From an uncultured virus (IMG/VR IMGVR_UViG_3300003873_000005) (lineage: Duplodnaviria; Heunggongvirae; Uroviricota; Caudoviricetes): a DNA stretch of 64,000 nt. Made by a program: the position numbers and the translations under genes. How positions within the stretch are numbered: position 1 is the first letter of the stretch; each line of letters starts with the position of its first letter. The DNA lies in IMG/VR virus record IMGVR_UViG_3300003873_000005, one strand, 5' to 3'. A model generated the notes under the pieces. It ran no database searches, had not been told where the DNA came from, and saw only the letters and a list, made by a program, of their open reading frames with translations. Shown here piece by piece: positions 1-64,000 of this stretch.

Positions 1-2
1 AA

Positions 3-371
3 GAGATTAAATTTAGAGCTTTTGATAAAAGAGAAGAAATTATAGTTGAAGTAGTGACTATTGATTATGACCAAGAGTCTATATCTGCAAGATATGGCGA
101 TGATTTTTATTGGATTGATTTTAAAGATATTGAACTACTGCAATACTCAGTAGTTGTTGATAAAAATGGTGTTGAAATTTATGAGGGTGATATTGTTAAA
201 GGAAATACAAAACATGAGTTTTTAGATAACATATATTTTCATAAAGGAATAGTAGATTTTAAAGATGGTTGTTTTGTTGTTTTAGGGGAAGACGGCAATT
301 ACCACATCTTAAGTGAATTATCTGATTTAGAAATTATCGGAAATATTTATAAAAACAAGGAGTTAAAATGA
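3..371 (+). CDS. YopX-family phage protein (5' end outside the window)
   Basis: Frame is open from base 3: EIKFRAFD...DKNGVEIYEGDIV...EIIGNIY, the typical YopX motifs. Confidence 0.85.
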   Translation, partial: EIKFRAFDKREEIIVEVVTIDYDQESISARYGDDFYWIDFKDIELLQYSVVVDKNGVEIYEGDIVKGNTKHEFLDNIYFHKGIVDFKDGCFVVLGEDGNYHILSELSDLEIIGNIYKNKELK

Positions 372-622
372 CTGTAAAAGAAATGAAAGAAGATATTATT
401 ATACAAGTAAATCCATTTGGTTTTGTGTTATTTAAAGACTATGATTTTAACAGTGGAAAAGAGTATATATTTATAAGTGATTTATATAATACACCGAGTT
501 TAGGAATATCTAAAATCGAAAATAAAAAATTCTTTAAAGTTGAAACTGCTGTAAAATGGATAAAAAAACAAATTAAAGAACATATCAAAGATTTAAAAAT
601 ATCGTTAAATGAGTTAAAATGA
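368..622 (+). CDS. hypothetical phage protein
   Basis: AAGGAG RBS; ATGA overlap with the upstream gene. Confidence 0.7.
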   Translation: MTVKEMKEDIIIQVNPFGFVLFKDYDFNSGKEYIFISDLYNTPSLGISKIENKKFFKVETAVKWIKKQIKEHIKDLKISLNELK

Positions 623-864
623 GTTATGCAGAAGATATGGGATATGATGCTTATGATTGTGAAGATTTTTATAATTCTTCAAATTTTATATCAGAAGATA
701 GCACAACTTGGGAAACAAAAGATGGAGAAATAATAAATATTGTTGATATGGAAAATAGTCATTTAGTTAATACCATAAAACTTTTACAAAGGAAAGGAAC
801 AGTGGTTCCTGAACTTATGTATAAAGAAATTAAAAGACGAAAGTTACATAAGGGGTTAAAGTGA
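619..864 (+). CDS. hypothetical phage protein
   Basis: Translationally coupled; WETKDG..I.DM..SHL.N motif resembles small phage proteins. Confidence 0.7.
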   Translation: MSYAEDMGYDAYDCEDFYNSSNFISEDSTTWETKDGEIINIVDMENSHLVNTIKLLQRKGTVVPELMYKEIKRRKLHKGLK

Positions 865-1175
865 AAATAATAGCAATAGCAACATACCCAAATACACCTA
901 CATGGAATGGGACAAGCAGTTTAAACCAGCAAGTAAATTGTAAACACTTTAAATATTGGAAGCAAAATATGCATTCAGAAGTTTATAAGAAGTTAAACAA
1001 CGGTGAAAAAATTGAGGGTTTTTATAGCTGGGAAGATGGCTGGAATATATCAATAACTTTGCAAAGAGGTATAAAAGTGAAAGAAACATCTATACAAGGC
1101 TATGATGAATTAGTTAGAAATATGATAACTAAAAATATATGTAAATTTAATTCAGAAATAAAGGAGTTAAAGTGA
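861..1175 (+). CDS. hypothetical phage protein
   Basis: GTGA overlap; AAGGGG RBS. Confidence 0.7.
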   Translation: MKIIAIATYPNTPTWNGTSSLNQQVNCKHFKYWKQNMHSEVYKKLNNGEKIEGFYSWEDGWNISITLQRGIKVKETSIQGYDELVRNMITKNICKFNSEIKELK

Positions 1176-1563
1176 TAGACATAAACAAAAAATACAAAAC
1201 AAGGAATGGACAAAAAGTTCGGATATATGCAACTGATGGTGCAGAAGATTATCCTATACATGGAGCTATAAAACAAGCACTGGATGGGAAAATTGGGTGT
1301 GGACTAAAAATGGAAATTCTTTAATTCCAAATGAAGAAAACAAGTATGATTTGATGGAATTTTTTGCTTTCAAAGACAAAGAACCAATATGGTGCTGGGA
1401 TGATGCTGATACCGCATACAGAGCGTTAAGATTCTGGGATGCCAAAAATAATAAAATATTTGATTATTCTGGAGAAAGAACCGGAGTCAAATATACTAAC
1501 TATGCAAGAGTTAAGTACATAGAGAAGTGGATGTTTAAAGCACAAAAACAATTAAAGGATTAA
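1172..1563 (+). pseudogene. phage protein interrupted by a 1-nt frameshift (real or sequencing error)
   Basis: GTG1172 follows AAGGAG and gives MIDINKKYKTRNGQKVRIYATDG..YPIHGAI. One extra A in the A4 run at 1270-1273 joins it to TSTGWENWVWTKNG (ORF 1297-1563). Confidence 0.7.
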
Positions 1564-1763
1564 TGATGAAATATTATATAGATGAATATCCATCTTTTGA
1601 GAATATTAAAGACAAATTAACAAGAGATGATTTACTTGATATTATTGAGTATACTAAAAATATAGAAAAAGCTGATATAAATGAAATTATACAAGATTAT
1701 ATTGAGGATAATTTTGAACCAACTAAAGTTAGGGATATAGATAGGGAAATAGATGAAAGGTAA
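1563..1763 (+). CDS. hypothetical protein
   Basis: Coupled ORF with AAGGA RBS. Confidence 0.6.
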   Translation: MMKYYIDEYPSFENIKDKLTRDDLLDIIEYTKNIEKADINEIIQDYIEDNFEPTKVRDIDREIDER

Positions 1764-2022
1764 ACAAATGACAATTAATGGCTGTGAGTTTATAAAAAGT
1801 ATATTTAGTACACAAAAAGATAGAGATGAAGCTTCAAAATTAATTAGAAGATTAGCATTGCTTCCAATTAAAGTAGTACAACAAGCGTGTTGTGGCTACT
1901 TTTATGACTATAGTGAACTTATAAAAGCGTTGAAAAAATATAACTGTAGAAAAGGTTCAAAATCTTATGAAATTAAAGAAAGGATATTAAATGTAGTTAA
2001 GAAAAATAACCTAAAGTTATAG
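1753..2022 (+). CDS. hypothetical protein
   Basis: Overlapping ORF in an operon-like chain. Confidence 0.6.
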   Translation: MKGKQMTINGCEFIKSIFSTQKDRDEASKLIRRLALLPIKVVQQACCGYFYDYSELIKALKKYNCRKGSKSYEIKERILNVVKKNNLKL

Positions 2023-2129
2023 TAGAAAATTTTGAATTTAGCAAGTCTAAAATTATAGAAATGCTAAGATTAGATTGCCTATTAATTATAAATTTATATA
2101 TATAAGTATAAATTTATAAAGGTGGCTAG

Positions 2130-2714
2130 ATGGCTATAATTACACGGGCAGAAAAGGGAAGTCCTTTGTCTTTTGCAGAATTGGATAATAACTTTATTGA
2201 ATTGAACACAAAAGCTTCTAATGCAGGTAAAGTTGGAACTAAAACTGTAGATGAGACAAATATAGCCACGGGTAGTATATTAGAATATAATGGAATAAAG
2301 CTAGTTTATGTTAAAAATAAACCAAATGTCACATTAAAAGATGATAGTTCTGGAGCTACAATATCATTTAATTTTGCTAAAGAATCTTTTATAGAGGTAA
2401 ATATCACTACAGATGTAATTTTTACGGGGATTAATCTAGAAGCTGGTCATACAGGTAAGATTTTTGTCTATCAAGGTAATTTTGGGGGTCATAGTATTTC
2501 ATTTGATTCCAGTATATTTATACCCGATAGTTCAGAGACTATTCAACCTGAGCAAGGAGGGGAGGATATAACTTGGTATGAATTTAATGTATATTCATCG
2601 AGTATAGTTTTTATAAGAAAAATCGGCTATTATAAGTCTATAACTGTAGCACTCGTTAATAGTAGTGGTGATATAATTGCTATTAATACTTCTGGAGACG
2701 AGTTAGCATTATGA
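2130..2714 (+). CDS. putative virion structural / fibre-associated protein
   Basis: N-terminus RAEKGSPLSFAELDNNF resembles the R..KGSPL...E.D.NF motif of phage fibre and baseplate proteins; beta-rich C-terminus. Confidence 0.6.
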   Translation: MAIITRAEKGSPLSFAELDNNFIELNTKASNAGKVGTKTVDETNIATGSILEYNGIKLVYVKNKPNVTLKDDSSGATISFNFAKESFIEVNITTDVIFTGINLEAGHTGKIFVYQGNFGGHSISFDSSIFIPDSSETIQPEQGGEDITWYEFNVYSSSIVFIRKIGYYKSITVALVNSSGDIIAINTSGDELAL

Positions 2715-2875
2715 GCATAAAAAGGTAGTCAGGTATAAGGACTAAAAATTTAGGAGAAAAATATGGTGATATACGAGCTATTAATACTTCTGGAGACGAG
2801 TTAGCATTATGAGCATAAAAGATAGTCCGGTATATTAAACTGTATAAAGTTAAAAAATTTAGGAGAAAAATATGG
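2666..2875 (+). repeat. about 100-bp tandem duplication of a gene junction
   Basis: 44 nt identical at 2679-2722 and 2777-2820; 23 nt (AAAAATTTAGGAGAAAAATATGG) identical at 2744-2766 and 2853-2875. Confidence 0.9.
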
Positions 2876-4056
2876 CAAAACTATTACCAAATCAATTGGT
2901 AAAAAAAACCACAACACCAAGTAATACTGATGTTGTATTAATACAAGAGCAAAATGTAAAGGAAGTCAAGCAAATAGACTTTGAAACATTTACAAAAGAC
3001 ATATCTGAAAAGTTATCGAGTAGATTTATACCGGAGAATTCTTGGAAAGATATAACAAAAGCCATACCAAAAGACATAATTAACTCTGTTATTACAAGTT
3101 ATGTTAAAAATGGCCAAGAAAGAATATTAATTTTAACCTCTAATAAGTCTGAAGAAACTCAAGTATGGGAGTATAATCTTAGTACTAATAATATAAATAG
3201 AAAAACTACTATGCCTACATCTATTATAGGCTCTAGTGTTATTTATTATAATAATGGAACAGATGATTTAATGTTAACCTTTGGTGGGTCTGCCCAATTT
3301 GGACCTGTTAATGATGTATGGGAATACAATATAACAACAGATACTTGGACCCAAAAAACAAGCGGTGCAACAGCTAGGTATGGTCATACAGCCATACATT
3401 ACAATAATGGAACAGACGATATAATGGTAATTTTTGGTGGTGTCAATGGTGTTCCTACTTATCTTAATGATGTTTGGGAATATAATATAACAACAGACAC
3501 TTGGACTCAAAAGACAAGTGGTGCAACAGCACGTGATAACCAAGCAGCCATATATTACAATAATGGAACAGATGATATAATGGAGATAGTTGGTGGAGCT
3601 GATAGTACTGGAGCTTACCTTAGTGATGTTTGGGAATATAATATAACAACAGACACTTGGACTCAAAAGACAAGTGGTGGTAGTACAACTATTAATCCTA
3701 TAGGAAGTGTTTATTATAATGATGGAACAGATGATATAATGATGGTATTCTATAATATAGATAGTACAGGAGATAATGCTGTTTGGGAGTATAATTTAAC
3801 AACAACTACCTGGACACAAAAAACAGGTTATGCAATAAACACAACTTCATCTAATACAAGCACTACGCTTATTCAAAATAAAACTAAAGTTTTTGTGGTT
3901 TCTTATGCTAATAGTCCTTCTTACTATGAATATGATTTAAGTCTAGATTCTTGGGAAGAAAAACTACCTGTACCATTGAAAGTTTCTGGAGCCACGGCTA
4001 TTTATTATAATAATGGAACAGATGATATAATGACAATATTTGGGGGAGGAAACTAA
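2872..4056 (+). CDS. Kelch-repeat beta-propeller protein, N-terminal half (putative virion adhesin)
   Basis: Repeats of FGG...NDVWEYN..TDTWT; N-terminus resembles phage fibre starts. Confidence 0.85.
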   Translation: MAKLLPNQLVKKTTTPSNTDVVLIQEQNVKEVKQIDFETFTKDISEKLSSRFIPENSWKDITKAIPKDIINSVITSYVKNGQERILILTSNKSEETQVWEYNLSTNNINRKTTMPTSIIGSSVIYYNNGTDDLMLTFGGSAQFGPVNDVWEYNITTDTWTQKTSGATARYGHTAIHYNNGTDDIMVIFGGVNGVPTYLNDVWEYNITTDTWTQKTSGATARDNQAAIYYNNGTDDIMEIVGGADSTGAYLSDVWEYNITTDTWTQKTSGGSTTINPIGSVYYNDGTDDIMMVFYNIDSTGDNAVWEYNLTTTTWTQKTGYAINTTSSNTSTTLIQNKTKVFVVSYANSPSYYEYDLSLDSWEEKLPVPLKVSGATAIYYNNGTDDIMTIFGGGN

Positions 4057-4057
4057 A

Positions 4058-5110
4058 ATGGCAGGAAGGGCTTCACTAGTAACATTTAATGATGATGTTT
4101 GGGAATATAATATAACTAAGGCTATTTGGACCAAAAAAACAAATGGTGCAACAGCTCGAGAGGACCATACGGCTATTCACTATAATAATGGAACAGATGA
4201 TATAATGACAATATTTGGTGGGAGTGGTATTAGTGGTTACCTTAATGACGTTTGGGACTATAATCTAACAAAAGATACTTGGACCCAAAAAACAAGCGGT
4301 GCAACAGCTCGAGAGGATCATACTGCTATTCATTATAATAATGGAACAGACGATATAATGGTAATTTTTGGCGGTTATGACAATAATTATACTACTTTAA
4401 ATGATGTTTGGGAATATAATATAACAACAGACACTTGGACTCAAAAGACAAGTGGTGCAACAGCCAGATATGGCCATACAGCCATATATTATAATAATGG
4501 AACAGATGACTTAATGGTAATATTTGGTGGTATAGGAACATCTGGATCTAATGAGGTTAAATTTAATGATGTTTGGGAATACAATATAACAACAGATACT
4601 TGGGCCCAAAAAACAAGCGGTGCAGTAGCACGATATTCACAAAAAGTTATTTATTATAACAATGGAGTGAATGATATAATGGTAATTTTTGGTGGTAAAG
4701 ATGCAAATGGTGGTCTTCTTTGGGATATTTGGGAGTATAATATAACTAATGATGCTTGGGCTCAAAAGCCTAATAGTTTGGTAACCACAGATACTTCAGC
4801 AACTATGCTTTATACTACTGATAATATAGTTAAAGCGCTCTTTTTTTGCGCAGAGTATGGAAATAATAGCTTAGTGACTAAAGATAATTCTATTCTTGAG
4901 TATATAGCTTCTGTACCTAAAAAAATGATATCTACTGACAGTATACAAAGTACAATTAAAATGGTTAGTTATAATACTCTTACTGATATTCTAAAACACA
5001 TACTTTCTGGGGGTTTAAACTTACCTACTACAGACCCTGGTATAGAAGGAATGCTCTGGAATAGTCTGGGTGTGGTAAAAGTTAGTGGTAGTAGTAGTAC
5101 GTTTGGATAA
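4058..5110 (+). CDS. Kelch-repeat beta-propeller protein, C-terminal half
   Basis: Same repeats; ATG4058 follows GGAGGA; C-terminal LPTTDPGIEGMLWNSLGVVKVS motif is typical of phage fibre termini. Confidence 0.85.
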   Translation: MAGRASLVTFNDDVWEYNITKAIWTKKTNGATAREDHTAIHYNNGTDDIMTIFGGSGISGYLNDVWDYNLTKDTWTQKTSGATAREDHTAIHYNNGTDDIMVIFGGYDNNYTTLNDVWEYNITTDTWTQKTSGATARYGHTAIYYNNGTDDLMVIFGGIGTSGSNEVKFNDVWEYNITTDTWAQKTSGAVARYSQKVIYYNNGVNDIMVIFGGKDANGGLLWDIWEYNITNDAWAQKPNSLVTTDTSATMLYTTDNIVKALFFCAEYGNNSLVTKDNSILEYIASVPKKMISTDSIQSTIKMVSYNTLTDILKHILSGGLNLPTTDPGIEGMLWNSLGVVKVSGSSSTFG

Positions 5111-5121
5111 TTAGTATAAAT

Positions 5122-5152
5122 AAGATCTCTTAAGCCAAACTTAAGAGATCTT
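5122..5152 (+). terminator. hairpin, probable terminator
   Basis: 13-bp perfect stem AAGATCTCTTAAG-ccaaa-CTTAAGAGATCTT just after the Kelch gene. Confidence 0.7.
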
Positions 5153-5217
5153 TAAAATTATAGGCTCAAGATCCTTAGATTGAATTTGAGATATAATTTT
5201 TATCTAAGGAGTTTAAA

Positions 5218-5388
5218 ATGAACATAGGTAAAAACTACATTATAGAGCAATTAAAACAAGATATAAAAGACCTTGAATTAGAAGGTACAACAACCTATCC
5301 AAATGACAATTTTGATGTATACCTAAATGCAGATTCAAAAGAAGTAATAACTGTGATAGTTTCTGATTTTATAGAATTTAATATCTAG
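5218..5388 (+). CDS. small hypothetical protein (56 aa, not in ORF track)
   Basis: TATAAT and AAGGAG upstream; starts MNIGKNYIIEQLKQDIKDLE. Confidence 0.55.
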   Translation: MNIGKNYIIEQLKQDIKDLELEGTTTYPNDNFDVYLNADSKEVITVIVSDFIEFNI

Positions 5389-5468
5389 TATAAACACATA
5401 ATAAAAAGTTTTCAAGAGCTTTAAAATTAAATATATGAATCACAAAATAAAATAAAGGTATAAAAATA

Positions 5469-5849
5469 ATGCTAGATAAAATTTATACAAGCTATTATGC
5501 TAATATAAAAAAGATTCCAAAAGAATATACTTTAATCTCGATTAGTCGATTTGCACCAAAATGGCTTAGCAATGTCAAAAGTCATGGTAAAATACTCTCA
5601 GATAAAACTTTGGCTCCATTGAGCTCTATATTAACAAAATATAAGAAGGATTACAATGAAAAGGACTATGTAAAAAGTTTTAGTCTACAAATGGAGGGTA
5701 TAGACTGGATAGCGAAAGCTAATCAATTTAATGCTTTAGATGGAGTAGCTGTGCTATTATGTTATGAAAAGCCAGAAGAATTTTGTCATAGACATCTAAT
5801 AGCTAAAGAATTCGAAAAGTGTTTTAGTTTTAAAATAGAGGAGCTGTAG
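5469..5849 (+). CDS. DUF488-like protein
   Basis: YTSYYAN...ISISR..P.W...LAP...LLCYEKP..FCHRHLIA. Confidence 0.75.
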   Translation: MLDKIYTSYYANIKKIPKEYTLISISRFAPKWLSNVKSHGKILSDKTLAPLSSILTKYKKDYNEKDYVKSFSLQMEGIDWIAKANQFNALDGVAVLLCYEKPEEFCHRHLIAKEFEKCFSFKIEEL

Positions 5850-5975
5850 ATGAGCTTACTACCAAAGAGCTTGAGAAAAATTTCAACTTTGAAATTGAGG
5901 AATTATAGATGGGCTTAATATCAAAGAGCTTGAGAAAAACCTTAATTGAGGAAGTATAAAATGGGCTTAATATCA
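5805..5975 (+). repeat. three degenerate 52-59-bp tandem copies of a gene junction
   Basis: CAAAGAGCTTGAGAAAAA at 5863 and 5922; ATGGGCTTAATATCA at 5909 and 5961. Confidence 0.8.
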
Positions 5976-6248
5976 GATATTTATGCACTTAAATATAAAA
6001 GATATACGCATAAAAAGGTCAAGCATAAGAGAGTGTTTAAGGGAACCTATAGACTTAGAGATAAAATAGGTACAATGGGTTTGGTTTATTGGGGTAAGGT
6101 AACCCGTAAAGGCACGCAAGCTATGACATGTATGCTGGAATGTCCAGAATGTAAAGAATTATTTAGGGATTATATGTGGAGAGCAGTAGATAATAAAATA
6201 TCTATGTGTAAAGATTGTAGGAATAAAAATGAAAAATATATTAGATAA
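5961..6248 (+). CDS. hypothetical zinc-ribbon protein
   Basis: CPEC...CKDC; ATG5961 follows GAGGA. Confidence 0.6.
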   Translation: MGLISDIYALKYKRYTHKKVKHKRVFKGTYRLRDKIGTMGLVYWGKVTRKGTQAMTCMLECPECKELFRDYMWRAVDNKISMCKDCRNKNEKYIR

Positions 6249-7112
6249 GAAGACAGGTAAGATAGTTCAAGCTTATGATTTTGGCGGACCGGATGTTATA
6301 AAAGTACAAGATATTTTTGTATATGGTGATAAACATCACAACATGACTAGTTATACAAAAACAGTAGATACTTTAACCTTAGAACCTATAGGTGAGTCTA
6401 TTAGTCTAGCCAAAGGTATCTGGGAGATAGTCTCACGTTCAAATATTAATACCTGTAACTATAGGATTACAATTAAAATAACTTTACTGGTGAGTTAAAA
6501 TCCGGGGTCTATCCATTTAATCTACATGGTAAGGTTTATCAGTTACCCTGTCCAGACGGCTCTGGTGCATGGGTCATGGCCAGCTGTGGTGGTTATTCTA
6601 TTGAGTCATCTTGGTTTGGTCAGCACAATGGAGAATGTTATAGACTAAAGGGTACTGGTGAGATATTAGGTTTTTTTGTACTTAAATGTAATCTAATATT
6701 ACACAGAGATGTCTATATTCCCGCCGGTGATTTATGGCCTAACGATCCAACTGAAAGGGTTAAAGCTCTATGGGCAGAAGTACGGTCCATGTCCATACCC
6801 ACAAATGCTCCAAACTATGTACCTAGTAACTTTAGTCTTAGTGTTTATACAAATAAATTAGGCGATATTTCTCCGTTGGGTTCAGGAACACCAAGTACTT
6901 GTAATTATTTTAAGCTCTATAAAACAAATTTACTAAATACATCTTTTTCAGGTGATCTATCAGATAATGCTAATAATAAATTTAATAATGGTTTTAGAGC
7001 TGTAGTTACTGGGGCCAAAACAAATATACACTTAAGTTTTAAAAATTATACCTGTGATGGTTATTCTGCATACCCAGAATACTCTATTAAGGCCAATATT
7101 ATGTTTAGTTAA
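6229..7112 (+). pseudogene. frameshifted paralog of 20047-20991 (constant N-domain plus variable C-domain)
   Basis: One extra A at 6475-6478 restores KNNFTGELKSGVYPFNLHGKVYQLPCPDG, matching KNSFTGEVKSGVYPFNLQGKVYQLPCPDG in the paralog. Confidence 0.85.
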
Positions 7113-7143
7113 AAAGTTCCATGTTAAATACTTTGTATATAAT
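7111..7143 (+). promoter_or_regulatory. promoter AAG-N13-ACTT-N4-TATAAT
   Basis: AAAAAG-13 nt-ACTT-tgta-TATAAT; same spacing as four other intergenic sites. Confidence 0.7.
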
Positions 7144-7191
7144 TATAATATCAATAAATGATTATTGAAATATAACTCTTAGGAGAAAATT

Positions 7192-7407
7192 ATGAATGTA
7201 TCAAAAGTTGCTGCAATGGCATTGTCAAGTGTAGGAAGTCAAACAGGTGTAAAAAATGTAACTAAACCTTATGATAAAAAGTATAAACAGTCTAAAGCAG
7301 CTGGTATGAGAAGCAAGCAATATCAATTTCCAGATAAAGAAAAGTTAGCTGATGGTAGACACAGATTTTATTTAAAAAATGGTTTTTTAATCCAACGTGG
7401 AGTATAG
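7192..7407 (+). CDS. small basic hypothetical protein
   Basis: Strong AGGAG RBS. Confidence 0.7.
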   Translation: MNVSKVAAMALSSVGSQTGVKNVTKPYDKKYKQSKAAGMRSKQYQFPDKEKLADGRHRFYLKNGFLIQRGV

Positions 7408-7416
7408 AGATTTAAT

Positions 7417-8118
7417 ATGCAAAAGTTATTAAGTGTATATGAGTTAACTAAGCATCTTGATTGTGATTTTAGTTTTACTAAAGAAGAAATGAGAAGGTAT
7501 AAAGATAGTGATATTTATGCCTTCATGTTAGGTAGGAAAATAGCCGGTTCTTTTGGTCCAAAATATAAACCAGATTGGCGAGAGTCAAATACTTTACTAA
7601 GAGGAAAGCAAGTAATTCATAGAACGCTTACTAAAGTACAGCCCATTAGAAAAGACATTTTTAGAAAAGACTGGAGAGAGGATTTTAAGGATGATTATGA
7701 TACCTCTTTAGATTTAAAATTTTATGAAACTAATTATACTAATAGTAAAGCACTTTTACCTTTTAAACGTGTAGTAATAAAAACAAAGATACCCTTAAGT
7801 TATCGTGGTTCAAGTTTTAGGCCTAAACCTGGATTTAATCCTTTGTATACGGCTAGAAAGCAACCTTTTTATTACACTATAGGCGGAATTGACTATTATT
7901 TTGGCTGGTCAAGAGCATTTAATTTTTTAGACGTTACTCAAGTGCTACAAGGTAGAGCAGATTGGCCAGCGAGTATAGAAGTAATCATATTTGATTCAGA
8001 AATAGATAAATCTATCTTAGGAGCTTACCCTATTATAGCTTATTGTTTTAAAAGGAAGATTACCAAACTTACGCAGAAACATTATATAAATTATATTTCT
8101 AAAGTATTCTCTTTATAA
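7417..8118 (+). CDS. hypothetical protein
   Basis: 233-aa ORF; no motif recognised. Confidence 0.7.
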   Translation: MQKLLSVYELTKHLDCDFSFTKEEMRRYKDSDIYAFMLGRKIAGSFGPKYKPDWRESNTLLRGKQVIHRTLTKVQPIRKDIFRKDWREDFKDDYDTSLDLKFYETNYTNSKALLPFKRVVIKTKIPLSYRGSSFRPKPGFNPLYTARKQPFYYTIGGIDYYFGWSRAFNFLDVTQVLQGRADWPASIEVIIFDSEIDKSILGAYPIIAYCFKRKITKLTQKHYINYISKVFSL

Positions 8119-8126
8119 GGTTTATT

Positions 8127-9185
8127 ATGATCGAAACATCTCCAAGAACTCCTTTACCGGTGTTAATACTTACTTTAGATGGTAATACTTACTTGTGGGA
8201 TGGCAATGAACATTTTTATAATGGCAATAAATCTTATTTAGACGGCAATACTGCTCTTTGGAAACCTCAACAGCTTAAATATCTAGATGGTAATAATACC
8301 TGGATAAAGCCTTATATAACACATTTAGAATCTAAATACTTAGAATATCAATATGAAAATAAATTTGTTGAAGCATTTAACTTTGCGCCTAGTTCAGATA
8401 AAATAGTAGCTTCTGAAAGCACTACTAATGACCCAAATTTTGTTATAGATGGATATAAAATTAGCTATAAGACATTACCAATAGACTTATCCAAAGATAT
8501 ACAGTATGTAAATAAGCCAGCAAAATATGGAACAGATGATTTAATAGTAGAAAAAGCAATTAATACAGACCTTATAGTCCTAAAAGCTAAAACTCACGGC
8601 TATTACGTTTGGACTACACAAGATAGCTTTGGTGATTTTAAAATTAACAATGGCTTATTACAGCAGCATATAGATCAAGCTGGTACAGATCATACATTTG
8701 TAAACTTGTTTCCAAAAAATAGACAATATAACTTGATATCTAGGACTCAAAAATTCTACGAGTCTAAAGGTGATTTAATAAGTAATTTTACTAAGACTAC
8801 TGCTGATAGACCATTAGACTTTATAAAAAAAGTTAAAAAAACTAAAATACCAGATATATTAGAAGTAGATAGATTAAAATCTAAGTCATTGACAAATAAA
8901 CTTAAAAGTTTAAATGACCTTTTTTTACAGGCTTGGCCATATAAAACAGTAAATCCTAATGAAATTATTCTAAAAGGCATACTAAAAGAACAATTAAGAT
9001 TATATATACTTTATGATGGACTATTTTATTGGAGTAACTTAAGTTTAGACACTCTTTTAGATAATAATCTTTATAAATATAAAATTGATCATAGGTCTTT
9101 AACTAGTATAAATCAAGTTAAAAACTATGGATCTAAATATATGGCTATAAAAGATTATGCGGTAAAAGGCAATATATTAATTTAA
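8127..9185 (+). CDS. hypothetical protein
   Basis: 352-aa ORF with four N-terminal (L/W)DGN repeats. Confidence 0.7.
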   Translation: MIETSPRTPLPVLILTLDGNTYLWDGNEHFYNGNKSYLDGNTALWKPQQLKYLDGNNTWIKPYITHLESKYLEYQYENKFVEAFNFAPSSDKIVASESTTNDPNFVIDGYKISYKTLPIDLSKDIQYVNKPAKYGTDDLIVEKAINTDLIVLKAKTHGYYVWTTQDSFGDFKINNGLLQQHIDQAGTDHTFVNLFPKNRQYNLISRTQKFYESKGDLISNFTKTTADRPLDFIKKVKKTKIPDILEVDRLKSKSLTNKLKSLNDLFLQAWPYKTVNPNEIILKGILKEQLRLYILYDGLFYWSNLSLDTLLDNNLYKYKIDHRSLTSINQVKNYGSKYMAIKDYAVKGNILI

Positions 9186-9213
9186 GCTTATAATAGTTTA
9201 CTTGTAATATAAT
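9181..9213 (+). promoter_or_regulatory. promoter AAG-N13-ACTT-N4-TATAAT
   Basis: TTTAAG-13 nt-ACTT-gtaa-TATAAT, then AAGGAG RBS. Confidence 0.75.
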
Positions 9214-9236
9214 AAATATAAATAAAGGAGATTAAT

Positions 9237-10106
9237 ATGGCACAAACTGGGATATTAGTACGTGGAAATACTTTTGCTAATATTATGTTAGATAAACCTA
9301 TACATAGAGAGATATGTATTACAGAAAAGGGTTTAGTAATTGGCTATGACGCTGGCAGCGGTATTCAAATGTATATGCTAAATTTGGCATCATTAAATGC
9401 CATTTCAAATGTAGCAGAAGATGGTACAATAACCCTTGGGTTTAAGACTTCAAATATTCCTATAACTCATGATGGAGATGGGGATATAAAAGTAACTACA
9501 GAAGGTTTAGTTTTAAATAATACAGATATATTGTCTAAAAATCTTAAATTCATTAAAACTATGGATTCTTCCAGTATTACAATTACTGATTTAGCTGATC
9601 CAGAAAATTTAACTGTCTTAGACTTAAATATTTTAAACAATTTGACTAAAAAAAATCTTAAGTATATAAAGACTATGGATGCTACTAGTATAACGTTTAC
9701 TGATTTAGCTGCTACAGAAAATTTAACTACTATAAATATAGCAGATTTAAATAGTTTAATGCAAGAAAATCTTAAGTATATAAAGACTATGGATGCTACT
9801 AGTATAACATTTACTGATTTAGCTGATCCAGAAAATTTAACTACTATAAATATAGCGGCTTTAACTAAAGTTGCAGATATACAAAAAATACCTACCTTAG
9901 GTACAGTAAGTACTACAGATATTGCAGTAACTAATGTTGATAATAAAGTTATTGTGGTAGATGAGTCAGAAGGTATTTTAGGCACTGCAACAACTGATGG
10001 TACTATAACTTTCAGTACGGCACAAACATCGGGAGCTAGAGTATATGCTTATAATGTAGATATAAGTAAAAATAGTTCTAAGCGCGTTTCAATACTTATA
10101 CCATAA
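9237..10106 (+). CDS. repeat protein with possible C-terminal Ig-like domain (putative virion decoration)
   Basis: Three 38-aa (114-bp) repeats KNLKYIKTMDATSITFTDLADPENLT; C-terminus GTITF...VYAYNVD...NSS. Confidence 0.6.
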   Translation: MAQTGILVRGNTFANIMLDKPIHREICITEKGLVIGYDAGSGIQMYMLNLASLNAISNVAEDGTITLGFKTSNIPITHDGDGDIKVTTEGLVLNNTDILSKNLKFIKTMDSSSITITDLADPENLTVLDLNILNNLTKKNLKYIKTMDATSITFTDLAATENLTTINIADLNSLMQENLKYIKTMDATSITFTDLADPENLTTINIAALTKVADIQKIPTLGTVSTTDIAVTNVDNKVIVVDESEGILGTATTDGTITFSTAQTSGARVYAYNVDISKNSSKRVSILIP

Positions 10107-10120
10107 AATAAAGGAAAAAT

Positions 10121-10540
10121 ATGCAAAAAAGAGACAAAATGTACAGAGACTTAGCAGATGGCTTTGCTCAAATAGGCAAAGCCTTTAGTGCTATAAATGA
10201 CGATGTGGAAAATCCACCGGCGGCTAAAATTCTTGCCATACAAATCGCCGATAAAATGAATCTTGGTGATGCAGAACTTATTGAGTTAATTGGCTTTTTA
10301 CAATATTGCTCAGCTAATAAAGATTTTAGTATGCAAAAACTTGCAAAAGAGTTATCTGGTAAAGATAATAATGGGCAAGGTAGCAATGGACAAGATAACA
10401 ATGGACAAGATAACAATGGACAAGATAATAATGGACAAGAGAATAATGGACAAGAGAATAATGGACAAGATAATAATGGACAAGATAATAATGGAGAGCA
10501 AGAAGATTCAAAAATCAGTGAAAGTCCAGTAGAGGGCTGA
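10121..10540 (+). CDS. hypothetical protein with a GQDNN low-complexity tail
   Basis: AAGGA RBS; about nine 15-bp repeats at 10362-10495. Confidence 0.75.
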   Translation: MQKRDKMYRDLADGFAQIGKAFSAINDDVENPPAAKILAIQIADKMNLGDAELIELIGFLQYCSANKDFSMQKLAKELSGKDNNGQGSNGQDNNGQDNNGQDNNGQENNGQENNGQDNNGQDNNGEQEDSKISESPVEG

Positions 10541-10544
10541 TAAT

Positions 10545-10796
10545 TTGAATATATTTGAACTTTGTCCTAAAGGCTATACTAATGGCGAAAACTGTAAAAA
10601 ATTAATCTGTCATTACAAAGATACTTCAGGGCATTGTTCACTTATAAAAGCTACAGAAGATAGAGAATATTCAATAGAAGAAATAGCTACAATTTTACAA
10701 ATATCAAGACATCGAGTTTGGAGAATATATAACAATGTCTTGGATAAACTACGTAACGGAGTCTATAAAGATAGACTTAAAGAAACTAAAAAATAA
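10545..10796 (+). CDS. Cys-rich N-terminus plus sigma70 region-4.2-like HTH
   Basis: YSIEEIATILQISRHRVWRIYNNVLDKLR matches the pattern TLEEIG..L.VSRERVRQIE..AL.KLR; four Cys in the N-terminal part. Confidence 0.7.
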   Translation: MNIFELCPKGYTNGENCKKLICHYKDTSGHCSLIKATEDREYSIEEIATILQISRHRVWRIYNNVLDKLRNGVYKDRLKETKK

Positions 10797-10809
10797 CTTG
10801 TTTTATAAT
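10777..10809 (+). promoter_or_regulatory. promoter AAG-N13-ACTT-N4-TATAAT
   Basis: TTAAAG-13 nt-ACTT-gttt-TATAAT. Confidence 0.6.
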
Positions 10810-11112
10810 ATATCTACAAATGAATAAAATTTAAGAATTTAAATGTTTACAGGTATAAATAATACTATTAATAGTCAAAACACCAACTATAGCATTAATA
10901 TAATTTTAGAGTCATTACTTAAGAAAGTAAATGAGTATAAAAAATATAGATTATTTTTGACTGCAAATAAGCCTGAGGATTTTACAGGGATTTATTGTAC
11001 AAAAATATAAAAGTTTGTATATTTAGATGAAGTAGATAAAGCTGAGGTGTGTAAGTAGACAGCTAAAATTATTTGATAAAAATGCTATAAATATAGCAGT
11101 ATAGGATTAAAA

Positions 11113-11358
11113 ATGACAGAAAAAGATTTACATAGAGGCGAAGTTTATGATAGTATTAAAAATGGTTTGGTTATACTAAGAGACCAAGGAATATTTGATG
11201 GCATTTTTAGCTACCATTTCTTTTCTTTAGAATTTAATAGCCATTTATACTGGACAAGTAAACAGTTGCCAAGTAAACTAAAAAACTTTGAACTAGAAGC
11301 TCAGAGTAAAAAATCTTGGGTGCAAAAAAACAATTTCAGTAAAAAAATAGAGCTGTAA
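11113..11358 (+). CDS. hypothetical protein
   Basis: AGGA RBS. Confidence 0.55.
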   Translation: MTEKDLHRGEVYDSIKNGLVILRDQGIFDGIFSYHFFSLEFNSHLYWTSKQLPSKLKNFELEAQSKKSWVQKNNFSKKIEL

Positions 11359-11420
11359 AGCTCAAAATAAAAATCTTAGATGCAAAAACAATTATAGCAA
11401 AAATACAGAAAGGAGAAAAA

Positions 11421-11627
11421 ATGGTAGTGGTTAAAAGTAGTAATATACATAGTTTAGAGTATATACCTGAAGAAAAAGAATTAACAATTGAGTTTAACTC
11501 AGGAGGAGTTTATGTATATAGAAAAGTTCCTAAAGATGTCTATGATTCATTTCTTGAAGCGGATAGTAAGGGTAAATTCTTTTTTAAACATATAAAAAAG
11601 AATTATGATTTTGAAAGGTTACAATAG
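11421..11627 (+). CDS. KTSC domain protein
   Basis: VKSSNI.S..Y......L.IEF.SG.VY.Y..VP...Y..F..A.SKGKFF..HIK. Confidence 0.9.
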   Translation: MVVVKSSNIHSLEYIPEEKELTIEFNSGGVYVYRKVPKDVYDSFLEADSKGKFFFKHIKKNYDFERLQ

Positions 11628-11670
11628 ATATGAGAATAGAAAAGGTCTTTGCTCAAAGTAGAAAACCTCT

Positions 11671-11961
11671 ATGATTAAGTTATCTTTTATTGCTGACTTA
11701 ATTCCTGTAGATAATTTTTTGGGCTTAAAACATGCTAAAGAGTATGTAATACTTAAAAATGATATAGACATAGGACTCATAGAGGCTTATATAACACATA
11801 GTGAAATATATATCTTTAACGTTAAGCTTAAAGTTAAATTTCAAAAAAATGGCTATTTCCGTGATTGGCTACTATCACAGGATAAAAAAATTATAGCTCT
11901 TTGGCCTAAGCCAGAGATTATTAATTATTGGAAAGCCTTAGGGGCTACTTTAATTTTTTAA
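11671..11961 (+). CDS. possible GNAT-like acetyltransferase
   Basis: IYIFNV.....FQKNGY...YWKALG pattern. Confidence 0.4.
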   Translation: MIKLSFIADLIPVDNFLGLKHAKEYVILKNDIDIGLIEAYITHSEIYIFNVKLKVKFQKNGYFRDWLLSQDKKIIALWPKPEIINYWKALGATLIF

Positions 11962-11973
11962 AGGATTAAAAAA

Positions 11974-12957
11974 ATGAAATTAAAAATAAAACAAGAAATA
12001 CCAAAACAGTTTATAACTGATACTGAGTTTAAGTATGATTTTGCAAGGGCTAAAAAAGCAATATCTTTAGACATGCTAGATATATATGATAATGATACTA
12101 TAGCTGAAGAAAAATATGATGGTTCTAGGTATGGGGCTGTTATAACCGATGAGGTAAAGCTAGAGTCCAGAAATGGTATAGATAGAGCTGTAAATGTGCC
12201 ATATATTTGTAAAGCATTAAAAGAAATTTTTCCTAAAGATACAATATTAGATGGTGAAATTTGCCATGTATGGGCACCAAGAAATAAACGTTGGGAATTA
12301 TCTAGATCAGTTATGGGTACTAAAGGTTATAATCCAGAAGTTGAACCTGCGCAATATATTATTTATGATATTCAATATTTAGATGGAAAATGCCTTAAGG
12401 ACTTAGAGTTGACTACTCGTAGAGAAATACTAGCAAAAGCACTTTTAAAATTAAATGATAAATTTGAAAAACTTGAGACTACTTTAGCCACAAAAACTCT
12501 GTGTATACCAAGGCAATTTCCTATCAGCTATGCTAAACAGCTTTATTTAAGTATTTTATCTGATAAAGGTGAGGGTATAATGCTAAAAGCAAAAAAAGAA
12601 AAATATGCCAAATCTTGGACAAAGTTAAAAAAAGTTTTTTCTATAGATTGTTTCATTTCTGGAATAGAGAATGGTAAAGGTAAATACGCAGGTCAAATTG
12701 GTTCTTTAAAAATATCAGTATTTGATGAAAATAAATCTGCTGTTCAAATAGGCAAGTGCTCTGGCATGGATGATGCTAAAAGAAAAGAGTTTACACAGAT
12801 GACCATTAATGGTGAATTACTGCATAAAGTAATAGAAGTTAAAGCAAATGAAATAACTAAGAATTTAAAACTTAGACATCCAGTGTTTATTAGAGAACGC
12901 TATGATAGAACAATAGAAAGTTGCAATATATCTCAATTGAAGGAGCATTTAAAGTGA
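11974..12957 (+). CDS. ATP-dependent DNA ligase
   Basis: EEKYDGSR, ILDGEI, YIIYDI, EGIMLK, W.KLK, LRHPVF..R.D. Confidence 0.93.
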   Translation: MKLKIKQEIPKQFITDTEFKYDFARAKKAISLDMLDIYDNDTIAEEKYDGSRYGAVITDEVKLESRNGIDRAVNVPYICKALKEIFPKDTILDGEICHVWAPRNKRWELSRSVMGTKGYNPEVEPAQYIIYDIQYLDGKCLKDLELTTRREILAKALLKLNDKFEKLETTLATKTLCIPRQFPISYAKQLYLSILSDKGEGIMLKAKKEKYAKSWTKLKKVFSIDCFISGIENGKGKYAGQIGSLKISVFDENKSAVQIGKCSGMDDAKRKEFTQMTINGELLHKVIEVKANEITKNLKLRHPVFIRERYDRTIESCNISQLKEHLK

Positions 12958-13127
12958 TTAAATTTAAGAGACTACAATTTCTTAGTAGAAAAAATTGGTA
13001 TAGTAAACTAGGCAATAAAACTATAATAGATTTAAAGTTCTTTGCATTTACTAAAACGCCTAACAGTATTCAGTTTGGTGTAGTTTCTCTTTACCATACA
13101 TGGTACAGTATTTTTATTGCTTGGTAA
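12954..13127 (+). CDS. small hypothetical protein
   Basis: GTG start follows AAGGAG and overlaps the ligase stop. Confidence 0.5.
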   Translation: MIKFKRLQFLSRKNWYSKLGNKTIIDLKFFAFTKTPNSIQFGVVSLYHTWYSIFIAW

Positions 13128-13131
13128 ATAA

Positions 13132-13878
13132 ATGGCACAAATAGATTTACCAGCTTTGGTTATACCAGACGATAGAATAGTAACTAGTGATAATTATTAC
13201 TCTGGTTTAGACTATCCTGAAATGCCTTTTTTTCCTTTTTCTCCGGCAGATTTTAGGGCTAAAGATCTACCTATTAAATATGCACAAAATAGGTATGAAA
13301 TAGTTGGTTCTGGGCCTGAAGATAAAAAATGTAAGTCTCTTTGTTTTGATAATAAATATTGGGACTGCACTACTGGCCAGTGTAAAGAATATAGTAGTTA
13401 TAAAATAAGTACAGGTTCATCAAATCAGGTTAATAATGAATGGCTAGAGATAAATTATATTTATGCTGCTGGAGGTAGTCCAGTTAGTAAACAAGAAACA
13501 TTTTTTCAAAAAAACTATGGGCTAAGTAATTGGAATAGCAATATGGGAAGGACTAATTCAATAAGTATATCTAGAAGTAGTTTAAGTGCTCTGGCTAATT
13601 ATACAGAGATAAACCAGCCTAATTTCTGTTATAACTCATCAGGTTTAATTGGTTCTGGTTTTAAGGATTCTGAGTATATATACAGACTATTTTTGCCTAA
13701 GGCATTAGATTGTGGTATATTAATATATGATTGGGTTGTTTCAAATCTTTTTATAAGTTTATCTATGCTACCTGGTCTTAGTGATTCTGAAATAGAACAA
13801 AAAGAGTATTATTATGCTCATTGCTATATTGAAAATTTGGTTTTACACATCCCAGCAAAAATTACTTATATTAAATAA
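13132..13878 (+). CDS. hypothetical Cys-containing protein (possible adhesin-like)
   Basis: 248 aa; CKSLC..WDC..GQC cluster followed by a beta-rich domain. Confidence 0.6.
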   Translation: MAQIDLPALVIPDDRIVTSDNYYSGLDYPEMPFFPFSPADFRAKDLPIKYAQNRYEIVGSGPEDKKCKSLCFDNKYWDCTTGQCKEYSSYKISTGSSNQVNNEWLEINYIYAAGGSPVSKQETFFQKNYGLSNWNSNMGRTNSISISRSSLSALANYTEINQPNFCYNSSGLIGSGFKDSEYIYRLFLPKALDCGILIYDWVVSNLFISLSMLPGLSDSEIEQKEYYYAHCYIENLVLHIPAKITYIK

Positions 13879-13888
13879 ATAATACAGG

Positions 13889-13921
13889 TTTAAGTCTTAA
13901 TATCATTACTTGATATATAAT
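13889..13921 (+). promoter_or_regulatory. promoter AAG-N13-ACTT-N4-TATAAT
   Basis: TTTAAG-13 nt-ACTT-gata-TATAAT. Confidence 0.75.
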
Positions 13922-13956
13922 ATAAATCTAAACAAATTAACACAAAGGAGTTAGAA

Positions 13957-14460
13957 ATGAGTATGACCAAAACACAACTCATAGCAGCAGCAACAAAGTT
14001 AGGCTTAGAAATAGCCAGTAAAGAGACAAGGGATTCTCTTATTGAAAAGATTGCAAATTTCTATAACGAAACTGGCGATACTGAAGATTTAAAGGCATTT
14101 TTAGAGGACAATGGATTTACTCTTACAGAAGAGGGCGAAATAGTTAAAGCTAAAAAGCAAAAAAAACTTGGTGAAAATCCTAATACAAAGGCGTATCATA
14201 TTATAAAAGTATTGCAAGATGCAAGTCTGGCAAAGTTATCTTATAAAGAACTTAAAGCTTACTTGCTAGAAGCTGAAGGCATTGAAACTACTCCTGCAAG
14301 TATTGCTTGGTATGCAAATTGGATGAAACAAAAAGGCATGGATCCAATACCTAGAGTTAAAAAAGCAGTATCAAAAAAAGAAACTGTAGTTGAAGACGAA
14401 GGTAAAAATGAAAGTGATGAAAAAGTTGAGTATGAAGATGAAGATGGAGATGAAGATTAA
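13957..14460 (+). CDS. putative nucleic-acid-binding protein (HeH/Rho-N-like N-terminus, HTH, acidic tail)
   Basis: MTKTQLIAAATKLGL....TRDSLIEKI; C-terminal EDEDGDED. Confidence 0.55.
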   Translation: MSMTKTQLIAAATKLGLEIASKETRDSLIEKIANFYNETGDTEDLKAFLEDNGFTLTEEGEIVKAKKQKKLGENPNTKAYHIIKVLQDASLAKLSYKELKAYLLEAEGIETTPASIAWYANWMKQKGMDPIPRVKKAVSKKETVVEDEGKNESDEKVEYEDEDGDED

Positions 14461-14474
14461 AAAATAGTCTTCTT

Positions 14475-14510
14475 TAGGATAAGCTATTTATCTAGCTTAT
14501 CCTATTTTTT
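14475..14510 (+). terminator. Rho-independent terminator
   Basis: 12-bp stem TAGGATAAGCTA/TAGCTTATCCTA followed by T6. Confidence 0.85.
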
Positions 14511-14572
14511 ATTTAGTTGAATCCATTTCACTTCATTTCAATTGGATTCAATTAAACAAATAAAGGATTAAT

Positions 14573-15118
14573 GTGAAAAATATTTATAATAGACAAGTTA
14601 AGTTCCAAAAAGTCATGAAAACAAATTATGATATAATGTATTTAGCTTTAATTGAAGAACTTGGAGAACTTGTAGCAAGTTTTGGCTATTCAGATTGGAA
14701 ACAAACTGTTAGAGATGAAGATAACATAAGAATTGAAGCTATGGATATATGTATATTTGCAATTAATTGCCATTACTATTTAAATAGAAGATATTCAGCT
14801 ACACAAGGAGTATTAACTAATCTTATAATCTCTGATATACAGTTAATTAAACAAATTCAAACTTTAATAGCTAATGATAAATACTTAGAAATAGTGGCTT
14901 TAATCTTTGCAATTTATCCAGATGTAAAAACTAATATAATTGGTAAACAGGCTTTAAATACTTTTAGACAAGATAATGGGTATAAACTTGGAACATATAA
15001 AAAGCTTTGGAATGGCCAAGAAGATAATGTAACAATGCTAGAGTATGTAAAAAATAACCTAAACGCTACTTTTGAGGATATCTATACTTACTTATCTGAG
15101 ACTTACGCAAGTTTATAA
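14573..15118 (+). CDS. dut: dimeric (all-alpha) dUTPase, possibly also dCTPase
   Basis: EELGEL...WK...E..D..IF and KQALNTFRQDNGYK.GTY.K.WNG.EDN, the Campylobacter-type C-terminal motif. Confidence 0.85.
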   Translation: MKNIYNRQVKFQKVMKTNYDIMYLALIEELGELVASFGYSDWKQTVRDEDNIRIEAMDICIFAINCHYYLNRRYSATQGVLTNLIISDIQLIKQIQTLIANDKYLEIVALIFAIYPDVKTNIIGKQALNTFRQDNGYKLGTYKKLWNGQEDNVTMLEYVKNNLNATFEDIYTYLSETYASL

Positions 15119-15119
15119 A

Positions 15120-15356
15120 ATGTATACTATAGAAACTATAGAGATTTTAACTGGGTATTCTAAAAACACTATCTATAATTTAACTAGTTTAATAAGTATT
15201 AAGCCATTTAAAAATAGAATACCCGGCAATCCATCTAAAGGCACATATAATGAAAAGGCTTTAGAAGCTCTTTTGTATTATAAAAAGCTCACTCAAGAGC
15301 AGCAAATAAATAAGAAAGAAGCAGTAAAGATGGTATTAGATGCTAAAATATTATAA
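15120..15356 (+). CDS. HTH DNA-binding protein
   Basis: MYTIETIEILTGYSKNTIYNL. Confidence 0.6.
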   Translation: MYTIETIEILTGYSKNTIYNLTSLISIKPFKNRIPGNPSKGTYNEKALEALLYYKKLTQEQQINKKEAVKMVLDAKIL

Positions 15357-18018
15357 AGGCAATGGCAAAGCTCAATGGAAATTAGCTGATGAACATAATC
15401 CACCACCTAAAATGGTGTATGAAACAATTTTATCTTTAGATAGAAATCCAAATGACTTAGAATCTAGTTTGGATCAAAGTTATTGGGGTCCATTTTATAT
15501 AGACATTGATAATGAAGATTTCTCTATTGCTCATAGTGATACAAAAAAGATTTTAAGATACTTAGTTAATTCTTATAATCTAAATGTAGAGAATGACCTA
15601 CAAATATTTGTTTCTGGAAAAAAAGGGTTTCATATCTTACTTAATCCTTATATTTTTATGGATAGTAAGCCTAAAAAACAATTGGCTTACAGATATAAAC
15701 TAATGGCCGCTATGATACAAAAAAATATAAAAGTAGTATTAGACATGGTTGTTTACTCAGGTAAAAAAGGTAGAATGTGGAGAATACCAAATGTTATAAG
15801 AGCAGACAATGGAAAATATAAAATTCCTATAACCTATATGGAAGTTATTTCTGAAGATTCAAATTATTTAATTGATTCTTTATGTATACAACCAAGAACT
15901 GGGTTTAATTTTACTTGGAAGAGAGTTCAAAGAAATCCATTAGTTGTTTCTTGGTTTAAATCTTGTAATATTCCTATCCTAACTAATAAAATAGTTGTAG
16001 AAGAAGAAGATTTAAAAAACCAAGACATACCTGAAGGAATAGTTAAATTAGCTGCTTTAAAGGATATAAAACCAGATGCTAGATTTAACCTTTTAGTCTT
16101 AAATGCAGCTGTATATGGTGCTAGAGTGGGCTGGCCAGAAGATAAAGCCTTAAGATATTTTACTAAAACTTTAACTTATAGTTCTTCTGTATATAAAACT
16201 TATGAAGATAAAATAGACCATTTTAAAAATGTTTTTGGCTTTGTACTGGAAAATAAAGATTATAAATTTGATTGTCATTTTTTATCCACGGTTGTATCTG
16301 GAATAGACTGTAATAAGATAAAAGCCACTACCGAAGGTGCCGATGATTATGACGAGGATTTTGGAATATATATAAAGGATAATAATTATTATCTAAGTAC
16401 TGAAAATGGTCCTAGAAGATTGACTGGCTTTACTATGAAAATACTTCATGATGTTGAGTATGAAAATGGATCTGTAGGCTATGACGTAAGTTTAAAAAAT
16501 GCAAGAAATAGGAAAAAAAATATAGTAGTTCCAGAAAACAGCTTTGCAACTAAGAGTGGTTTTGCAAAGTTTTTATCTCCAGATTTTCCAATATTTTGCT
16601 CAGAAAAGGAGTTTGCCATGATAGGCTGGCATATAAGAAAAAATGAACCAAATGTACAGATTGGTAAAGATTTTATTGGTCTACACTATATAGACAAAAA
16701 GTGGCACTATGCAAATGCAGAGGGCTCTATATCTTTAGACGGTGATATAGACAGAGTAAAAGTAAATGCTAAGTCATTGACTATAGTTAACACTAATATA
16801 GATTATAACTGGCCTGAAGTAACTAAAGAACAATTATTAAAATCTGTTGAGCCTTTAACAAATTTTAATCAACCTCAAGTAGTAATTCCTATGCTTGGTT
16901 GGTTCTTTGGAAGTTTTTTCAAGCCTCATTATAACTTAGCCTTTAGTCAATTTCCATTATTATTTATTTTTGGGGAAGCGGGTGCTGGAAAAACTGCCAC
17001 TGGCTTAAAACTTAGAAGGCTATTTTCAATGGAGGATAAGGCTTTAAAATCTATAACAGATGTTACACAATTTAGTCTTATGGCAGCTTGTAATAGTTCT
17101 AACTTAATTCCATTAATCTTAGATGAATATAAACCAATGATGATGAAAGAAACTCAAACACACTTAGTATCTAGACTTATCAGAGGTGCATATAACGCCT
17201 CTAGAGGTGAAAGAGGAACCGCTAGTCAAGAAATAATACCTTATTACTATAGAGCTCCAATTGTATTACTTGGAGAGCAGTCTATAATAGAAACAGCTGT
17301 ACAACATAGAGTTATAGAAGTTCAATTATCTAGGCAGTATATACAAGATGGGAAATACACTAAAAATTTTAATACTATTGATGATTTAGACCTAGAAGCT
17401 ATTGGTAAAGGCTTTTTAACATTAGCTATGTCAATAAATCCCAAAGAAATTAAGATTAAGACTAATAAGAATATAAAAGATCTAGGTGAAAGGCTAAGAT
17501 TACCAGAAAGACCTTTATTTAATGTTGCAGTAGTTCGAACTTGTTTAGAATACCTAATAGAATATTATGATCAGCATGGAGTAGACATAGAAAATATAAT
17601 TAACAGCTTATTTAAAGATTATTTAGCATATATAAGCGTAGGTAATGGGGTGTTAGATAGCATAGCTAGTAAAAATGATATTATAAAAATAATTGAGACC
17701 TTTAATCAAATGGCTGATTTTAATGCAAGTCCTATGCCAATAACTAATAATATACATTATGCTAGTAGAAAGGGAAATATACATCTTAATATTCAAGCTA
17801 TTTATCCTTTATTTTCTAAATATAATAAAGATTATAACCTTGGTATATTTGATCCCGGCTATGTTAGCTTCTTAAAAATGTTACAAAAAGAGCCTTTTTG
17901 TTTAGAGATAACTAATAGTACTGAGGTTAGTAAAGTTAAAAATCTCACAGTCACACTAAGTATTAGTGAGCTAGAAAAAAGAGACATACAAGTAAGTAGA
18001 TTAAAAGGTTTAGACTAA
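15340..18018 (+). CDS. primase-helicase (AEP primase plus C-terminal P-loop ATPase)
   Basis: FYIDID, SGKKGFHI, R.WRIPN; Walker A GEAGAGKT, Walker B LILDEY. Confidence 0.88.
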   Translation: MLKYYKGNGKAQWKLADEHNPPPKMVYETILSLDRNPNDLESSLDQSYWGPFYIDIDNEDFSIAHSDTKKILRYLVNSYNLNVENDLQIFVSGKKGFHILLNPYIFMDSKPKKQLAYRYKLMAAMIQKNIKVVLDMVVYSGKKGRMWRIPNVIRADNGKYKIPITYMEVISEDSNYLIDSLCIQPRTGFNFTWKRVQRNPLVVSWFKSCNIPILTNKIVVEEEDLKNQDIPEGIVKLAALKDIKPDARFNLLVLNAAVYGARVGWPEDKALRYFTKTLTYSSSVYKTYEDKIDHFKNVFGFVLENKDYKFDCHFLSTVVSGIDCNKIKATTEGADDYDEDFGIYIKDNNYYLSTENGPRRLTGFTMKILHDVEYENGSVGYDVSLKNARNRKKNIVVPENSFATKSGFAKFLSPDFPIFCSEKEFAMIGWHIRKNEPNVQIGKDFIGLHYIDKKWHYANAEGSISLDGDIDRVKVNAKSLTIVNTNIDYNWPEVTKEQLLKSVEPLTNFNQPQVVIPMLGWFFGSFFKPHYNLAFSQFPLLFIFGEAGAGKTATGLKLRRLFSMEDKALKSITDVTQFSLMAACNSSNLIPLILDEYKPMMMKETQTHLVSRLIRGAYNASRGERGTASQEIIPYYYRAPIVLLGEQSIIETAVQHRVIEVQLSRQYIQDGKYTKNFNTIDDLDLEAIGKGFLTLAMSINPKEIKIKTNKNIKDLGERLRLPERPLFNVAVVRTCLEYLIEYYDQHGVDIENIINSLFKDYLAYISVGNGVLDSIASKNDIIKIIETFNQMADFNASPMPITNNIHYASRKGNIHLNIQAIYPLFSKYNKDYNLGIFDPGYVSFLKMLQKEPFCLEITNSTEVSKVKNLTVTLSISELEKRDIQVSRLKGLD

Positions 18019-19463
18019 TGGCTACTTTAAAACTCACACCTTTTGATTATCAACTAGAAGATGCAAAATTCATACTCTCAGATAAGCGCGTAGGTATTTT
18101 ACATGAACCTGGAGTTGGTAAAACATTCGGAGTGCTTATAGCTGCTGTATATTTAGCTGAAAAGAAAAATATACAAACTTTAGTAGTTGTTCCTCCTATA
18201 TTAATAGAGGAATGGCTAGACAAAGCCAATGCCTATTTTAATCATAGATTAAATATTGTTACTTATCAAGGAACTCCTAAAGTAAGAAAAGCTTATAATC
18301 TGGCAAAGGCTGATATCGTAATTTGTTCCTATAACATATTAATGAGAGAAGGTTATAACTGTAAAAATAGTATCTATTCTAGAATGCCTAGATTAAATTT
18401 TTTAGTAGCAGATGAAACTAAATTCATTAAAAACCCTAAATCAAAAGCCTTTAAAACTTTTCAGTCTATAAAACATAGAACAGATTATGTAGCTTTAATG
18501 AATGGTACTCCAGTAGTTAAAAATCCAGGAGATTTATTTGTTATAATTCAGCTAATAAATCCTAATAGGTATGTTACACAGAAAAATTTTATGCATCATC
18601 ATGCTATATATTCAAAAAATACTGAGGGTTTTCCTATTGTTATTGGGTGGAAAAATTTAGATGATATCAAGAGCTTTTTAAACTATAGTTGTAGAAGGCT
18701 GTTAAAAAAAGATGTTCTTGATTTACCGCCTAAGCAACTTATTATTAAACAATTTTCACTGGAGCAGAAACATTATGATAGACTAAAAACTTATTGGGAT
18801 ACTGGTTTAATAGAACTAACTAATAATGGTATAGACTTAGTAAATAGGCCAACTGAAGTTATTTTTGACCAAGCAATGTCTTTAGCTATGAAAGTAAGAC
18901 AAGCTTTATTTGACCCTAGTATTTTAGGTTTAGATACAGAGTCTGTATATTTCGAACATTTAGAATTACTAATAGATAGTTTAGGAGATGAGCAATTAAT
19001 AATATTTACTCATTTTCAAAATACACTGGCTTTAGTTAAAAAATTGCTGGACAAAAAAGGCCTATCCTACGGTGAAATACACGGTAAAATAACTAGACCA
19101 GTTAAAGAAAAGGCTAAAAAAGACTTTAAATCAGGAAAAGTCCAACTACTTATTGGTAATCCAAAAAGTATGGGTGTAGGCTTAGATTTTCAAAATTGTC
19201 ATAATATGGCCTTCTTTGAATTGGACTATGAAGTGGATTCTTTTTGGCAAGGCCAAGATAGGTTACATAGACCAGGACAATTACATAGTGTAAATTACTA
19301 TGTATTTATAGCTAAAAAGACTATAGCTGTCGATTTAATGAAGTCAATAATGACAAATGCTAATTTTGTAAAGAAGTTACTCAATAAAGAGTCTAGTTCT
19401 GAATTTTTTAATTCTAGTATAACTGAAGATGAGGTAAAAATATGGCAAAACAAAATGAATTAG
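18018..19463 (+). CDS. SNF2-family helicase
   Basis: GVGKT, ADE...IKN, GTPV, GVGLDFQ, QDRLHRPGQ. Confidence 0.92.
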   Translation: MATLKLTPFDYQLEDAKFILSDKRVGILHEPGVGKTFGVLIAAVYLAEKKNIQTLVVVPPILIEEWLDKANAYFNHRLNIVTYQGTPKVRKAYNLAKADIVICSYNILMREGYNCKNSIYSRMPRLNFLVADETKFIKNPKSKAFKTFQSIKHRTDYVALMNGTPVVKNPGDLFVIIQLINPNRYVTQKNFMHHHAIYSKNTEGFPIVIGWKNLDDIKSFLNYSCRRLLKKDVLDLPPKQLIIKQFSLEQKHYDRLKTYWDTGLIELTNNGIDLVNRPTEVIFDQAMSLAMKVRQALFDPSILGLDTESVYFEHLELLIDSLGDEQLIIFTHFQNTLALVKKLLDKKGLSYGEIHGKITRPVKEKAKKDFKSGKVQLLIGNPKSMGVGLDFQNCHNMAFFELDYEVDSFWQGQDRLHRPGQLHSVNYYVFIAKKTIAVDLMKSIMTNANFVKKLLNKESSSEFFNSSITEDEVKIWQNKMN

Positions 19464-20038
19464 ATAAAATAGAAATAGTAGCACCAGATATTTTAGTTAC
19501 AACTCACCTATATATAGCGACCTACCTAGCTCGTAAATATTCAAGAAGCAGTGCACCCTTTGATGATTTATACCAAGAAGGTTGTATAGGTCTAATAAAA
19601 GCTAGTACTAAATTTGATCCCTCTAAAGGATTTAAATTTTCTACTTATGCTACTTGGTGGGTAAAGCAAGCAATATTTAGTAGTCTAACCTCTAGTACTA
19701 GAACAATACGTTTGCCTAGTCATATAGTACAATTAAAATTAAAACTATTTAAATATAGTGAGTATTATATAAATGAGTTTGGAAAAGAACCAAGTGTAAA
19801 AATACTGGCCGAGCATCTAGAAATACCTATTGAAAAGGTAGTCAAGTTAAAGAATTTACAACTAGAAGTAGACCTTGAAGACTTTGAGACATTTATAACT
19901 TCTAAGGATGAAACAGCCTTAGATCTATTAGAACAAGAAGAAGATAGAAAAGATATAATAGCCAGCTTAAGTAATCTTACTATAAAAGAAAAAGTAGTTA
20001 TAGGTTTACAGTATGGAATACTGAGTAAAATTAAATAG
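19442..20038 (+). CDS. sigma70-like factor (regions 2-3 and 4.1; lacks 4.2 HTH)
   Basis: DLYQEGCIGLIKA..KFDPSKGFKFSTYATWWVKQAI...RTIRLP; ends LTIKEKVVIGLQYGILSKIK*. Confidence 0.9.
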   Translation: MAKQNELDKIEIVAPDILVTTHLYIATYLARKYSRSSAPFDDLYQEGCIGLIKASTKFDPSKGFKFSTYATWWVKQAIFSSLTSSTRTIRLPSHIVQLKLKLFKYSEYYINEFGKEPSVKILAEHLEIPIEKVVKLKNLQLEVDLEDFETFITSKDETALDLLEQEEDRKDIIASLSNLTIKEKVVIGLQYGILSKIK

Positions 20039-20046
20039 GAAATAAA

Positions 20047-20991
20047 ATGAAAAAAGTATTAGATAAAAAAACAGGTGAAATAGTTCATGCTTATGACTTT
20101 GGTGGATCAGATATTGTAAAAGTACCAGGTACGCCGCCAATTTTAGTTTGGGCTGATAAAAGTCAGGAAATAACTAGCTATATTAGGACATATGAATCTT
20201 TAAGTCTAATCCCCTCTGAAGAGTCCATTGAAATAGACAAACCTACTTGGGAAATAGTTTCACATCAAGATATTTCTACCTGTAATTGGAGAGTCACGGT
20301 TAAAAATAGTTTTACTGGAGAAGTAAAATCTGGAGTATATCCTTTTAATCTACAGGGCAAGGTTTATCAACTGCCATGTCCAGATGGCAATGGTCCATGG
20401 GTAATTGCTAGCTGTGGAGGATATAAAATAAAAACAGGTACAGATCCCATATGCTATATTTTAGAGGGTACTGGAGAAACTATATGTAAGCTTAATATAA
20501 GTTATCCATCTAATAATCCATTAGTTTTAACATTTTATATGTCTCATGTAGAACCTGGGCCTGATTCAGGATACATAGAATTAGTCCATGAGGATGGTTG
20601 GTTACCCTATCATTTACTAGATAAATCATACTATCCGAGGGTTTCCACGTCACTTAATCTACCATTTTCTGAACTAGAGGACCAATCACCACCTTATCAT
20701 TGGAAATCTGAGGGGTTTGATAAATTTTGGGAAAAATGCGGTGGTCCGGTTTATCGCGAATGGATTGGTATAACTGGTTCTGGTAAGTCATTTACACTTT
20801 GTTTTTTAACAACTGGTAATCTTGACACTTCTAATTATATATATGGCATACGAAAACAAATCTCTATTTCTATACCGGATTTCAGCCCATTAAATCCATG
20901 GGATTATAAAACAGTATCGAAGTTAGACTATGACCCAGTAAGATTAGGCTATCTAGTTAGATTAGCGCGTATTTGGGGAGAAAATCATTAG
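20047..20991 (+). CDS. hypothetical protein, paralog of 6229-7112
   Basis: About 145-aa shared N-terminal domain; unrelated C-terminus. Confidence 0.8.
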   Translation: MKKVLDKKTGEIVHAYDFGGSDIVKVPGTPPILVWADKSQEITSYIRTYESLSLIPSEESIEIDKPTWEIVSHQDISTCNWRVTVKNSFTGEVKSGVYPFNLQGKVYQLPCPDGNGPWVIASCGGYKIKTGTDPICYILEGTGETICKLNISYPSNNPLVLTFYMSHVEPGPDSGYIELVHEDGWLPYHLLDKSYYPRVSTSLNLPFSELEDQSPPYHWKSEGFDKFWEKCGGPVYREWIGITGSGKSFTLCFLTTGNLDTSNYIYGIRKQISISIPDFSPLNPWDYKTVSKLDYDPVRLGYLVRLARIWGENH

Positions 20992-21041
20992 GTTTTAAAT
21001 CTGAATCTTAAATTTTTAGAGTTTAGCAATAGAATAACAGA

Positions 21042-21074
21042 TTAAAGTATCACTAATAATACTTAGTATATAAT
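21042..21074 (+). promoter_or_regulatory. promoter AAG-N13-ACTT-N4-TATAAT
   Basis: TTAAAG-13 nt-ACTT-agta-TATAAT. Confidence 0.75.
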
Positions 21075-21175
21075 AAATTTAAATAAAGGAGTGAAGATGT
21101 AAGATTAAAAATTGAGAATTAAGAACTGAGATGGCGGTTTAACAATAAAGATAAAAATAAATATAAGGAAAAATT

Positions 21176-21817
21176 ATGGCAAAAACAAAAATAGAAGACA
21201 TGGACTTAGAATCTAAAAAAACAACAAAAACAGACACATCAGTGGTAGACGTAGAGGTGACAGGCAATACAGGAATGGCTGTAAGAGGGACAAATCCATC
21301 TGTATTAGCTAACTTAAATCAAGGCTTTGAAGGTATTGAATCAATTGCAAATTTTATGCCTTACTTTATAGTAGATGGTACAGAGTTGTTAAATAAGATA
21401 ACTGAAGCATCATATAAAAATATAGAAGTTGTTATTACTGGTGGCAAGCCCGTTTGGCAATTATGGAATTTAGACCAAACTTTAGTAGCTGAGAGTTTTG
21501 ATGGCACAGTTTCTACTGAAGGTCAAAATATGCAAGAAGCATTGGCTGAAACAAAAGCTAAATACCCAGGTCAAGAAGAAAAGATTAAGATTCAAGCTAG
21601 ATATGATATTTATTTTGATTGGGATTATCCAGAAGAAGGCACTAAGCTTACAAAAGTATCTTTAAGTCCTTCAAGTAAATATGCTTTTAGTGCTTATTCT
21701 CAAGAATTGGCTAAACAAGGCCTTGGAGTTACCCAAGTAACTACTTCTCTTGGTGCAAAAAGAACTGTGTCTAAACAAGGTTATAGATATAGTGTTGTAA
21801 CTTTTGAAAGAGCCTAA
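21176..21817 (+). CDS. putative ssDNA-binding / replication protein
   Basis: Located in the replication module; beta-rich with LSPSS...F..Y. Function inferred from context. Confidence 0.45.
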   Translation: MAKTKIEDMDLESKKTTKTDTSVVDVEVTGNTGMAVRGTNPSVLANLNQGFEGIESIANFMPYFIVDGTELLNKITEASYKNIEVVITGGKPVWQLWNLDQTLVAESFDGTVSTEGQNMQEALAETKAKYPGQEEKIKIQARYDIYFDWDYPEEGTKLTKVSLSPSSKYAFSAYSQELAKQGLGVTQVTTSLGAKRTVSKQGYRYSVVTFERA

Positions 21818-21818
21818 T

Positions 21819-22214
21819 ATGAATACTATTTCAAAAATAGTTCTAAAAAATCTTCAGCTAAAAGCTGGAGATTTGAATGTACCAGGTAAGCTAGAAAAAT
21901 TATTCATTGCTTATAATAAAATAAATGCTAATTTAGAAGCTTATGCTGATAGTTTAAGTAAAAGTTATAACTGCGGAAATTGTGGAAAACAGAATAGAAG
22001 TGCTATAGTAGAAACAAAAACAGTAATGGCTAATGGCACTACCAGTGTAAAAACAACTAGTCCTTTAGAAGAAGTTAAACAAGAGAAGAATTCAAATTTA
22101 TCGGCTAGAGATATAGAAGAATTTAAACAGGAAAAGAATTTAAATTTAACTCCTAGGGATATAGAGGAAAGAATTAACTATTACACAGCTTTGCAAAGTA
22201 TTAAGGAGAAATAA
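21819..22214 (+). CDS. hypothetical protein
   Basis: CGNCG; duplicated KQEKN.NL..RDIEE segment. Confidence 0.6.
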   Translation: MNTISKIVLKNLQLKAGDLNVPGKLEKLFIAYNKINANLEAYADSLSKSYNCGNCGKQNRSAIVETKTVMANGTTSVKTTSPLEEVKQEKNSNLSARDIEEFKQEKNLNLTPRDIEERINYYTALQSIKEK

Positions 22215-22583
22215 ATGAGCGAAGAGTTTAAAAAAGATTCAATGGTTAATACTAAGTATAAACCATCACTGATTGAGCCTAGCTTTAAAAAAGATTTGGC
22301 TAAGTTGCTAACTTTAGGCGGTATGAAGTATGGTTTTAATAATTGGAAACTAGCCACTAAAGAACAAGTTGTAGAATATAGAGATGCCTTAGAGAGACAT
22401 CTAATAGCCCGTGATAAAGGTGAATACTTGGACAAAGATACTGGTTTGCCACATATAATCTGTGTAGCTTTTAATGTAATGGCTTTGCACTTTTTTGATG
22501 CTAAATTTTTTGACATAAACTTAGATGACTCTATTTGGCAAGAACGGTTAGACTATTACAAGGAGCTTAAAAATGGTAAATAA
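22215..22583 (+). CDS. dATP/dGTP diphosphohydrolase-like (DUF5664) protein
   Basis: L..G..KYG.NNW....Y.DAL.RHL....GE..D.DTGLPH...AFN. Confidence 0.85.
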   Translation: MSEEFKKDSMVNTKYKPSLIEPSFKKDLAKLLTLGGMKYGFNNWKLATKEQVVEYRDALERHLIARDKGEYLDKDTGLPHIICVAFNVMALHFFDAKFFDINLDDSIWQERLDYYKELKNGK

Positions 22584-23310
22584 AATTTTTATTGACACAA
22601 ATAATTATTTGAAAAGAATATACCACGGTGGAGGAGATCCATATAGCTTGTGGATGATGCTATTAAGACGATATGAAACTCAAGAAGTTTTTGTAGTTTG
22701 TGATACGGCTACATCACGACTCTATAGAAAATCTATTAATCCGGATTATAAAAAAGGACGTAAGCAAGATGATGACCCAATTTACTGGGAGCTTTATAAT
22801 AACGCAATAACAATAGCTCGCCATTTTCCCAATATAAAAGTTATTGAAGTAACAGAGGGTGAAGCCGATGATTTTATAGGTTGTAAAGCTTCAAAAAATG
22901 ATACTGTGATTTCTAATGATAAAGACCTTTGGGTATTATTATCTAAAGGAACTAAAATACTTATAAATGCCACTACTCAAGTTGATAGTCAATTAGTGGC
23001 TACAAAATTTGTACATCCTGAGCCTGAGCTAATTACAGTTTATAAATGTTTGGTTGGCGATCCCAGTGATAATATAAAGGGTAAATTTAGATTTGGTGTA
23101 AAAGCCTATGAAAAACTTCCAGTAAAAAGACTACGCAATATTTTAGAGGAGCTTAAGACTAAAAATTATGAAGATGAGCTTATAGATGAAAATGTAAAAC
23201 TAAGCTATGCTATGGTAAAATTTTTTCAAGACTATAAAACAAGGTTCTTAGAGCCTCTAAATTTTAATTTGTTAAATGATTTTATAACTTCAAAAGGAAT
23301 AATATGCTAA
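22573..23310 (+). CDS. 5'-3' exonuclease / flap endonuclease
   Basis: ID.NN, YKKGR, EADD, SNDKDL, LVGDPSDNIKG. Confidence 0.9.
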   Translation: MVNKIFIDTNNYLKRIYHGGGDPYSLWMMLLRRYETQEVFVVCDTATSRLYRKSINPDYKKGRKQDDDPIYWELYNNAITIARHFPNIKVIEVTEGEADDFIGCKASKNDTVISNDKDLWVLLSKGTKILINATTQVDSQLVATKFVHPEPELITVYKCLVGDPSDNIKGKFRFGVKAYEKLPVKRLRNILEELKTKNYEDELIDENVKLSYAMVKFFQDYKTRFLEPLNFNLLNDFITSKGIIC

Positions 23311-25217
23311 TAAGTAATAAGAATATAAATGAAGCAATAGAATTGTTAAAAAAAGATGAAGGTACTATATGGTCTATAGACCTTGAAACTTTTTGTCCAA
23401 TTGATAATTTTCCAGAGATAACTGGTAAAACAAAACCTTTAGATAGATTGAATTCAAAAATAGTTTCTTTGCAAATAACTACTGCTCATCTTCATAATTT
23501 TTATTTTAATTTTGCACACTCAGATGGGGATTTAGACTATTCATGGTTAAAGGTTATCTTTGATCTTAAACAAACAAATACGCATTTAATTGCTCATAAT
23601 TTTAGTTTTGAGTGGACTTTATTATACCTTCATGACGTAGATCTAACTAGATTTACTCTGTGGGACACAATGGTAATGGGCTGGTTAAGAAATGAAAACG
23701 AACAACAAGGTTTAAAATCAAGTATTAAAAAATACTTTAACTACCAGATGGCTACTTATAAAACAACCGTTGGTGATGGTAATATGTCTATGATTACTGG
23801 TGAGGAAGGTTATGCCTATGGTATGGATGATGCTATATGGACATTAAAATTGTTTGACAAGTATTATGCAGAGATTAATACTGATTATTATTTAACTTTT
23901 GATGAGCCTATACTTAAATATATAGCTATGCACTATATAAAAGGTCAAAAAGTTGACATAAGCATTATAAAAGATTTTATTCTAGAGGATGAAATTAAAA
24001 GCCAAAAACTTTTATCTGAATATCCAATATTAAGAGGTTTAAACTTAAATAGTCCAAAGCAAGTAGCTAATTTACTATTTAATGAACTTAGACTACCTCC
24101 AGTTAAAGTATCAAAAAAGACTGGCCAGCCTAGTACGGATAAAGAAACTTTAAATACACTAATTTTAGACCATTCTAAAACAAATCCAGAATTAAAAGCT
24201 TTTGAAGAAATTAGAAAGATTGAAACGAAAAAGAAGCTGTATTATAAACCTTATCCTAAGCTTGTTTATCCTGATGGCAGATGGCATAGCGCGATTAGGC
24301 ATACTGGTACAGTCACTGGTAGATTTAGTATGAGTAGCCCAAATTTGCAACAAATGGCCAAAAGAGGTGATAGTGTTAAAATCAGAAGAGTGATTATTCC
24401 TAATGATAATCATGAATTTGTAATAAGTATTGATTGGTCACAAGTAGAACTTCGTATGGCTGCTCATTTATCCCAAGATCCAAAATTAGTAGATGCTTAT
24501 CTTACTGGAAAAGACTTGCATACAGTATCGGGTACAAACATTTTAAATTGTAGCTATGATGAGATGAAAAAAAGATTAGAAAGTGGTGATTTAGAAGCTA
24601 AAAAGGCTAGACAAAAAGGCAAAACATTGAACTTTGCAGCCTTATATGGCGCAGCCCCGACAAGATTAAGTAAATTTGATTTACTCGATTGTTCTATTGG
24701 AGAAGCTTCTTTCTTTTTACAAGCACATAGAGAAGGCTATAGTGGCTATTTTCATGACTTTGTTAATAAAATATTAAAAGATGCAAAAGAAAAACTCTAT
24801 GTTGAAACTATATTTAAAAGAAAAAGACATCTACCAAATCTTACTTCTCCTTTAAAAGTTTTAAGAATTGATGCAGAACATCAGGCTGTAAATGCAGTAG
24901 TTCAAGGTTCATGTGGAGAAATAATGAAATTAAGTTTTGCCAGACTTGGTAATGAAAATTTATTGTACAATAAAGATTTACAGTTTATTTGCCCTATTCA
25001 TGATGAGTTTGTTTTTTCAGCCTCTAGAGAGGGTGTTCATAAGTATCTAAAAACTATAAAAGAAATAATGGAACTAACTCCAAAAGGCTTTTCAATCCCA
25101 ATTCTGGCCGCTGCATCTGTTGGAGTTAACTTCGCTGATCAAGTAGAAATTGAAGACCTAGATAAACTTGATTATTATATGGATAAAGCTCTAGAATATA
25201 AATCAAAAGGAAATTAA
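23304..25217 (+). CDS. polA: family A DNA polymerase with 3'-5' exonuclease
   Basis: DLET, TGRFSMSSPNLQQ, DWSQVELR, KTLNFAALYG, IHDEF. Confidence 0.95.
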   Translation: MLISNKNINEAIELLKKDEGTIWSIDLETFCPIDNFPEITGKTKPLDRLNSKIVSLQITTAHLHNFYFNFAHSDGDLDYSWLKVIFDLKQTNTHLIAHNFSFEWTLLYLHDVDLTRFTLWDTMVMGWLRNENEQQGLKSSIKKYFNYQMATYKTTVGDGNMSMITGEEGYAYGMDDAIWTLKLFDKYYAEINTDYYLTFDEPILKYIAMHYIKGQKVDISIIKDFILEDEIKSQKLLSEYPILRGLNLNSPKQVANLLFNELRLPPVKVSKKTGQPSTDKETLNTLILDHSKTNPELKAFEEIRKIETKKKLYYKPYPKLVYPDGRWHSAIRHTGTVTGRFSMSSPNLQQMAKRGDSVKIRRVIIPNDNHEFVISIDWSQVELRMAAHLSQDPKLVDAYLTGKDLHTVSGTNILNCSYDEMKKRLESGDLEAKKARQKGKTLNFAALYGAAPTRLSKFDLLDCSIGEASFFLQAHREGYSGYFHDFVNKILKDAKEKLYVETIFKRKRHLPNLTSPLKVLRIDAEHQAVNAVVQGSCGEIMKLSFARLGNENLLYNKDLQFICPIHDEFVFSASREGVHKYLKTIKEIMELTPKGFSIPILAAASVGVNFADQVEIEDLDKLDYYMDKALEYKSKGN

Positions 25218-26048
25218 ATGACAAAATTTGATAAAGTATATAAAGATACTCTTGAGTATGTAATAACTGAAGGAACTAATAGCACGAATAAAAGAACAGG
25301 CTCAACTGTTAGACAAGTTCATGGTTATTCATTTAACTATGATATGAATTTATTACCGAGGTTAAGATTAAGAAAAACCTGGATTAGTTCTGCAGCTGCA
25401 GAGCTAGCCTGGTTTTTATCCGGCACTAAAGATGCCTCATGGATAAATGAAAAAACCAGTATTTGGAGAGAATTTACTGATTCAGAAAATAATATAAATA
25501 CTGCCTATGGCTATAGATGGAGATATAAATGGGGGTATGACCAAGTAGAAAATATAATAATGAAACTTAAGCTCGATAATAGTTCTAGGCAACAAATTTT
25601 ACTCAGTTGGGATCCTGAGGAAGATAATATTAATATAGCCAAGAATATACCTTGTCCATTTGTCTATGTAATAAATATTATAGATAATAAATTAAATATA
25701 CACCTAACTTTAAGGTCAAATGATGCTTGGTTGGGCCTACCTTATGATATAATGACTGCTTGTTTATTAGGAAGAGCATTTGCTAATTCATTGGACGTTA
25801 AATTAGGAAGTTTACATTATTCAGTAGCTAATTTACATTTATATGAAAATCAATTTATAATAGCTAATGAAGCTCTTGATAAATTTAAAGAATATAAAAA
25901 AACAAGCCCTTCTATAGAAATTCAAAATTCTAATTCTTTTAGTATAAATGAAATTAGAATAGACAAAAACACTTATGTAGACTATTTTAAACCTTTTGAT
26001 AAGTATACTTTTTCTGGCTGGACGCCAAGAGTTAATGTGGTCAAATAG
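25218..26048 (+). CDS. thymidylate-synthase homolog with dCMP-type Asp177 (putative dCMP methylase/hydroxymethylase)
   Basis: ELAWFLSG, YG.RWR, SRQ, PC146, R166-SND169, PYD177, H207-LY209. Confidence 0.85.
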   Translation: MTKFDKVYKDTLEYVITEGTNSTNKRTGSTVRQVHGYSFNYDMNLLPRLRLRKTWISSAAAELAWFLSGTKDASWINEKTSIWREFTDSENNINTAYGYRWRYKWGYDQVENIIMKLKLDNSSRQQILLSWDPEEDNINIAKNIPCPFVYVINIIDNKLNIHLTLRSNDAWLGLPYDIMTACLLGRAFANSLDVKLGSLHYSVANLHLYENQFIIANEALDKFKEYKKTSPSIEIQNSNSFSINEIRIDKNTYVDYFKPFDKYTFSGWTPRVNVVK

Positions 26049-26460
26049 TTTCTGGTTAGACTTAGTTGATAAGTTTGCAACTCAAAGTTATGCAAAAAAG
26101 AAAAAAGTAGCCTGTATATTAGTTAAGGATAAACATTTTGTATCTGCAGGAGTAAATGGCACTTTAAAAGGCTTACCTAATAGGTGTGAGGATAAAGATG
26201 GAAAAAGTATGCATGATATAGTAGTACATGCAGAAATGAATGCAATAGCTAATGCAAGCGATAAAAATGATATAAAAGGCTGCACAGCGTACTTAAACTA
26301 TGGCCCATGTGAACATTGTGCAAAAACTCTATTACAATTTGGTATAAAAGCCTTACATATTAGAGGAGATATAAAATATACTCAAGTGGTTCAAACTTGT
26401 ATAGATTATTTAGGAGAAAATAATGTTAAAATTGAAACTAAAAACAAAAAATACAGTTAG
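26035..26460 (+). CDS. dCMP deaminase
   Basis: G.NG, HAEMNAI, PCEHCAK; probable start at ATG26035. Confidence 0.92.
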   Translation: MWSNSFWLDLVDKFATQSYAKKKKVACILVKDKHFVSAGVNGTLKGLPNRCEDKDGKSMHDIVVHAEMNAIANASDKNDIKGCTAYLNYGPCEHCAKTLLQFGIKALHIRGDIKYTQVVQTCIDYLGENNVKIETKNKKYS

Positions 26461-26662
26461 TGAAAAACAATTTAAAAATCCTTATATAGAAGAAGTTAAG
26501 AAAATGGCAAAAGAACATATAATTGAGTTATGGAAAATTGGATTTATAAGTTTAAAAAATAAAAACCTAGTTGCAGAAAATATCTTAAAGTATAAAGCTT
26601 TAAAAATTATTCTAACTACCAAATTTTGTATAGACTTACCAAAAGATAATTTAAAGGATTAA
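26423..26662 (+). CDS. hypothetical protein
   Basis: AGGAG RBS; lies inside the nucleotide-metabolism cluster. Confidence 0.55.
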   Translation: MLKLKLKTKNTVSEKQFKNPYIEEVKKMAKEHIIELWKIGFISLKNKNLVAENILKYKALKIILTTKFCIDLPKDNLKD

Positions 26663-26663
26663 T

Positions 26664-27134
26664 ATGACAGGTTGTATGTTAGCTGATAAAAACTTCTTCA
26701 TTGCAGATGCAACTGGTAATATCATATCAGGACCTATAGAAGATAAAGCTCGTTTAAGAAAAAGAATAACAGACAAGGTAGTGATTATAGGCTATAATAC
26801 TTGGAAAAAAGATATATCTAACTATCCAAAGCTAATTGCCTTGCCCTCAATATGGCTAGTTATTAGCACTAAATCTTTTAATCCTTATCATTATAATGTC
26901 AAGATAATAAAGCCTAATGAAAAAGATCTTTACAATATAGACTACTGTCTAGGAGGGCCAAAAACATTAGAACTACTAAAACCTTATAAATTGATAATTA
27001 GCCAAATTAATACCACTGAGATATCTTTTGGCTATAAACTAGAAATTAAAGACTATAGTCTAGTCTCTATAGAAGATAAAATAAGCTATAAAGAATTAAC
27101 TTATGAGCTAAAAAAGGATGAAGATGAAAAATGA
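26664..27134 (+). CDS. divergent dihydrofolate reductase-like protein
   Basis: P.ED...R..IT.KVVIIGYNTW...LVIS...LGG pattern of FolA. Confidence 0.65.
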   Translation: MTGCMLADKNFFIADATGNIISGPIEDKARLRKRITDKVVIIGYNTWKKDISNYPKLIALPSIWLVISTKSFNPYHYNVKIIKPNEKDLYNIDYCLGGPKTLELLKPYKLIISQINTTEISFGYKLEIKDYSLVSIEDKISYKELTYELKKDEDEK

Positions 27135-27561
27135 TGGGATGGCCAGTCAAAAAGATTATTTAGACTTATTAAAGGAAGAAATGAAATATGATATAAATTT
27201 TATAGTTCATGAATTTGTAGATACAAGAAAAGCGCGAAACTTTGTTGAGAGTAATCCATCTGATTTTTTTGCATGCTATAAATCTACTCCATGGCTAATA
27301 GAAGTTAAATCTAGTATTGATCTAGCACGTTTTCCTTTAAAGAATATAAAAGGTACTCAGATAGGCCTAGGTAGACGATATATGTTATCTGGATGGAACT
27401 ATATGTTTGTAATCCACCATGTAATATGGGATTTATGGTATTTTGTACCATTTGATTTTATTTATAAAACATATATGAGTAAGAAAAGATCAATTAGTTG
27501 GAAAGATTTAAAACCTTTTACAAAACAAAAAAAATATAAATTTTGGAGTATACATGAGTGA
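27118..27561 (+). CDS. RecU-like Holliday junction resolvase
   Basis: PSDF...IEVKS...FPLKNI...Q PD-(D/E)xK pattern. Confidence 0.7.
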   Translation: MKMKNDGMASQKDYLDLLKEEMKYDINFIVHEFVDTRKARNFVESNPSDFFACYKSTPWLIEVKSSIDLARFPLKNIKGTQIGLGRRYMLSGWNYMFVIHHVIWDLWYFVPFDFIYKTYMSKKRSISWKDLKPFTKQKKYKFWSIHE

Positions 27562-28456
27562 TATAATTATTGGTGATGAACACCTAGATAAGGTTAGAAA
27601 AGTAACCTATGGTAATGCAGATATTTGGAATAATAAACCTTTTGAAATAACTAAAAGTATAATAGACTTTGAAAAGCCCACGAGAATAATTTTTCTTGGT
27701 GATATTTTCGATAAATATAAACCGGATAGTTTATCCACGGTTAAGTTCATTTCTATGATAAAAGACATAGATACTTATATAATAGAAGGCAATCATGATA
27801 GACCAAAAATGAATCAGCCTTACTGTTTTGAAGAGTTAGATACTTTATCAAATATTACTATTATAAAAAGAAATACTATAAGTAATTTTGCACCAAAATT
27901 TTATGGTATAGGCTGGTGTGATACACAAGAAATTTTTGTTTCAAAACTAGAGTTATTACTAGACGAAATTGAAGAGGAAAGTATTCTTTGTTTACACTGT
28001 AATCATAGTGATTGGAGAAATGAGATGGATAATTATATCCCTGAAAATATTATAAATCAGTTTAGTGCTTTAAATGTTACTATTTTTGCAGGTCATGACC
28101 ACAGCCATTTTGCTATTAAAAACTTTATTAGTCTTGGTTCTGTAATCCCAAATAATATAGGAGAAATTGGAGAAAAAAAATATTGGAGTTCAAAAACTGG
28201 GCTTGTTACTATAGATACAAAAGTTGGTAATAGTCTTAAGGATGATGTAATATTACTTAGAAAAGAACCCTTTGATATTGATCCTAATAAGGCTTATTAT
28301 ATAAAAACAAAAAATGCTATAGAACAAGATGACCTAAAACTTGAAGAAAAAAATTTACATATAGATATACTTGAAGATTTTACTACAGAGGCTATTAAAG
28401 CTGGGTTTGACCTAGAGTATGTAAACAAGCACTTAGGAGGCACTGATGATAACTAG
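27554..28456 (+). CDS. SbcD/Mre11-like metallophosphoesterase
   Basis: GDEH, LGDIFD, GNHD, GHDH. Confidence 0.9.
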   Translation: MSDIIIGDEHLDKVRKVTYGNADIWNNKPFEITKSIIDFEKPTRIIFLGDIFDKYKPDSLSTVKFISMIKDIDTYIIEGNHDRPKMNQPYCFEELDTLSNITIIKRNTISNFAPKFYGIGWCDTQEIFVSKLELLLDEIEEESILCLHCNHSDWRNEMDNYIPENIINQFSALNVTIFAGHDHSHFAIKNFISLGSVIPNNIGEIGEKKYWSSKTGLVTIDTKVGNSLKDDVILLRKEPFDIDPNKAYYIKTKNAIEQDDLKLEEKNLHIDILEDFTTEAIKAGFDLEYVNKHLGGTDDN

Positions 28457-30398
28457 AATAATTTTAAATAACTATAGGTCATACAAAAAACTTGATAAGA
28501 ATTTTTCAGACGGCCTGAATGTAATTCAAGGTAGAAATGCCACTGGAAAATCTACAATAGTTGAAGCTATTGGCTATGCTTTACAAGGAAGTTCTTTACA
28601 AAAAGGCGCGGCTACTACCTGGATAAAAAAAGGTGAAACTGTAGGCAGTGTTACTCTTTATATTGATGATTTTGTAATTATTAGAGGAAATAAAAAACAA
28701 ATAGTTAAAGATATTGAAGGGGCTATAGTGGCTCGAGGCCATACTGGAATTAATGAGTGGGTGACTAAAGTCTATGGCTTATCTCCTGAGCTATATAAAA
28801 CTTCTTTTCATATAGCTCAAAAAGAAATTTCAGCCTTTGCTAGTCTTGGTTCAGTAGAAAAAACAAAAAGAGTAGAAAAATTGTTACGTCTTGATATTAT
28901 AGATAAAATAAAGCAAGAAGCTCAATTAAGTAGACGAGATACACTAAGTAAATATACGATAGTAGAATCTATAATGGCCAATATAGTTAATTACACTAAA
29001 CAAGACTTAAAAGATACAAAAGATAGTCTTATTGACCTAGAAACAAAAATAAAAGATCTTAGGCAAGAAGAGCTAAATCAAGCCTCTTTAATATCTGAAT
29101 ATAATTCAAAAGTAGCTTTATACAATAAAAAAATTAGCCTTAAAAAGAGACTTTTAAATAAAAGCTTAACCAAACAAAACTTAAAGGATAAAATACAAGA
29201 AACTGAGGATAAAAAGGCTAAAAATTTAGTTATACTCGCAGATAAAAAGTTATTTAATGAAAAAATAAATTTATTGAATACTTTACAGCATGCAAATATA
29301 CAAGAAAAATATTTCACTAAGTCTTTAGAGCATTGTATGGATCTTAAAAGTAAGATTAAAAATAGCAATTTAGCTGTAGAAAATTTAAAAGAGTATACAG
29401 AAGCTGAATTATCTTGGGCTAAGTCAGCTGATACAGAAAAAGATCTAAATAGTTTAAAAGTAGAAATATTAGATCTAGATAGAAGAATAAAAACCTTAAA
29501 AGCTAAACCTACTACTTGCCCTACTTGTGGACAAACTATGCCTGATATACACGAACTACCAAAAGAAATAAGTATACTAGAGCTTAAAAAGGAAGAGCTG
29601 TCTACAAAATTTGTAAAAAAAGAAAAAAGATTTGAAATAACTAGGCTTAAAGAGTCTATATTTAAGACTAAATATACCTTAGAAGATATAAGTATAATGT
29701 TAAATTCTATAAAGTTAAAAGATAAGTATCTAAGATTACAAGAGTTAAAAGATGTAGAAGAACCTAAAGAACAATTGGTTAGTGATAGCTATTTAGACAG
29801 TACTATATTAGATTTTAAGCACGACTTAAGTATTAAAGAGAGACTAGAAGAATATAAAGATATAAGTTTACCAAAGCCTATACAAGTTAAAAAATTTAGC
29901 CAAATCATAGAAGATTTAACTGCAAAAGAACATGAACTAAATAAAAAGCTTAATTCTATAGAACAAAGTATAGAGACTAAAAAGAAAAATGCTTCTTTAC
30001 TAGAAGAACTAACAAAAGATAAAGACCTAATAGAAGACTTTATAAAATTTATTGCTAGTTATAGGAACGCCTTTAGTTCTAAAATAGTACCTATGATAGA
30101 AGAAAATGCAAATAAAATTGTAAATTATCTATCCGAAGGTAAAATAAAGAAACTTAGCCTTGAAAACTCCTATTCTATTAGAGATTATGACTTGTATAGT
30201 GGTGCAGAAGAAGATTCAGCTAACTTTGCTTTAAGATTGGCTATTGCTCAAATATCTAGACTTGGCAGTTATAATACTATTATACTAGATGAAATAGCCT
30301 CAAGTTACGATTCTATAAGAGAAGATAGACTTATGGACGTATTAAAATCTACAGATATGCAAATAATTTATATCTCACATGGAGATGTAAATTATTAA
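28446..30398 (+). CDS. SbcC/Rad50-like ATPase
   Basis: GRNATGKS, CPTCG zinc hook, SGAE, ILDE, ISH. Confidence 0.93.
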   Translation: MITRIILNNYRSYKKLDKNFSDGLNVIQGRNATGKSTIVEAIGYALQGSSLQKGAATTWIKKGETVGSVTLYIDDFVIIRGNKKQIVKDIEGAIVARGHTGINEWVTKVYGLSPELYKTSFHIAQKEISAFASLGSVEKTKRVEKLLRLDIIDKIKQEAQLSRRDTLSKYTIVESIMANIVNYTKQDLKDTKDSLIDLETKIKDLRQEELNQASLISEYNSKVALYNKKISLKKRLLNKSLTKQNLKDKIQETEDKKAKNLVILADKKLFNEKINLLNTLQHANIQEKYFTKSLEHCMDLKSKIKNSNLAVENLKEYTEAELSWAKSADTEKDLNSLKVEILDLDRRIKTLKAKPTTCPTCGQTMPDIHELPKEISILELKKEELSTKFVKKEKRFEITRLKESIFKTKYTLEDISIMLNSIKLKDKYLRLQELKDVEEPKEQLVSDSYLDSTILDFKHDLSIKERLEEYKDISLPKPIQVKKFSQIIEDLTAKEHELNKKLNSIEQSIETKKKNASLLEELTKDKDLIEDFIKFIASYRNAFSSKIVPMIEENANKIVNYLSEGKIKKLSLENSYSIRDYDLYSGAEEDSANFALRLAIAQISRLGSYNTIILDEIASSYDSIREDRLMDVLKSTDMQIIYISHGDVNY

Positions 30399-32200
30399 TA
30401 TGTAATTGGTATATTAGGGTCTAAATAGCCCTGATATACAGCATAAGCATACGCTTCACTAGTAATTAACCACTTAACTTTATCAGCATATATATTATAG
30501 GCAGTTATAAAGTCGTTCATATCTAAACTTGTATGATCTATAGAAGGTATAAAATTGTTAATAAATCTATACTCAACCGTTATTAAAGAAGATCCATCTG
30601 AATTATTATGTATAATCATATCTTTATACCTACAAGGAGCTAATTTTTCTGAAATATTACCAGTCATATTTTGAGATAAAATTTTTGTCCAATCAAAAGT
30701 CATAGAAGATACCCCTGGAAATATCTGCATAACTTGACCTGCATCTAAATCTATTTTAGATAGATTACTGGCTTCAACAGGAGAAAAATTTAAAAACTTT
30801 GTAGCTATATAATATAGAACATTTATTGTTTTTTCTATATCTGTAAAGTCTGCATTAACTCTATAAGCCTTCGGAGTAAAATAATCATAAATATTAAATA
30901 AGACTACACTTATATCAACGCCATCTGTATAAGAGTCTTTAAACTTACCTACAAGATTGCCCTTAGAATACAAACTGTATTTAGTTATAGGCATTTGTGT
31001 ATACATAAAATCATTATAACCAGCCTCCATAGTCGGTGCTTGCGTATAACTTAAAGAACTACAATCCTTACAAGGGTCACCAAGGATATACTCCGGTACA
31101 CAACCAAAATCAGTACAGATCTCACCTTGTGCACAGCTAGAATTTATAGTTAATTTATCAGATGGAACTTTAAAAATATCACTTAGAGTAAAACATGGGC
31201 CAATTTCTTTGCCATTATATAGTACTTTTTGACAAGCTTTTATATATTGCCCATCGTTAACTTCTTCTGGGTCATAACATTTAGTATCTTTTGGAAAACA
31301 GCCAAAATCAGTACAAATGTTATCTTGCATACAAGTGTTACCTATAGTTATTTCAGTAGGGTTAACTTTAAATGGTTTTATTGTGTCAAAACAAGAAGGA
31401 ATAGTAAGACCTTTATACTGGGCAAGTTGGCAATCTAATAAATAACTATCAGTTACATCTGGTAGTTCTTCATAACAGGGGGTACTAGGACACTGCTTAA
31501 AAGTACTTGGATCAAGAGTATAGTTTGCCCAGCCTTTAGGTGTTTTTAATAAGAATGTGAAAGGACTAGGAATAGTAAAAATTAATTTTTGAGCATCTGT
31601 ACAAGTGCTTAAAAGTGCATTTGGAATACTAAATAGAGGCGAAAATACTGCATTATCTTTATAGCTAGTATTTTCATAATAAGGGTTATTTATAGCTATT
31701 TTATTGGTTGTTATATCATAGCAATCAATTAGACTTAAAAAATCATCTAGATCTATATCTCTTTTAAACTTCCATTTAGGATCTGTAATTAAATCTAGAT
31801 TATTATCAGTTATAGGGTTATAAGTTTCTGGATAATCTAAACAGTCTTGACTATAAGTATCACAAATGGCTAAATGGCTTTCTGGAATTATACTTATTCG
31901 TCTATACTTACCAGCTTTTAAGACTAACTTTAAACCTGTAGCTGTATTAGAAAGATTTAAAACTAGTTTAAAATCAGTTATAGAAGCCTCAATATCTATA
32001 TCCACTGCACTAAGTTCAAAGGCACTGTTATATACTGTTTTAGTCTCTTTGTTGTACTGAGTTTCAAAAGAATATGGATTATGTAATACTAGTTTATTGG
32101 CCTTTTTATTATAACATTCTATAATATTGGTTAAAAAAGTAGCGTACGTTAGCTTACATTGTTCTTGTTTTACCAGTTCTACTCCTGAATATTCAGTCAT
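30395..32200 (-). CDS. Cys-rich virion-associated protein with internal duplications
   Basis: Duplicated C..ICTDFGC.P and I.CY....NK....NPY segments; last gene of the late arm. Confidence 0.6.
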   Translation of the reverse strand: MTEYSGVELVKQEQCKLTYATFLTNIIECYNKKANKLVLHNPYSFETQYNKETKTVYNSAFELSAVDIDIEASITDFKLVLNLSNTATGLKLVLKAGKYRRISIIPESHLAICDTYSQDCLDYPETYNPITDNNLDLITDPKWKFKRDIDLDDFLSLIDCYDITTNKIAINNPYYENTSYKDNAVFSPLFSIPNALLSTCTDAQKLIFTIPSPFTFLLKTPKGWANYTLDPSTFKQCPSTPCYEELPDVTDSYLLDCQLAQYKGLTIPSCFDTIKPFKVNPTEITIGNTCMQDNICTDFGCFPKDTKCYDPEEVNDGQYIKACQKVLYNGKEIGPCFTLSDIFKVPSDKLTINSSCAQGEICTDFGCVPEYILGDPCKDCSSLSYTQAPTMEAGYNDFMYTQMPITKYSLYSKGNLVGKFKDSYTDGVDISVVLFNIYDYFTPKAYRVNADFTDIEKTINVLYYIATKFLNFSPVEASNLSKIDLDAGQVMQIFPGVSSMTFDWTKILSQNMTGNISEKLAPCRYKDMIIHNNSDGSSLITVEYRFINNFIPSIDHTSLDMNDFITAYNIYADKVKWLITSEAYAYAVYQGYLDPNIPITY

Positions 32201-32201
32201 T

Positions 32202-33206
32202 TTATTCCGCCTCTACTATAGTTACTTTATCATATTCAAAGAGAGGTTTAAAATCTGAAGGACCTAATATTTCAGACATATCGCAGTTTTGTAAACTCAT
32301 TAAATGATCCTTCTCTGCTTGAGTTATTCCACAGTTTTGTAAACTCATTAAATGATCCTTCTCTGCTTGAGTTAAACCTTGACCTACTATATCACAGTTT
32401 TGTAAACTCATTAAATGATCCTTTTCTGCTTGAGTTAAGCTAGTAGACACTGTTAAAGACCTTACGCCATAGTTCCAAATGGCCTTAATTAACTTATCAC
32501 TATAGCTCCAAGAAGTTCCATTCTGCGAAGTACCTTCATTCATAATATACCCATTTACAACATAACCTTCATCTACATAGTTACTTAAGTTTTCAGTTCC
32601 TACATAACCAGGTTCAACATAACCAGGCTCAGCATAACCATCTACCATATAGGTAGTTGTATTATCTCCCACATCTCTTAACTCAAATAGAGCTTCCATA
32701 ACTTCTGTTGCATCTGGCAATGACATTAGTTTATCATGTTCTTCTTTTGTTAGTCCAGAAGCACTAGTTGGAATAGCCATTAATTTATCATGTTCTTCTT
32801 GAGTTAAACCTGTACCACCTGATGCTACTGTAATTATTTCTACTTGTTTTGGTATATAGTTTATATCTACACGATTTGAAAGGCTATTTCTATTAAAACA
32901 TTCTACACCCTCAAGACCAATATCAGATATTATAGTTTCATCTATAGTTAAATAGCCTTCAGCATCAAAAGGAACTATATAAGTACCTCCCAGTAAGACT
33001 AAATAACGTTCTGTTCTTTTAGAGCCACTAGGGTTTTTTTTCTCTGCTCCTCGCATAGTCATAAATACATCAAAAGGTCTTAAAGACTCATCTGTTAACC
33101 TTAAATTTCGCATAGCCCTGTAAATATCTATAGGATGAACTAAAGTATTGACAGTAGATTTGTCTAAATAAACTAACCTATTTACTGGGTCTATATGATC
33201 TATCAT
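32202..33206 (-). CDS. putative structural protein with GLTQ.E.D.LM repeats
   Basis: Repeats of TQAEKDHLMSLQNC; YVEPGYV-like motifs. Confidence 0.65.
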   Translation of the reverse strand: MIDHIDPVNRLVYLDKSTVNTLVHPIDIYRAMRNLRLTDESLRPFDVFMTMRGAEKKNPSGSKRTERYLVLLGGTYIVPFDAEGYLTIDETIISDIGLEGVECFNRNSLSNRVDINYIPKQVEIITVASGGTGLTQEEHDKLMAIPTSASGLTKEEHDKLMSLPDATEVMEALFELRDVGDNTTTYMVDGYAEPGYVEPGYVGTENLSNYVDEGYVVNGYIMNEGTSQNGTSWSYSDKLIKAIWNYGVRSLTVSTSLTQAEKDHLMSLQNCDIVGQGLTQAEKDHLMSLQNCGITQAEKDHLMSLQNCDMSEILGPSDFKPLFEYDKVTIVEAE

Positions 33207-33227
33207 AAAGTTAAATCTCCATTTTGC

Positions 33228-33263
33228 TTAAAGTCTTATAATATTTTTACTATAAGACTTTAA
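33228..33263 (-). terminator. intergenic hairpin
   Basis: 13-bp stem TTAAAGTCTTATA/TATAAGACTTTAA. Confidence 0.55.
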
Positions 33264-33280
33264 ACTGAGTAGTCTAATGG

Positions 33281-34933
33281 CTAAGAATTATTTTCAACAG
33301 CTGGTGCACAAGTAAATGAGATTGTTGTACTTCTTGTCAAAGTATACAATGTTTTAGCTTGGGTTGCACCCCCATCACCTTCACATACAAAAACACAGTT
33401 TTTATTAGCTCCAGCAGATCCTAAAACAGTGTCACTATCATAGTCGAAGTTAAAATCAATTTCATCATTTACATCAGCACTGCTAGCTAAGCCTTTTACA
33501 GGATTACCTGCATTATCTTGAACTGTGATAGCACTTGCTGTATTATAATCAGCAGCTCCAAAAGATTGATACCAAGCTTTTGGGTCACCCTTAGCTGTAC
33601 TTCCTACGTCTACCTTTACCCCAACTAAGAATTGGTAAGATTTTGATGCACCACTGTCATCAGTAAATTTTAATCTTTGTTGGTCTGAAGTAGGGATATT
33701 GTAAATATACAAACCTAAACTGTCAGCACCACTTCTTAAAATAACTTGCCCAGCTGCATTATAATAATACCAAGTATTTACATCTTTACCAATAGTTGTT
33801 GTGTTAGTACCACTATCTATATCAGTAGTTGCCATTGCAGCTGCATCAAGCCAAGCTACACATTCAGCAAGCTTAGCTTGCCCATTAGGGGTTGTGTCAT
33901 CTGTTCCTGAGCCATAGTTGTGTAAAACCCAAGTAAATGTTCCAGCTGATTCTGCAAACTCATCTCTAGTTACAGGTGTAGATAAGTTTTCTAACTTCAT
34001 ATTTTTCCAAACACCTGCTGGTGTAGTCCATACATCTACAAATGGCATATCTGTATTATTTGTAGTCAAATGAGGTGTTTCATTAACAGCAAAACCAGTT
34101 GAATATCCACCAAGTTCAGCAATACTTAAATCAGTGTCTGTTGCTTTTCTATCATGTGTTTCACCATAAGTTCTAATTGAAACAATTTCAGGATTTTTTG
34201 TATTATCAACAGGGGTACCACTATTATAATCATACACCAATACAGCTTCATCTATTTGTCCTACTTTAGAATAATCAACCGCTGTAGTAAATTTACCAAG
34301 TTGATAATAGGGTTGTGAAGTAGGTTCTATATTAGATAAACCTTTGTTACCAAAGTATATTTTTTGTACCTGCCCAGAGGCATCATATTCATTCCAACCA
34401 GAACCTCTAATAATTTTACTATCAGCATTTGTTGATGGGATTCTACCTTTTATAAAGTTATAAGCTCCACCAAATTTAAATGTTCCTGAGGTCCACCTAT
34501 CATATTGTCTTAATATTTCATCTCTTGCTCTTTCTTGGTTTTCAAAAGCATATATCGCTTCAAATTTAATGCCATCAGTTGCTAATAATGGGTTAAGTGA
34601 ACATTCATCAGCTGTTCCAGTACCCGTTCCTGACCCAGTTGCTTTAAATATTAATCCAACTGTATTAGTTGCTGCCCCAATAGTAGTAAAATCAGTACTA
34701 CCTACAGCTGTAATCATATAATATGTGTCTGCTACCATGCTAGTTGCAACCACATCTGCTGTTCCTGTTGGAGTTACAGCCCTTGTTAAATCTATATATG
34801 GTGCCTCAGAAGCACTAAGAAATTCTATCTTAGCATTTGTAGCATCAAAATAGATATTACCATTTATATTCCCACTTCTACTACCTGTACTCTGTACAAG
34901 AGTAGAATCATAATTGGATAAGTCAATTACCAT
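33281..34933 (-). CDS. virion structural protein
   Basis: Y.I..VG.TDFT.IGA..N..G..F.ATG.G.GTGTA module seen in phage structural proteins; late-arm position. Confidence 0.7.
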   Translation of the reverse strand: MVIDLSNYDSTLVQSTGSRSGNINGNIYFDATNAKIEFLSASEAPYIDLTRAVTPTGTADVVATSMVADTYYMITAVGSTDFTTIGAATNTVGLIFKATGSGTGTGTADECSLNPLLATDGIKFEAIYAFENQERARDEILRQYDRWTSGTFKFGGAYNFIKGRIPSTNADSKIIRGSGWNEYDASGQVQKIYFGNKGLSNIEPTSQPYYQLGKFTTAVDYSKVGQIDEAVLVYDYNSGTPVDNTKNPEIVSIRTYGETHDRKATDTDLSIAELGGYSTGFAVNETPHLTTNNTDMPFVDVWTTPAGVWKNMKLENLSTPVTRDEFAESAGTFTWVLHNYGSGTDDTTPNGQAKLAECVAWLDAAAMATTDIDSGTNTTTIGKDVNTWYYYNAAGQVILRSGADSLGLYIYNIPTSDQQRLKFTDDSGASKSYQFLVGVKVDVGSTAKGDPKAWYQSFGAADYNTASAITVQDNAGNPVKGLASSADVNDEIDFNFDYDSDTVLGSAGANKNCVFVCEGDGGATQAKTLYTLTRSTTISFTCAPAVENNS

Positions 34934-34946
34934 TTTAAATCCCCTT

Positions 34947-36716
34947 CTAGTTATTTATGTCTTTTTCAAGTGTTATTGTAACGCTTTTATTTGAATCGCT
35001 TAAAGTATAATATGTATCACTTTCTACGAAATCCTCTTGATTATGTGGGAGTATTTGAACTGCCATCACTTTATCCTGTGTATAATTATATTGATAAGTT
35101 TGATTGTCTGCAGTTGCACTTTCTTCCCCTGCTAAGTTTATAGCCCCATCAAGGCTTCCTTTATTATTTACTTCATATAGCCTCCATTCATACCCAGTTA
35201 TACTTGGGGATAGTGTAAATTTGAAATTAACTACCTCGTGAATATCTACCTGTCCTGTACCATTTCCTGGGTTGTCTACTACTATATTAGTATTGTTAAT
35301 TGTGTTTATTATTAAATTATGGCTAGAATCATCATTATACACCTTACCTGAAATTTGAACATTACTGAAAGTTATTGTGCTATCTGCACCTGTATTTATA
35401 TGTAAATCCCCTGTTAAATTTAAATCACTAATATTAGTTGCTGCAGTTAATAATATTAAACCATTTATATTCATAGCACCATTTATATCACTATTAGTTA
35501 TAAGTTCCCATCCGTTAGTCATAGTATAGTTTATACCATCTATTGTAGTCAAGGGTAAATCATATTTAATATTCGTTTGTCTTGATGACCAATATTCTAC
35601 ATAATCATAAATATCATTTGGAGTTTTTGAAGCACTTACTGTAATTGTATTTGCTGTACTATCTATAACAATATCAGATATATTACTTGCGTCTGCCTCT
35701 GAAAGAGTTACAAAGTTATTTATATTTAAATAAGTTGATTGGTCTAATGGTTTATTAACTATTGTAACAAGCCCATAGGCTTTATATCCATATTTTCGCA
35801 CTTTATACACAACAGGATTTTTAGTGTTTGGTGTTGTGCCTCCTGCTCTATCATAAGTATTAGCAATTATATTTATAGGGGTATAAGCACCATTATTATC
35901 TGATAATACATTTAAAAGTTCAGTATTAGTATTATCTTCTATATACACTACTGCATTTGATACAACTGTTGTACCCTCTCTTATAATAGTCTTAAAAGAA
36001 TATTCCTCTTGAACTAAATAATCTGCTTTATCACTACCACCCACAGATACAGTCCAACTAGATACTGTACAATTTATAACATTTAATTGTGCAAAACTAT
36101 TATCGTTAGGTAACCATAAAGATAGTAATGTTGAGTATGTAAAAGCACTATTTTTAATTGTTGCATTTATACCATCATCTAAGTATAATGGACTTTGAAT
36201 ACTACAGTTATCTACAGTCATATCAGGTGTAAATAAATAAAATTGAACATCAGGTTTGATTGTTGTATATGTTAGAGTTCCAGCACAAGCATATACAATA
36301 ATACTTGTTAATTCAGTAACATCTAAAAATGAATATGTTCCTCTTATCCATACATTATCAGTAGAGTTTGATTTCCAAATACCACTTTCCATAGACAAAT
36401 TCCCATCCACATATTTATAATCACTACCATTATAATCCATTAATCTAAAATCATACAATTCAAATGATGCTTTTGCCTTAACTTCCCAATCAACAGTAGT
36501 CCCTGATACTCCTAATTGTAAATTTTGAGAATTTACTGTCAATGTGGTATCTGTTGAGCCATCCCCAATAATTAAACTAGCTTCTATAAGGTAAGAATTA
36601 TCTAATTGTGTTACAACGCCCCAACTTCCATTATCATTAGCTGTTTTTACATCTGCAAGAGTTGTTGTATCTGTAATAGTAATAATTTTATTAGTTGAGT
36701 CATAGGTTACAGCCAT
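34947..36716 (-). CDS. tail fibre/spike-like beta-rich protein
   Basis: T/N/S-rich, beta-helix-like composition; late-arm position. Confidence 0.6.
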   Translation of the reverse strand: MAVTYDSTNKIITITDTTTLADVKTANDNGSWGVVTQLDNSYLIEASLIIGDGSTDTTLTVNSQNLQLGVSGTTVDWEVKAKASFELYDFRLMDYNGSDYKYVDGNLSMESGIWKSNSTDNVWIRGTYSFLDVTELTSIIVYACAGTLTYTTIKPDVQFYLFTPDMTVDNCSIQSPLYLDDGINATIKNSAFTYSTLLSLWLPNDNSFAQLNVINCTVSSWTVSVGGSDKADYLVQEEYSFKTIIREGTTVVSNAVVYIEDNTNTELLNVLSDNNGAYTPINIIANTYDRAGGTTPNTKNPVVYKVRKYGYKAYGLVTIVNKPLDQSTYLNINNFVTLSEADASNISDIVIDSTANTITVSASKTPNDIYDYVEYWSSRQTNIKYDLPLTTIDGINYTMTNGWELITNSDINGAMNINGLILLTAATNISDLNLTGDLHINTGADSTITFSNVQISGKVYNDDSSHNLIINTINNTNIVVDNPGNGTGQVDIHEVVNFKFTLSPSITGYEWRLYEVNNKGSLDGAINLAGEESATADNQTYQYNYTQDKVMAVQILPHNQEDFVESDTYYTLSDSNKSVTITLEKDINN

Positions 36717-36719
36717 TAG

Positions 36720-37055
36720 TTATCCTTCTTGCCTTACATAAACATTTTGAAGGGCATTAGCAAGTCTTTCATTTTCTTTTTTCATATACTCTATTCTTAC
36801 TTCTGCTTGTTCTAATTTATATTCCCATATTTCTTTAGCCTTATCCCTGCCAAATCTTATACCTGCATTCCAAGCTATATGTTCATAATCTCTTGCGAAA
36901 TCTAAAATAGCCATCATTTCTTTTTCTGAGTATTTAGAAGGAAATTTAATTAATCTTTCATTTGTTTCATTAGCCTCTATACTCCAATCGCTTGTTTTTT
37001 CACCACTACTATGTTGTGTTATATGTGCATTTTCTAATTTTATATATTGTTTCAT
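36720..37055 (-). CDS. hypothetical protein
   Basis: AAGGA RBS; coiled-coil C-terminus. Confidence 0.65.
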   Translation of the reverse strand: MKQYIKLENAHITQHSSGEKTSDWSIEANETNERLIKFPSKYSEKEMMAILDFARDYEHIAWNAGIRFGRDKAKEIWEYKLEQAEVRIEYMKKENERLANALQNVYVRQEG

Positions 37056-37064
37056 TTTAATCCT

Positions 37065-37493
37065 TTAAAAATCTTTATGAAAAAAGAATGCAAGAACCAC
37101 CCCACCTACAATAGTGCTAACTATTGTAAGCAAAACTTTCTTTAACAATTCATTTGGTAAACTTTCCATCTTTTTAATAGCTGTTTCTACCAGGTTTAAA
37201 CGGTTGTTAAAAACTTCTACTATATTATCATAATGTTTTATTTGCTCGGCTCGCACATCTTCTCTAGCTTTAAGCGCTGGGCAACCTGCATTATTACATT
37301 GATTTTCCAATGTCTCCACTCTAACAAAGCATCTTTTGTTAGACAACTGTAAATCTTTAATAGACATATCAACTTCTATTAATTTTGTTAATGTATCAGA
37401 AATACCTGTAAATTGTTTGTCATGTTCTAGCAATTTATTATTAATATTTTGCAAAGCATCAATAATTATTTTATTATTATCATCATTGCCCAT
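37065..37493 (-). CDS. coiled-coil protein with a C-terminal TM helix
   Basis: VLLTIVSTIVGGVVLAFFF; adjacent to the lysis cassette. Confidence 0.65.
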   Translation of the reverse strand: MGNDDNNKIIIDALQNINNKLLEHDKQFTGISDTLTKLIEVDMSIKDLQLSNKRCFVRVETLENQCNNAGCPALKAREDVRAEQIKHYDNIVEVFNNRLNLVETAIKKMESLPNELLKKVLLTIVSTIVGGVVLAFFFHKDF

Positions 37494-37764
37494 CGAGCTT
37501 CCTTATAGCTAAAATGTTATCTTTATAGCCTACTGCTGTGTCCCAAAGTTTTAAAATATAGTTTGCAACACATGATTGCATTTTACATTGAGGTATCTTA
37601 GGCATAGGATTAATTGTTAAAAGTTGTTTAGGTATTTTCACTTTTATAACCTTAATTTTTCTTACTGTTATTACTCTCGTTGGTTGAGGTTTGATATTTC
37701 CGCAACCTGCTAAGAGTATTATTGAGGACAGGAGCAACCATCCCATCATCTTTTGCTTTAACAT
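37483..37764 (-). CDS. o-spanin (Rz1-like lipoprotein)
   Basis: Lipobox LLAGC; Pro-rich; overlaps the i-spanin 3' end in another frame. Confidence 0.8.
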   Translation of the reverse strand: MLKQKMMGWLLLSSIILLAGCGNIKPQPTRVITVRKIKVIKVKIPKQLLTINPMPKIPQCKMQSCVANYILKLWDTAVGYKDNILAIRKLDGQ

Positions 37765-38122
37765 ATTTAATCCTTGTCTCTATTTGTGTAACAATTTTAA
37801 CCCTATTTTTAGCTTTATTATACCTATTTTTAAGCACTCTAATTCTGTACAAATATGTTTGCTTAAGTTTGTCTATTTTAGCTAGATTTTGCTTATTATT
37901 GTATTCTAACTCTGTTACTTTATCTTTATACTTATTTGTTAATTCTTTTTGATATAAAATAGTTTGTTTAGAATATTTTAAAGCTTGTTTTAAACTTGTA
38001 TATTTGTTATACCCAAAATAAACTACTCCTAATAAAGTAACCCCAAGTAATATATCTATCAAAATAGATGATTTACTTCCTAAGAAACTTTTAGCAACTG
38101 CAAATATACTGCTAAACCACAT
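37652..38122 (-). CDS. i-spanin (Rz-like)
   Basis: N-terminal TM plus coiled coil; downstream of the endolysin. Confidence 0.8.
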   Translation of the reverse strand: MWFSSIFAVAKSFLGSKSSILIDILLGVTLLGVVYFGYNKYTSLKQALKYSKQTILYQKELTNKYKDKVTELEYNNKQNLAKIDKLKQTYLYRIRVLKNRYNKAKNRVKIVTQIETRIKYVKAKDDGMVAPVLNNTLSRLRKYQTSTNESNNSKKN

Positions 38123-38123
38123 T

Positions 38124-38207
38124 TTAATCCTTTGTTGTAAAAAATATACATAATGCTATGCCAAAAGCTATCCCAATAAGTATTGAAATTTCAAGTTCTA
38201 TGTACAT
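38124..38207 (-). CDS. 27-aa single-TM peptide (not in ORF track)
   Basis: MYIELEISILIGIAFGIALCIFFTTKD*; AAGGA RBS; fills the endolysin-spanin gap. Confidence 0.6.
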   Translation of the reverse strand: MYIELEISILIGIAFGIALCIFFTTKD

Positions 38208-38217
38208 TTATTTTCCT

Positions 38218-38859
38218 TTACCAAAATATATAATCACTATCAACTATTTTATAAAGCATACCATATTTATAAACTTTTATACTATATAAATAATTAATTT
38301 TACAAGCATTTATTATTTGCTCATTATTAAAAACTATATTTCTTCTCTTACAGTATCTATAAGCTAAACACCAAGGTATTTCTTTTAATCCTGTGGCTTC
38401 TCTTGCTTTTTTAATTTCTTTATTAACCAATGGACCACCATTATAACTTTGGTATGCAACCCAAAGGTGAGAAGAGTACGCCTGTTTTTTACAGTCTCTC
38501 ATAATCAAAGCTTGAGCTCTAATCTGGTTTTTAACACTTCCTACACTATATATTTTATATTTTTTTAAATAGTTTTTCCAAACTCTGAATGTTATCTGTG
38601 GTAATCCCTCACTACCTATCCCATCTTTACTAAGTATATTTCTACATCCACTTTCTTGTTGTATTTGCCCTATCCCAAACCAGTAAGGATAATCTATCCC
38701 AAATACTTCATAATGAGCTAACTTTTCCTGTTGAGAATATCTGATACATCTTGTAGAACTATATGCTCTTACGGCTAGAATTAAAGCTATAGTAATTAAA
38801 ATAAGTATAGACCTGTAAAATAATTTATTTACCTCTTTATCAGTCATTTCAACCTCCAA
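38218..38859 (-). CDS. endolysin, SLT-type lytic transglycosylase with an N-terminal hydrophobic segment
   Basis: QIQQES, GLPQI, SYNGG. Confidence 0.85.
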   Translation of the reverse strand: MEVEMTDKEVNKLFYRSILILITIALILAVRAYSSTRCIRYSQQEKLAHYEVFGIDYPYWFGIGQIQQESGCRNILSKDGIGSEGLPQITFRVWKNYLKKYKIYSVGSVKNQIRAQALIMRDCKKQAYSSHLWVAYQSYNGGPLVNKEIKKAREATGLKEIPWCLAYRYCKRRNIVFNNEQIINACKINYLYSIKVYKYGMLYKIVDSDYIFW

Positions 38860-39109
38860 AAGCGTAGCATAGTGGAACTACTATATAGAAACTGATTGCT
38901 ACTATAGTATTTGGTTTAAACTCGTTTGTCCAGTTAACCCTAGGAAATAAAATTTTTCTTGTTATATGTGCATGTAAAATTCCTGCACTAACAAGTAACA
39001 TTTTTAATAGTACTAATTGTAAAGGTGCTGCAAAAATTAAATATTCTTTAAAAACTAGCAATAAAACTATTGCTGTAAAAATACATAAATCAATTATTAT
39101 TCTTTTCAT
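38849..39109 (-). CDS. holin
   Basis: 86 aa with three hydrophobic segments, directly upstream of the endolysin. Confidence 0.75.
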   Translation of the reverse strand: MKRIIIDLCIFTAIVLLLVFKEYLIFAAPLQLVLLKMLLVSAGILHAHITRKILFPRVNWTNEFKPNTIVAISFYIVVPLCYAFGG

Positions 39110-39133
39110 CTAAATACCTTTTAAATATATTTA

Positions 39134-39147
39134 TTTATATACAAAGT
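39134..39147 (-). promoter_or_regulatory. promoter ACTT-N4-TATAAA for the lysis cassette
   Basis: Minus strand reads ACTT-tgta-TATAAA, 25 nt before the holin ATG. Confidence 0.55.
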
Positions 39148-39159
39148 AGAATAGTTTGG

Positions 39160-40029
39160 TTATCTAAATATTGTGATATTCTTAGTAAAAGATTTATCTT
39201 CTACAGTCACTTTTATATCAAAATTATTAGTGCCTTTATTAAGTATTTTTGTATATAAACTTTCAGAGTTTGGGTCTATAAAGCGCAAAGGTATATGGAT
39301 CCAAGGTCTAGAACAAGTAGTGCCATCTATATCTGGAACTATCATTGCACTTGCTGAAATAGGCTCATAAGTAAATTCTATTCTATCTTTATCTGTTTTT
39401 AAAGATACTATATCTCCAGTATTAGCTTTTATTTCTAATACTTTATCTATTGTAATTTGAGTAGTAAAACTTGTATGGTCAAAATAATTAAATCTAAAAG
39501 GCTTAATTTTTACTGGAATTATTTCAGTAGAGACATTTAAAGTTCTTCTATTAAATAAATCAATTTCATCGGGTAAATTCCATAGACCAGATACTTTTGA
39601 ACTATCAAATATTCCTGTGCTAAATATTTTTTGCCAAAGATACCCAGAGTCAAAGTAATAAGGATTAAAGAAAAATTTAGACTTAGTAGTACTACTCCAA
39701 TAAGGTATGTTATTAATATCAAGGTTTAAAAATTTACCTAAAGAACTTTTTACATAAACAACATTAGAATCAGAAAATATAACTTTATTAATGGCATTAG
39801 AATAAGATATAATAGTTCCTGAGTAAAGAATATCTAATATATTTTTGGTGTCAAGTTTTTGTTTATAGATAGTAAACTCTAGACCTAAAGTAGCTTTATT
39901 AGGGCTCACTATTTCTTGTAACTTATTATTAATATAAATAGCTATATTAGTTGAATTGCTATCTATACAGGCTATATTATAGGGTAATTTACTATTTGTT
40001 GAATTATAAATATGTGTATAAGTTAACAT
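39160..40029 (-). CDS. putative tail protein
   Basis: Position after the tail-tip genes. Confidence 0.55.
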   Translation of the reverse strand: MLTYTHIYNSTNSKLPYNIACIDSNSTNIAIYINNKLQEIVSPNKATLGLEFTIYKQKLDTKNILDILYSGTIISYSNAINKVIFSDSNVVYVKSSLGKFLNLDINNIPYWSSTTKSKFFFNPYYFDSGYLWQKIFSTGIFDSSKVSGLWNLPDEIDLFNRRTLNVSTEIIPVKIKPFRFNYFDHTSFTTQITIDKVLEIKANTGDIVSLKTDKDRIEFTYEPISASAMIVPDIDGTTCSRPWIHIPLRFIDPNSESLYTKILNKGTNNFDIKVTVEDKSFTKNITIFR

Positions 40030-40030
40030 T

Positions 40031-40696
40031 TTAATCTCTCAATACAATTAATGCTTCATAACTTAATATGTCTTTAGCCATGTTTATTGATGTTATTACT
40101 AAGTATAAATTCTTATCTGATAATTCTATAATAGATCCTTTTTTATAGTAAATAACTGATGAAAATGTAGCTTTTCCTCTTAAGTAGGCATACTTAAAAT
40201 GTTGCTTAAAAAAGCTTCTCATACCAGAGATATCTACAGTTAATCTAGTATCTAATGATTTATTCGCAGTATGCCCAAATGGTTTATACATGCTTATATC
40301 TCCTTGATAAGCTATATCTTTATAAGCATATAGCATATCGTCAATAAAATTTATTGGCCTAAATATAAAAGATTCTTTATTATTTATAGTAGTTAAACCA
40401 TTAAACACAGCAAAAGTATAAGTATACCCTGGATTTAGATCTGTTAGTTTTATTAAACTACTATCTGAGTCTAAAATTGGCTCTAGTGAATGTATACCTA
40501 AAAAGTACATAAACATAGCTTTTAAATCTTTAAAGACTAAATTCATACCCCAAGCTTCTTTAGTATCTATATTTTCTATAGTATTTCCAGTGCAAATAAG
40601 CGCTGGATAAGTATCTCCGAGTATATCTGTAGATTCAAATGACTCAAACTTCGACATAAATTTTGATCGAGTTATTGTTAAGCTTGAAATATTCAT
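40031..40696 (-). CDS. putative tail protein
   Basis: Coupled to the tail-tip gene. Confidence 0.55.
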   Translation of the reverse strand: MNISSLTITRSKFMSKFESFESTDILGDTYPALICTGNTIENIDTKEAWGMNLVFKDLKAMFMYFLGIHSLEPILDSDSSLIKLTDLNPGYTYTFAVFNGLTTINNKESFIFRPINFIDDMLYAYKDIAYQGDISMYKPFGHTANKSLDTRLTVDISGMRSFFKQHFKYAYLRGKATFSSVIYYKKGSIIELSDKNLYLVITSINMAKDILSYEALIVLRD

Positions 40697-42939
40697 AACT
40701 CCACCATATCCTCTGCCTCTATAAGAAACTCTATTTTTGGAGCTTTAAAACTTGTACCTAATGGAAAATCTATAAACTCCACTATTGATAAATTAGGATA
40801 ATTATTAGCTTCTGGTACAGATAAACCTTGAATTGTAGTTTTATTATTGGTCTCTATTGGCTGGACTGTGCCTAGTAAACTAGCTTTTAAATAATACTTT
40901 AGATCCTTTGATGTTATTATGCCATTAGAAATTAAACTAGCTGAATTAGTCAAACTAACAACTTCTTTTTTAATAAAAGTTTCTGGAGAATCTTTATCTA
41001 AATTTGGTAAAGTTAAATCTATAGAGTTTATATCTGTAGAACCAAATGAAATAATCTGTTCTACTGTATTTTGTAAGGGCCTATAGCCTTTAAACATGTA
41101 TAAGCCCATTTTTGGGCTTTCTATGTCAGTATCTTTAATTAGCTTAGTAAATAAACCAGAATATTTTGCTGCGTTATAGTTATGATATTTATTTATAGTG
41201 GGGCAATATGGTTGATTAGGTGTGCCGGGATAAATATACATCTCTAATTCTTTAAGATTACTATTATTAGACTCATCTGGAAACATCTTAAACTTTAATT
41301 TATACCTTGTACAACCTGAGTCTGATATCCCAGTTACAGAATTTCCTTTAGAATCGGTTATACTAGAAGTAGTATATAAAGCATTATTTATTTTTATACT
41401 GTGTATATGAGTTAGTTTACCAAAACCAAGAACATAAGCTATATTTGCAAAATAATATCGCCCAGAGTCTTTAAAACTTCCGCCTAGATTAACTTCATTT
41501 ATAGAGGCTGTTCCTAAGCCCAAGATAGTTTGTAAATTATTATATAAGGCACTAAGACTAACTAACTCAGGATTACCAGTTGTTTTATAAAATGTATCTA
41601 AATCAGCATTACTTATAGGAATTACTAGCTTATCAATAAAAGTTAACACAGATTCAAATAAAACTTCAGCTTCAATAGCTTTATCAATAAGTGCTTGTAA
41701 AGCTGTATCTGTAGTAGTATTTTTAGTTAGCCCTTGCCAAAAACTTTTACTTAAGTCATATATTCTATAAATTAGCTCTTTTTGCTTTAATAAAGCTGCT
41801 ACCTGTGGTCCACTGCTCTGCGTATAAAGCTCGTGAATTTTAGTTAGTATAATACTACTCAAGTTATATCTTTCAAATATAAAATTTGTAGCCACTTCTT
41901 TAGTTAAAGAATTAAAAGAATCTACAGTTGTTGAGTTTACTACTGGAACATAAGAAAAACAATTTAAAAATTTTAAACTTATATCAAATTTATTTTGTAT
42001 TTCAATATAAGCATTTGTAGTTCTATATGTTTTCATATAAGTAGCAGCTATGTCTAAATCTGCATAATGCTGAAAATGTACCCAATCCTCATCTATAGTA
42101 ACATAATTATTTATTACCTGAATAATATTAGTATTTAATTTATCTACTTCAATATTTAAAGTATTTTTAGAAGGAGTTGTAGCATTTATAGATATTATAA
42201 GCTGTTTTATATACTTGTAATAATCTGTTGAACTATCAAGTGTATTTAAGCTATCGCTTATTGAAATAACTATATCATAAACAGCTAATAAATTGGCCAT
42301 ACTGTTGGTTGCTTTTTGAGCTAAGTCTAATAAATTATTATAGTTACCATTAGAACTAATTAAATTAGTAATAGTGTCACAACCAGTAAGTATAGTCTGA
42401 TATTGATTATTTAAATGAATCAAATAGTTTTTTAGATTATATAAGTATACTTCATATAAACAATCTGTAGTAGTACAATCAGAGGGACATTTAACAGGAA
42501 TTCCAGATATATAGCCTAAGTCATTTGCACATAGGTCTTCTGTAGTATCACTAGTGGGTAAATTAATACTACTTAGTATAACTAATGGTCTATCTTCTAG
42601 GCCTAAGTCTACTAAATTCATTAATGGTAACATAGGTTTAGCTGATACATCTAAGCATCTAAAACTAACTTGACCATAGTCATTCTTTTGTAACATTCTT
42701 ACAGCTGTATCTGACATGGCTATTGGCTTACCAGTAACAAAAGTTTTTCCATCAAGATATGGTAAAGTTACATTACTCACTAAGCCAGAATTAGTTAAAT
42801 TTAAAGCCTCAGCTGTATCTACTGAATAAGGTAAAAATCTAAGATTATTAAGAATACAAGTAGAATAATTTGCATCGCCTAAAGAACCTGTGCATAAATT
42901 TTCTGCATGGGTATATGATATTATTCTGCTAGTACTCAT
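40693..42939 (-). CDS. tail tip / baseplate-hub-like protein
   Basis: Position; YPGTPNQP and P.IEF motifs resemble tail-tip proteins. Confidence 0.55.
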   Translation of the reverse strand: MSTSRIISYTHAENLCTGSLGDANYSTCILNNLRFLPYSVDTAEALNLTNSGLVSNVTLPYLDGKTFVTGKPIAMSDTAVRMLQKNDYGQVSFRCLDVSAKPMLPLMNLVDLGLEDRPLVILSSINLPTSDTTEDLCANDLGYISGIPVKCPSDCTTTDCLYEVYLYNLKNYLIHLNNQYQTILTGCDTITNLISSNGNYNNLLDLAQKATNSMANLLAVYDIVISISDSLNTLDSSTDYYKYIKQLIISINATTPSKNTLNIEVDKLNTNIIQVINNYVTIDEDWVHFQHYADLDIAATYMKTYRTTNAYIEIQNKFDISLKFLNCFSYVPVVNSTTVDSFNSLTKEVATNFIFERYNLSSIILTKIHELYTQSSGPQVAALLKQKELIYRIYDLSKSFWQGLTKNTTTDTALQALIDKAIEAEVLFESVLTFIDKLVIPISNADLDTFYKTTGNPELVSLSALYNNLQTILGLGTASINEVNLGGSFKDSGRYYFANIAYVLGFGKLTHIHSIKINNALYTTSSITDSKGNSVTGISDSGCTRYKLKFKMFPDESNNSNLKELEMYIYPGTPNQPYCPTINKYHNYNAAKYSGLFTKLIKDTDIESPKMGLYMFKGYRPLQNTVEQIISFGSTDINSIDLTLPNLDKDSPETFIKKEVVSLTNSASLISNGIITSKDLKYYLKASLLGTVQPIETNNKTTIQGLSVPEANNYPNLSIVEFIDFPLGTSFKAPKIEFLIEAEDMVEL

Positions 42940-43805
42940 AACTCTACGCCTAATAAATAATTATCTGAATTACATTCTTTTTGAGGTGCTGTAAAATCCC
43001 CGCAGTAGGTTAAAGCCTCAGAAGTAAAGATATTATAATTTTTACTTGCTTTGCCTATAGAACTAAAACCATAGAAATTTTTTGTATTTTTAAATTTAGT
43101 ATGGCATCCTCCATAAGTTTTATCACAAGATATAATTAAGTCTAAATCAGTAATAATAGTACCATCTATATAATTTAAGTCTAAAACTATTTCTGTACTT
43201 GTTATTTCTAATATTCTTGATCTATAAATTTTATTTAGCCTAATATAAGCAAGCTCTATATTTTTTAGCCTATTAAAAACAGGCTTTGCTGTAATATCTA
43301 CTGAGACCTCACTAAGGACTAATTGATTATAGGTTAAAGTATAGGGTATTGTACCAGTAAGTGTGTTTATTTTTACAGCATCAAAATGTAAAGAATAATC
43401 TTCTGAATTAAGCCCACAAATTTCAGAGTAAACTTGTAACTGACAAATATTCTCTACTTTTGGTAAAAAAGGCTGCTTTAAGTATAAACTAGCCTTAGAT
43501 ACTATTGATAAAGTTATATCTTTATTTAATCTATAAACTACTTGTGTAACTATACCATCCAGTAATAAATTAAACTCATTATTTATATACACATAGATCT
43601 GTAGACTATAATTTTTAGTTAGATAAATTAGCTCATCTAATTTAGCTGCAGCTTGTTTAGGCAAGTCTATAGAAGCTATATCAGAGGCTAAGCCGGCTTT
43701 TAAACTTAGGCCACTCAGCTTTAAACTGCTAATAAATTGTACATCTGTGGTCTTGTTATGGTTTGCAAGTTTTAAACCATTAGCAAATAAAAGAGTTACT
43801 AGCAC
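42936..43805 (-). CDS. tail tip protein with BR0599/DUF2163-like Cys motif
   Basis: C...VYS..CGL and CDKT...C..KF.N..NF.GF. Confidence 0.8.
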   Translation of the reverse strand: MLVTLLFANGLKLANHNKTTDVQFISSLKLSGLSLKAGLASDIASIDLPKQAAAKLDELIYLTKNYSLQIYVYINNEFNLLLDGIVTQVVYRLNKDITLSIVSKASLYLKQPFLPKVENICQLQVYSEICGLNSEDYSLHFDAVKINTLTGTIPYTLTYNQLVLSEVSVDITAKPVFNRLKNIELAYIRLNKIYRSRILEITSTEIVLDLNYIDGTIITDLDLIISCDKTYGGCHTKFKNTKNFYGFSSIGKASKNYNIFTSEALTYCGDFTAPQKECNSDNYLLGVEL

Positions 43806-44352
43806 TTGACACTCCTATAGTATTAAACACTCTATCAATAGGTTGCATATACTCTTTAAAACTAGCTCTCATTGTTACTAAACCATTAGCTCTATGAGAG
43901 ACAGAAATAGAATTAAACATAAACTGTACTCTATGACTAAGCTTTATATTTCTTGGCATACTAAGCTGATTATTAATATTAAACTCTATGCCCTCATAGT
44001 TTATTATGCCTGAATTCTTTGAAAAATTTAAAGCTCTAAGGACATCAAATTTATGCTCACCATAAAACTTAGTTTCTTGCGGATAAACATAGGATAAAAT
44101 ATTGTCTGTTTCTTCATAGACTAAACTAAAACTTGGACCTACTTGAGTAATTAAAGATATAGATTCTTCATTTATTAACATGTTCTCTAAGTAATTCTTT
44201 AATTCGTGGTCTATTAAGCCAAAGTCTATTTCCCATAATACATAAGGAATAGAAACAAAATTGTCTAATTTTAGTCCATTTAAAACTACAGGACTACTGC
44301 CCAAATTAAGTACATATTTTAAATCGCTATATAAAAATGTATCTATTACCAT
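43780..44352 (-). CDS. distal tail protein (putative)
   Basis: Immediately downstream of the tape measure gene. Confidence 0.55.
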   Translation of the reverse strand: MVIDTFLYSDLKYVLNLGSSPVVLNGLKLDNFVSIPYVLWEIDFGLIDHELKNYLENMLINEESISLITQVGPSFSLVYEETDNILSYVYPQETKFYGEHKFDVLRALNFSKNSGIINYEGIEFNINNQLSMPRNIKLSHRVQFMFNSISVSHRANGLVTMRASFKEYMQPIDRVFNTIGVSSASNSFIC

Positions 44353-47300
44353 TTATAAGTACTCCTCAAAAACTCTTTTTACCCCGTCAGCTATAGCTGG
44401 CATATTTCTTTCTATACTAGTTAAAGAAGCATCTGGTGATACAGGTATAGTTATATTATAATTATTACCCACCGGAACTTCATTAAATATGTTACTATTA
44501 TGTATAACATTAGTATTCATACTTGGTATACTGAAACCTTTATTTTCATTTAAGCCATTAAAAAAATCTGCCCCTAGAGCTCTAACAGCCTCTTTTCTAA
44601 CTACTGCCTCTCCTGGTTCTAACATTGAAGGAATTATATCTCCTCCACCATAACCTGGTAATACAACTCCAGTAGCATGTTTATGAGTTGGTAACGGAGT
44701 ACTAAATATACTTTCTATGTAATTAAAAGCACTATTAAAGGCATTACCAAGAGTAGAACCCAAGCCTCTAACAGCACCACTTAAACTATAGCCATTTTGC
44801 TTAATTAAAAGGCTAGTTTGCCTACTAGACTGATTAATAGAATTATTAAAGTTTTTAAAGGCAAAAATAAAAGCCTTCTGTGGAAATAAAAAAGAACTTT
44901 TCATACGAGATGCAATACTACTAAATGTATTATTAAACTTATTAGACCCATTAGACATACTGTTATTTAATTTACTATAAGCTTCAGTTATTTTAGATGC
45001 TGCTGGACCAGTCTTTTCTGTAAATAAATGAACCCCAAGATTAAGTTCTTTTATCATTTCATTTGCTAAGGCTGTTTTAATCGTGCTTGTTTTAAAACCA
45101 TTATCTATAGCTTTTACCATCTCGTTAGCCGAATTAAAGCCTAATTTTTTAAATGCAGCTACAAGTTTTGGATTAGACTCCATTTTTTGAAATAAAGCAC
45201 TTATTTTTGTGGCTATTACCTTAGTCTTTGTATCTACACCTGCAAGTGCTTTAGTAATGCTAGTCTGTAATTTTTGCTTTAAAATAGTGGCATTAAACAT
45301 AGCCAACTCTATGCTTTGTTTATAAGAGGCGGCATACTTATGAGCTAATATCTTTGCATCAATATGCCACATTCTTAATGTATCTGATTGTTTCTTTTGA
45401 AAGGCAGCCATACCTTGTTTAAACTGTAAAGACATTACTTGAACCATTTCTGCAGTTTGTGCTTTTAAAGCTTCTTGAGCTTGCTGACGAGCTATTTCTA
45501 TCTCTGCTGCTTGCTGAGCTTTTCTACGAGCTGCAGCTGCTTCAGCTTGTGCTCCTGAGATAGAATTTTCCTTTGAGTCAAAAGAGAAAGTTCTAGAAAG
45601 TTGTGCTTTCATATCTACTGCTTTTCTAGTTATATCCTCCATTGAATCTGAATAAGCTTGATTAATTTTAGCTATAGAATTTCTAAATCTTATCTCGAGT
45701 TCTCCTAATTGTCTAGTTGCATCTTCATTTATCTTATCTAAACTTCTAGCAAAATTCCTGTTAAGGTCATCTAGTCTTTGTTGAGCTTGCCTATGAACAT
45801 CTTGCTCAGCTTGAACTCGTTTTCTAGATAGATCCTCCATTGCTTGTGAAAAATTTGTGGCTACATCTTGCTCAGCTTGAGTTAGTCTTCTTGCTGTATC
45901 CTCCATAGCTTGTTGAAATTTAGTATTTATATCCTCTAAGGCTCTTTTTTGGTCTAAATTTATTTTTTCAAGTTTTCTATTATAGCTCTCAGTCAAATCA
46001 GCTAAAATATACTGTTGTTTTGTAGCACTATCTTGTAATTGTTGAGTATATCTTATTCCAGAATCCCTTAGTTGTAAATCCAATTTTACCATTGATGTTT
46101 GTAAATCATATAATTTAGAACCCATATCACCTTTAGCACTTGTTACAGCTCCAACAGTAGATGTAGTTCTATATGAGCCATTAGCCATGCCATACAATAA
46201 TTTTACTATATCCTGAGTAGTTACCTGATTACCCACAGCTGCAGAAGCCGCTGTTACTTGCACACCAGGATTAGCTACTTGATTTTTTATATAATTTGGG
46301 TCTACTAGAGCTTTATTAACATCATAGCCATATCCAGATTGAGCTCTGTCTATGCCCATACTTGTTATAGCATCTATAAGTCTATTTGAATTTTTATTCA
46401 TATAATCTTTATAAGTTTTATTAAATATAGCACTATTAACATCTCCACCAGATGCTTTATAAGCAGTTTGATAAGCAGCTTTTACCAAGTCTTCTTTAGT
46501 TTTATTTATATTTATCCATTGTTTTATAGCTGTTGTATTTTCGGCTAATTTAGCTTTGTTAGCATCTAAAGCAAGTTGTAAATTAGAAAATTTATCTGCA
46601 ACCCCTAATAATGTGTCTGCATTTACTGTGATAGTTACTGGTTTATTCATACTTCTTTTAAAAAGCATATTTGTATCTGTTCTAGCTCTCCCTATTGCAT
46701 CTATAGTTCTTTGATAGTTTAAGTTAATTTGTTGTACCTGTCTAGCATAATTTTTAGTTGCATCAGTTATTGCATAATTTCGTGCCTTATTTAAATCAAC
46801 TACAGCCCTTTCAAAATGAATTCCAGCCTGTAAAATATTTCTATCCTTAGCTATTCCTATATTTTCAGTTTGACGACTATAGCCTACTTTTACTTTTTCT
46901 AGATTTCTAGACCTACTTATATTTACATCTTCAGATTGTCTTGTATAATTTATACTAATATCTTCTAGCCTTCTAGCTGTTTGTAGATTTAAATCAGCTA
47001 TGGCATATACCTTTTTCAGGTTTAGGTCTTGTATTGCATATTGTTTAGACCTACCTATGCTTGCCTGGTTTTCTACATCAGAAAGGTTCAAATTACGAAG
47101 ATTTCTAGACTTGCTTATACCCGCATCTCTTATAGCATGTTGAGTTTGTATAGCTAATGAGCCTAGATTAAAATTATATCTTCTACTTAGAGCTTCTTTC
47201 TGTTGTTCAACTTTTATACCTATAGACTCTAAGTTAAAAGAATAATTTCTATCCAATGCCTCCAATTTATGAGAAGCATTTAAATTTATCTGATTTGATT

Positions 47301-50300
47301 TAAAAGTGGTCTGTAATCTGTTTATATCTAAAGCGTTTTGGCGCCTTATACCTAAATTTTCTTTATAAATTTTTGCACTCAAAGCCATTTTTTCAGAGCT
47401 AGGAGCATTTGCATCTAAAGCAGCTTGTAAACCTTTTTTAAATTTATACTCAAAAGCACTACTGGCTTGATCTGCACCATGTATAAGAGTATTATTTTTA
47501 TTTAGGCCTATATCTTTAAATATAGCCATATTATTAACAAAACTATCTATACTTTTCATTACTTTTAAGTCTAGTTTTGATAATTCTAAAGCTTCATTCA
47601 TAGGAGTTTTTAAAGCATCAATAGTTCCTTTAAAACTACTTCCTAGATCTTCAGAAGATTTAACATTCGTGTTGACCTGATTTAGTCTAGTTAAGTCTAA
47701 ATTTTTATAGCTACTAGAAGTATCAGAACTACTAATAAATCTTCTAATTGCAGCTGAGCTTTTAAAAATTTTATCTAGTCCAGCTAACTTAACATCAGAA
47801 GCTTTATTCTTTATTTCTCTATAAGCATTTAAAGTTGACTTGGCTAAACTGTCAGTAAATTTATTTCCCTCTATACCTAATACTCTATTAAACTGAGTAA
47901 AAGATTGTTTCATTGCAGTATCTATCTTATCTAAGGGTTCTTTAACTGCTTTTCCAAAAGACTCTTTTAAATTAGATATATCTCCTAGATCTCCTAAGAA
48001 AGTTCTATACCCTGCCTGATCAGCTAAAACAGACTTAAGTCTCTTTCTGATATCTGATCTTTTTGAACTATATATATTTTGCTTATTATTTTCTGCAGCA
48101 GTATCTATCTGTTTTAATATTCCAGCAAGTAATTCTGAATTATTAGAAGTTAATACTGCAGCTACGGCCGTTTTATTTCTACCATCTATTATCTGTTTTT
48201 CCAAATTTTTCATGTCAGAATTTGTTTTAGGCCCGAAGCCAGTTTTATCTCTAAGAACTTTTAAATAAGCACTTGTTTCAGATCTCATAATATCTTGAGT
48301 ATTAGACTCTCCGTATAGAATAGGAGAAACCCTAGCAATTTCATCAAAAGGTTTATTAAAAGGATTAGATATAGCAACAGATCTATATTTAGCATCTGAG
48401 GTGACTTTAGTTATAACATCTTTAGAAGGTCTAGCGTATAGATCATTTGAAGTAATGCCTTTCAATACTCCTTTAGAATACTTTGTACGAGCTTCAACAA
48501 GTGTTTTTTGTACTAAAGCTATATTTTTTATTAACTGTTTTGCATTATTCTTATTATCAAGGGTTATATCAGAAGTAATCTTAACATTTGTTCCCATATA
48601 GCTATTTAAGTCAGTTAATTGTTTATTATACTGTACAGCTAAAGAGTAAGCGGTTTTAAGACTTAATAAGTTTTTATTTTCATTATCCTCTGTTATAGCT
48701 CTGTTTTTAGCTAATGCTTCTGTTAATTTACTGCCTACTAAGTTAGAAGTATCAATAGTCTTTAATATATTCAAAGACTTATCTTTCTTTATACTTTGGC
48801 TAGTTTTTTGTAGGTCTGACTGTAAACTTGCATAGCCTGAAGCTGTTATAGCAATGTCTTGAAATAGTTTTTTAGCACTAGTACCTACTATCTTTTTATT
48901 AGCCCACGCTTCTAATTTATCTATTCCTGAATTAACCCCTAAAGAATCTTGTATAACACTAGTTCCTAGTGCAGCAGCAGCACCGACAGCTAATGAAGTC
49001 CCTCCAGTAAATGGTGCTGCAGCAATTGAGCCTGCTATAAGCGGCGCAGCGGCTTTAGCTATACTTGCGCTTAAATCCACCGCTCCTACAGCTGTACTAC
49101 CAGTCTTATCTTTTTGTGCTAATGCATGTGGATAGGCCATTGCAGCCGTTACGCCTAAACCAAGTATACTTTTTTTAAAAACACTTTTTACAAGATTAGT
49201 GATCATGCTTTCCCCAGCTTCGCCTTCAACTCCGCTAAATAGATCACTTAGACTACTGCCTTTAGACCCAAAATTAGCCTTTAGTCTACTTGTCAAACTA
49301 GCTTTATGCTTCAAGCCATAATAGGCTGCAGCTGCAGCTAGGGCTGCTGAAGTTGTTAATCCTACACCCCCACTAGTGGCTACTTTAGGTATACCTAAAT
49401 TATCTATATACTGTTTACCCCCACCTGTAAATAAAGTTCTATCTCTAGACTTAGTATTTACCGTTAAAAACTTAAATAAACTTCCAGAAGTGCTTAATAA
49501 GCCTTCTGTACCTGTAAAAGCTTGAATTGCCCAAGAGTTAATCATATTTTTAAATCTATTTTTTGTAGAACTAAGTTGTACTGCATTAGCGTTTTCAGCT
49601 GCTTGTGTCCCTGTTATACTCTGTCTAAAAGGCTCAGCTTTATCAATTTGATTTGATACAGCAGCATAAGCTGTTCTTTCTCTTATCTCCATACCCTTAG
49701 TAGCATCTTTAAAGTTATAGCCGCTTTTCTTCATAAATTTAAATACGCCTATAACACCTTCATTATTAAATACTTTATTAAATTCTTGCAAAGAAATATC
49801 AGCGTCCTGTAAAGAACGTGTAAATTTCTTTGATGGTGCTATTATGTCTGAAAATAGCATCCTTTGACCAGTACCTAGAGTAGAGCCCCTTTTTATACCA
49901 GCATCTTTCATTAAGGCTGTTATGGTAACTACGTCTTTTAAAGGTATATTACCTTGGGCTGCTATGTTACCAGAATATTGCAAAGCTAAGCCAAGAGAAT
50001 TTATGTCTAGTTTTGATTTATTTACTGCAGCTGTAAACTCATTAGCTACACTAGCCGAATCTGAGTATGCTTTATTCCAAATTGTTAATGCAGAGGTCAT
50101 TGTTTGAGTAGAATCTTGTAAAGATGATCCTGTAGCTGTTGCTAATTTTACAACACCGCCTAAAGATGATTTAATATTAGTAGCTGAATAGCCTGCTTGA
50201 CCTAAAATAGTAGCTGCATCTGATATTTCTGAGGCTGAAAATTTAGTCGTTACAGCTACTTTTTCTACAGCCTTTGTAAGTACCCCCATTTCTCCTGTTG

Positions 50301-53300
50301 TAGAACCAGTTATAGCTTGCAAATTCTTTAGTCTGTCTTGAAAGTCTAAAACACTGCCTACAGCCCCGGTCATAAGTGATGTTCCTGCGCCTAATAAAGC
50401 ATACGAACCCATAAAAGCTGCATTATTAATCATTTGATCACTAAAGTTAGCCCATCTACTTGAAGCTTGATTCTTCATAACTCTTTGTCTAGTATAGGCA
50501 TCTACTTTAGTATTTAAAGCCTCTTGTGTATTAACATATTCTGCAGAATTATCTGCATGTAGTTTATTAATGTCAGCTACTGCTTTAGCTGCATCAGTAA
50601 GTGCAGCAGCATCTTGTAAGTCTTTTGCACTTACCTCTGGTGCAGTTTTCATTTTTGAAATAAATTTATTAATATTGTTTTCATTTATTGGTGTTTTACC
50701 ATAATCAAACTCGGCACCAAAATCTTTCTTACTCATACCAACTATCTTAGATAGCATTCCCAAATGAGAGTTTAATTTTTCCAATTTACTATTAAGTACT
50801 TCGGCATTTTTTATATTTTTGGTATACTCAGGAGTTGTGGAAGCTTGATTGAATTGTCTCTTTAAGGTCATTTGATCAGATGAACCAAGATTAATATATT
50901 GGTGTAAAAGTTCTTGATTAACTTTACCTTTTGACTTAACTATTTCATCTATAAAACTTTTTACAGGGTCATTCTTTGCATAAGACTGTTTTATTAAATT
51001 AGTCTGTAACTTAAACAAATTATTATAATGTTCTTTTAATACACCTGTAGATGTTTCATTAATTCCTGCACTTTGCATATATCCATTTATAGCTTTTATA
51101 ACCCCTTTCAAATCATTAGGTTGAAAACTGCTTGGCTTTATCTCCTTTCCAAGATTACTTTTTCCTTCTTTAATAGCTTTAATTCTGGCATTTTCTGAAG
51201 CTTTTGTTAATTCCTTTTCTTTATCTGAATAACTTTTTAGACTATTCCATTCTTTAGAATTCTGGACTACGGCCCTTTTTTCTTCTATTGCTTTTGAAAC
51301 TCCCCCTTGGGTATAATTGAGATGATCTGTTATATCCTCTGAACTTAGCTGCGCTCTTATAGGCTCATTAGTAGCTTCATATATTTTTGCAAAGTCTATA
51401 TTATCAGTAGGTTTAAAATTAGCTCCGTTTTCTGTTCCTTCAGGTTTTTTAGTCCTAGTACTCTTCTTTGGAGTTTCCTCCTCTAATTTTTTATCTAAGA
51501 TATCTATAATACTAGCTGCATTATCAGTTTCGGAAATAAGTTTTTTCTGCTCCTCAGTAGGGTTTGTAGCCTTTGTAGCCTCTAGATATTTTTTTATCTT
51601 GTCTTGTGTAGCACCTAAATTTTTTAGCTCTTCTTCAGTTAAACCACCAGCGCTAAAATACTTAACTTTACCATCTGAAGCTGCTTTAGTAAATCTATCA
51701 AAGGAAGCTTTGCTATTAAGTCCTAAATCACGTACAGTTTTTTGACTTAGTACAGCTTCACCTCTCTGTAATAAAGCAGGTACATCATCTTTAATTGAGT
51801 GTCCTGGAATATAACCCCCTATAGCAAACTTTTTTACACCTTGTGCAAAACTACTTTCTAAGCTCCCAAAATGATTTGATTTTAAAGAATTTGCTAAATT
51901 GCTTAAAATAGTGAGTTTAGAACTATAATCTTTATCAGGTAAAAAAGTTTTGTCAGAAGCTAGTTGCTTAATTCTTTGTTTTATGGCAGCATTAAACTTT
52001 TCAGGATCTTTGTTTTTGTATAAACTATTCATATATTTTATATCTTTGTTCCAGTATAAAATATCTAAGCCTTCTTTATCTAATTTTGGTGTCTTAAGAC
52101 TGTCTATTAAATTTAATGCTTTATGTTTATCACCAACGTCTATTGCAGACTCATATCTAAATTTCAATGAATTTAATTTTTTTGTTTTTTCTTCTATGCC
52201 TAGATCAGGTAGAAGATTTTTATTACGTAAAAAATTATTAAATAGCACTTCTAAACTATCCTTAGATATAGAAGTACTTGCTGTTTTTAATACATCAGCT
52301 AAAATATTAAAATGCTTTTGAGTGGTACTAAGACCTTGTCCTAAGTAAGCATTATCTCGATCTTTTTTTAAACTTTTCAAACTTTTTTCTGCAGGTTCTT
52401 TTTTACCTGCAGACTTTTCTAAAGATTCAGCTAAATCAGTTATTGGCATATAGGTAGTTACATCTTTTAATTCCTCAGACTTTATATGTGCCAAGTTATA
52501 TAGACTATTTCTATACTGTTTATAACTATTATTTATATTTCCTATGGTCTGCTCAGAATAAGACTTATCTTCTGGAAGTATATGCTTAGAAACTAAATTA
52601 CCATAAGCTTCACTTTCTAAACCTTTTAAAGTTTTCTTATAATCTGCTTCAATAGCCTTTTCTGGATCTGTAAAATACTTTTGGGTTTCTTTAGTTATAT
52701 TGCCCATGTTAAGATTTTCTACTCTTTTATTTAAACCTGCAATAACATTCTCAACAGCTAATTGATGTATAGGACTTTGATCAGCATTAATTCCCATTCT
52801 AGAAATCATATTTGCTATATTTTTAATCTCGCTTTTATCAATACCTTTTCTCAGACCTACAGTTAAAAGTCTTCCTATAGAAGATTTAAGACTACTAGTA
52901 ATATTACTCACAGGAGATTGACTTCCAAAATTTAAATGACTTTTAGCTCTTTCTTCTAATACTTTTAAACCCTCAGGTCTAGATACAGCCTTTTTTACTA
53001 TCAACTTATCTAAATAAGTTCTACTATATTTATTAGTTTTAAAGGCTTCTTTTATAACTGATGTTTTACTTGAAGGACTATAATCTTTTGGATGTTTAAT
53101 GTTATAGATAGAATTACCTAGTTCTACAGGGTCTAGTTCTTTTAAAGGTATTAAATCTTTATTATAGTTATACTTTGTTAAAATACCTTGAACATGATTA
53201 GCTAATTCATACTCCTCTACAAGAAAAGCTCTTTTAATAGTATTATCCTCTGGTACAAAAGTTTCTTCTCCTAAAGCTTTATGTTTCATTAGTTCTTTAT

Positions 53301-56043
53301 GCTTAGACTCTATAACTGACATTTCTTTTTTGTACTCAGTTATTAGTAATTTATTCTTAGCTGTTGGATTCATTTCTAAAGCTTGTACTAGATTATCTCT
53401 CTTTAACCAAGCATAATCATCTTGAACATTATCCCCAGTCCAAGTATTAAATAATTTTAAGCCTCTACCTTGCATACTACTAAGATTAACTTTTGATTTA
53501 CCCTCTGCATTAGCCTTTTCAGCCATAGCATTTCTTAAAAACTTACCTGATTCTCCTTTATGTCCTACCCCAAGGGTAGTCCAATCATTAGAATTATCAT
53601 ACCGAGCTTGTAAGTCTAATAGTTTATTATATATATTATTATAGTAATCTTTTCCAAGATTTTCTTGGTCTCTACCTATCATGCCTAAAGATTTGCCTAA
53701 ATTTACTAATTGTAATATCTCAGTACTACTAGCTTCACCTTTTCGTACTTTATTAATTAAATTTGTTAGATAAGGTACTTTATGTTTAGAAAGCCCTTTA
53801 GTATCTTTTATCACCTTAGTAGATAGTAATTTATCTAAAGATTCAATATTAAAACCTCTCGAGGCTTCACTACCCACTAAAACTTTATTAAGAAGCTGAT
53901 CTTTCTCAAGAGTATCACCTTTAATCTTATTCCAGTCTGCTTTTTCTGAATTAATATCACCAAAAGCAAACAAATTTGCCTCTATATCTGCAGGAGTATA
54001 GCCTTCGTCAAGTAGTTGTCTTCTTTTTGATTCTAAATTTTTACTTTTATCAATAGCTTCTATACCTAGAGCCTCACTAAGAGTTTCACCAAAGGCATTT
54101 GTAGTGTATTTATCAGAAAGTTGGCCAAAATTCTCCCCTGAACCTATTAATTCTTTTTCTACAGCAAAACTATCCATACTTTTAACTTCTTCAGGATGCA
54201 CTAAAGAATAGCCATCTAAAAGCCTGTTAGAAAATTTACTTAAAGCTTGCTTTTGCTTATCACGATTTAACATTGAATTATCAAAAGTAGCCTTCAACTG
54301 TCTATTTTTACTGGTATTTAAAGCACTCCTATCCTGTATAGATTCTATAGTATTTTTATCCATAAAACTACCAAGAGTTTCTAAGGTCTTAGAAAAAATA
54401 TTTTTATTATATTTACCTTTAGCCACTTCACCAATTAAGGCATCTAAGAAATCTTTTCTGAAATTACCCTCTAAGTTTGTTACTCCTTCAAGTATAAAAG
54501 GTTCACTATAATTTGGAATTCCAGTAGATAATATAGTTTTTGCAGCTAACCAAGGTCTATCCATTGTAAATAAATTAACCTGTTTATTAAAATCTTCAGA
54601 CTTTTTTGTAATACCATGATTATTTAATAACTCAAGATAATTCTTTTTAGTTATACCCTTTTTTTGTTGAACAAATTTTAGTTCATCTAATCTTGAGCCT
54701 ATTGTAACAAGTTTAGATATAGTATTTCTAGTAGGTAGATCTAAACCATCACTGCCTGTTTTTAAAGTAGGTATTATAGAACTATAAATGCCATTTGCTG
54801 ATACATTAACTGCCTCAGCCTTTTTAAGTATTTTTTCTCTCAAGTCTAAATAATGATCCCTAGATCTTTTTACTCTGTCCTCAGCCATTTTATCTATAAA
54901 AGTTCGTCGTTCTTTAGGATTAAAAGTATCAAAAGCGCTTTTACGATCATCAAAATTAAAAGCCTCTATACCTTTAGTACTATTTAATAAGTCTACTTTA
55001 TCAGTATTAGATATTCTTATCAAATGCTTTAAATCGCTAATAGAGGTATTTTTTAATAACTTCCTGGCTTTTCCATAAGAAAGACCTTCTGTAAGTTTGT
55101 AAGCAATTTTACGAAATTCTTTATAAGCATCTGGACGTAGTTCTCTCTGTAAATTTAAATAATTTTTATCTATCTCCTCTAAAGACCATTGACCTTCCTC
55201 ATTAGGAAATATTTGAGTTACTTTATCAAGTTTTTTTCTTAGTCTGTCAACTCTAAAATCATTGGTATAAGTTATTCCATTGGAATCTTTTATAGGATTT
55301 TCACTATAGCTGATTCTATTCTTATTATAGCCACTCTCTTCAAGTTTTACCCTATTAAAAACAGGATTTAATCCATCTTTAGAAACTGTTCGTACCTTGT
55401 CTAAGTCATTAAACATATCTAGTACCCCAGAAATTAGCACACTAGGTTTTCCTGGATCTAAATTTTTTATCGTTGGTAATATCACCTCGCCTTTAGAATT
55501 ACTTAAAAAACTATCTTTTATCACCATTTTACGATTAGCACTGCTTATTTTTCCAGTAAAATGTTTTATTTTATACTCACCAGGTTCTATATTTAGAGCA
55601 TCAGCTAATTTTTTTATTTCTTCTTTAAGCTTTGCTCCTCTAGTAGAATAATTACTAACTTGAGTATTAGTTAAATGATAATCTTTAGAAAATTGTGCCC
55701 AGTCGGCCTCAAAGTTTGGGTTTTTTTGTACAGCATGATATTGAATAAAATTGTTAGCTATTTGATCAAAACTATTTCTTTCACCAAAAGATCGTAACAC
55801 TGTAGATACATTTTGATAGGCTTTTGTTCTAGCTGAAAGGGCTAAACCTGCATCTTCTTTACTAAGTATAGGTTTATCTCTCAATAGACTGTACTTACTC
55901 CTGAGATATCCATTAACCGTATTTAATGATCTAGTATCTTTTATTGTAGAATTACCCTGTAGTTTCTTATCTTCAGCAAATGCCTCGTCAATAAGTTCAT
56001 TTATATTATCTAGATTAAACTCGTCAATATTCATTTTTATCAT
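44353..56043 (-). CDS. giant tape measure protein (3,896 aa)
   Basis: TP901-type core (FQDRLKNLQAITG...TTKFSASEI..A...LGQAG) near 50,350-49,600; C-terminal HATG..LPGYGGGDIIPSMLEPGEAVV; follows the chaperones. Confidence 0.93.
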   Translation of the reverse strand: MIKMNIDEFNLDNINELIDEAFAEDKKLQGNSTIKDTRSLNTVNGYLRSKYSLLRDKPILSKEDAGLALSARTKAYQNVSTVLRSFGERNSFDQIANNFIQYHAVQKNPNFEADWAQFSKDYHLTNTQVSNYSTRGAKLKEEIKKLADALNIEPGEYKIKHFTGKISSANRKMVIKDSFLSNSKGEVILPTIKNLDPGKPSVLISGVLDMFNDLDKVRTVSKDGLNPVFNRVKLEESGYNKNRISYSENPIKDSNGITYTNDFRVDRLRKKLDKVTQIFPNEEGQWSLEEIDKNYLNLQRELRPDAYKEFRKIAYKLTEGLSYGKARKLLKNTSISDLKHLIRISNTDKVDLLNSTKGIEAFNFDDRKSAFDTFNPKERRTFIDKMAEDRVKRSRDHYLDLREKILKKAEAVNVSANGIYSSIIPTLKTGSDGLDLPTRNTISKLVTIGSRLDELKFVQQKKGITKKNYLELLNNHGITKKSEDFNKQVNLFTMDRPWLAAKTILSTGIPNYSEPFILEGVTNLEGNFRKDFLDALIGEVAKGKYNKNIFSKTLETLGSFMDKNTIESIQDRSALNTSKNRQLKATFDNSMLNRDKQKQALSKFSNRLLDGYSLVHPEEVKSMDSFAVEKELIGSGENFGQLSDKYTTNAFGETLSEALGIEAIDKSKNLESKRRQLLDEGYTPADIEANLFAFGDINSEKADWNKIKGDTLEKDQLLNKVLVGSEASRGFNIESLDKLLSTKVIKDTKGLSKHKVPYLTNLINKVRKGEASSTEILQLVNLGKSLGMIGRDQENLGKDYYNNIYNKLLDLQARYDNSNDWTTLGVGHKGESGKFLRNAMAEKANAEGKSKVNLSSMQGRGLKLFNTWTGDNVQDDYAWLKRDNLVQALEMNPTAKNKLLITEYKKEMSVIESKHKELMKHKALGEETFVPEDNTIKRAFLVEEYELANHVQGILTKYNYNKDLIPLKELDPVELGNSIYNIKHPKDYSPSSKTSVIKEAFKTNKYSRTYLDKLIVKKAVSRPEGLKVLEERAKSHLNFGSQSPVSNITSSLKSSIGRLLTVGLRKGIDKSEIKNIANMISRMGINADQSPIHQLAVENVIAGLNKRVENLNMGNITKETQKYFTDPEKAIEADYKKTLKGLESEAYGNLVSKHILPEDKSYSEQTIGNINNSYKQYRNSLYNLAHIKSEELKDVTTYMPITDLAESLEKSAGKKEPAEKSLKSLKKDRDNAYLGQGLSTTQKHFNILADVLKTASTSISKDSLEVLFNNFLRNKNLLPDLGIEEKTKKLNSLKFRYESAIDVGDKHKALNLIDSLKTPKLDKEGLDILYWNKDIKYMNSLYKNKDPEKFNAAIKQRIKQLASDKTFLPDKDYSSKLTILSNLANSLKSNHFGSLESSFAQGVKKFAIGGYIPGHSIKDDVPALLQRGEAVLSQKTVRDLGLNSKASFDRFTKAASDGKVKYFSAGGLTEEELKNLGATQDKIKKYLEATKATNPTEEQKKLISETDNAASIIDILDKKLEEETPKKSTRTKKPEGTENGANFKPTDNIDFAKIYEATNEPIRAQLSSEDITDHLNYTQGGVSKAIEEKRAVVQNSKEWNSLKSYSDKEKELTKASENARIKAIKEGKSNLGKEIKPSSFQPNDLKGVIKAINGYMQSAGINETSTGVLKEHYNNLFKLQTNLIKQSYAKNDPVKSFIDEIVKSKGKVNQELLHQYINLGSSDQMTLKRQFNQASTTPEYTKNIKNAEVLNSKLEKLNSHLGMLSKIVGMSKKDFGAEFDYGKTPINENNINKFISKMKTAPEVSAKDLQDAAALTDAAKAVADINKLHADNSAEYVNTQEALNTKVDAYTRQRVMKNQASSRWANFSDQMINNAAFMGSYALLGAGTSLMTGAVGSVLDFQDRLKNLQAITGSTTGEMGVLTKAVEKVAVTTKFSASEISDAATILGQAGYSATNIKSSLGGVVKLATATGSSLQDSTQTMTSALTIWNKAYSDSASVANEFTAAVNKSKLDINSLGLALQYSGNIAAQGNIPLKDVVTITALMKDAGIKRGSTLGTGQRMLFSDIIAPSKKFTRSLQDADISLQEFNKVFNNEGVIGVFKFMKKSGYNFKDATKGMEIRERTAYAAVSNQIDKAEPFRQSITGTQAAENANAVQLSSTKNRFKNMINSWAIQAFTGTEGLLSTSGSLFKFLTVNTKSRDRTLFTGGGKQYIDNLGIPKVATSGGVGLTTSAALAAAAAYYGLKHKASLTSRLKANFGSKGSSLSDLFSGVEGEAGESMITNLVKSVFKKSILGLGVTAAMAYPHALAQKDKTGSTAVGAVDLSASIAKAAAPLIAGSIAAAPFTGGTSLAVGAAAALGTSVIQDSLGVNSGIDKLEAWANKKIVGTSAKKLFQDIAITASGYASLQSDLQKTSQSIKKDKSLNILKTIDTSNLVGSKLTEALAKNRAITEDNENKNLLSLKTAYSLAVQYNKQLTDLNSYMGTNVKITSDITLDNKNNAKQLIKNIALVQKTLVEARTKYSKGVLKGITSNDLYARPSKDVITKVTSDAKYRSVAISNPFNKPFDEIARVSPILYGESNTQDIMRSETSAYLKVLRDKTGFGPKTNSDMKNLEKQIIDGRNKTAVAAVLTSNNSELLAGILKQIDTAAENNKQNIYSSKRSDIRKRLKSVLADQAGYRTFLGDLGDISNLKESFGKAVKEPLDKIDTAMKQSFTQFNRVLGIEGNKFTDSLAKSTLNAYREIKNKASDVKLAGLDKIFKSSAAIRRFISSSDTSSSYKNLDLTRLNQVNTNVKSSEDLGSSFKGTIDALKTPMNEALELSKLDLKVMKSIDSFVNNMAIFKDIGLNKNNTLIHGADQASSAFEYKFKKGLQAALDANAPSSEKMALSAKIYKENLGIRRQNALDINRLQTTFKSNQINLNASHKLEALDRNYSFNLESIGIKVEQQKEALSRRYNFNLGSLAIQTQHAIRDAGISKSRNLRNLNLSDVENQASIGRSKQYAIQDLNLKKVYAIADLNLQTARRLEDISINYTRQSEDVNISRSRNLEKVKVGYSRQTENIGIAKDRNILQAGIHFERAVVDLNKARNYAITDATKNYARQVQQINLNYQRTIDAIGRARTDTNMLFKRSMNKPVTITVNADTLLGVADKFSNLQLALDANKAKLAENTTAIKQWININKTKEDLVKAAYQTAYKASGGDVNSAIFNKTYKDYMNKNSNRLIDAITSMGIDRAQSGYGYDVNKALVDPNYIKNQVANPGVQVTAASAAVGNQVTTQDIVKLLYGMANGSYRTTSTVGAVTSAKGDMGSKLYDLQTSMVKLDLQLRDSGIRYTQQLQDSATKQQYILADLTESYNRKLEKINLDQKRALEDINTKFQQAMEDTARRLTQAEQDVATNFSQAMEDLSRKRVQAEQDVHRQAQQRLDDLNRNFARSLDKINEDATRQLGELEIRFRNSIAKINQAYSDSMEDITRKAVDMKAQLSRTFSFDSKENSISGAQAEAAAARRKAQQAAEIEIARQQAQEALKAQTAEMVQVMSLQFKQGMAAFQKKQSDTLRMWHIDAKILAHKYAASYKQSIELAMFNATILKQKLQTSITKALAGVDTKTKVIATKISALFQKMESNPKLVAAFKKLGFNSANEMVKAIDNGFKTSTIKTALANEMIKELNLGVHLFTEKTGPAASKITEAYSKLNNSMSNGSNKFNNTFSSIASRMKSSFLFPQKAFIFAFKNFNNSINQSSRQTSLLIKQNGYSLSGAVRGLGSTLGNAFNSAFNYIESIFSTPLPTHKHATGVVLPGYGGGDIIPSMLEPGEAVVRKEAVRALGADFFNGLNENKGFSIPSMNTNVIHNSNIFNEVPVGNNYNITIPVSPDASLTSIERNMPAIADGVKRVFEEYL

Positions 56044-56626
56044 AATCCTCCAGCCAAGAAACTTTCTATTCCATTAAAACTTGCTTTTGGTAAATTTGAG
56101 TCTGTTTTTTCTGTTTCAATATTATTACCATTAGCTTTTGCTACTAGTATAAACATATCATAAAGTTTAGAGTTGGTAATCTTTAATTTCAATTCTGCGC
56201 TATACAGAAGTTCTTTTCTAGTGAGTATAAATGCAACTTTTAGTAACTCTGCATTTTTAAAGTCATAAAGCCATAAAAATAGATCATCTACTTTAAACTC
56301 TGAGATTGTCTTTATTAATTCGAACTGGTCTGATCTGCCATCTGAAGTTTCTCCATTCTCTTTTGGGTCTCCTGTGCTCTCTTGTTTCTGCGGAAAAAAA
56401 AATCTGTGAAATAGTCATAAACCTCTTGTAAATAAGTCTCACACTCTTCAGCCGTAAGTATATTTACATTAAATGGCTCTGTTATATTACCAAAGCTGTC
56501 TCTATCGGATAGAACTTCTATTAGTACTTTTTCACTTAAATCAGGATTAAAAAATAAATTAGAAAAGTTATCATCCGTTGTAAGTATTTTATAAAGTACT
56601 TTATGTAAACCCCAGGTTATTTTCAT
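56040..56626 (-). CDS. tail assembly chaperone GT (programmed -1 frameshift product)
   Basis: T9 slippery run at 56402-56394; -1 frame stays open for about 120 codons to a TGA overlapping the TMP ATG. Confidence 0.85.
56315..56626 (-). CDS. tail assembly chaperone G
   Basis: Between tail tube and TMP; AAGGAG RBS. Confidence 0.85.
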   Translation of the reverse strand: MKITWGLHKVLYKILTTDDNFSNLFFNPDLSEKVLIEVLSDRDSFGNITEPFNVNILTAEECETYLQEVYDYFTDFFFRRNKRAQETQKRMEKLQMADQTSSN

Positions 56627-56629
56627 TAT

Positions 56630-56708
56630 ATGGCTCCTTATATAATATTAGAAGAGACCAAGGAGCCATTGGTCTCTTCTAATACTAAATGCCCCTAATT
56701 AAAGGGGC
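56630..56708 (-). promoter_or_regulatory. structured leader: GC hairpin plus 16-bp hairpin with an anti-SD loop
   Basis: Stems at 56691-56708 and 56646-56684; 56660-56669 is the exact reverse complement of the SD region 56630-56639. Confidence 0.65.
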
Positions 56709-56714
56709 TTAACT

Positions 56715-57548
56715 TTAGCACCCAGCTGCTGAGAATTTCTTAGCTAGTCTTCCCATAGGAAATTTTTTGATTATTTGCTTAGTTACTGCATCTGTACCAA
56801 ACTTACCACTATTGATATCACAAGTTGTTGGTTGTAATGGTTCAATAGTAAAAGCTAGTGCACCAAAATTTTGAGTAGATGATGCCACCTCTGCTGAGCC
56901 AGAAATTGTACCCTTCCAAATATCATAAACAAAAGGAGTATTGTCAAGAGGCATAACGCCTACAATTTGAATAGTTAATGGTGGAACATTATCTTCAGAA
57001 CCAAGTTTTATTGAAACTACTTTTACTACTTGAAAATCTGTTGTTGTTTCCCTAGGCATCGGTAAAGATACAGAAATTTTACTATTACCCGCATCCACTG
57101 AAGCTACTTCCATAACCATAACATTATCTGGAGCAAATTTATCATATACATAAATTGTATCATCTGCTGTAAAACCAGTGGTATCTGCAACAGTTAGATC
57201 AGTATCACCAACAATACCTGCTGTAGCTATTGTTGTACTTGCTTCTGTATTAGAAATTGCAGCGGCTAATGCCTCATTATCACCATAGATCATTGCCAAG
57301 TTACTTATACTATATTCATTTAAGTTACCAGAAACTGTCATTTCTCTAGATGTTACAGCTGTTGCATAGGTTTTCTGAGGAAAACCCGCTTTAAGTTTTG
57401 CTTGATTAGTAGTCATAGCTACTTTAGAATCTTGCAAAAGTCCAATTGTATCTGCTGGTCCTAACTTACCAGCTTTTGTTAAATCACTAGATACTCTAAT
57501 ATCTAGATCGCCCATAAAAAATTCTTGGGTCTTAGCTTGATTAGCCAT
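56715..57548 (-). CDS. major tail (tube) protein
   Basis: Position; own TATAAT and RBS; beta-rich. Confidence 0.8.
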   Translation of the reverse strand: MANQAKTQEFFMGDLDIRVSSDLTKAGKLGPADTIGLLQDSKVAMTTNQAKLKAGFPQKTYATAVTSREMTVSGNLNEYSISNLAMIYGDNEALAAAISNTEASTTIATAGIVGDTDLTVADTTGFTADDTIYVYDKFAPDNVMVMEVASVDAGNSKISVSLPMPRETTTDFQVVKVVSIKLGSEDNVPPLTIQIVGVMPLDNTPFVYDIWKGTISGSAEVASSTQNFGALAFTIEPLQPTTCDINSGKFGTDAVTKQIIKKFPMGRLAKKFSAAGC

Positions 57549-57593
57549 GTATGTCCTTTTTAATTTTATTTACTTTTAATTATACAGTCTAAA

Positions 57594-58073
57594 CTACTTT
57601 AGATAGCCTATAAAGGTGATCTTCAATGAATTAAAACTTGCCTTAAACTGCCCCGCGCTTAAAGCATCTTGGCTTAAACTCTGTATCACTAACTTTTTAC
57701 CTGTGTCATTTAATACTGTTGAGGATGCCTCTAATCCAGCAGCTTCATAAACTGTAACTGTAGAGTATTTTTTATGTAAAACTTCAAAATGTTCAAATAC
57801 TTTCAAAGTTAATATAGAGTTTATGTCCTTTGTTGAAGAAAAAGAAGGCACTAAATTATACTCAATATGAATAAATTTATTTTTAGTATCTTTTAATCTT
57901 TGCATCACAACTATTTTATCAGTATCTGTATTTAATATAGCAGCTGTAGCTTCAAAAGAAGTAGTACTAGCGAATTCAAAATCTGGTAAATCTGGATCAT
58001 TTGCTAATTCAGATATAAATTGATTAAATAAGTAATAAATACTAGCTGCTGCATCTAAACTATTTGCCATCAT
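57594..58073 (-). CDS. tail terminator / completion protein (putative)
   Basis: Synteny. Confidence 0.55.
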   Translation of the reverse strand: MMANSLDAAASIYYLFNQFISELANDPDLPDFEFASTTSFEATAAILNTDTDKIVVMQRLKDTKNKFIHIEYNLVPSFSSTKDINSILTLKVFEHFEVLHKKYSTVTVYEAAGLEASSTVLNDTGKKLVIQSLSQDALSAGQFKASFNSLKITFIGYLK

Positions 58074-58672
58074 TGCTCCCTTGTAGCGTGCAAAATTATT
58101 GCCCCAGAAGTTACTCCTAAGGATGTCTGCTTAAATCTTAAACCTTCATAGTATATAATATAAGTTCTATTTAACTTTATCTCTGAGTTTTTAGCAAGAT
58201 AAAAAAGTATATCTCCTGTATTTACAATTTGTGTTTTATTCACACTTAAGCTTTCCTTTATATGTGCAGGAAAAACCCCATTAATAATCTGTAATTTGTT
58301 ACCATCTATGTTAGCAATATTGCCATCAGTCTCTAGTTGCTTTGTTCCACCAATGGCATTTTTAATGGCTATTACCTCTTGTAACTGTATATACTCAGAC
58401 ATAGGTAATAGTTCATAGGTCCATTGATCCTTATTAAAAGGTTCTTTTAATAAATCAAATACTAGGTATAACTGACCTTTAATATTTATATACCTACCAA
58501 CTAGATCTGGTCGTATGTCATTCTTAGCGGTAATAAAAAGGTGTATTTTAGAAGGTGCTAAGGTATTCTGTTGCAAGCTATATCGAAATTGAATTTTATT
58601 CTTAGTATAATTACTACTAACAAAAAAATCCATTTGTTTTTGAAACCGGCTACGGACTAAATTTATGTCCAT
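58070..58672 (-). CDS. head closure / neck protein (putative)
   Basis: Synteny. Confidence 0.55.
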   Translation of the reverse strand: MDINLVRSRFQKQMDFFVSSNYTKNKIQFRYSLQQNTLAPSKIHLFITAKNDIRPDLVGRYINIKGQLYLVFDLLKEPFNKDQWTYELLPMSEYIQLQEVIAIKNAIGGTKQLETDGNIANIDGNKLQIINGVFPAHIKESLSVNKTQIVNTGDILFYLAKNSEIKLNRTYIIYYEGLRFKQTSLGVTSGAIILHATREQ

Positions 58673-58676
58673 GTTT

Positions 58677-59075
58677 TTAACCTTGAGTTACTGGATCAGT
58701 ACTAGGGGTTACTATTGTGAATAATGAAACATCAGATACTATTGGCTTTTCTATTTTACTTATAAAGTTTGCAGCATACTCAAATAAGCTATCTAAGGTA
58801 TTAAATCTAGTAAATGAATTAAAATTATCTTTTATAGACTTTGGTATAGACATAGCTATTGAGTTACTAAGAAGAGTTATAGCTTTGTAACCCATATAGT
58901 CTAATTGTGTTACAGCTTCCTTTGTAGGATTATTATCATCAAGTTCGACAACAGTAGCAAAATACTGTTGTCTTAATAGCTTAACTTTTAATATTATTTT
59001 AGAATTATCAAGTAGCTCATCAGATAATTCTGCTGCTGTAAGACCACATAGGCTCCTTATATAGTCATTAGTCAT
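58677..59075 (-). CDS. head-tail adaptor (putative)
   Basis: Synteny; likely start MTNDYIRSLCGL, since the longer track start lies inside the upstream repeat. Confidence 0.6.
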   Translation of the reverse strand: MTNDYIRSLCGLTAAELSDELLDNSKIILKVKLLRQQYFATVVELDDNNPTKEAVTQLDYMGYKAITLLSNSIAMSIPKSIKDNFNSFTRFNTLDSLFEYAANFISKIEKPIVSDVSLFTIVTPSTDPVTQG

Positions 59076-59079
59076 GATA

Positions 59080-59340
59080 TTACTTAGTCTTTCCAGCTTT
59101 TGCCTTAGCTGCCGCTTCAGCTTCAGCTTTTGCCTTAGCTGCTGCCTTAGCTTCAGCTTTTGCCTTAACTGCTGCCTCTGCTTCAACCTCAACCATTTCA
59201 ACCTCTATTAAAAGTCCTTCAGCAAGTGCACTTCTAATTGTTCCGGTTACTTTTACCTCGACAGCATCAGGACCATTTATAACAGTCCCTTGCTCTTGAC
59301 AGTAAACAACCATTTTAGGATTTTTAACTTTAACTTTCAT
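59080..59340 (-). CDS. small head-associated protein with an Ala/Lys repeat tail
   Basis: Follows the MCP; KAKAEAEAAA repeats. Confidence 0.65.
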   Translation of the reverse strand: MKVKVKNPKMVVYCQEQGTVINGPDAVEVKVTGTIRSALAEGLLIEVEMVEVEAEAAVKAKAEAKAAAKAKAEAEAAAKAKAGKTK

Positions 59341-59348
59341 AATTGCTC

Positions 59349-60497
59349 CTAGTCTAGACTAAGCAACATTATAGCGTCATCAAATATCTTAGAAATTTCA
59401 TCTGAGATACTTATAACCACGCTAGTAAATTGCTGTGTTATGATTTTTTCTGTTTCTTGAAGATCAGTACCAGCTTGAATAACTCTCTCAAGTGCATATC
59501 TTCTGTCAAGAGTAAGAATAAAATCATCTGGAAGAGTATCATCAGTAAATGGAAATATTGTTACATTTTTCCAAAGACCTCTACCAACTTTTATCTCTTG
59601 AGTTATTGGACCTCTTTCAAGGGCTGCCATAACAGCAACTGGATCAACATTTGGCTTATCCATCATGATAATTTTAAGTGCAGTATTAACACTACAATAA
59701 TAAGTATCAGGTGCATAAGGAGCAAAACTTGCTGTCCATTTTAACCAAGCTTCATAGTTTAGCTTATGATCCCCAGCACTTATAGCAGTAGACAAATCTG
59801 AAGACTTAGTTGCAATTGTACCATTGACTGCAGTAGAAATGGCTTTCTTAAATAAACTTGTTCTTTGAGATAGCATTATTCTATTAATAACTATGTTAAG
59901 TATATCTAAGGTGGCCTCTCTTTGGAACTCATAAGACATATCTACTTGAACACCCCTTTTTACAAGACTTTTTGATTCATCTGACCAGCCAATTTGTACT
60001 CTTGGGAATGTACCAAACTCACCCACTCTGCCCATTGCATATTTACCGTCAGCTATGTCATTTATATAAAGTTCTTTATATGAGCTTTGGGTAATGTTTC
60101 TTGTAGCAGATAGTAGATCATCTACATTATAGTCTTGATCTTTTAGTAATGCTACTCTTGCAGTTTTAGATATTAGTTCTGGAAAAAGAACTCTTGAACC
60201 GTCAGTTTGTAATGAATCACCATAAGTTTCAAGTGGTGTAGCAGTCAAAGCTTCTTCGATTGTAGATGCATAAATACCATTTACTGGATCACCTTGACAA
60301 ACAATACCAAACCTTCTTAGTTGCCTCTCAAATGCATCTAGAGTATCTCCAGGAGTGCTTGGATTAATTCTATTAAGCAATTGTGAAAAATTTATCCCTT
60401 GATCACTTGCCAACTTATACATATTTGCATTCAACTTTACTTTATTAGGATCAGATACTACATCTTGTCCTATATCTAGTCTCAAACTTTTACTCAT
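59349..60497 (-). CDS. major capsid protein
   Basis: 382 aa after the protease and decoration genes; DAFERQL, LFPE, RVGE...FP, K.G...MSYE. Confidence 0.88.
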   Translation of the reverse strand: MSKSLRLDIGQDVVSDPNKVKLNANMYKLASDQGINFSQLLNRINPSTPGDTLDAFERQLRRFGIVCQGDPVNGIYASTIEEALTATPLETYGDSLQTDGSRVLFPELISKTARVALLKDQDYNVDDLLSATRNITQSSYKELYINDIADGKYAMGRVGEFGTFPRVQIGWSDESKSLVKRGVQVDMSYEFQREATLDILNIVINRIMLSQRTSLFKKAISTAVNGTIATKSSDLSTAISAGDHKLNYEAWLKWTASFAPYAPDTYYCSVNTALKIIMMDKPNVDPVAVMAALERGPITQEIKVGRGLWKNVTIFPFTDDTLPDDFILTLDRRYALERVIQAGTDLQETEKIITQQFTSVVISISDEISKIFDDAIMLLSLD

Positions 60498-60506
60498 GTT
60501 AAATCC

Positions 60507-60884
60507 TTAATTTAAAAATAGTGCAGAAACTACATCACCAGCTGCTGCAGCTGCTGTAAGTGTTACTAAAGCTGTTGGTAATACTTCAGTACTAACTGCT
60601 TTAACCTGATTTGAACCTGATGGAAGAACCGCTGTTCCTGCAGCTATAGCCGCACTTGCTGTAACTTTAACTACACCAGAAAAATCTACTGTAACAAAAC
60701 CATCACTAGTTACTGTTTTTAGTTTTCCAAAAAACAAAGCTCCAGCTACTGCTGCTACTACTCCACCATCTGAATCTAAAGATACAAGTTCTCCTAGATT
60801 AGCTACTGTAACTCCACCATTTGGAAGAGTTAAAACTCTTTTTAGACTATATTGGCCGTCTAATATAAGATTTGGATATGCCAT
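60507..60884 (-). CDS. head decoration / cement protein
   Basis: Small A/V/G-rich protein between protease and MCP. Confidence 0.7.
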   Translation of the reverse strand: MAYPNLILDGQYSLKRVLTLPNGGVTVANLGELVSLDSDGGVVAAVAGALFFGKLKTVTSDGFVTVDFSGVVKVTASAAIAAGTAVLPSGSNQVKAVSTEVLPTALVTLTAAAAAGDVVSALFLN

Positions 60885-60886
60885 AA

Positions 60887-61972
60887 TTATTTTCCTTTAA
60901 ATATTTTATCATTAGGTTTAAAAGAGTACTCTTTTTCACCTTCCAATGATTGTCTACCTGTTGGTAGTTCTTTAGACTTAGTTAAATAAGTATCTAAATC
61001 TACTAAAAGACCTTCAACTGTGTCTGGTGCTGTATAAGTAGCTTCAAAAGGTGCAGCTAAAGCCTCAACTTTTTCTGTTAATTTAGCTGTAAAAGTTATA
61101 AGCGCCTCTTTTGCCCCTGTTAAAGCTTCACTTTCTGCTTTATATTTAGCTATGTCAGCAGTTAAAGCGTCTTTTTCACTTTCAAAAGCACTCTCTTTAA
61201 CTGTAAAAGCTTCAATAGTCTTAACATCCTCAGCTCTATCAGCTATATATTTAGCCTCAAGATCAATAATCTTGGTCTTCATAGAAGAATTATCTACAGC
61301 TAAAGCTGAATAATTATCTTGAAGAGTATTAAATTTATCCTGTATATCCATGCCGTGTCCTTTTTTAATTGTTTCAGTATTATCTTGTATAATTAAGCCG
61401 CTAATGACAGTCTCTAATTGGCCTGCCTCAAAGCTAAACTGTTCACAAAAATCTTTTTTACAGCCACAAGCTGCATAACTTTCTTGTATTTTTGCTGCTG
61501 GTACTGCCCCGGCATAGACTAAACTACCTTCCTGCATTGTTATATCATCTAATAAAACATAACATGTTTTGCCATCATAAACCTTTCCTGGAATATGATT
61601 ACAATTCTCCCAGTCAGAAATGCTATTACCACAGATAGAACAGTCATGAACAGCTGCTGAAAAACCTATAGACACTGAATCAAGTAATTTAGTATCTATT
61701 CTACTTTTTATATCTTGATATTCTGGCACCTCATAAGGAACAAAAAACTTTGATATCACCTCTTGATCCTCATTAACTTTAGCCTCATACCATCTACCAG
61801 ATGGAAAACTATTGCTATTATGATTCATCAATAATGGCATTGATAAATTATTTATTTGTCCAGAAACTTGGCTTAAAGCATTTACTTTAAACTTTGTTTG
61901 TCTTGTTGTAGGTTTTGTATCAATCAAAACTGCTTGTGACTGATATGAACCCTCAGTTGGTGTAACTTTCAT
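60887..61972 (-). CDS. prohead protease fused to scaffold
   Basis: L.NH, SVSIGF, CSICG...C.HIPG..YDG..C, EGSLV..GA; coiled-coil C-terminus. Confidence 0.85.
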   Translation of the reverse strand: MKVTPTEGSYQSQAVLIDTKPTTRQTKFKVNALSQVSGQINNLSMPLLMNHNSNSFPSGRWYEAKVNEDQEVISKFFVPYEVPEYQDIKSRIDTKLLDSVSIGFSAAVHDCSICGNSISDWENCNHIPGKVYDGKTCYVLLDDITMQEGSLVYAGAVPAAKIQESYAACGCKKDFCEQFSFEAGQLETVISGLIIQDNTETIKKGHGMDIQDKFNTLQDNYSALAVDNSSMKTKIIDLEAKYIADRAEDVKTIEAFTVKESAFESEKDALTADIAKYKAESEALTGAKEALITFTAKLTEKVEALAAPFEATYTAPDTVEGLLVDLDTYLTKSKELPTGRQSLEGEKEYSFKPNDKIFKGK

Positions 61973-61992
61973 TATTTTTTCTCCTTACTAAA

Positions 61993-63420
61993 TTATTTTT
62001 TAATTTTCTTATTACTAGACCCGGTTGTAGACCCAGCTCCAGATCCTCCTGTAATACTTCTACCTAATGGATCAGTATTAGGAGTTATATTTTCAACATT
62101 CATACCAGGTCTAGTTTGTAAAAAATCTGTGCCTGATAAAGGTTTAACTGGCTCATGCTCAATACCTAATATTAAAGCTGCTTCATCATCTGTTATATGA
62201 CCAAAACTTTGTAATTGTAAAATTCTATTTTGTTTAGCTAACCTTTGAGGTTCTAATTCTAAAGATGGTCTTAAATCAATTGCATCATGTGTACATTCTA
62301 TAAAACCTTTATACCCCATTAATCTTGCAGACATAGTTAATACCTGGCTCATTAGCTTTTCTGATTTTCTTTGTAAGTAAGTGGGCGTATTAATGTATAC
62401 TTTAGCTTCAACAGAAGCTACATTTTGATTTCCGCTTCCTTTACCTAATATACTTGGCAATGATTTAAGCGATGAAACTACTTGACTGTCTAAAATTGAA
62501 ACAATTGGCCTAAAATCTACAATTGCACTGCCACTACCATTAGATAAATAGTCTATAGATATTGAGTCAAATATTACTAAAGCTTCTTCTGGTTTAACTT
62601 TGCTCAGCTCTGTGGCTATTTCTGTTTTCTTTTTGCCAAGCCATTTTGCTAATTTTATCTCATCAGCTCTTATTTCTCTAGGCGCATGTTTAACTAATAC
62701 ATCTTCTAGGACTTTAACTTTAAGTTTTGGATATCCAGCCTTTTTCATTACTCTCTGTATATCAGCCACCACTGTTTGTTTAAAAGCTATTGCCTGAATA
62801 GCTGTAAGTAATGGAGACTCAGCTGTCGCCTCATCTGGATCTTTATCTAGATCTTGAAAGAAAAATGTTGGTATATCTAGATTAATTTGCCCATTTTGTT
62901 TCTTTTGAAATGGCTTGTACCTGCCATTATTATATTTCCAACTAATTGAAGTGGCCTTAATTAAGATATAGTCTATAGGTAATTTTGCCTTGTCCAAAAC
63001 AAGCTCTAGACCTACTCCACCATATAAGAATAATTGCCGTCTAATAGCGTCTGATAGTTCTTCTGGGGTTAATTTATTAGTAGAAAATAGCCACGCCGCT
63101 TTAAGAGTAGTATTAAATTCTTTAGTTTTATTAGAATCAAAATTGCCTTTCTCATCTTTATAAATAATATTTAGCTTAGTATTTGCAAAACGTAACATTG
63201 CCCATAAAGCATTTGCAGCATCTGCATCATACCTGTGTAATTCTTTTATAATATCATTAGTGTCATTACCTAATAATCTAATAGACCCTACATCTTGATG
63301 AGAATTAAAACTTTCAATTGGAACTGTATCTCCATTTTTTAATGAACTATTAACTACACTTTTAGGATTATTACTAGCTTTAACTTTGTTAAATAATTTT
63401 GAAAATATGCCATTAGCCAT
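61993..63420 (-). CDS. portal protein
   Basis: 475 aa between terminase and protease. Confidence 0.85.
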   Translation of the reverse strand: MANGIFSKLFNKVKASNNPKSVVNSSLKNGDTVPIESFNSHQDVGSIRLLGNDTNDIIKELHRYDADAANALWAMLRFANTKLNIIYKDEKGNFDSNKTKEFNTTLKAAWLFSTNKLTPEELSDAIRRQLFLYGGVGLELVLDKAKLPIDYILIKATSISWKYNNGRYKPFQKKQNGQINLDIPTFFFQDLDKDPDEATAESPLLTAIQAIAFKQTVVADIQRVMKKAGYPKLKVKVLEDVLVKHAPREIRADEIKLAKWLGKKKTEIATELSKVKPEEALVIFDSISIDYLSNGSGSAIVDFRPIVSILDSQVVSSLKSLPSILGKGSGNQNVASVEAKVYINTPTYLQRKSEKLMSQVLTMSARLMGYKGFIECTHDAIDLRPSLELEPQRLAKQNRILQLQSFGHITDDEAALILGIEHEPVKPLSGTDFLQTRPGMNVENITPNTDPLGRSITGGSGAGSTTGSSNKKIKK

Positions 63421-63440
63421 GCAACTCCTTTATTATGTGT

Positions 63441-63454
63441 ATTATGATATAAGT
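63441..63454 (-). promoter_or_regulatory. promoter ACTT-N4-CATAAT upstream of the portal gene
   Basis: Minus strand reads ACTT-atat-CATAAT, then AAGGAG RBS. Confidence 0.55.
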
Positions 63455-63475
63455 CTTTAACGTAGTATAGATAGT

Positions 63476-63551
63476 CTATTGCCTAACGCTCATTCTACTT
63501 CCTAACACTCATTCTATTGCCTAACACTCATTCTATTGCCTAACACTCATT
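63476..63551 (-). repeat. 4 x 19-bp tandem repeat, each unit a 5-codon minigene
   Basis: Unit on the minus strand: A-ATG-AGT-GTT-AGG-CAA-TAG. Confidence 0.9.
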
Positions 63552-63998
63552 CTATTGCATAATAGTGGTATCAAAAGTTACTGGGGCTATATGTCCTTCA
63601 GTATCTATTAATATTTTACTAGCAATATACATATAGCCTAAACTATGGAGTAAATGGTCTGAGTCTACTTTTACATATCTATACTTATCTTCATCATCCT
63701 TTTGCCTTTGCTTTACCATGCCCCTTAAATGGCTTTTATATATGTCAAGTGGTACTGATCTATTATCAGACTCTTTATCCATATTTTTATCTAAAGATGT
63801 ATTAACAACTAATTTTTCTATGCCTAAAACAGAATCAAATAGTTGCGTTCTATTTACTATTAAATCTACTTCATTAGCCTTAATATTATATAAATCTTTT
63901 TGGTTATCTGAATAATAGCACGTAAAAGCGGGGCCATCAAATATTTCACAGATGTCTTTTGATAATTTTGTTTGTGGCAAAGCATCACAGACTAAAAC
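63552..63998 (-). CDS. terminase large subunit, C-terminal nuclease part (5' end outside the window)
   Basis: Frame is open to the window edge (VLVCDALPQT); DHLLHSLGY motif; upstream of portal. Confidence 0.8.
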   Translation of the reverse strand, partial: VLVCDALPQTKLSKDICEIFDGPAFTCYYSDNQKDLYNIKANEVDLIVNRTQLFDSVLGIEKLVVNTSLDKNMDKESDNRSVPLDIYKSHLRGMVKQRQKDDEDKYRYVKVDSDHLLHSLGYMYIASKILIDTEGHIAPVTFDTTIMQ

Positions 63999-64000
63999 GT

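What the first reader, a model, noticed from the sequence alone, without database searches (positions are those of the whole stretch)
10545..20038. Possible split sigma factor: sigma ends just before region 4.2, and a separate ORF 9 kb away carries a 4.2-like HTH
Seen: ORF 19442-20038 has intact RpoD-like regions 2-3 and stops at LTIKEKVVIGLQYGILSKIK*. The next gene starts 8 nt later, so there is no frameshifted remnant. ORF 10545-10796 reads four Cys then DREYSIEEIATILQISRHRVWRIYNNVLDKLR. Known: RpoD continues from LT.RE..VLR.RFGI into HTLEEVG..F.VTRERIRQIE.KALRKLR, the -35-binding HTH. T4 late transcription likewise uses a truncated sigma (gp55) with a separate coactivator. Inference: the two ORFs are complementary and may act as a two-part sigma, or the small protein may be a sigma-4 mimic that redirects host RNA polymerase. 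Region 2.4 is also altered (KQAIFSS versus RQAITRS).
Basis: partly seen in the sequence, partly recalled or inferred. Interest (0 to 1): 0.75.

Follow-up and report, generated by a model that had tools for sequence, protein, structure and literature searches.

The report
Phage sigma split inside domain 4
A family of uncultured long-tailed phages encodes a sigma factor that stops just before its -35-reading helix and, 9 kb away, a small four-cysteine protein that carries that helix, so the two likely work as one two-piece promoter reader at a phage-enriched promoter motif, though no experiment has tested this.

Summary
Observation confirmed. The sigma (19442-20038) holds regions 2.1-4.1 and stops after RpoD G564; 21 of 22 family proteins stop 5-7 residues after that motif. 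The 83-aa ORF (10545-10796) is the genome's only sigma-4.2 match. On the RpoD model the sigma covers positions 3-193 and the small protein 193-235. All 5 complete or near-complete family genomes carry both genes and no full-length sigma; two of them were found from the small-protein side. New here: these genomes share a promoter-like motif, AAG-N14-CTT-N4-TATAAT (28 of 75 intergenic TATAAT sites, against 1 of 227 in ten Campylobacterota genomes). It places a fixed non-TTGACA element where region 4.2 binds. Complex prediction gave weak support (0.53, best control 0.01). Against: stand-alone sigma-4 proteins occur in viruses with no sigma-2 match (29 of 31 records, mostly fragments), and AAG resembles the Campylobacter -35 box. 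Best reading (0.55): a two-subunit sigma cut between 4.1 and 4.2, unlike SigO-RsoA, Sig7-8 or gp55/gp33. This scan noted similar splits before in at least seven jumbo-phage genomes; I found no paper on it.

The parts
19442..20038 (+). Truncated RpoD-like sigma factor: regions 2.1-3 plus helices H1-H2 of domain 4 (region 4.1); no region 1, shortened 3.2 finger, no 4.2 HTH
   Evidence: Pfam r2 E 9e-20; TIGR02393 profile positions 3-193 of 238; alignments; AF2 model with helices at 160-176 and 181-191
19970..20035 (+). Conserved 4.1 tail (aa 177-198): keeps equivalents of R554, E555, F563, G564 and I565, plus family-specific G188 and L194
   Evidence: Column conservation of aa 177-194 is 0.69, against 0.45 in the preceding linker and 0.75 in region 2; residue table
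10545..10796 (+). Stand-alone 83-aa protein: N-terminal Cys4 module (predicted metal-binding) plus a sigma-70 region 4.2 helix-turn-helix
   Evidence: Pfam r4 28.2 bits; TIGR02393 positions 193-235; C7, C17, C22, C31, S54, R55, R57, W59 and R60 invariant in 26 of 26 homologues; HTH pLDDT 84-91, Cys part about 50 or lower
9184..9213 (+). Promoter-like motif AAG-N14-CTT-N4-TATAAT at the head of the gene run that contains the small gene
   Evidence: a site precedes the homologous gene in G002, G003 and G022
13892..13921 (+). Same motif at the head of the gene run dUTPase - primase - helicase - sigma
   Evidence: a site precedes the homologous gene in all 5 genomes
10780..10809 (+). Same motif overlapping the 3' end of the small gene
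21045..21074 (+). Same motif before the gene at 21176; in the four relatives it lies directly behind the sigma stop codon
   Evidence: present in all 5 genomes
7114..7143 (+). Same motif before ORF 7192
15340..19463 (+). Context: primase-like gene (15340-18018) and SNF2-type helicase (18018-19463), which overlaps the sigma start; the helicase-sigma order holds in all 5 genomes
14573..15118 (+). Context: dimeric dUTPase resembling those of Campylobacterota (host hint)
   Evidence: NCBIfam dUTPaseEpsil E 1.7e-20, under its cut-off; DNA matches of up to 83% over about 100 nt in Campylobacterota genomes

Best explanation
The phage encodes a sigma factor that stops after region 4.1 and a separate Cys4 protein that carries region 4.2, and the two likely assemble on host RNA polymerase as one two-subunit sigma that would read the phage's AAG-N14-CTT-N4-TATAAT motif. 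Shown: the conserved truncation point, the homology of the small protein to region 4.2, their complementarity on the RpoD model, co-occurrence in 5 of 5 family genomes, and the motif with its fixed spacing. Inferred: the large subunit binds core and opens the TATAAT -10 box (region 2.3 largely kept, Q437 kept). Its altered region 3.0 (E458 lost, lysine or arginine at I460) would read the CTT at -19..-17. Its kept H1-H2 tail would sit on the beta-flap and pack against helices H3-H4 of the small subunit. The changed recognition helix of the small subunit (E585 to H/Q, R588 to W, Q589 to R) would read AAG at -36..-34. The Cys4 module is predicted to bind zinc and to stabilise the cut domain. Both genes lie downstream of motif sites, so a positive feedback loop for replication-side (middle) genes is likely, primed by read-through or by host sigma at the perfect -10 box.
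For: (1) 21 of 22 family sigmas end 5-7 aa after the F563-G564 motif; the sigmas of G022 and G023, found later, end at the same place. (2) TIGR02393: sigma covers 3-193, small protein 193-235. (3) G000, G002, G003, G022 and G023 (CheckV 100%; sigma identity 35-67%) each have the truncated sigma and one r4 match in a stand-alone ORF; one r2 match each in the four relatives. G022 and G023 came from the small-protein search. (4) Motif: AAG exactly 21 nt before TATAAT in 33 of 75 intergenic sites against 21 of 712 other TATAAT sites; CTT 39 of 75 against 18 of 712; TTG at canonical spacing 1-2 of 75. Both elements in 28 of 75 phage sites against 1 of 227 Campylobacterota sites (Fisher p 3e-18). 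The relaxed motif occurs 46 times against a mean of 6.6 in 20 shuffles; 45 lie on the early/replication strand and 42 are intergenic. (5) The 4.1 tail keeps basic residues at R554 (K/R in 18 of 18) and mostly at R562 (K 16, Q 2); both are listed as -35 contacts in PMC4943231. (6) Complex prediction: weak support, score 0.53 against a best control of 0.01. That mark was reached by 116 of 157 solved and 2 of 215 mismatched pairs; at 0.60 or under by 18 of 157 solved and both mismatches. Runs agree in at least 81% of contacts, partner pLDDT at least 65. A split domain may pass from memory of sigma-4 structures.
Against: (1) Stand-alone sigma-4 ORFs are common in viruses (36 of 117 motif-bearing frames). 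29 of 31 such records searched have no Sigma70_r2 match; most are fragments, but only 1 of the 5 records at least 90% complete has one. G152 (47 kb, 100% complete) encodes a Cys-rich protein that aligns weakly from C31 onward (hhalign probability 12%) and has no sigma-2 match with two models. (2) The five genomes are one lineage, so co-occurrence may be shared inheritance; no relative lacking either gene was found. (3) The genes are 9 kb apart and not coupled. (4) The Campylobacter jejuni -35 consensus contains AAGT (PMC3824568), T at -17/-18 is a general sigma-70 preference (PMC3130263), and host sites show a slight AAG excess at 21 nt (12 of 227 against 31 of 1291, p 0.03). (5) G023 has nearly the same recognition helix as G022 but uses GTG/GAG one base further upstream (0 of 9 sites with AAG at 21). 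(6) The kept tail also holds core-binding residues (E555, F563, I565; PMC4943231), which alone could explain its conservation. (7) The motif was derived from the genomes it was counted in, and was widened after G023 was seen.
Confidence: 0.55

Rival explanations
1. The truncated sigma works alone as a -10/extended -10 reader (gp55-like), and the small protein is an autonomous sigma-4-type DNA-binding regulator (LtrA-like) whose Cys4 module replaces helices H1-H2; it may act at these or at other promoters without binding the sigma tail.
For: Stand-alone Sigma70_r4 phage activators are published (LtrA family, PMC3753634). Cys-rich stand-alone 4.2 proteins occur in records without a sigma-2 match. 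Of the 30 ESM Atlas hits, 29 carry r4 as their only listed family; the rows shown are small and 93-100% viral. Other truncated phage sigmas (L017, L022, L025, L075) have no small partner gene beside them, in incomplete records. The motif offers TATAAT plus CTT, two elements that could suffice.
Against: A fixed-distance element at -36..-34 is tightly linked to CTT (34 of 43 sites with CTY carry RAG, against 4 of 32 without) and lies where region 4.2 binds. The cut is exactly complementary. The tail keeps -35 contact residues. LtrA-type proteins act on terS/late promoters, whereas here the motif lies on the replication strand.
Confidence: 0.27
2. The motif sites are optimised promoters for the host's own sigma-70 (likely a Campylobacterota host). 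The phage sigma, with or without the small protein, serves other promoters such as late ones, or the small protein blocks host sigma-4 at the beta-flap.
For: Host hint from the dUTPase. C. jejuni -35 consensus with AAGT. General preference for T at -17/-18. Perfect TATAAT in 46 of 46 sites, and TG at -15/-14 in 10 of 16 G022 sites. Both genes lie downstream of motif sites and need a first round of transcription.
Against: Both elements together in 1 of 227 host sites, and 0-6 exact copies per genome in 121 Campylobacterota genomes of 1.3-2.9 Mb, against 4-10 in four phage genomes of 75-96 kb. No taxon enrichment was visible among the 122 GTDB matches returned. TG is absent in 21 of 21 G000 sites. 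By eye I saw no shared motif upstream of structural genes. The first genes after the divergence point in G000 lack the motif. The true host is unknown, so this control may have missed it.
Confidence: 0.15
3. The sigma is a decayed or mis-assembled gene and the small ORF an unrelated HTH.
For: One cluster (P0021) ends earlier, and one 96%-identical small protein (P0005) loses the reading frame inside the recognition helix.
Against: The same stop position at 35-67% identity, a conserved tail, an identical independent contig and an invariant recognition helix in 26 of 26.
Confidence: 0.03

Closest known systems
B. subtilis SigO-RsoA (YvrI-YvrHa) two-subunit sigma
   Same: Sigma-2 and sigma-4 functions on two polypeptides that act together (PMC8103513, passages read)
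   Different: There the cut lies between domains 2 and 4. Here an RpoD-like protein keeps regions 2, 3 and 4.1, only 4.2 is separate and carries a Cys4 module, and the genes are 9 kb apart.
Tn916 Sig7-Sig8 split sigma
   Same: Mobile-element two-subunit sigma that transcribes its own genes from a promoter needing both (bioRxiv 10.64898/2026.10.01.756105, passages read)
   Different: Sig7 resembles region 4 and Sig8 resembles RsoA; association with RNA polymerase was shown there and is not shown here.
T4 gp55 + gp33 (+ gp45 clamp)
   Same: Phage sigma lacking a -35 reader plus a separately encoded partner, described as a split sigma (PMC2988020, passages read)
   Different: gp33 has no sequence homology to sigma and does not bind DNA sequence-specifically, and the system serves late genes. 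Here the partner is a region-4.2 homologue, the motif has an upstream element, and it precedes replication-side genes.
LtrA family (Sigma70_r4) phage late activators
   Same: Small stand-alone phage proteins similar to sigma region 4 (PMC3753634, passages read)
   Different: LtrA proteins activate terS/late operons of phages of Gram-positive hosts; the passages I read mention no truncated sigma partner and no Cys4 module.
T4 AsiA/MotA sigma appropriation
   Same: Middle promoters with a good -10 box and a phage-specific upstream element (PMC2988021, passages read)
   Different: T4 remodels host sigma-70 region 4; here the phage encodes its own sigma. I ran no dedicated search for AsiA or MotA homologues; none appeared among the proteins scanned.
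Unpublished notes of this scan on jumbo phages (e1-5511131, e1-5791885, e1-8129400 and others)
   Same: RpoD-like sigma cut after region 4.1 with a separate HTH protein; e1-8129400 names a zinc-finger protein carrying the helix
   Different: Those are giant phages, mostly with an adjacent partner gene. This is a 74-96 kb siphovirus lineage with no sequence look-alike in the scan index.

Membership tests
sigma-70 family (large subunit) | Region 2 with core-binding and -10 melting residues | tested here: met
   PF04542 70.7 bits against a cut-off of 24; Y430, W433, W434 and Q437 kept in the window protein
sigma-70 family (large subunit) | Region 4.2 HTH in the same polypeptide | tested here: not met
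   No r4 hit in the ORF; it stops after G564
Group 1 (RpoD) sigma | Regions 1.1/1.2 and a full 3.2 finger | tested here: not met
   The ORF starts at region 2.1; the finger is about 11 aa shorter
Two-subunit (split) sigma factors | Sigma-2 and -35-reading functions on separate genes of one element | tested here: met
   5 of 5 genomes; complementary profile ranges
Two-subunit (split) sigma factors | Both subunits associate with RNA polymerase or with each other | tested here: inconclusive
   Prediction only: weak support, 0.53 against 0.01; core not modelled
Two-subunit (split) sigma factors | Both subunits required for transcription from a cognate promoter | not testable with these tools
   Candidate motif found; needs in vitro transcription
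SigO-RsoA / Sig7-Sig8 type | Cut between domain 2 and a whole domain 4 | tested here: not met
   The cut lies between 4.1 and 4.2
T4 gp55/gp33 type | Partner without homology to sigma | tested here: not met
   The partner is a region-4.2 homologue
LtrA (Sigma70_r4) activators | Small stand-alone Sigma70_r4 protein | tested here: met
LtrA (Sigma70_r4) activators | Activates the terS/late operon | not testable with these tools
   No shared late motif seen by eye; sequence membership in LtrA was not tested
Cys4 zinc-binding module | Four invariant cysteines folded around zinc | tested here: inconclusive
   Invariant in 26 of 26; the model of this part has pLDDT about 50 or lower

The most novel reading that the evidence does not exclude
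A sigma factor whose domain 4 is itself a heterodimer: helices H1-H2 on an RpoD-derived subunit and the -35 helix-turn-helix on a separately transcribed, zinc-capped microprotein that snaps in and sets a new -35 code (AAG at -36..-34). With the jumbo-phage cases noted elsewhere in this scan, phages would have cut sigma at this same seam more than once, making the -35 reader an exchangeable module.
Probability: 0.5. Interest if true: 0.8.

Novelty: new variant of a known kind. Interest (0 to 1): 0.64.

Why it matters
The published split sigmas I read about divide between domains 2 and 4, or use a non-homologous mimic. A split inside domain 4 would show that the -35 reading head can be supplied in trans as an 80-residue module. 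That gives a phage a two-gene AND gate on replication-side transcription and suggests a compact, swappable -35 specificity part for orthogonal expression. The case is directly testable, because two small proteins and 46 natural candidate promoter sites are in hand.

Tried and rejected
Frameshift or read-through remnant behind the sigma stop: none. Full-length relatives or prophages in GTDB: only generic sigmas up to 43% identity; a primase profile found no relative. GenBank phages: no close relative of either protein. The metagenome scan was lost to generic RpoD patterns (1 of 64 parts scanned), so co-occurrence on metagenome contigs is untested. The profile search over 1.84 billion representatives was not available, so distant homologues of the Cys4 module are unsurveyed. 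Host by CRISPR spacer: 20 kb of the window against 401 Campylobacterota genomes scored only 2 candidates per genome; the matches listed were dUTPase and sigma DNA, so no conclusion. A putative lytic transglycosylase query found no GTDB relative. Late-promoter motif: none seen by eye. The strict 15-base motif in viral contigs gave single matches in the 80 rows listed, uninformative. RNA: no RNA holder listed. Of 80 loci from the sigma-profile viral scan, 9 outside the family also carry sigmas cut after 4.1; their neighbours did not match my 4.2 or small-family profiles, and all nine records are at most 54% complete, so I did not count them either way. L002/G001 begins 777 nt upstream of the sigma and cannot hold the small gene, so it was left out of the 5 of 5 count. 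The two records with a stand-alone 4.2 and a sigma-2 (G147, G150) carry divergent sigmas in frames of about 250 aa and were not informative. Foldseek gave no match at E <= 0.001. Literature searches found no paper on a phage sigma cut between 4.1 and 4.2; the library lacks most subscription journals, and I read no supplements.
Full report
Setting. The window is the first 64 kb of an 82,015-bp, 30% GC virus contig that CheckV rates 100% complete. It is a long-tailed phage: replication genes lie on the + strand, and portal, capsid, tail and a 3,896-aa tape measure on the - strand. I saw no RNA polymerase gene among the proteins scanned, so host core enzyme is presumed. The host is unknown. The dUTPase points to Campylobacterota, which is a hint only.

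Observation. The sigma matches Sigma70_r2 strongly, r3 weakly and r4 not at all; the small ORF matches Sigma70_r4 above the cut-off. On the RpoD C-terminal model TIGR02393 the sigma covers positions 3-193 and the small protein 193-235 of 238. Aligned to an enterobacterial RpoD from locus L056, the sigma ends a few residues after G564, that is after helix H2 and before the H3-turn-H4 motif (helix naming from the figure legend in PMC2988021, passages read). The small ORF is the only r4 match in six frames of the genome.

The truncation is a family trait. A protein search returned 21 further clusters of 156-194 aa at 41-67% identity with no r4 annotation, ahead of ordinary full-length sigmas. Counting the query, 21 of 22 end 5-7 residues after the F563-G564 motif; P0021 ends earlier. 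The tail is conserved at 0.69 per column, against 0.45 for the linker before it. It keeps K/R at R554, E/D at E555, K or Q at R562, Y/F at F563 and an aliphatic residue at I565. PMC4943231 (passage read) lists R554 and R562 as -35 contacts and E555, R562, F563 and I565 as core contacts, so either role could explain the conservation.

The small protein. A profile search gave 28 clusters; I aligned 26, leaving out the frameshifted P0005 and the 55-aa P0149. Four cysteines and the helix residues S54, R55, R57, W59 and R60 are invariant. Against sigma-70, R584 and R586 are kept, E585 is Q (20) or H (6), R588 is W and Q589 is R. R584, E585 and Q589 are the base-reading residues named in PMC3130263, and E585Q and R588H relax -33 specificity according to PMC2613000 (passages read). 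A changed -35 preference is therefore predicted. Six of 7 PDB sequence matches are SigA/RpoD, and all Foldseek rows shown are sigma chains or sigma-containing complexes; all are individually non-significant. The AF2 model is confident for the HTH only. Zinc binding is inferred from the cysteines.

Co-occurrence. From the sigma side I found G002 and G003; from the small-protein side G022 and G023. Each has exactly one r2 match, in a truncated frame, and one r4 match, in a stand-alone ORF 9-14 kb upstream on the same strand. With the window's genome this is 5 of 5, at 35-67% sigma identity. This is one lineage, so it does not prove coupling.

Promoter motif. Anchoring on intergenic TATAAT sites upstream of genes in the five genomes (75 sites, against 712 other TATAAT sites) revealed AAG ending exactly 21 nt upstream (33 versus 21) and CTT ending 4 nt upstream (39 versus 18). 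TTG at canonical spacing occurred once or twice. With TATAAT numbered -12..-7 by convention (no start site was mapped), these elements are at -36..-34 and -19..-17. A pattern widened to admit G023 has 46 matches against a shuffle mean of 6.6; 45 lie on the early/replication strand and 42 are intergenic, several before homologous genes. In the window the intergenic sites are 7114, 9184, 10780, 13892 and 21045. Two of them head the gene runs that contain the small gene and the sigma. The motif was defined on these same genomes, so these counts are not an independent test.

Is it a host promoter? C. jejuni's -35 consensus contains AAGT (PMC3824568, passages read) and sigma-70 prefers T at -17/-18 (PMC3130263), so I tested this. 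In about 1.15 Mb from ten Campylobacterota genomes, two of them labelled Arcobacteraceae and Sulfurovum, both elements occurred in 1 of 227 sites against 28 of 75 in the phages. AAG alone was slightly enriched in host sites (12 of 227 against 31 of 1291, p 0.03). In 121 genomes of the phylum, 88 had a match, with at most 6 per genome. The motif is therefore phage-enriched by a wide margin. Strong promoters tuned for an unsampled host cannot be excluded.

Do the proteins touch? One complex prediction (sigma aa 140-198, the small protein, zinc) gave weak support: 0.53 against a best control of 0.01. The mark was reached by 116 of 157 solved and 2 of 215 mismatched pairs, and at 0.60 or under by 18 solved pairs and both mismatches. 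Runs agreed in at least 81% of contacts and partner pLDDT was at least 65. Halves of a known domain can pass from memory.

Results against. A scan of viral contigs for the canonical 4.2 motif (120 loci from 8 of 64 parts) gave 117 frames, 36 of them closed and short upstream of the motif. I searched 31 of those 36 records and 29 had no r2 match; only 1 of the 5 near-complete ones did. G152, 100% complete, has a Cys-rich 4.2 protein and no sigma-2 match with two models. Such proteins can thus probably work without a phage sigma, as published LtrA activators do (PMC3753634, passages read). G023 shifts and changes the upstream element although its recognition helix is almost that of G022. The two genes are not adjacent.

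Mechanism. Shown: truncation, homology, complementarity, co-occurrence, motif. Inferred: assembly on core, with the large subunit reading TATAAT and CTT, the small subunit docking on H1-H2 and reading AAG, and self-reinforcing expression of replication-side genes. I give this 0.55; an autonomous sigma-4 regulator beside a -10-only sigma 0.27; host-read promoters 0.15; decay 0.03.

Comparison and novelty. It would work like SigO-RsoA (PMC8103513) and Tn916 Sig7-8 (bioRxiv 10.64898/2026.10.01.756105), but it fails their cut-site feature. It differs from T4 gp55/gp33, whose partner has no sigma homology (PMC2988020). SPO1 gp33/gp34 I know only from the Tn916 preprint's discussion. For all papers I read search passages, not whole texts or supplements; PMC9429907, PMC3417554, PMC13123087 and PMC11217687 added little or nothing. 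Searches found no description of a phage sigma cut between 4.1 and 4.2. This scan's unchecked notes report the same seam in at least seven jumbo-phage genomes, and I saw nine loci with such truncated sigmas myself. The theme is recurrent, while this lineage, its distant Cys4 partner and its motif are not in the index by sequence. Verdict: real, a new variant of two-subunit sigma factors if the pairing holds; interest 0.64.

Noticed in passing
G000:C1 about 66900-70690 (outside the window); G002 upstream of 71127, 71653, 72084, 73605, 74887: A repeated inverted-repeat element (CTGGT...ACCAG) directly before the ribosome-binding sites of the first early genes; G003, G022 and G023 have a different repeat at comparable places.
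   Followed up: partly
G000:C1 about 66230-66320, and the divergence point in G002, G003, G022, G023: A conserved non-coding block of about 80 nt between the early genes and the packaging genes in all five genomes, preceded in G000 and G002 by repeats; a candidate genome end or packaging site.
   Followed up: no
P0005 (cluster on a 16.4-kb contig): A 96%-identical copy of the small protein that loses its frame inside the recognition helix; assembly error or natural null.
   Followed up: no
L018, L020, L021, L032, L050; L017, L025; L022, L075: Phage sigmas outside this family, with region 1.2, also stop just after the 4.1 RFG/YG motif; L018, L020, L032 and L050 have an adjacent basic 90-102-aa gene, L017, L022, L025 and L075 do not.
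   Followed up: partly
window 13132-13878 and 20047-20991; also 6229-7112: Variable, Cys/Gly-rich ORFs with shared N-terminal segments sit at different places among relatives (several per genome in L001 and L004), apparently mobile cassettes; the one behind the sigma stop is absent at that place in relatives.
   Followed up: no
window 10121-10540: The gene directly upstream of the small ORF is syntenic in G002 and G003 and abuts or overlaps it; it carries a low-complexity repeat here. A possible further partner.
   Followed up: no
window 15072-15356: A small conserved ORF between dUTPase and primase (PHROG 25262, unknown function; HTH-like by eye), present in G002 and G003.
   Followed up: no
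L003 10560-10600 (G003:C1 52405 on the opposite strand in G003): In the four relatives a motif site lies directly behind the sigma stop; in G003 one site also faces the opposite way across the same spacer.
   Followed up: no

Follow-up and report, generated by a model that had tools for sequence, protein, structure and literature searches.

An AT-rich siphovirus-like phage carries a predicted Xp12-type cytosine-replacement gene cassette

Results

Gene organization of the locus

We analyzed a 64,000-nt stretch of DNA (referred to as the window) from an uncultured siphovirus-like phage, long-tailed and with a very long tape-measure protein, whose G+C content is 30% in this window. Positions 25218-27134 encode a thymidylate synthase (TS) homolog, a zinc deaminase, a small conserved ORF and a divergent dihydrofolate reductase (DHFR), with a family A DNA polymerase directly upstream and a RecU-like nuclease downstream (Table 1). 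The deaminase ORF overlaps the end of the TS homolog gene, as had been noted in the original prediction, which was made from the DNA alone; with the likely start codon, this overlap is 14 nt. That prediction also placed a FolA-like ORF next; the identity of this ORF as a DHFR was borne out by its family profile and predicted fold, but it does not directly adjoin the deaminase, since the 79-aa ORF lies between them. Homologs of the 79-aa ORF occupy the same place in three of the five closest loci (L020, L021 and L024), and the order of polymerase and TS homolog is repeated in four of the five.

Two further genes in the window encode proteins related to nucleotide pyrophosphohydrolases (Table 1), one of them matching PF08761, a family also matched by the T4 gp56 dCTPase/dUTPase. 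In all six Xp12-type phages checked, a PRA-PH NTP pyrophosphohydrolase gene is found just upstream of the TS gene (directly adjacent in five, one gene away in JWX). On the other side of the cassette, a small "nuclease" gene follows the DHFR gene, directly or past one small ORF, in ZQG1, RcSimone-Hastad and the related loci L020, L021, L022 and L024.

Table 1. Features at and around the cassette (positions within the window).
Feature	Position	Strand	Basis or remark
Dimeric dUTPase/dCTPase-family protein	14573..15118	+	PF08761, E 3.4e-8; NF049964, E 1.7e-20, below cut-off
MazZ-like all-alpha NTP pyrophosphohydrolase, candidate dCTPase that would supply dCMP to the methylase	22215..22583	+	PF18909, E 2.4e-20; substrate putative
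Family A DNA polymerase, immediately 5' of the TS homolog gene	23304..25217	+	PF00476, E 8.6e-79
Thymidylate-synthase-fold enzyme, predicted deoxycytidylate C5-methyltransferase (dCMP to 5-methyl-dCMP)	25218..26048	+	276 aa; PF00303
N143-I144-P145-C146-P147, catalytic Cys with Asn143 and Pro147	25644..25658	+	codons AAT ATA CCT TGT CCA; signature common to Xp12
Asp177 codon GAT, pyrimidine-specificity position (Asn in dUMP enzymes)	25746..25748	+	DNA read directly
dCMP/CMP-family zinc deaminase (HAE and PCxxC motifs), candidate 5-methyl-dC nucleotide deaminase	26035..26460	+	likely start ATG 26035; ORF open from TTG 25996
79-aa conserved ORF lying between the deaminase and DHFR genes	26423..26662	+	no family match
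Highly divergent dihydrofolate reductase	26664..27134	+	family profile and predicted fold
RecU-like Holliday-junction resolvase/nuclease, downstream of the DHFR	27118..27561	+	phrog_843, E 1.4e-13

We scanned 67 window proteins against Pfam (ORFs of at least 80 aa together with the 79-aa ORF; the set left aside some ten ORFs of the list, each overlapping a longer one and most of them lying on the other strand) and detected no glycosyltransferase, hydroxymethyl-pyrimidine DNA kinase or dNMP kinase, in agreement with the original reading of the window with respect to glycosyltransferases and dNMP kinases. A search of the unassigned window ORFs for a Walker-A motif that might mark a dNMP kinase returned a single motif, located late in ORF 20047-20991 and unconvincing as a kinase. 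The 3896-aa ORF was considered as an N4-like virion RNA polymerase; it matches the tape-measure family PF10145, and this candidate was dropped.

Megablast with window positions 20000-32000 returned no near-identical DNA from cultured phages, and the polymerase is at most 28% identical to that of any cultured phage. Among public runs, only two contain the stretch, as contigs, both from one sample that is probably its source, and a search of genome contigs returned two contigs from metagenome-assembled genomes (MAGs), which we take to be phage DNA binned with the MAGs. The nearest record (G001) has this sequence with 41, 17 and 37 nt missing in the TS/deaminase region; we set aside the possibility of a broken gene and treated these deletions as an assembly or record artefact. 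No tRNAs were found in the window, and the "dUTPaseEpsil" model, which was matched weakly (73 bits, the cut-off being 300), gave no host assignment. The earlier remark that Campylobacter and Helicobacter use ThyX presumes a host, and host inference from the window yielded none.

Active-site residues of the TS homolog

The TS homolog matches PF00303 (E 1.1e-49) and phrog_160 (E 1.1e-57), and its closest solved relatives by sequence are ThyA proteins (9e-28), which are also the top PDB matches to its AlphaFold2 model (pLDDT 92.5). It nonetheless scores below every NCBIfam ThyA equivalog cut-off, the best being 135 bits where 327 are required. Alignment with E. coli K-12 ThyA gave identical residues with identical numbering at R21, E58, W80, Y94, C146, R166, S167, D169, G173, H207 and Y209, including all six positions that had been named at the outset. 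Reading the DNA directly also verified the predicted GLPYD motif, with Y176-D177 encoded by TAT GAT at 25743-25748, and the proline at position 147. The aspartate is invariant in the 27 aligned relatives, is present in 118 of 119 database matches, and, as originally stated, occupies the equivalent, cytosine-recognizing position in the T4 dCMP hydroxymethylase (dCH) gp42.

Positions 143 and 147 differ among the three enzyme types: the alignment has N143/P147 in the TS homolog, D143/T147 in T4 gp42 and L143/H147 in E. coli ThyA. In earlier MetaGPA work (Yang et al., 2021, PMC8670742), positions 177 and 147 set modified metavirome contigs apart from unmodified ones. The TS homolog shares N143, P147, L165, Y176, D177 and D169 with the Xp12 enzyme, and across the 12 residues that PMC13326640 places within 6 Å of C5 in TS-family enzymes it is identical to Xp12 at 11, to T4 gp42 at eight and to E. 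coli ThyA at six. It also has a ThyA-like C-terminal tail (…GWTPRVNVVK), which aligns with the ends of the Xp12 (…YNPKPEVIE) and E. coli (…IKAPVAI) proteins and has no counterpart in T4 gp42. According to the account of the T4 dCH ternary complex in PMC6400193, the tail seals the active site for hydride transfer, and dCH has no such tail and activates a water through Asp145, equivalent to E. coli position 143. Residue 143 of the TS homolog is neither Asp nor Glu. This residue also weighs against the methylase reading: Asn143 is polar, and a published rule ties a bulky hydrophobic residue at this position to methylation.

The resemblance to the Xp12-type enzymes has limits. The enzymes from PaMx74 (30.7%), DoCa5 and others share just 31-36% identity with the TS homolog, and Xp12 itself entered the comparison through multiple alignments only. 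The subclade of the TS homolog has Asn at active-site residue 168 and Gln at residue 127, where the Xp12 subclade has Ser168 and Arg127.

The TS homolog groups with the Xp12 and PaMx74 enzymes

A tree with ThyA, T4 gp42 and known phage dCMP methylases had been proposed as a check on the methylase assignment. In a careful IQ-TREE analysis of 77 rows, the TS homolog fell with Xp12 and PaMx74, apart from both the hydroxymethylases and canonical ThyA: the smallest clade containing both the TS homolog and Xp12, which also contains PaMx74, has 45 rows and a support of 100/98. The N143/P147 signature is carried by 56 rows, which together make up one clade (97/87), while T4 gp42, RB69 gp48 and the SPO1-like and ViI-like enzymes form a separate 16-row clade (93/89), in which T4 gp42 and RB69 gp48 were flagged as long branches.

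A dCMP-family deaminase and a highly divergent DHFR

The deaminase matches PF00383 (dCMP_cyt_deam_1; E 3e-18) and phrog_174 (E 2.1e-30), its best solved relative is the phage dCMP deaminase 4p9c (3.8e-15), and it is 26-33% identical to the deaminases of Xp12, PaMx74, JWX, DoCa5, ZQG1 and RcSimone. According to preprint 10.1101/2024.12.05.627091, which tested 284 deaminases, selectivity for 5-methylcytosine (5mC) is polyphyletic among such deaminases and not readable from sequence; mSCD-B5, the one that the preprint describes in vitro, prefers 5mdCTP and is inactive on 5mdCMP.

The DHFR was harder to recognize. Queried alone, ORF 26664-27134 gave no match in Pfam (including PF00186 at the gathering score), PHROG or PDB sequences, phmmer against the PDB returned no DHFR, and BLASTP against the Xp12 and PaMx74 DHFRs gave no significant match. 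A word-based search for relatives found only the ORF itself, and an exhaustive HMMER search was required to retrieve 13 relatives. In the PDB, all 59 matches to the resulting family profile are DHFRs or DHFR-containing fusion constructs (best E 0.0038), and the profile places D27 on the aspartate of the ADLAW motif, Asp27 of E. coli DHFR. All 13 family members have D27, G43, T46, G97 and G98, and four of them match PF00186 (best 1.6e-4). The AlphaFold2 model (pLDDT 91.9) has DHFRs as its top Foldseek matches (E 3.9e-10, TM 0.74-0.77). By sequence profile and model, the ORF is a real but very divergent DHFR that keeps the catalytic Asp27, the NADPH-binding G43/T46 and the Gly-Gly motif, and it is predicted from the model to be active as such.

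DHFR accompanies the N143/P147/D177 type of TS homolog

Related loci were gathered from IMG/VR by alignment-based search, a single-protein TS query having found nothing. All 36 encode N143/P147/D177; 31 have TS, deaminase and DHFR genes, one has TS and DHFR, and four have the TS gene only. A DHFR gene therefore adjoins the N143/P147/D177 gene in 32 of 36 loci, compared with 0 of 80 loci of the D143/T147/D177 type (Fisher p = 1.5e-24, for loci that are not independent). A deaminase gene lies within 6 kb in 17 of these 80 control loci, and when 150 ORFs flanking 23 of the D143/T147/D177 loci were compared with Pfam, none matched DHFR_1 and eight loci had a 5-hmdU DNA kinase. The Asp143 that defines the control set is present in T4 gp42 and in 68 of 68 homologs with the D143/T147/D177 signature. 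The DHFR argument for methylation put forward at the outset thus survived this control, and the linkage favors a reaction that yields dihydrofolate. Each of four complete relatives has one ThyA-family gene and no ThyX. Because the window is smaller than the whole genome, it is only by analogy with these relatives that we exclude another TS gene outside it.

Discussion

A probable Xp12-type cassette

Taken together, the sequence, tree and gene-context tests all favor an Xp12-type methylase over a hydroxymethylase, and the dCMP methylase reading of the original prediction is supported on each of these lines. We consider it probable, from sequence and by analogy, that the genes at 25218-27134 form an Xp12-type cytosine-replacement cassette, which would provide both 5mC DNA and dT made from 5-methyl-dC nucleotides. 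The two outcomes had been presented as alternatives; preprint 10.1101/2024.12.05.627091 proposes both at once for Xp12-type phages.

In the pathway that we envisage, one or both of the pyrophosphohydrolases (22215-22583 and 14573-15118) may convert dCTP to dCMP. The TS homolog very likely holds dCMP through Asp177, judging from sequence, tree and context, and, again with high likelihood, uses Cys146 and 5,10-methylene-tetrahydrofolate for a reductive methylation at C5 that would yield 5-methyl-dCMP and dihydrofolate. The DHFR, assigned by its fold, would restore tetrahydrofolate. Kinases, none of them recognized in the window, would make the triphosphate from 5-methyl-dCMP; the phage polymerase would then place 5mC for C in DNA, which may confer protection from restriction. 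With Xp12 and mSCD-B5 as models, the deaminase encoded by the overlapping gene may act on some of the 5-methyl-dC nucleotides, as mono- or triphosphates, and turn them into dT nucleotides; with this supply, the phage would not need a dUMP-dependent thymidylate synthase.

The closest described counterparts are the Xp12 module (GenBank MT664984), which comprises a PRA-PH hydrolase, the TS homolog QNN97214, the dCMP deaminase QNN97213 and the DHFR QNN97212, and those of the Pamexvirus phages PaMx74 and AXL1. TS, deaminase and DHFR genes follow one another in this order in Xp12, PaMx74, DoCa5, ZQG1 and RcSimone-Hastad as well, and the window shares with the Xp12 and Pamexvirus modules the upstream NTP pyrophosphohydrolase and the downstream small nuclease in addition to the signature residues, tail and clade of the TS homolog. 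In the preprint, 5mC is stated to replace C in Xp12 and PaMx74 DNA, and the Xp12 TS and five of seven deaminase-linked D177 TS enzymes gave 5mdC in vivo. The locus likewise resembles metavirome neighborhoods with a D177 TS and a deaminase in cis (PMC8670742; preprint 10.1101/2024.12.05.627091): Asp177 comes with a non-His residue at 147, a deaminase gene lies within 3 kb, and PolA and an NTP pyrophosphohydrolase are close by.

There are also clear differences from the Xp12-type phages. The phage backbone is unrelated, and the 30% G+C of the window contrasts with the 67% reported for AXL1 (PMC9206674). The TS homolog, with N168 and Q127, is part of a sister subclade; the DHFR comes from a separate, very divergent family without a Pfam match, the pyrophosphohydrolase is of the MazZ-like PF18909 type rather than PRA-PH and is located two genes farther upstream, and the 79-aa ORF interrupts the cassette between the deaminase and DHFR genes. 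We see a small chance that this diverged, AT-rich lineage has a cassette that acts unlike that of Xp12, either as a dUMP-independent thymidylate pathway that is complete in itself and works on monophosphates, with partial or no 5mC, or by providing a new 5mC-selective deaminase of distinct sequence and a type of DHFR insensitive to trimethoprim. Cited for such divergence are the N168/Q127 subclade, the orphan DHFR family, the replacement of PRA-PH by a MazZ-type enzyme and the conserved 79-aa ORF.

Alternative functions

The same genes can be read in other ways. With Asp177 in common with T4 gp42, a shared TS fold and catalytic Cys, and a polar Asn143 that could in principle hold a water, the TS homolog might be a dCMP hydroxymethylase, giving DNA with 5-hydroxymethylcytosine or a derivative, and the two of seven D177 enzymes for which preprint 10.1101/2024.12.05.627091 gives no 5mdC would fit such a function. 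We regard this as very unlikely. T4 gp42 has D143, T147, M165 and V83, lacks the tail, releases tetrahydrofolate and belongs to another clade, whereas the window enzyme has N143, P147, L165, F83 and the tail, and it lacks the Asp/Glu143 of T4 gp42, RB69 gp48 and the other D143/T147/D177 homologs. A hydroxymethylase would not need the DHFR that is linked to the window-type genes and absent from the D143-type loci, and the glycosyltransferase or hydroxymethyl-pyrimidine DNA kinase that might accompany it was not found among the 67 window proteins. Another product of C5 chemistry, for instance 5-hydroxy-dCMP or a hitherto unknown group peculiar to the AT-rich lineage, is suggested by a recent description of TS homologs with unexpected products, 5hodCMP among them (PMC13326640), and by the differences from the Xp12 subclade at 127 and 168. 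D169N, the mark of 5-hydroxy-dCMP synthases that appears as N169 in RB69 gp48 in our alignment, is nevertheless absent, D169 being retained, and the DHFR linkage points to a dihydrofolate-yielding reaction; we give this reading very little credence.

Two further possibilities concern the supply of dTMP. The deaminase, translationally coupled to the TS homolog, could convert all 5-methyl-dCMP to dTMP and so act as a thymidylate bypass in a phage with ordinary C in its virion DNA, a scheme that agrees with the failure to recognize a 5-methyl-dCMP kinase in the window and with the lack of another thymidylate synthase in the complete relatives. This we consider quite unlikely, given that the preprint reports D177 TS genes with an adjacent deaminase to be enriched on metavirome contigs selected for modified cytosine (104/149 versus 17/277), that the phages stated there to have 5mC for C have the same cassette, that the related phage AXL1 was reported to be restriction-resistant (PMC9206674), and that the sole deaminase characterized in vitro in the preprint does not act on the monophosphate. 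Finally, the enzyme could be an ordinary or dual-specificity thymidylate synthase that makes dTMP from deaminase-supplied dUMP. In gene order too, deaminase, TS and DHFR correspond to the classical cd, td, frd pathway and are annotated so in AXL1 (PMC9206674), and E. coli ThyA and phage td provide the best structure and sequence matches, the same catalytic residues and near-identical numbering; the predicted reductive methylation to dihydrofolate is itself the chemistry of these enzymes. However, the Asn that specifies dUMP is replaced by Asp177 in every clade member, His147, Leu143 and Gln165 of E. coli ThyA are replaced by Pro, Asn and Leu, the score is far under the ThyA equivalog cut-off, and the preprint shows the Xp12 homolog making 5mdC, making either kind of thymidylate synthase highly improbable.

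Implications

The cassette type has already been described, and in outline its biology goes back to the Xp12 and MetaGPA studies. An Xp12-type assignment of the locus is thus a confirmation and an extension rather than a discovery. It would extend the cassette from high-GC Pseudomonadota phages to a distant siphovirus lineage with 30% G+C, and it comes with a practical, control-tested rule: DHFR accompanies N143/P147/D177 and not D143/T147/D177. Potential reagents are offered by the deaminase and by the orphan DHFR family, one example of use being 5mC-selective deamination in methylome sequencing. If the Xp12-type reading is correct, 5mC would be present at all or most C positions of the phage DNA, which would blunt many restriction enzymes and affect the sequencing, cloning and detection of such phages.

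A thymidylate synthase homologue with the Xp12 signature

The predicted thymidylate synthase (TS) homologue matches the TS family profile and ThyA structures (E 9e-28), and the catalytic residues are kept at the same numbers as in aligned E. coli K-12 ThyA. In the DNA, bases 25644-25658 encode N143-I-P-C146-P147 and bases 25743-25748 encode Y176-D177 (GAT for D177), confirming the original prediction of a TS homologue with Asp177, Pro147 and conserved ThyA residues. Canonical ThyA is the best match of the AlphaFold model (pLDDT 92.5), and the protein scores under every NCBIfam ThyA equivalog cut-off (135 vs 327 bits). N177D has been reported to give dCMP specificity, with positions 177 and 147 the best separators of modified from unmodified metavirome contigs (Yang et al., 2021; PMC8670742). 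Hydrophobic residues at 143 have been associated with methylation and Asp/Glu with hydroxymethylation, and D169N is described as a mark of 5-hydroxy-dCMP synthases (PMC13326640). T4 dCMP hydroxymethylase reportedly is without the TS C-terminal tail, activates water through Asp145 (E. coli 143) and releases THF, not DHF (PMC6400193).

All reference genes came from annotated records: Xp12, PaMx74, DoCa5, JWX, ZQG1, RcSimone-Hastad, T4 gp42, RB69 gp48 and td, FelixO1 td, the TS genes of a Bacillus phage and of the Epseptimavirus (T5-related) LVR16A, and SPO1-like and ViI-like homologues. Among 119 database homologues, one of which has N177, we found two clean signatures. The first (n = 50) combines D177, N143 (49/50), P147 (48/50), F83 and the C-terminal tail, and is shared by the window, Xp12 and PaMx74 enzymes; the second, T4 gp42-like (n = 68), has D143, T147 and D177 and no tail. 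The window enzyme shares 11 of the 12 residues listed near C5 with Xp12, eight with T4 gp42 and six with E. coli ThyA. In a careful 77-row tree, for which the tool flagged long branches for T4 gp42 and RB69 gp48, 56 first-signature rows form one clade (97/87), the smallest clade holding the window and Xp12 has 45 rows (100/98), and the hydroxymethylase and hydroxylase references all fall in a separate 16-row clade (93/89). With ThyA, T4 gp42 and phage dCMP methylases in one tree, the window enzyme thus groups with Xp12, apart from T4 gp42, as expected for the dCMP methylase originally proposed.

DHFR is linked to the Xp12-type signature

The dCMP deaminase said to overlap the TS gene end was verified by its PF00383 match, with a 14-nt overlap from the probable start, ATG 26035. 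The FolA-like ORF predicted to follow was the weakest part of that observation: alone it gave no Pfam, PHROG or PDB sequence match, its BLASTP comparisons with phage DHFRs were not significant, and a word-based homologue search returned none. Thirteen relatives came from an exhaustive HMMER search; D27, G43, T46, G97 and G98 are invariant across their alignment. All 59 PDB matches of the family profile at E up to 10 (best E 0.0038) are DHFRs or DHFR-containing fusion constructs, the profile aligns D27 to the Asp of the ADLAW motif (Asp27, E. coli DHFR numbering), and 4/13 members match PF00186. For the AlphaFold model (pLDDT 91.9), the matching solved structures were DHFRs (E 3.9e-10, TM 0.74-0.77). 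Because the HMMER family, PDB profile, PF00186 members and fold agree, we assign the ORF as a DHFR; its identity stood, but a conserved 79-aa ORF intervenes between it and the deaminase. This small ORF is found at the same position in three of the five closest IMG/VR loci (L020, L021, L024).

TS, deaminase and DHFR are in the window's order, preceded by an NTP pyrophosphohydrolase, in Xp12 and PaMx74, and likewise in DoCa5, ZQG1 and RcSimone-Hastad; JWX has TS and deaminase without DHFR. Four of the five closest loci have the order exonuclease, PolA, TS, deaminase, divergent-type DHFR, RecU-like nuclease and SbcD (three of these with a small ORF between deaminase and DHFR), and the fifth, L023, has only TS, DHFR and deaminase, in that order. 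N143/P147/D177 is present in 36/36 IMG/VR loci related to the window TS, which carry TS, deaminase and DHFR (31), TS and DHFR (1) or TS only (4). As a control, we used 80 loci with the D143/T147/D177 signature: HMMs detected DHFR in none, and a deaminase lies within 6 kb in 17. The first 23 control loci also had no Pfam DHFR_1 match in 150 flanking ORFs. The difference (32/36 vs 0/80; Fisher p = 1.5e-24, which overstates independence since the phages are related) upholds DHFR linkage as an argument for a methylase. Four relatives rated complete each have one ThyA-family gene and no ThyX, and therefore encode no dUMP-dependent thymidylate synthase.

The control loci have features of their own. 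A 5-hmdU DNA kinase family gene (PF18748) lies within 3 kb of the TS in 8/23 scanned loci (L060-L074), suggesting post-replicative hypermodification of 5-hydroxymethylcytosine in phages where it neighbors a D177 TS of hydroxymethylase signature. Two loci encode a Mom-family protein (PF25680, E 2.4e-44; L078 7682-8353, L079 5976-6647) ~1 kb downstream of the D143/T147/D177 TS, and two different base-modification systems appear to be present in one phage.

Genome context and lineage

The window has ~30% G+C, with plus-strand replication and nucleotide-metabolism genes to ~30.4 kb and minus-strand structural genes beyond.

Features of the window
Feature	Position	Strand	Remarks
Kelch-repeat beta-propeller proteins, adjacent pair	2872-4056, 4040-5110	+	Early region; PF24681, E ~1e-39 each
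126-aa protein	5469-5849	+	DUF488-N3a, PF22751, E 3.8e-8; phrog_2450
Small region-4-like HTH protein	10545-10796	+	Separate from sigma-70-family factor
DNA ligase		+	
Dimeric dUTPase-family protein (dUTPase_2)	14573-15118	+	Same Pfam family as T4 gp56
Primase, SNF2 helicase		+	
Sigma-70-family factor	19442-20038	+	Regions 2 and 3; phage-encoded
MazZ-like NTP pyrophosphohydrolase	22215-22583	+	PF18909, E 2.4e-20
5'-3' exonuclease, then family A polymerase		+	Before TS homologue
TS homologue	25218-26048	+	276 aa; PF00303, E 1.1e-49
Deaminase	26035-26460	+	PF00383, E 3e-18
79-aa ORF	26423-26662	+	No family match
Divergent DHFR	26664-27134	+	
RecU-like nuclease and SbcCD		+	After TS, deaminase and DHFR genes
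Tape-measure protein	44353-56043	-	Single ORF, 3896 aa; PF10145, E 1e-24, residues 1924-2106

A tape measure of such exceptional length points to a very long tail. The match to the tape-measure family also led us to reject an N4-type virion RNA polymerase for this ORF. PF18909 is the N-terminal family of MazZ-type dATP/dGTP diphosphohydrolases; Pfam detected no PurZ-like adenylosuccinate synthetase in the window, and the protein probably is not part of a diaminopurine pathway. Megablast of window 20000-32000 gave no cultured-phage match, PolA is <=28% identical to that of any cultured phage and, judged by sequence, no cultured phage is close. The nearest record (G001:C1 ~6445-7211, against window 25800-26100) is identical to the window except for clean 41-, 17- and 37-nt deletions that fall inside and break both the TS and deaminase genes, and look like an assembly or record artefact, not biology.

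A proposed route to 5-methylcytosine DNA

Several points count against the Xp12-type reading. The window TS is only 31-36% identical to Xp12-type enzymes such as those of PaMx74 and DoCa5, Xp12 itself being compared in multiple alignments alone; its subclade has N168/Q127 where that of Xp12 has S168/R127; Asn143 is polar; and no 5-methyl-dCMP kinase was recognised within the window. The preprint reporting 5mdC made in vivo by the Xp12 TS and 5/7 deaminase-linked D177 TS enzymes reports none from the other two (10.1101/2024.12.05.627091). The same preprint describes complete replacement of C by 5mC in Xp12 and PaMx74, and finds a TS <3 kb away for 104/149 deaminases on modified contigs and 17/277 on unmodified ones. 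Pamexvirus AXL1 has the same four genes, and its DNA is reported to resist restriction enzymes with G/C in their sites (PMC9206674).

For this cassette, on part of a genome, the Xp12 scheme is the best-supported. The PF18909 or dUTPase_2 protein, both candidates, would convert dCTP to dCMP; the TS homologue most likely methylates dCMP, releasing dihydrofolate; and the DHFR, whose fold is clear, would recycle the folate. Kinases may then yield 5-methyl-dCTP, with 5mC put into DNA, and the deaminase may turn 5-methyl-dC nucleotides into dT nucleotides. The characterized deaminase mSCD-B5 is reported to deaminate 5mdCTP, 5hmdCTP less well and dCTP barely, and to be inactive on dCMP and 5mdCMP (10.1101/2024.12.05.627091); selectivity cannot be read from sequence, and a 5-methyl preference here is a candidate role.

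The system itself is known: biochemical work on Xp12 goes back to the 1970s (cited in 10.1101/2024.12.05.627091), and MetaGPA studies and Pamexvirus genomes also document it. What this phage adds is its lineage (a siphovirus that is AT-rich and has a giant tape measure), the orphan DHFR family, and a MazZ-type pyrophosphohydrolase in the place taken by PRA-PH in Xp12-type phages; the explicit control of DHFR co-occurrence is also new.
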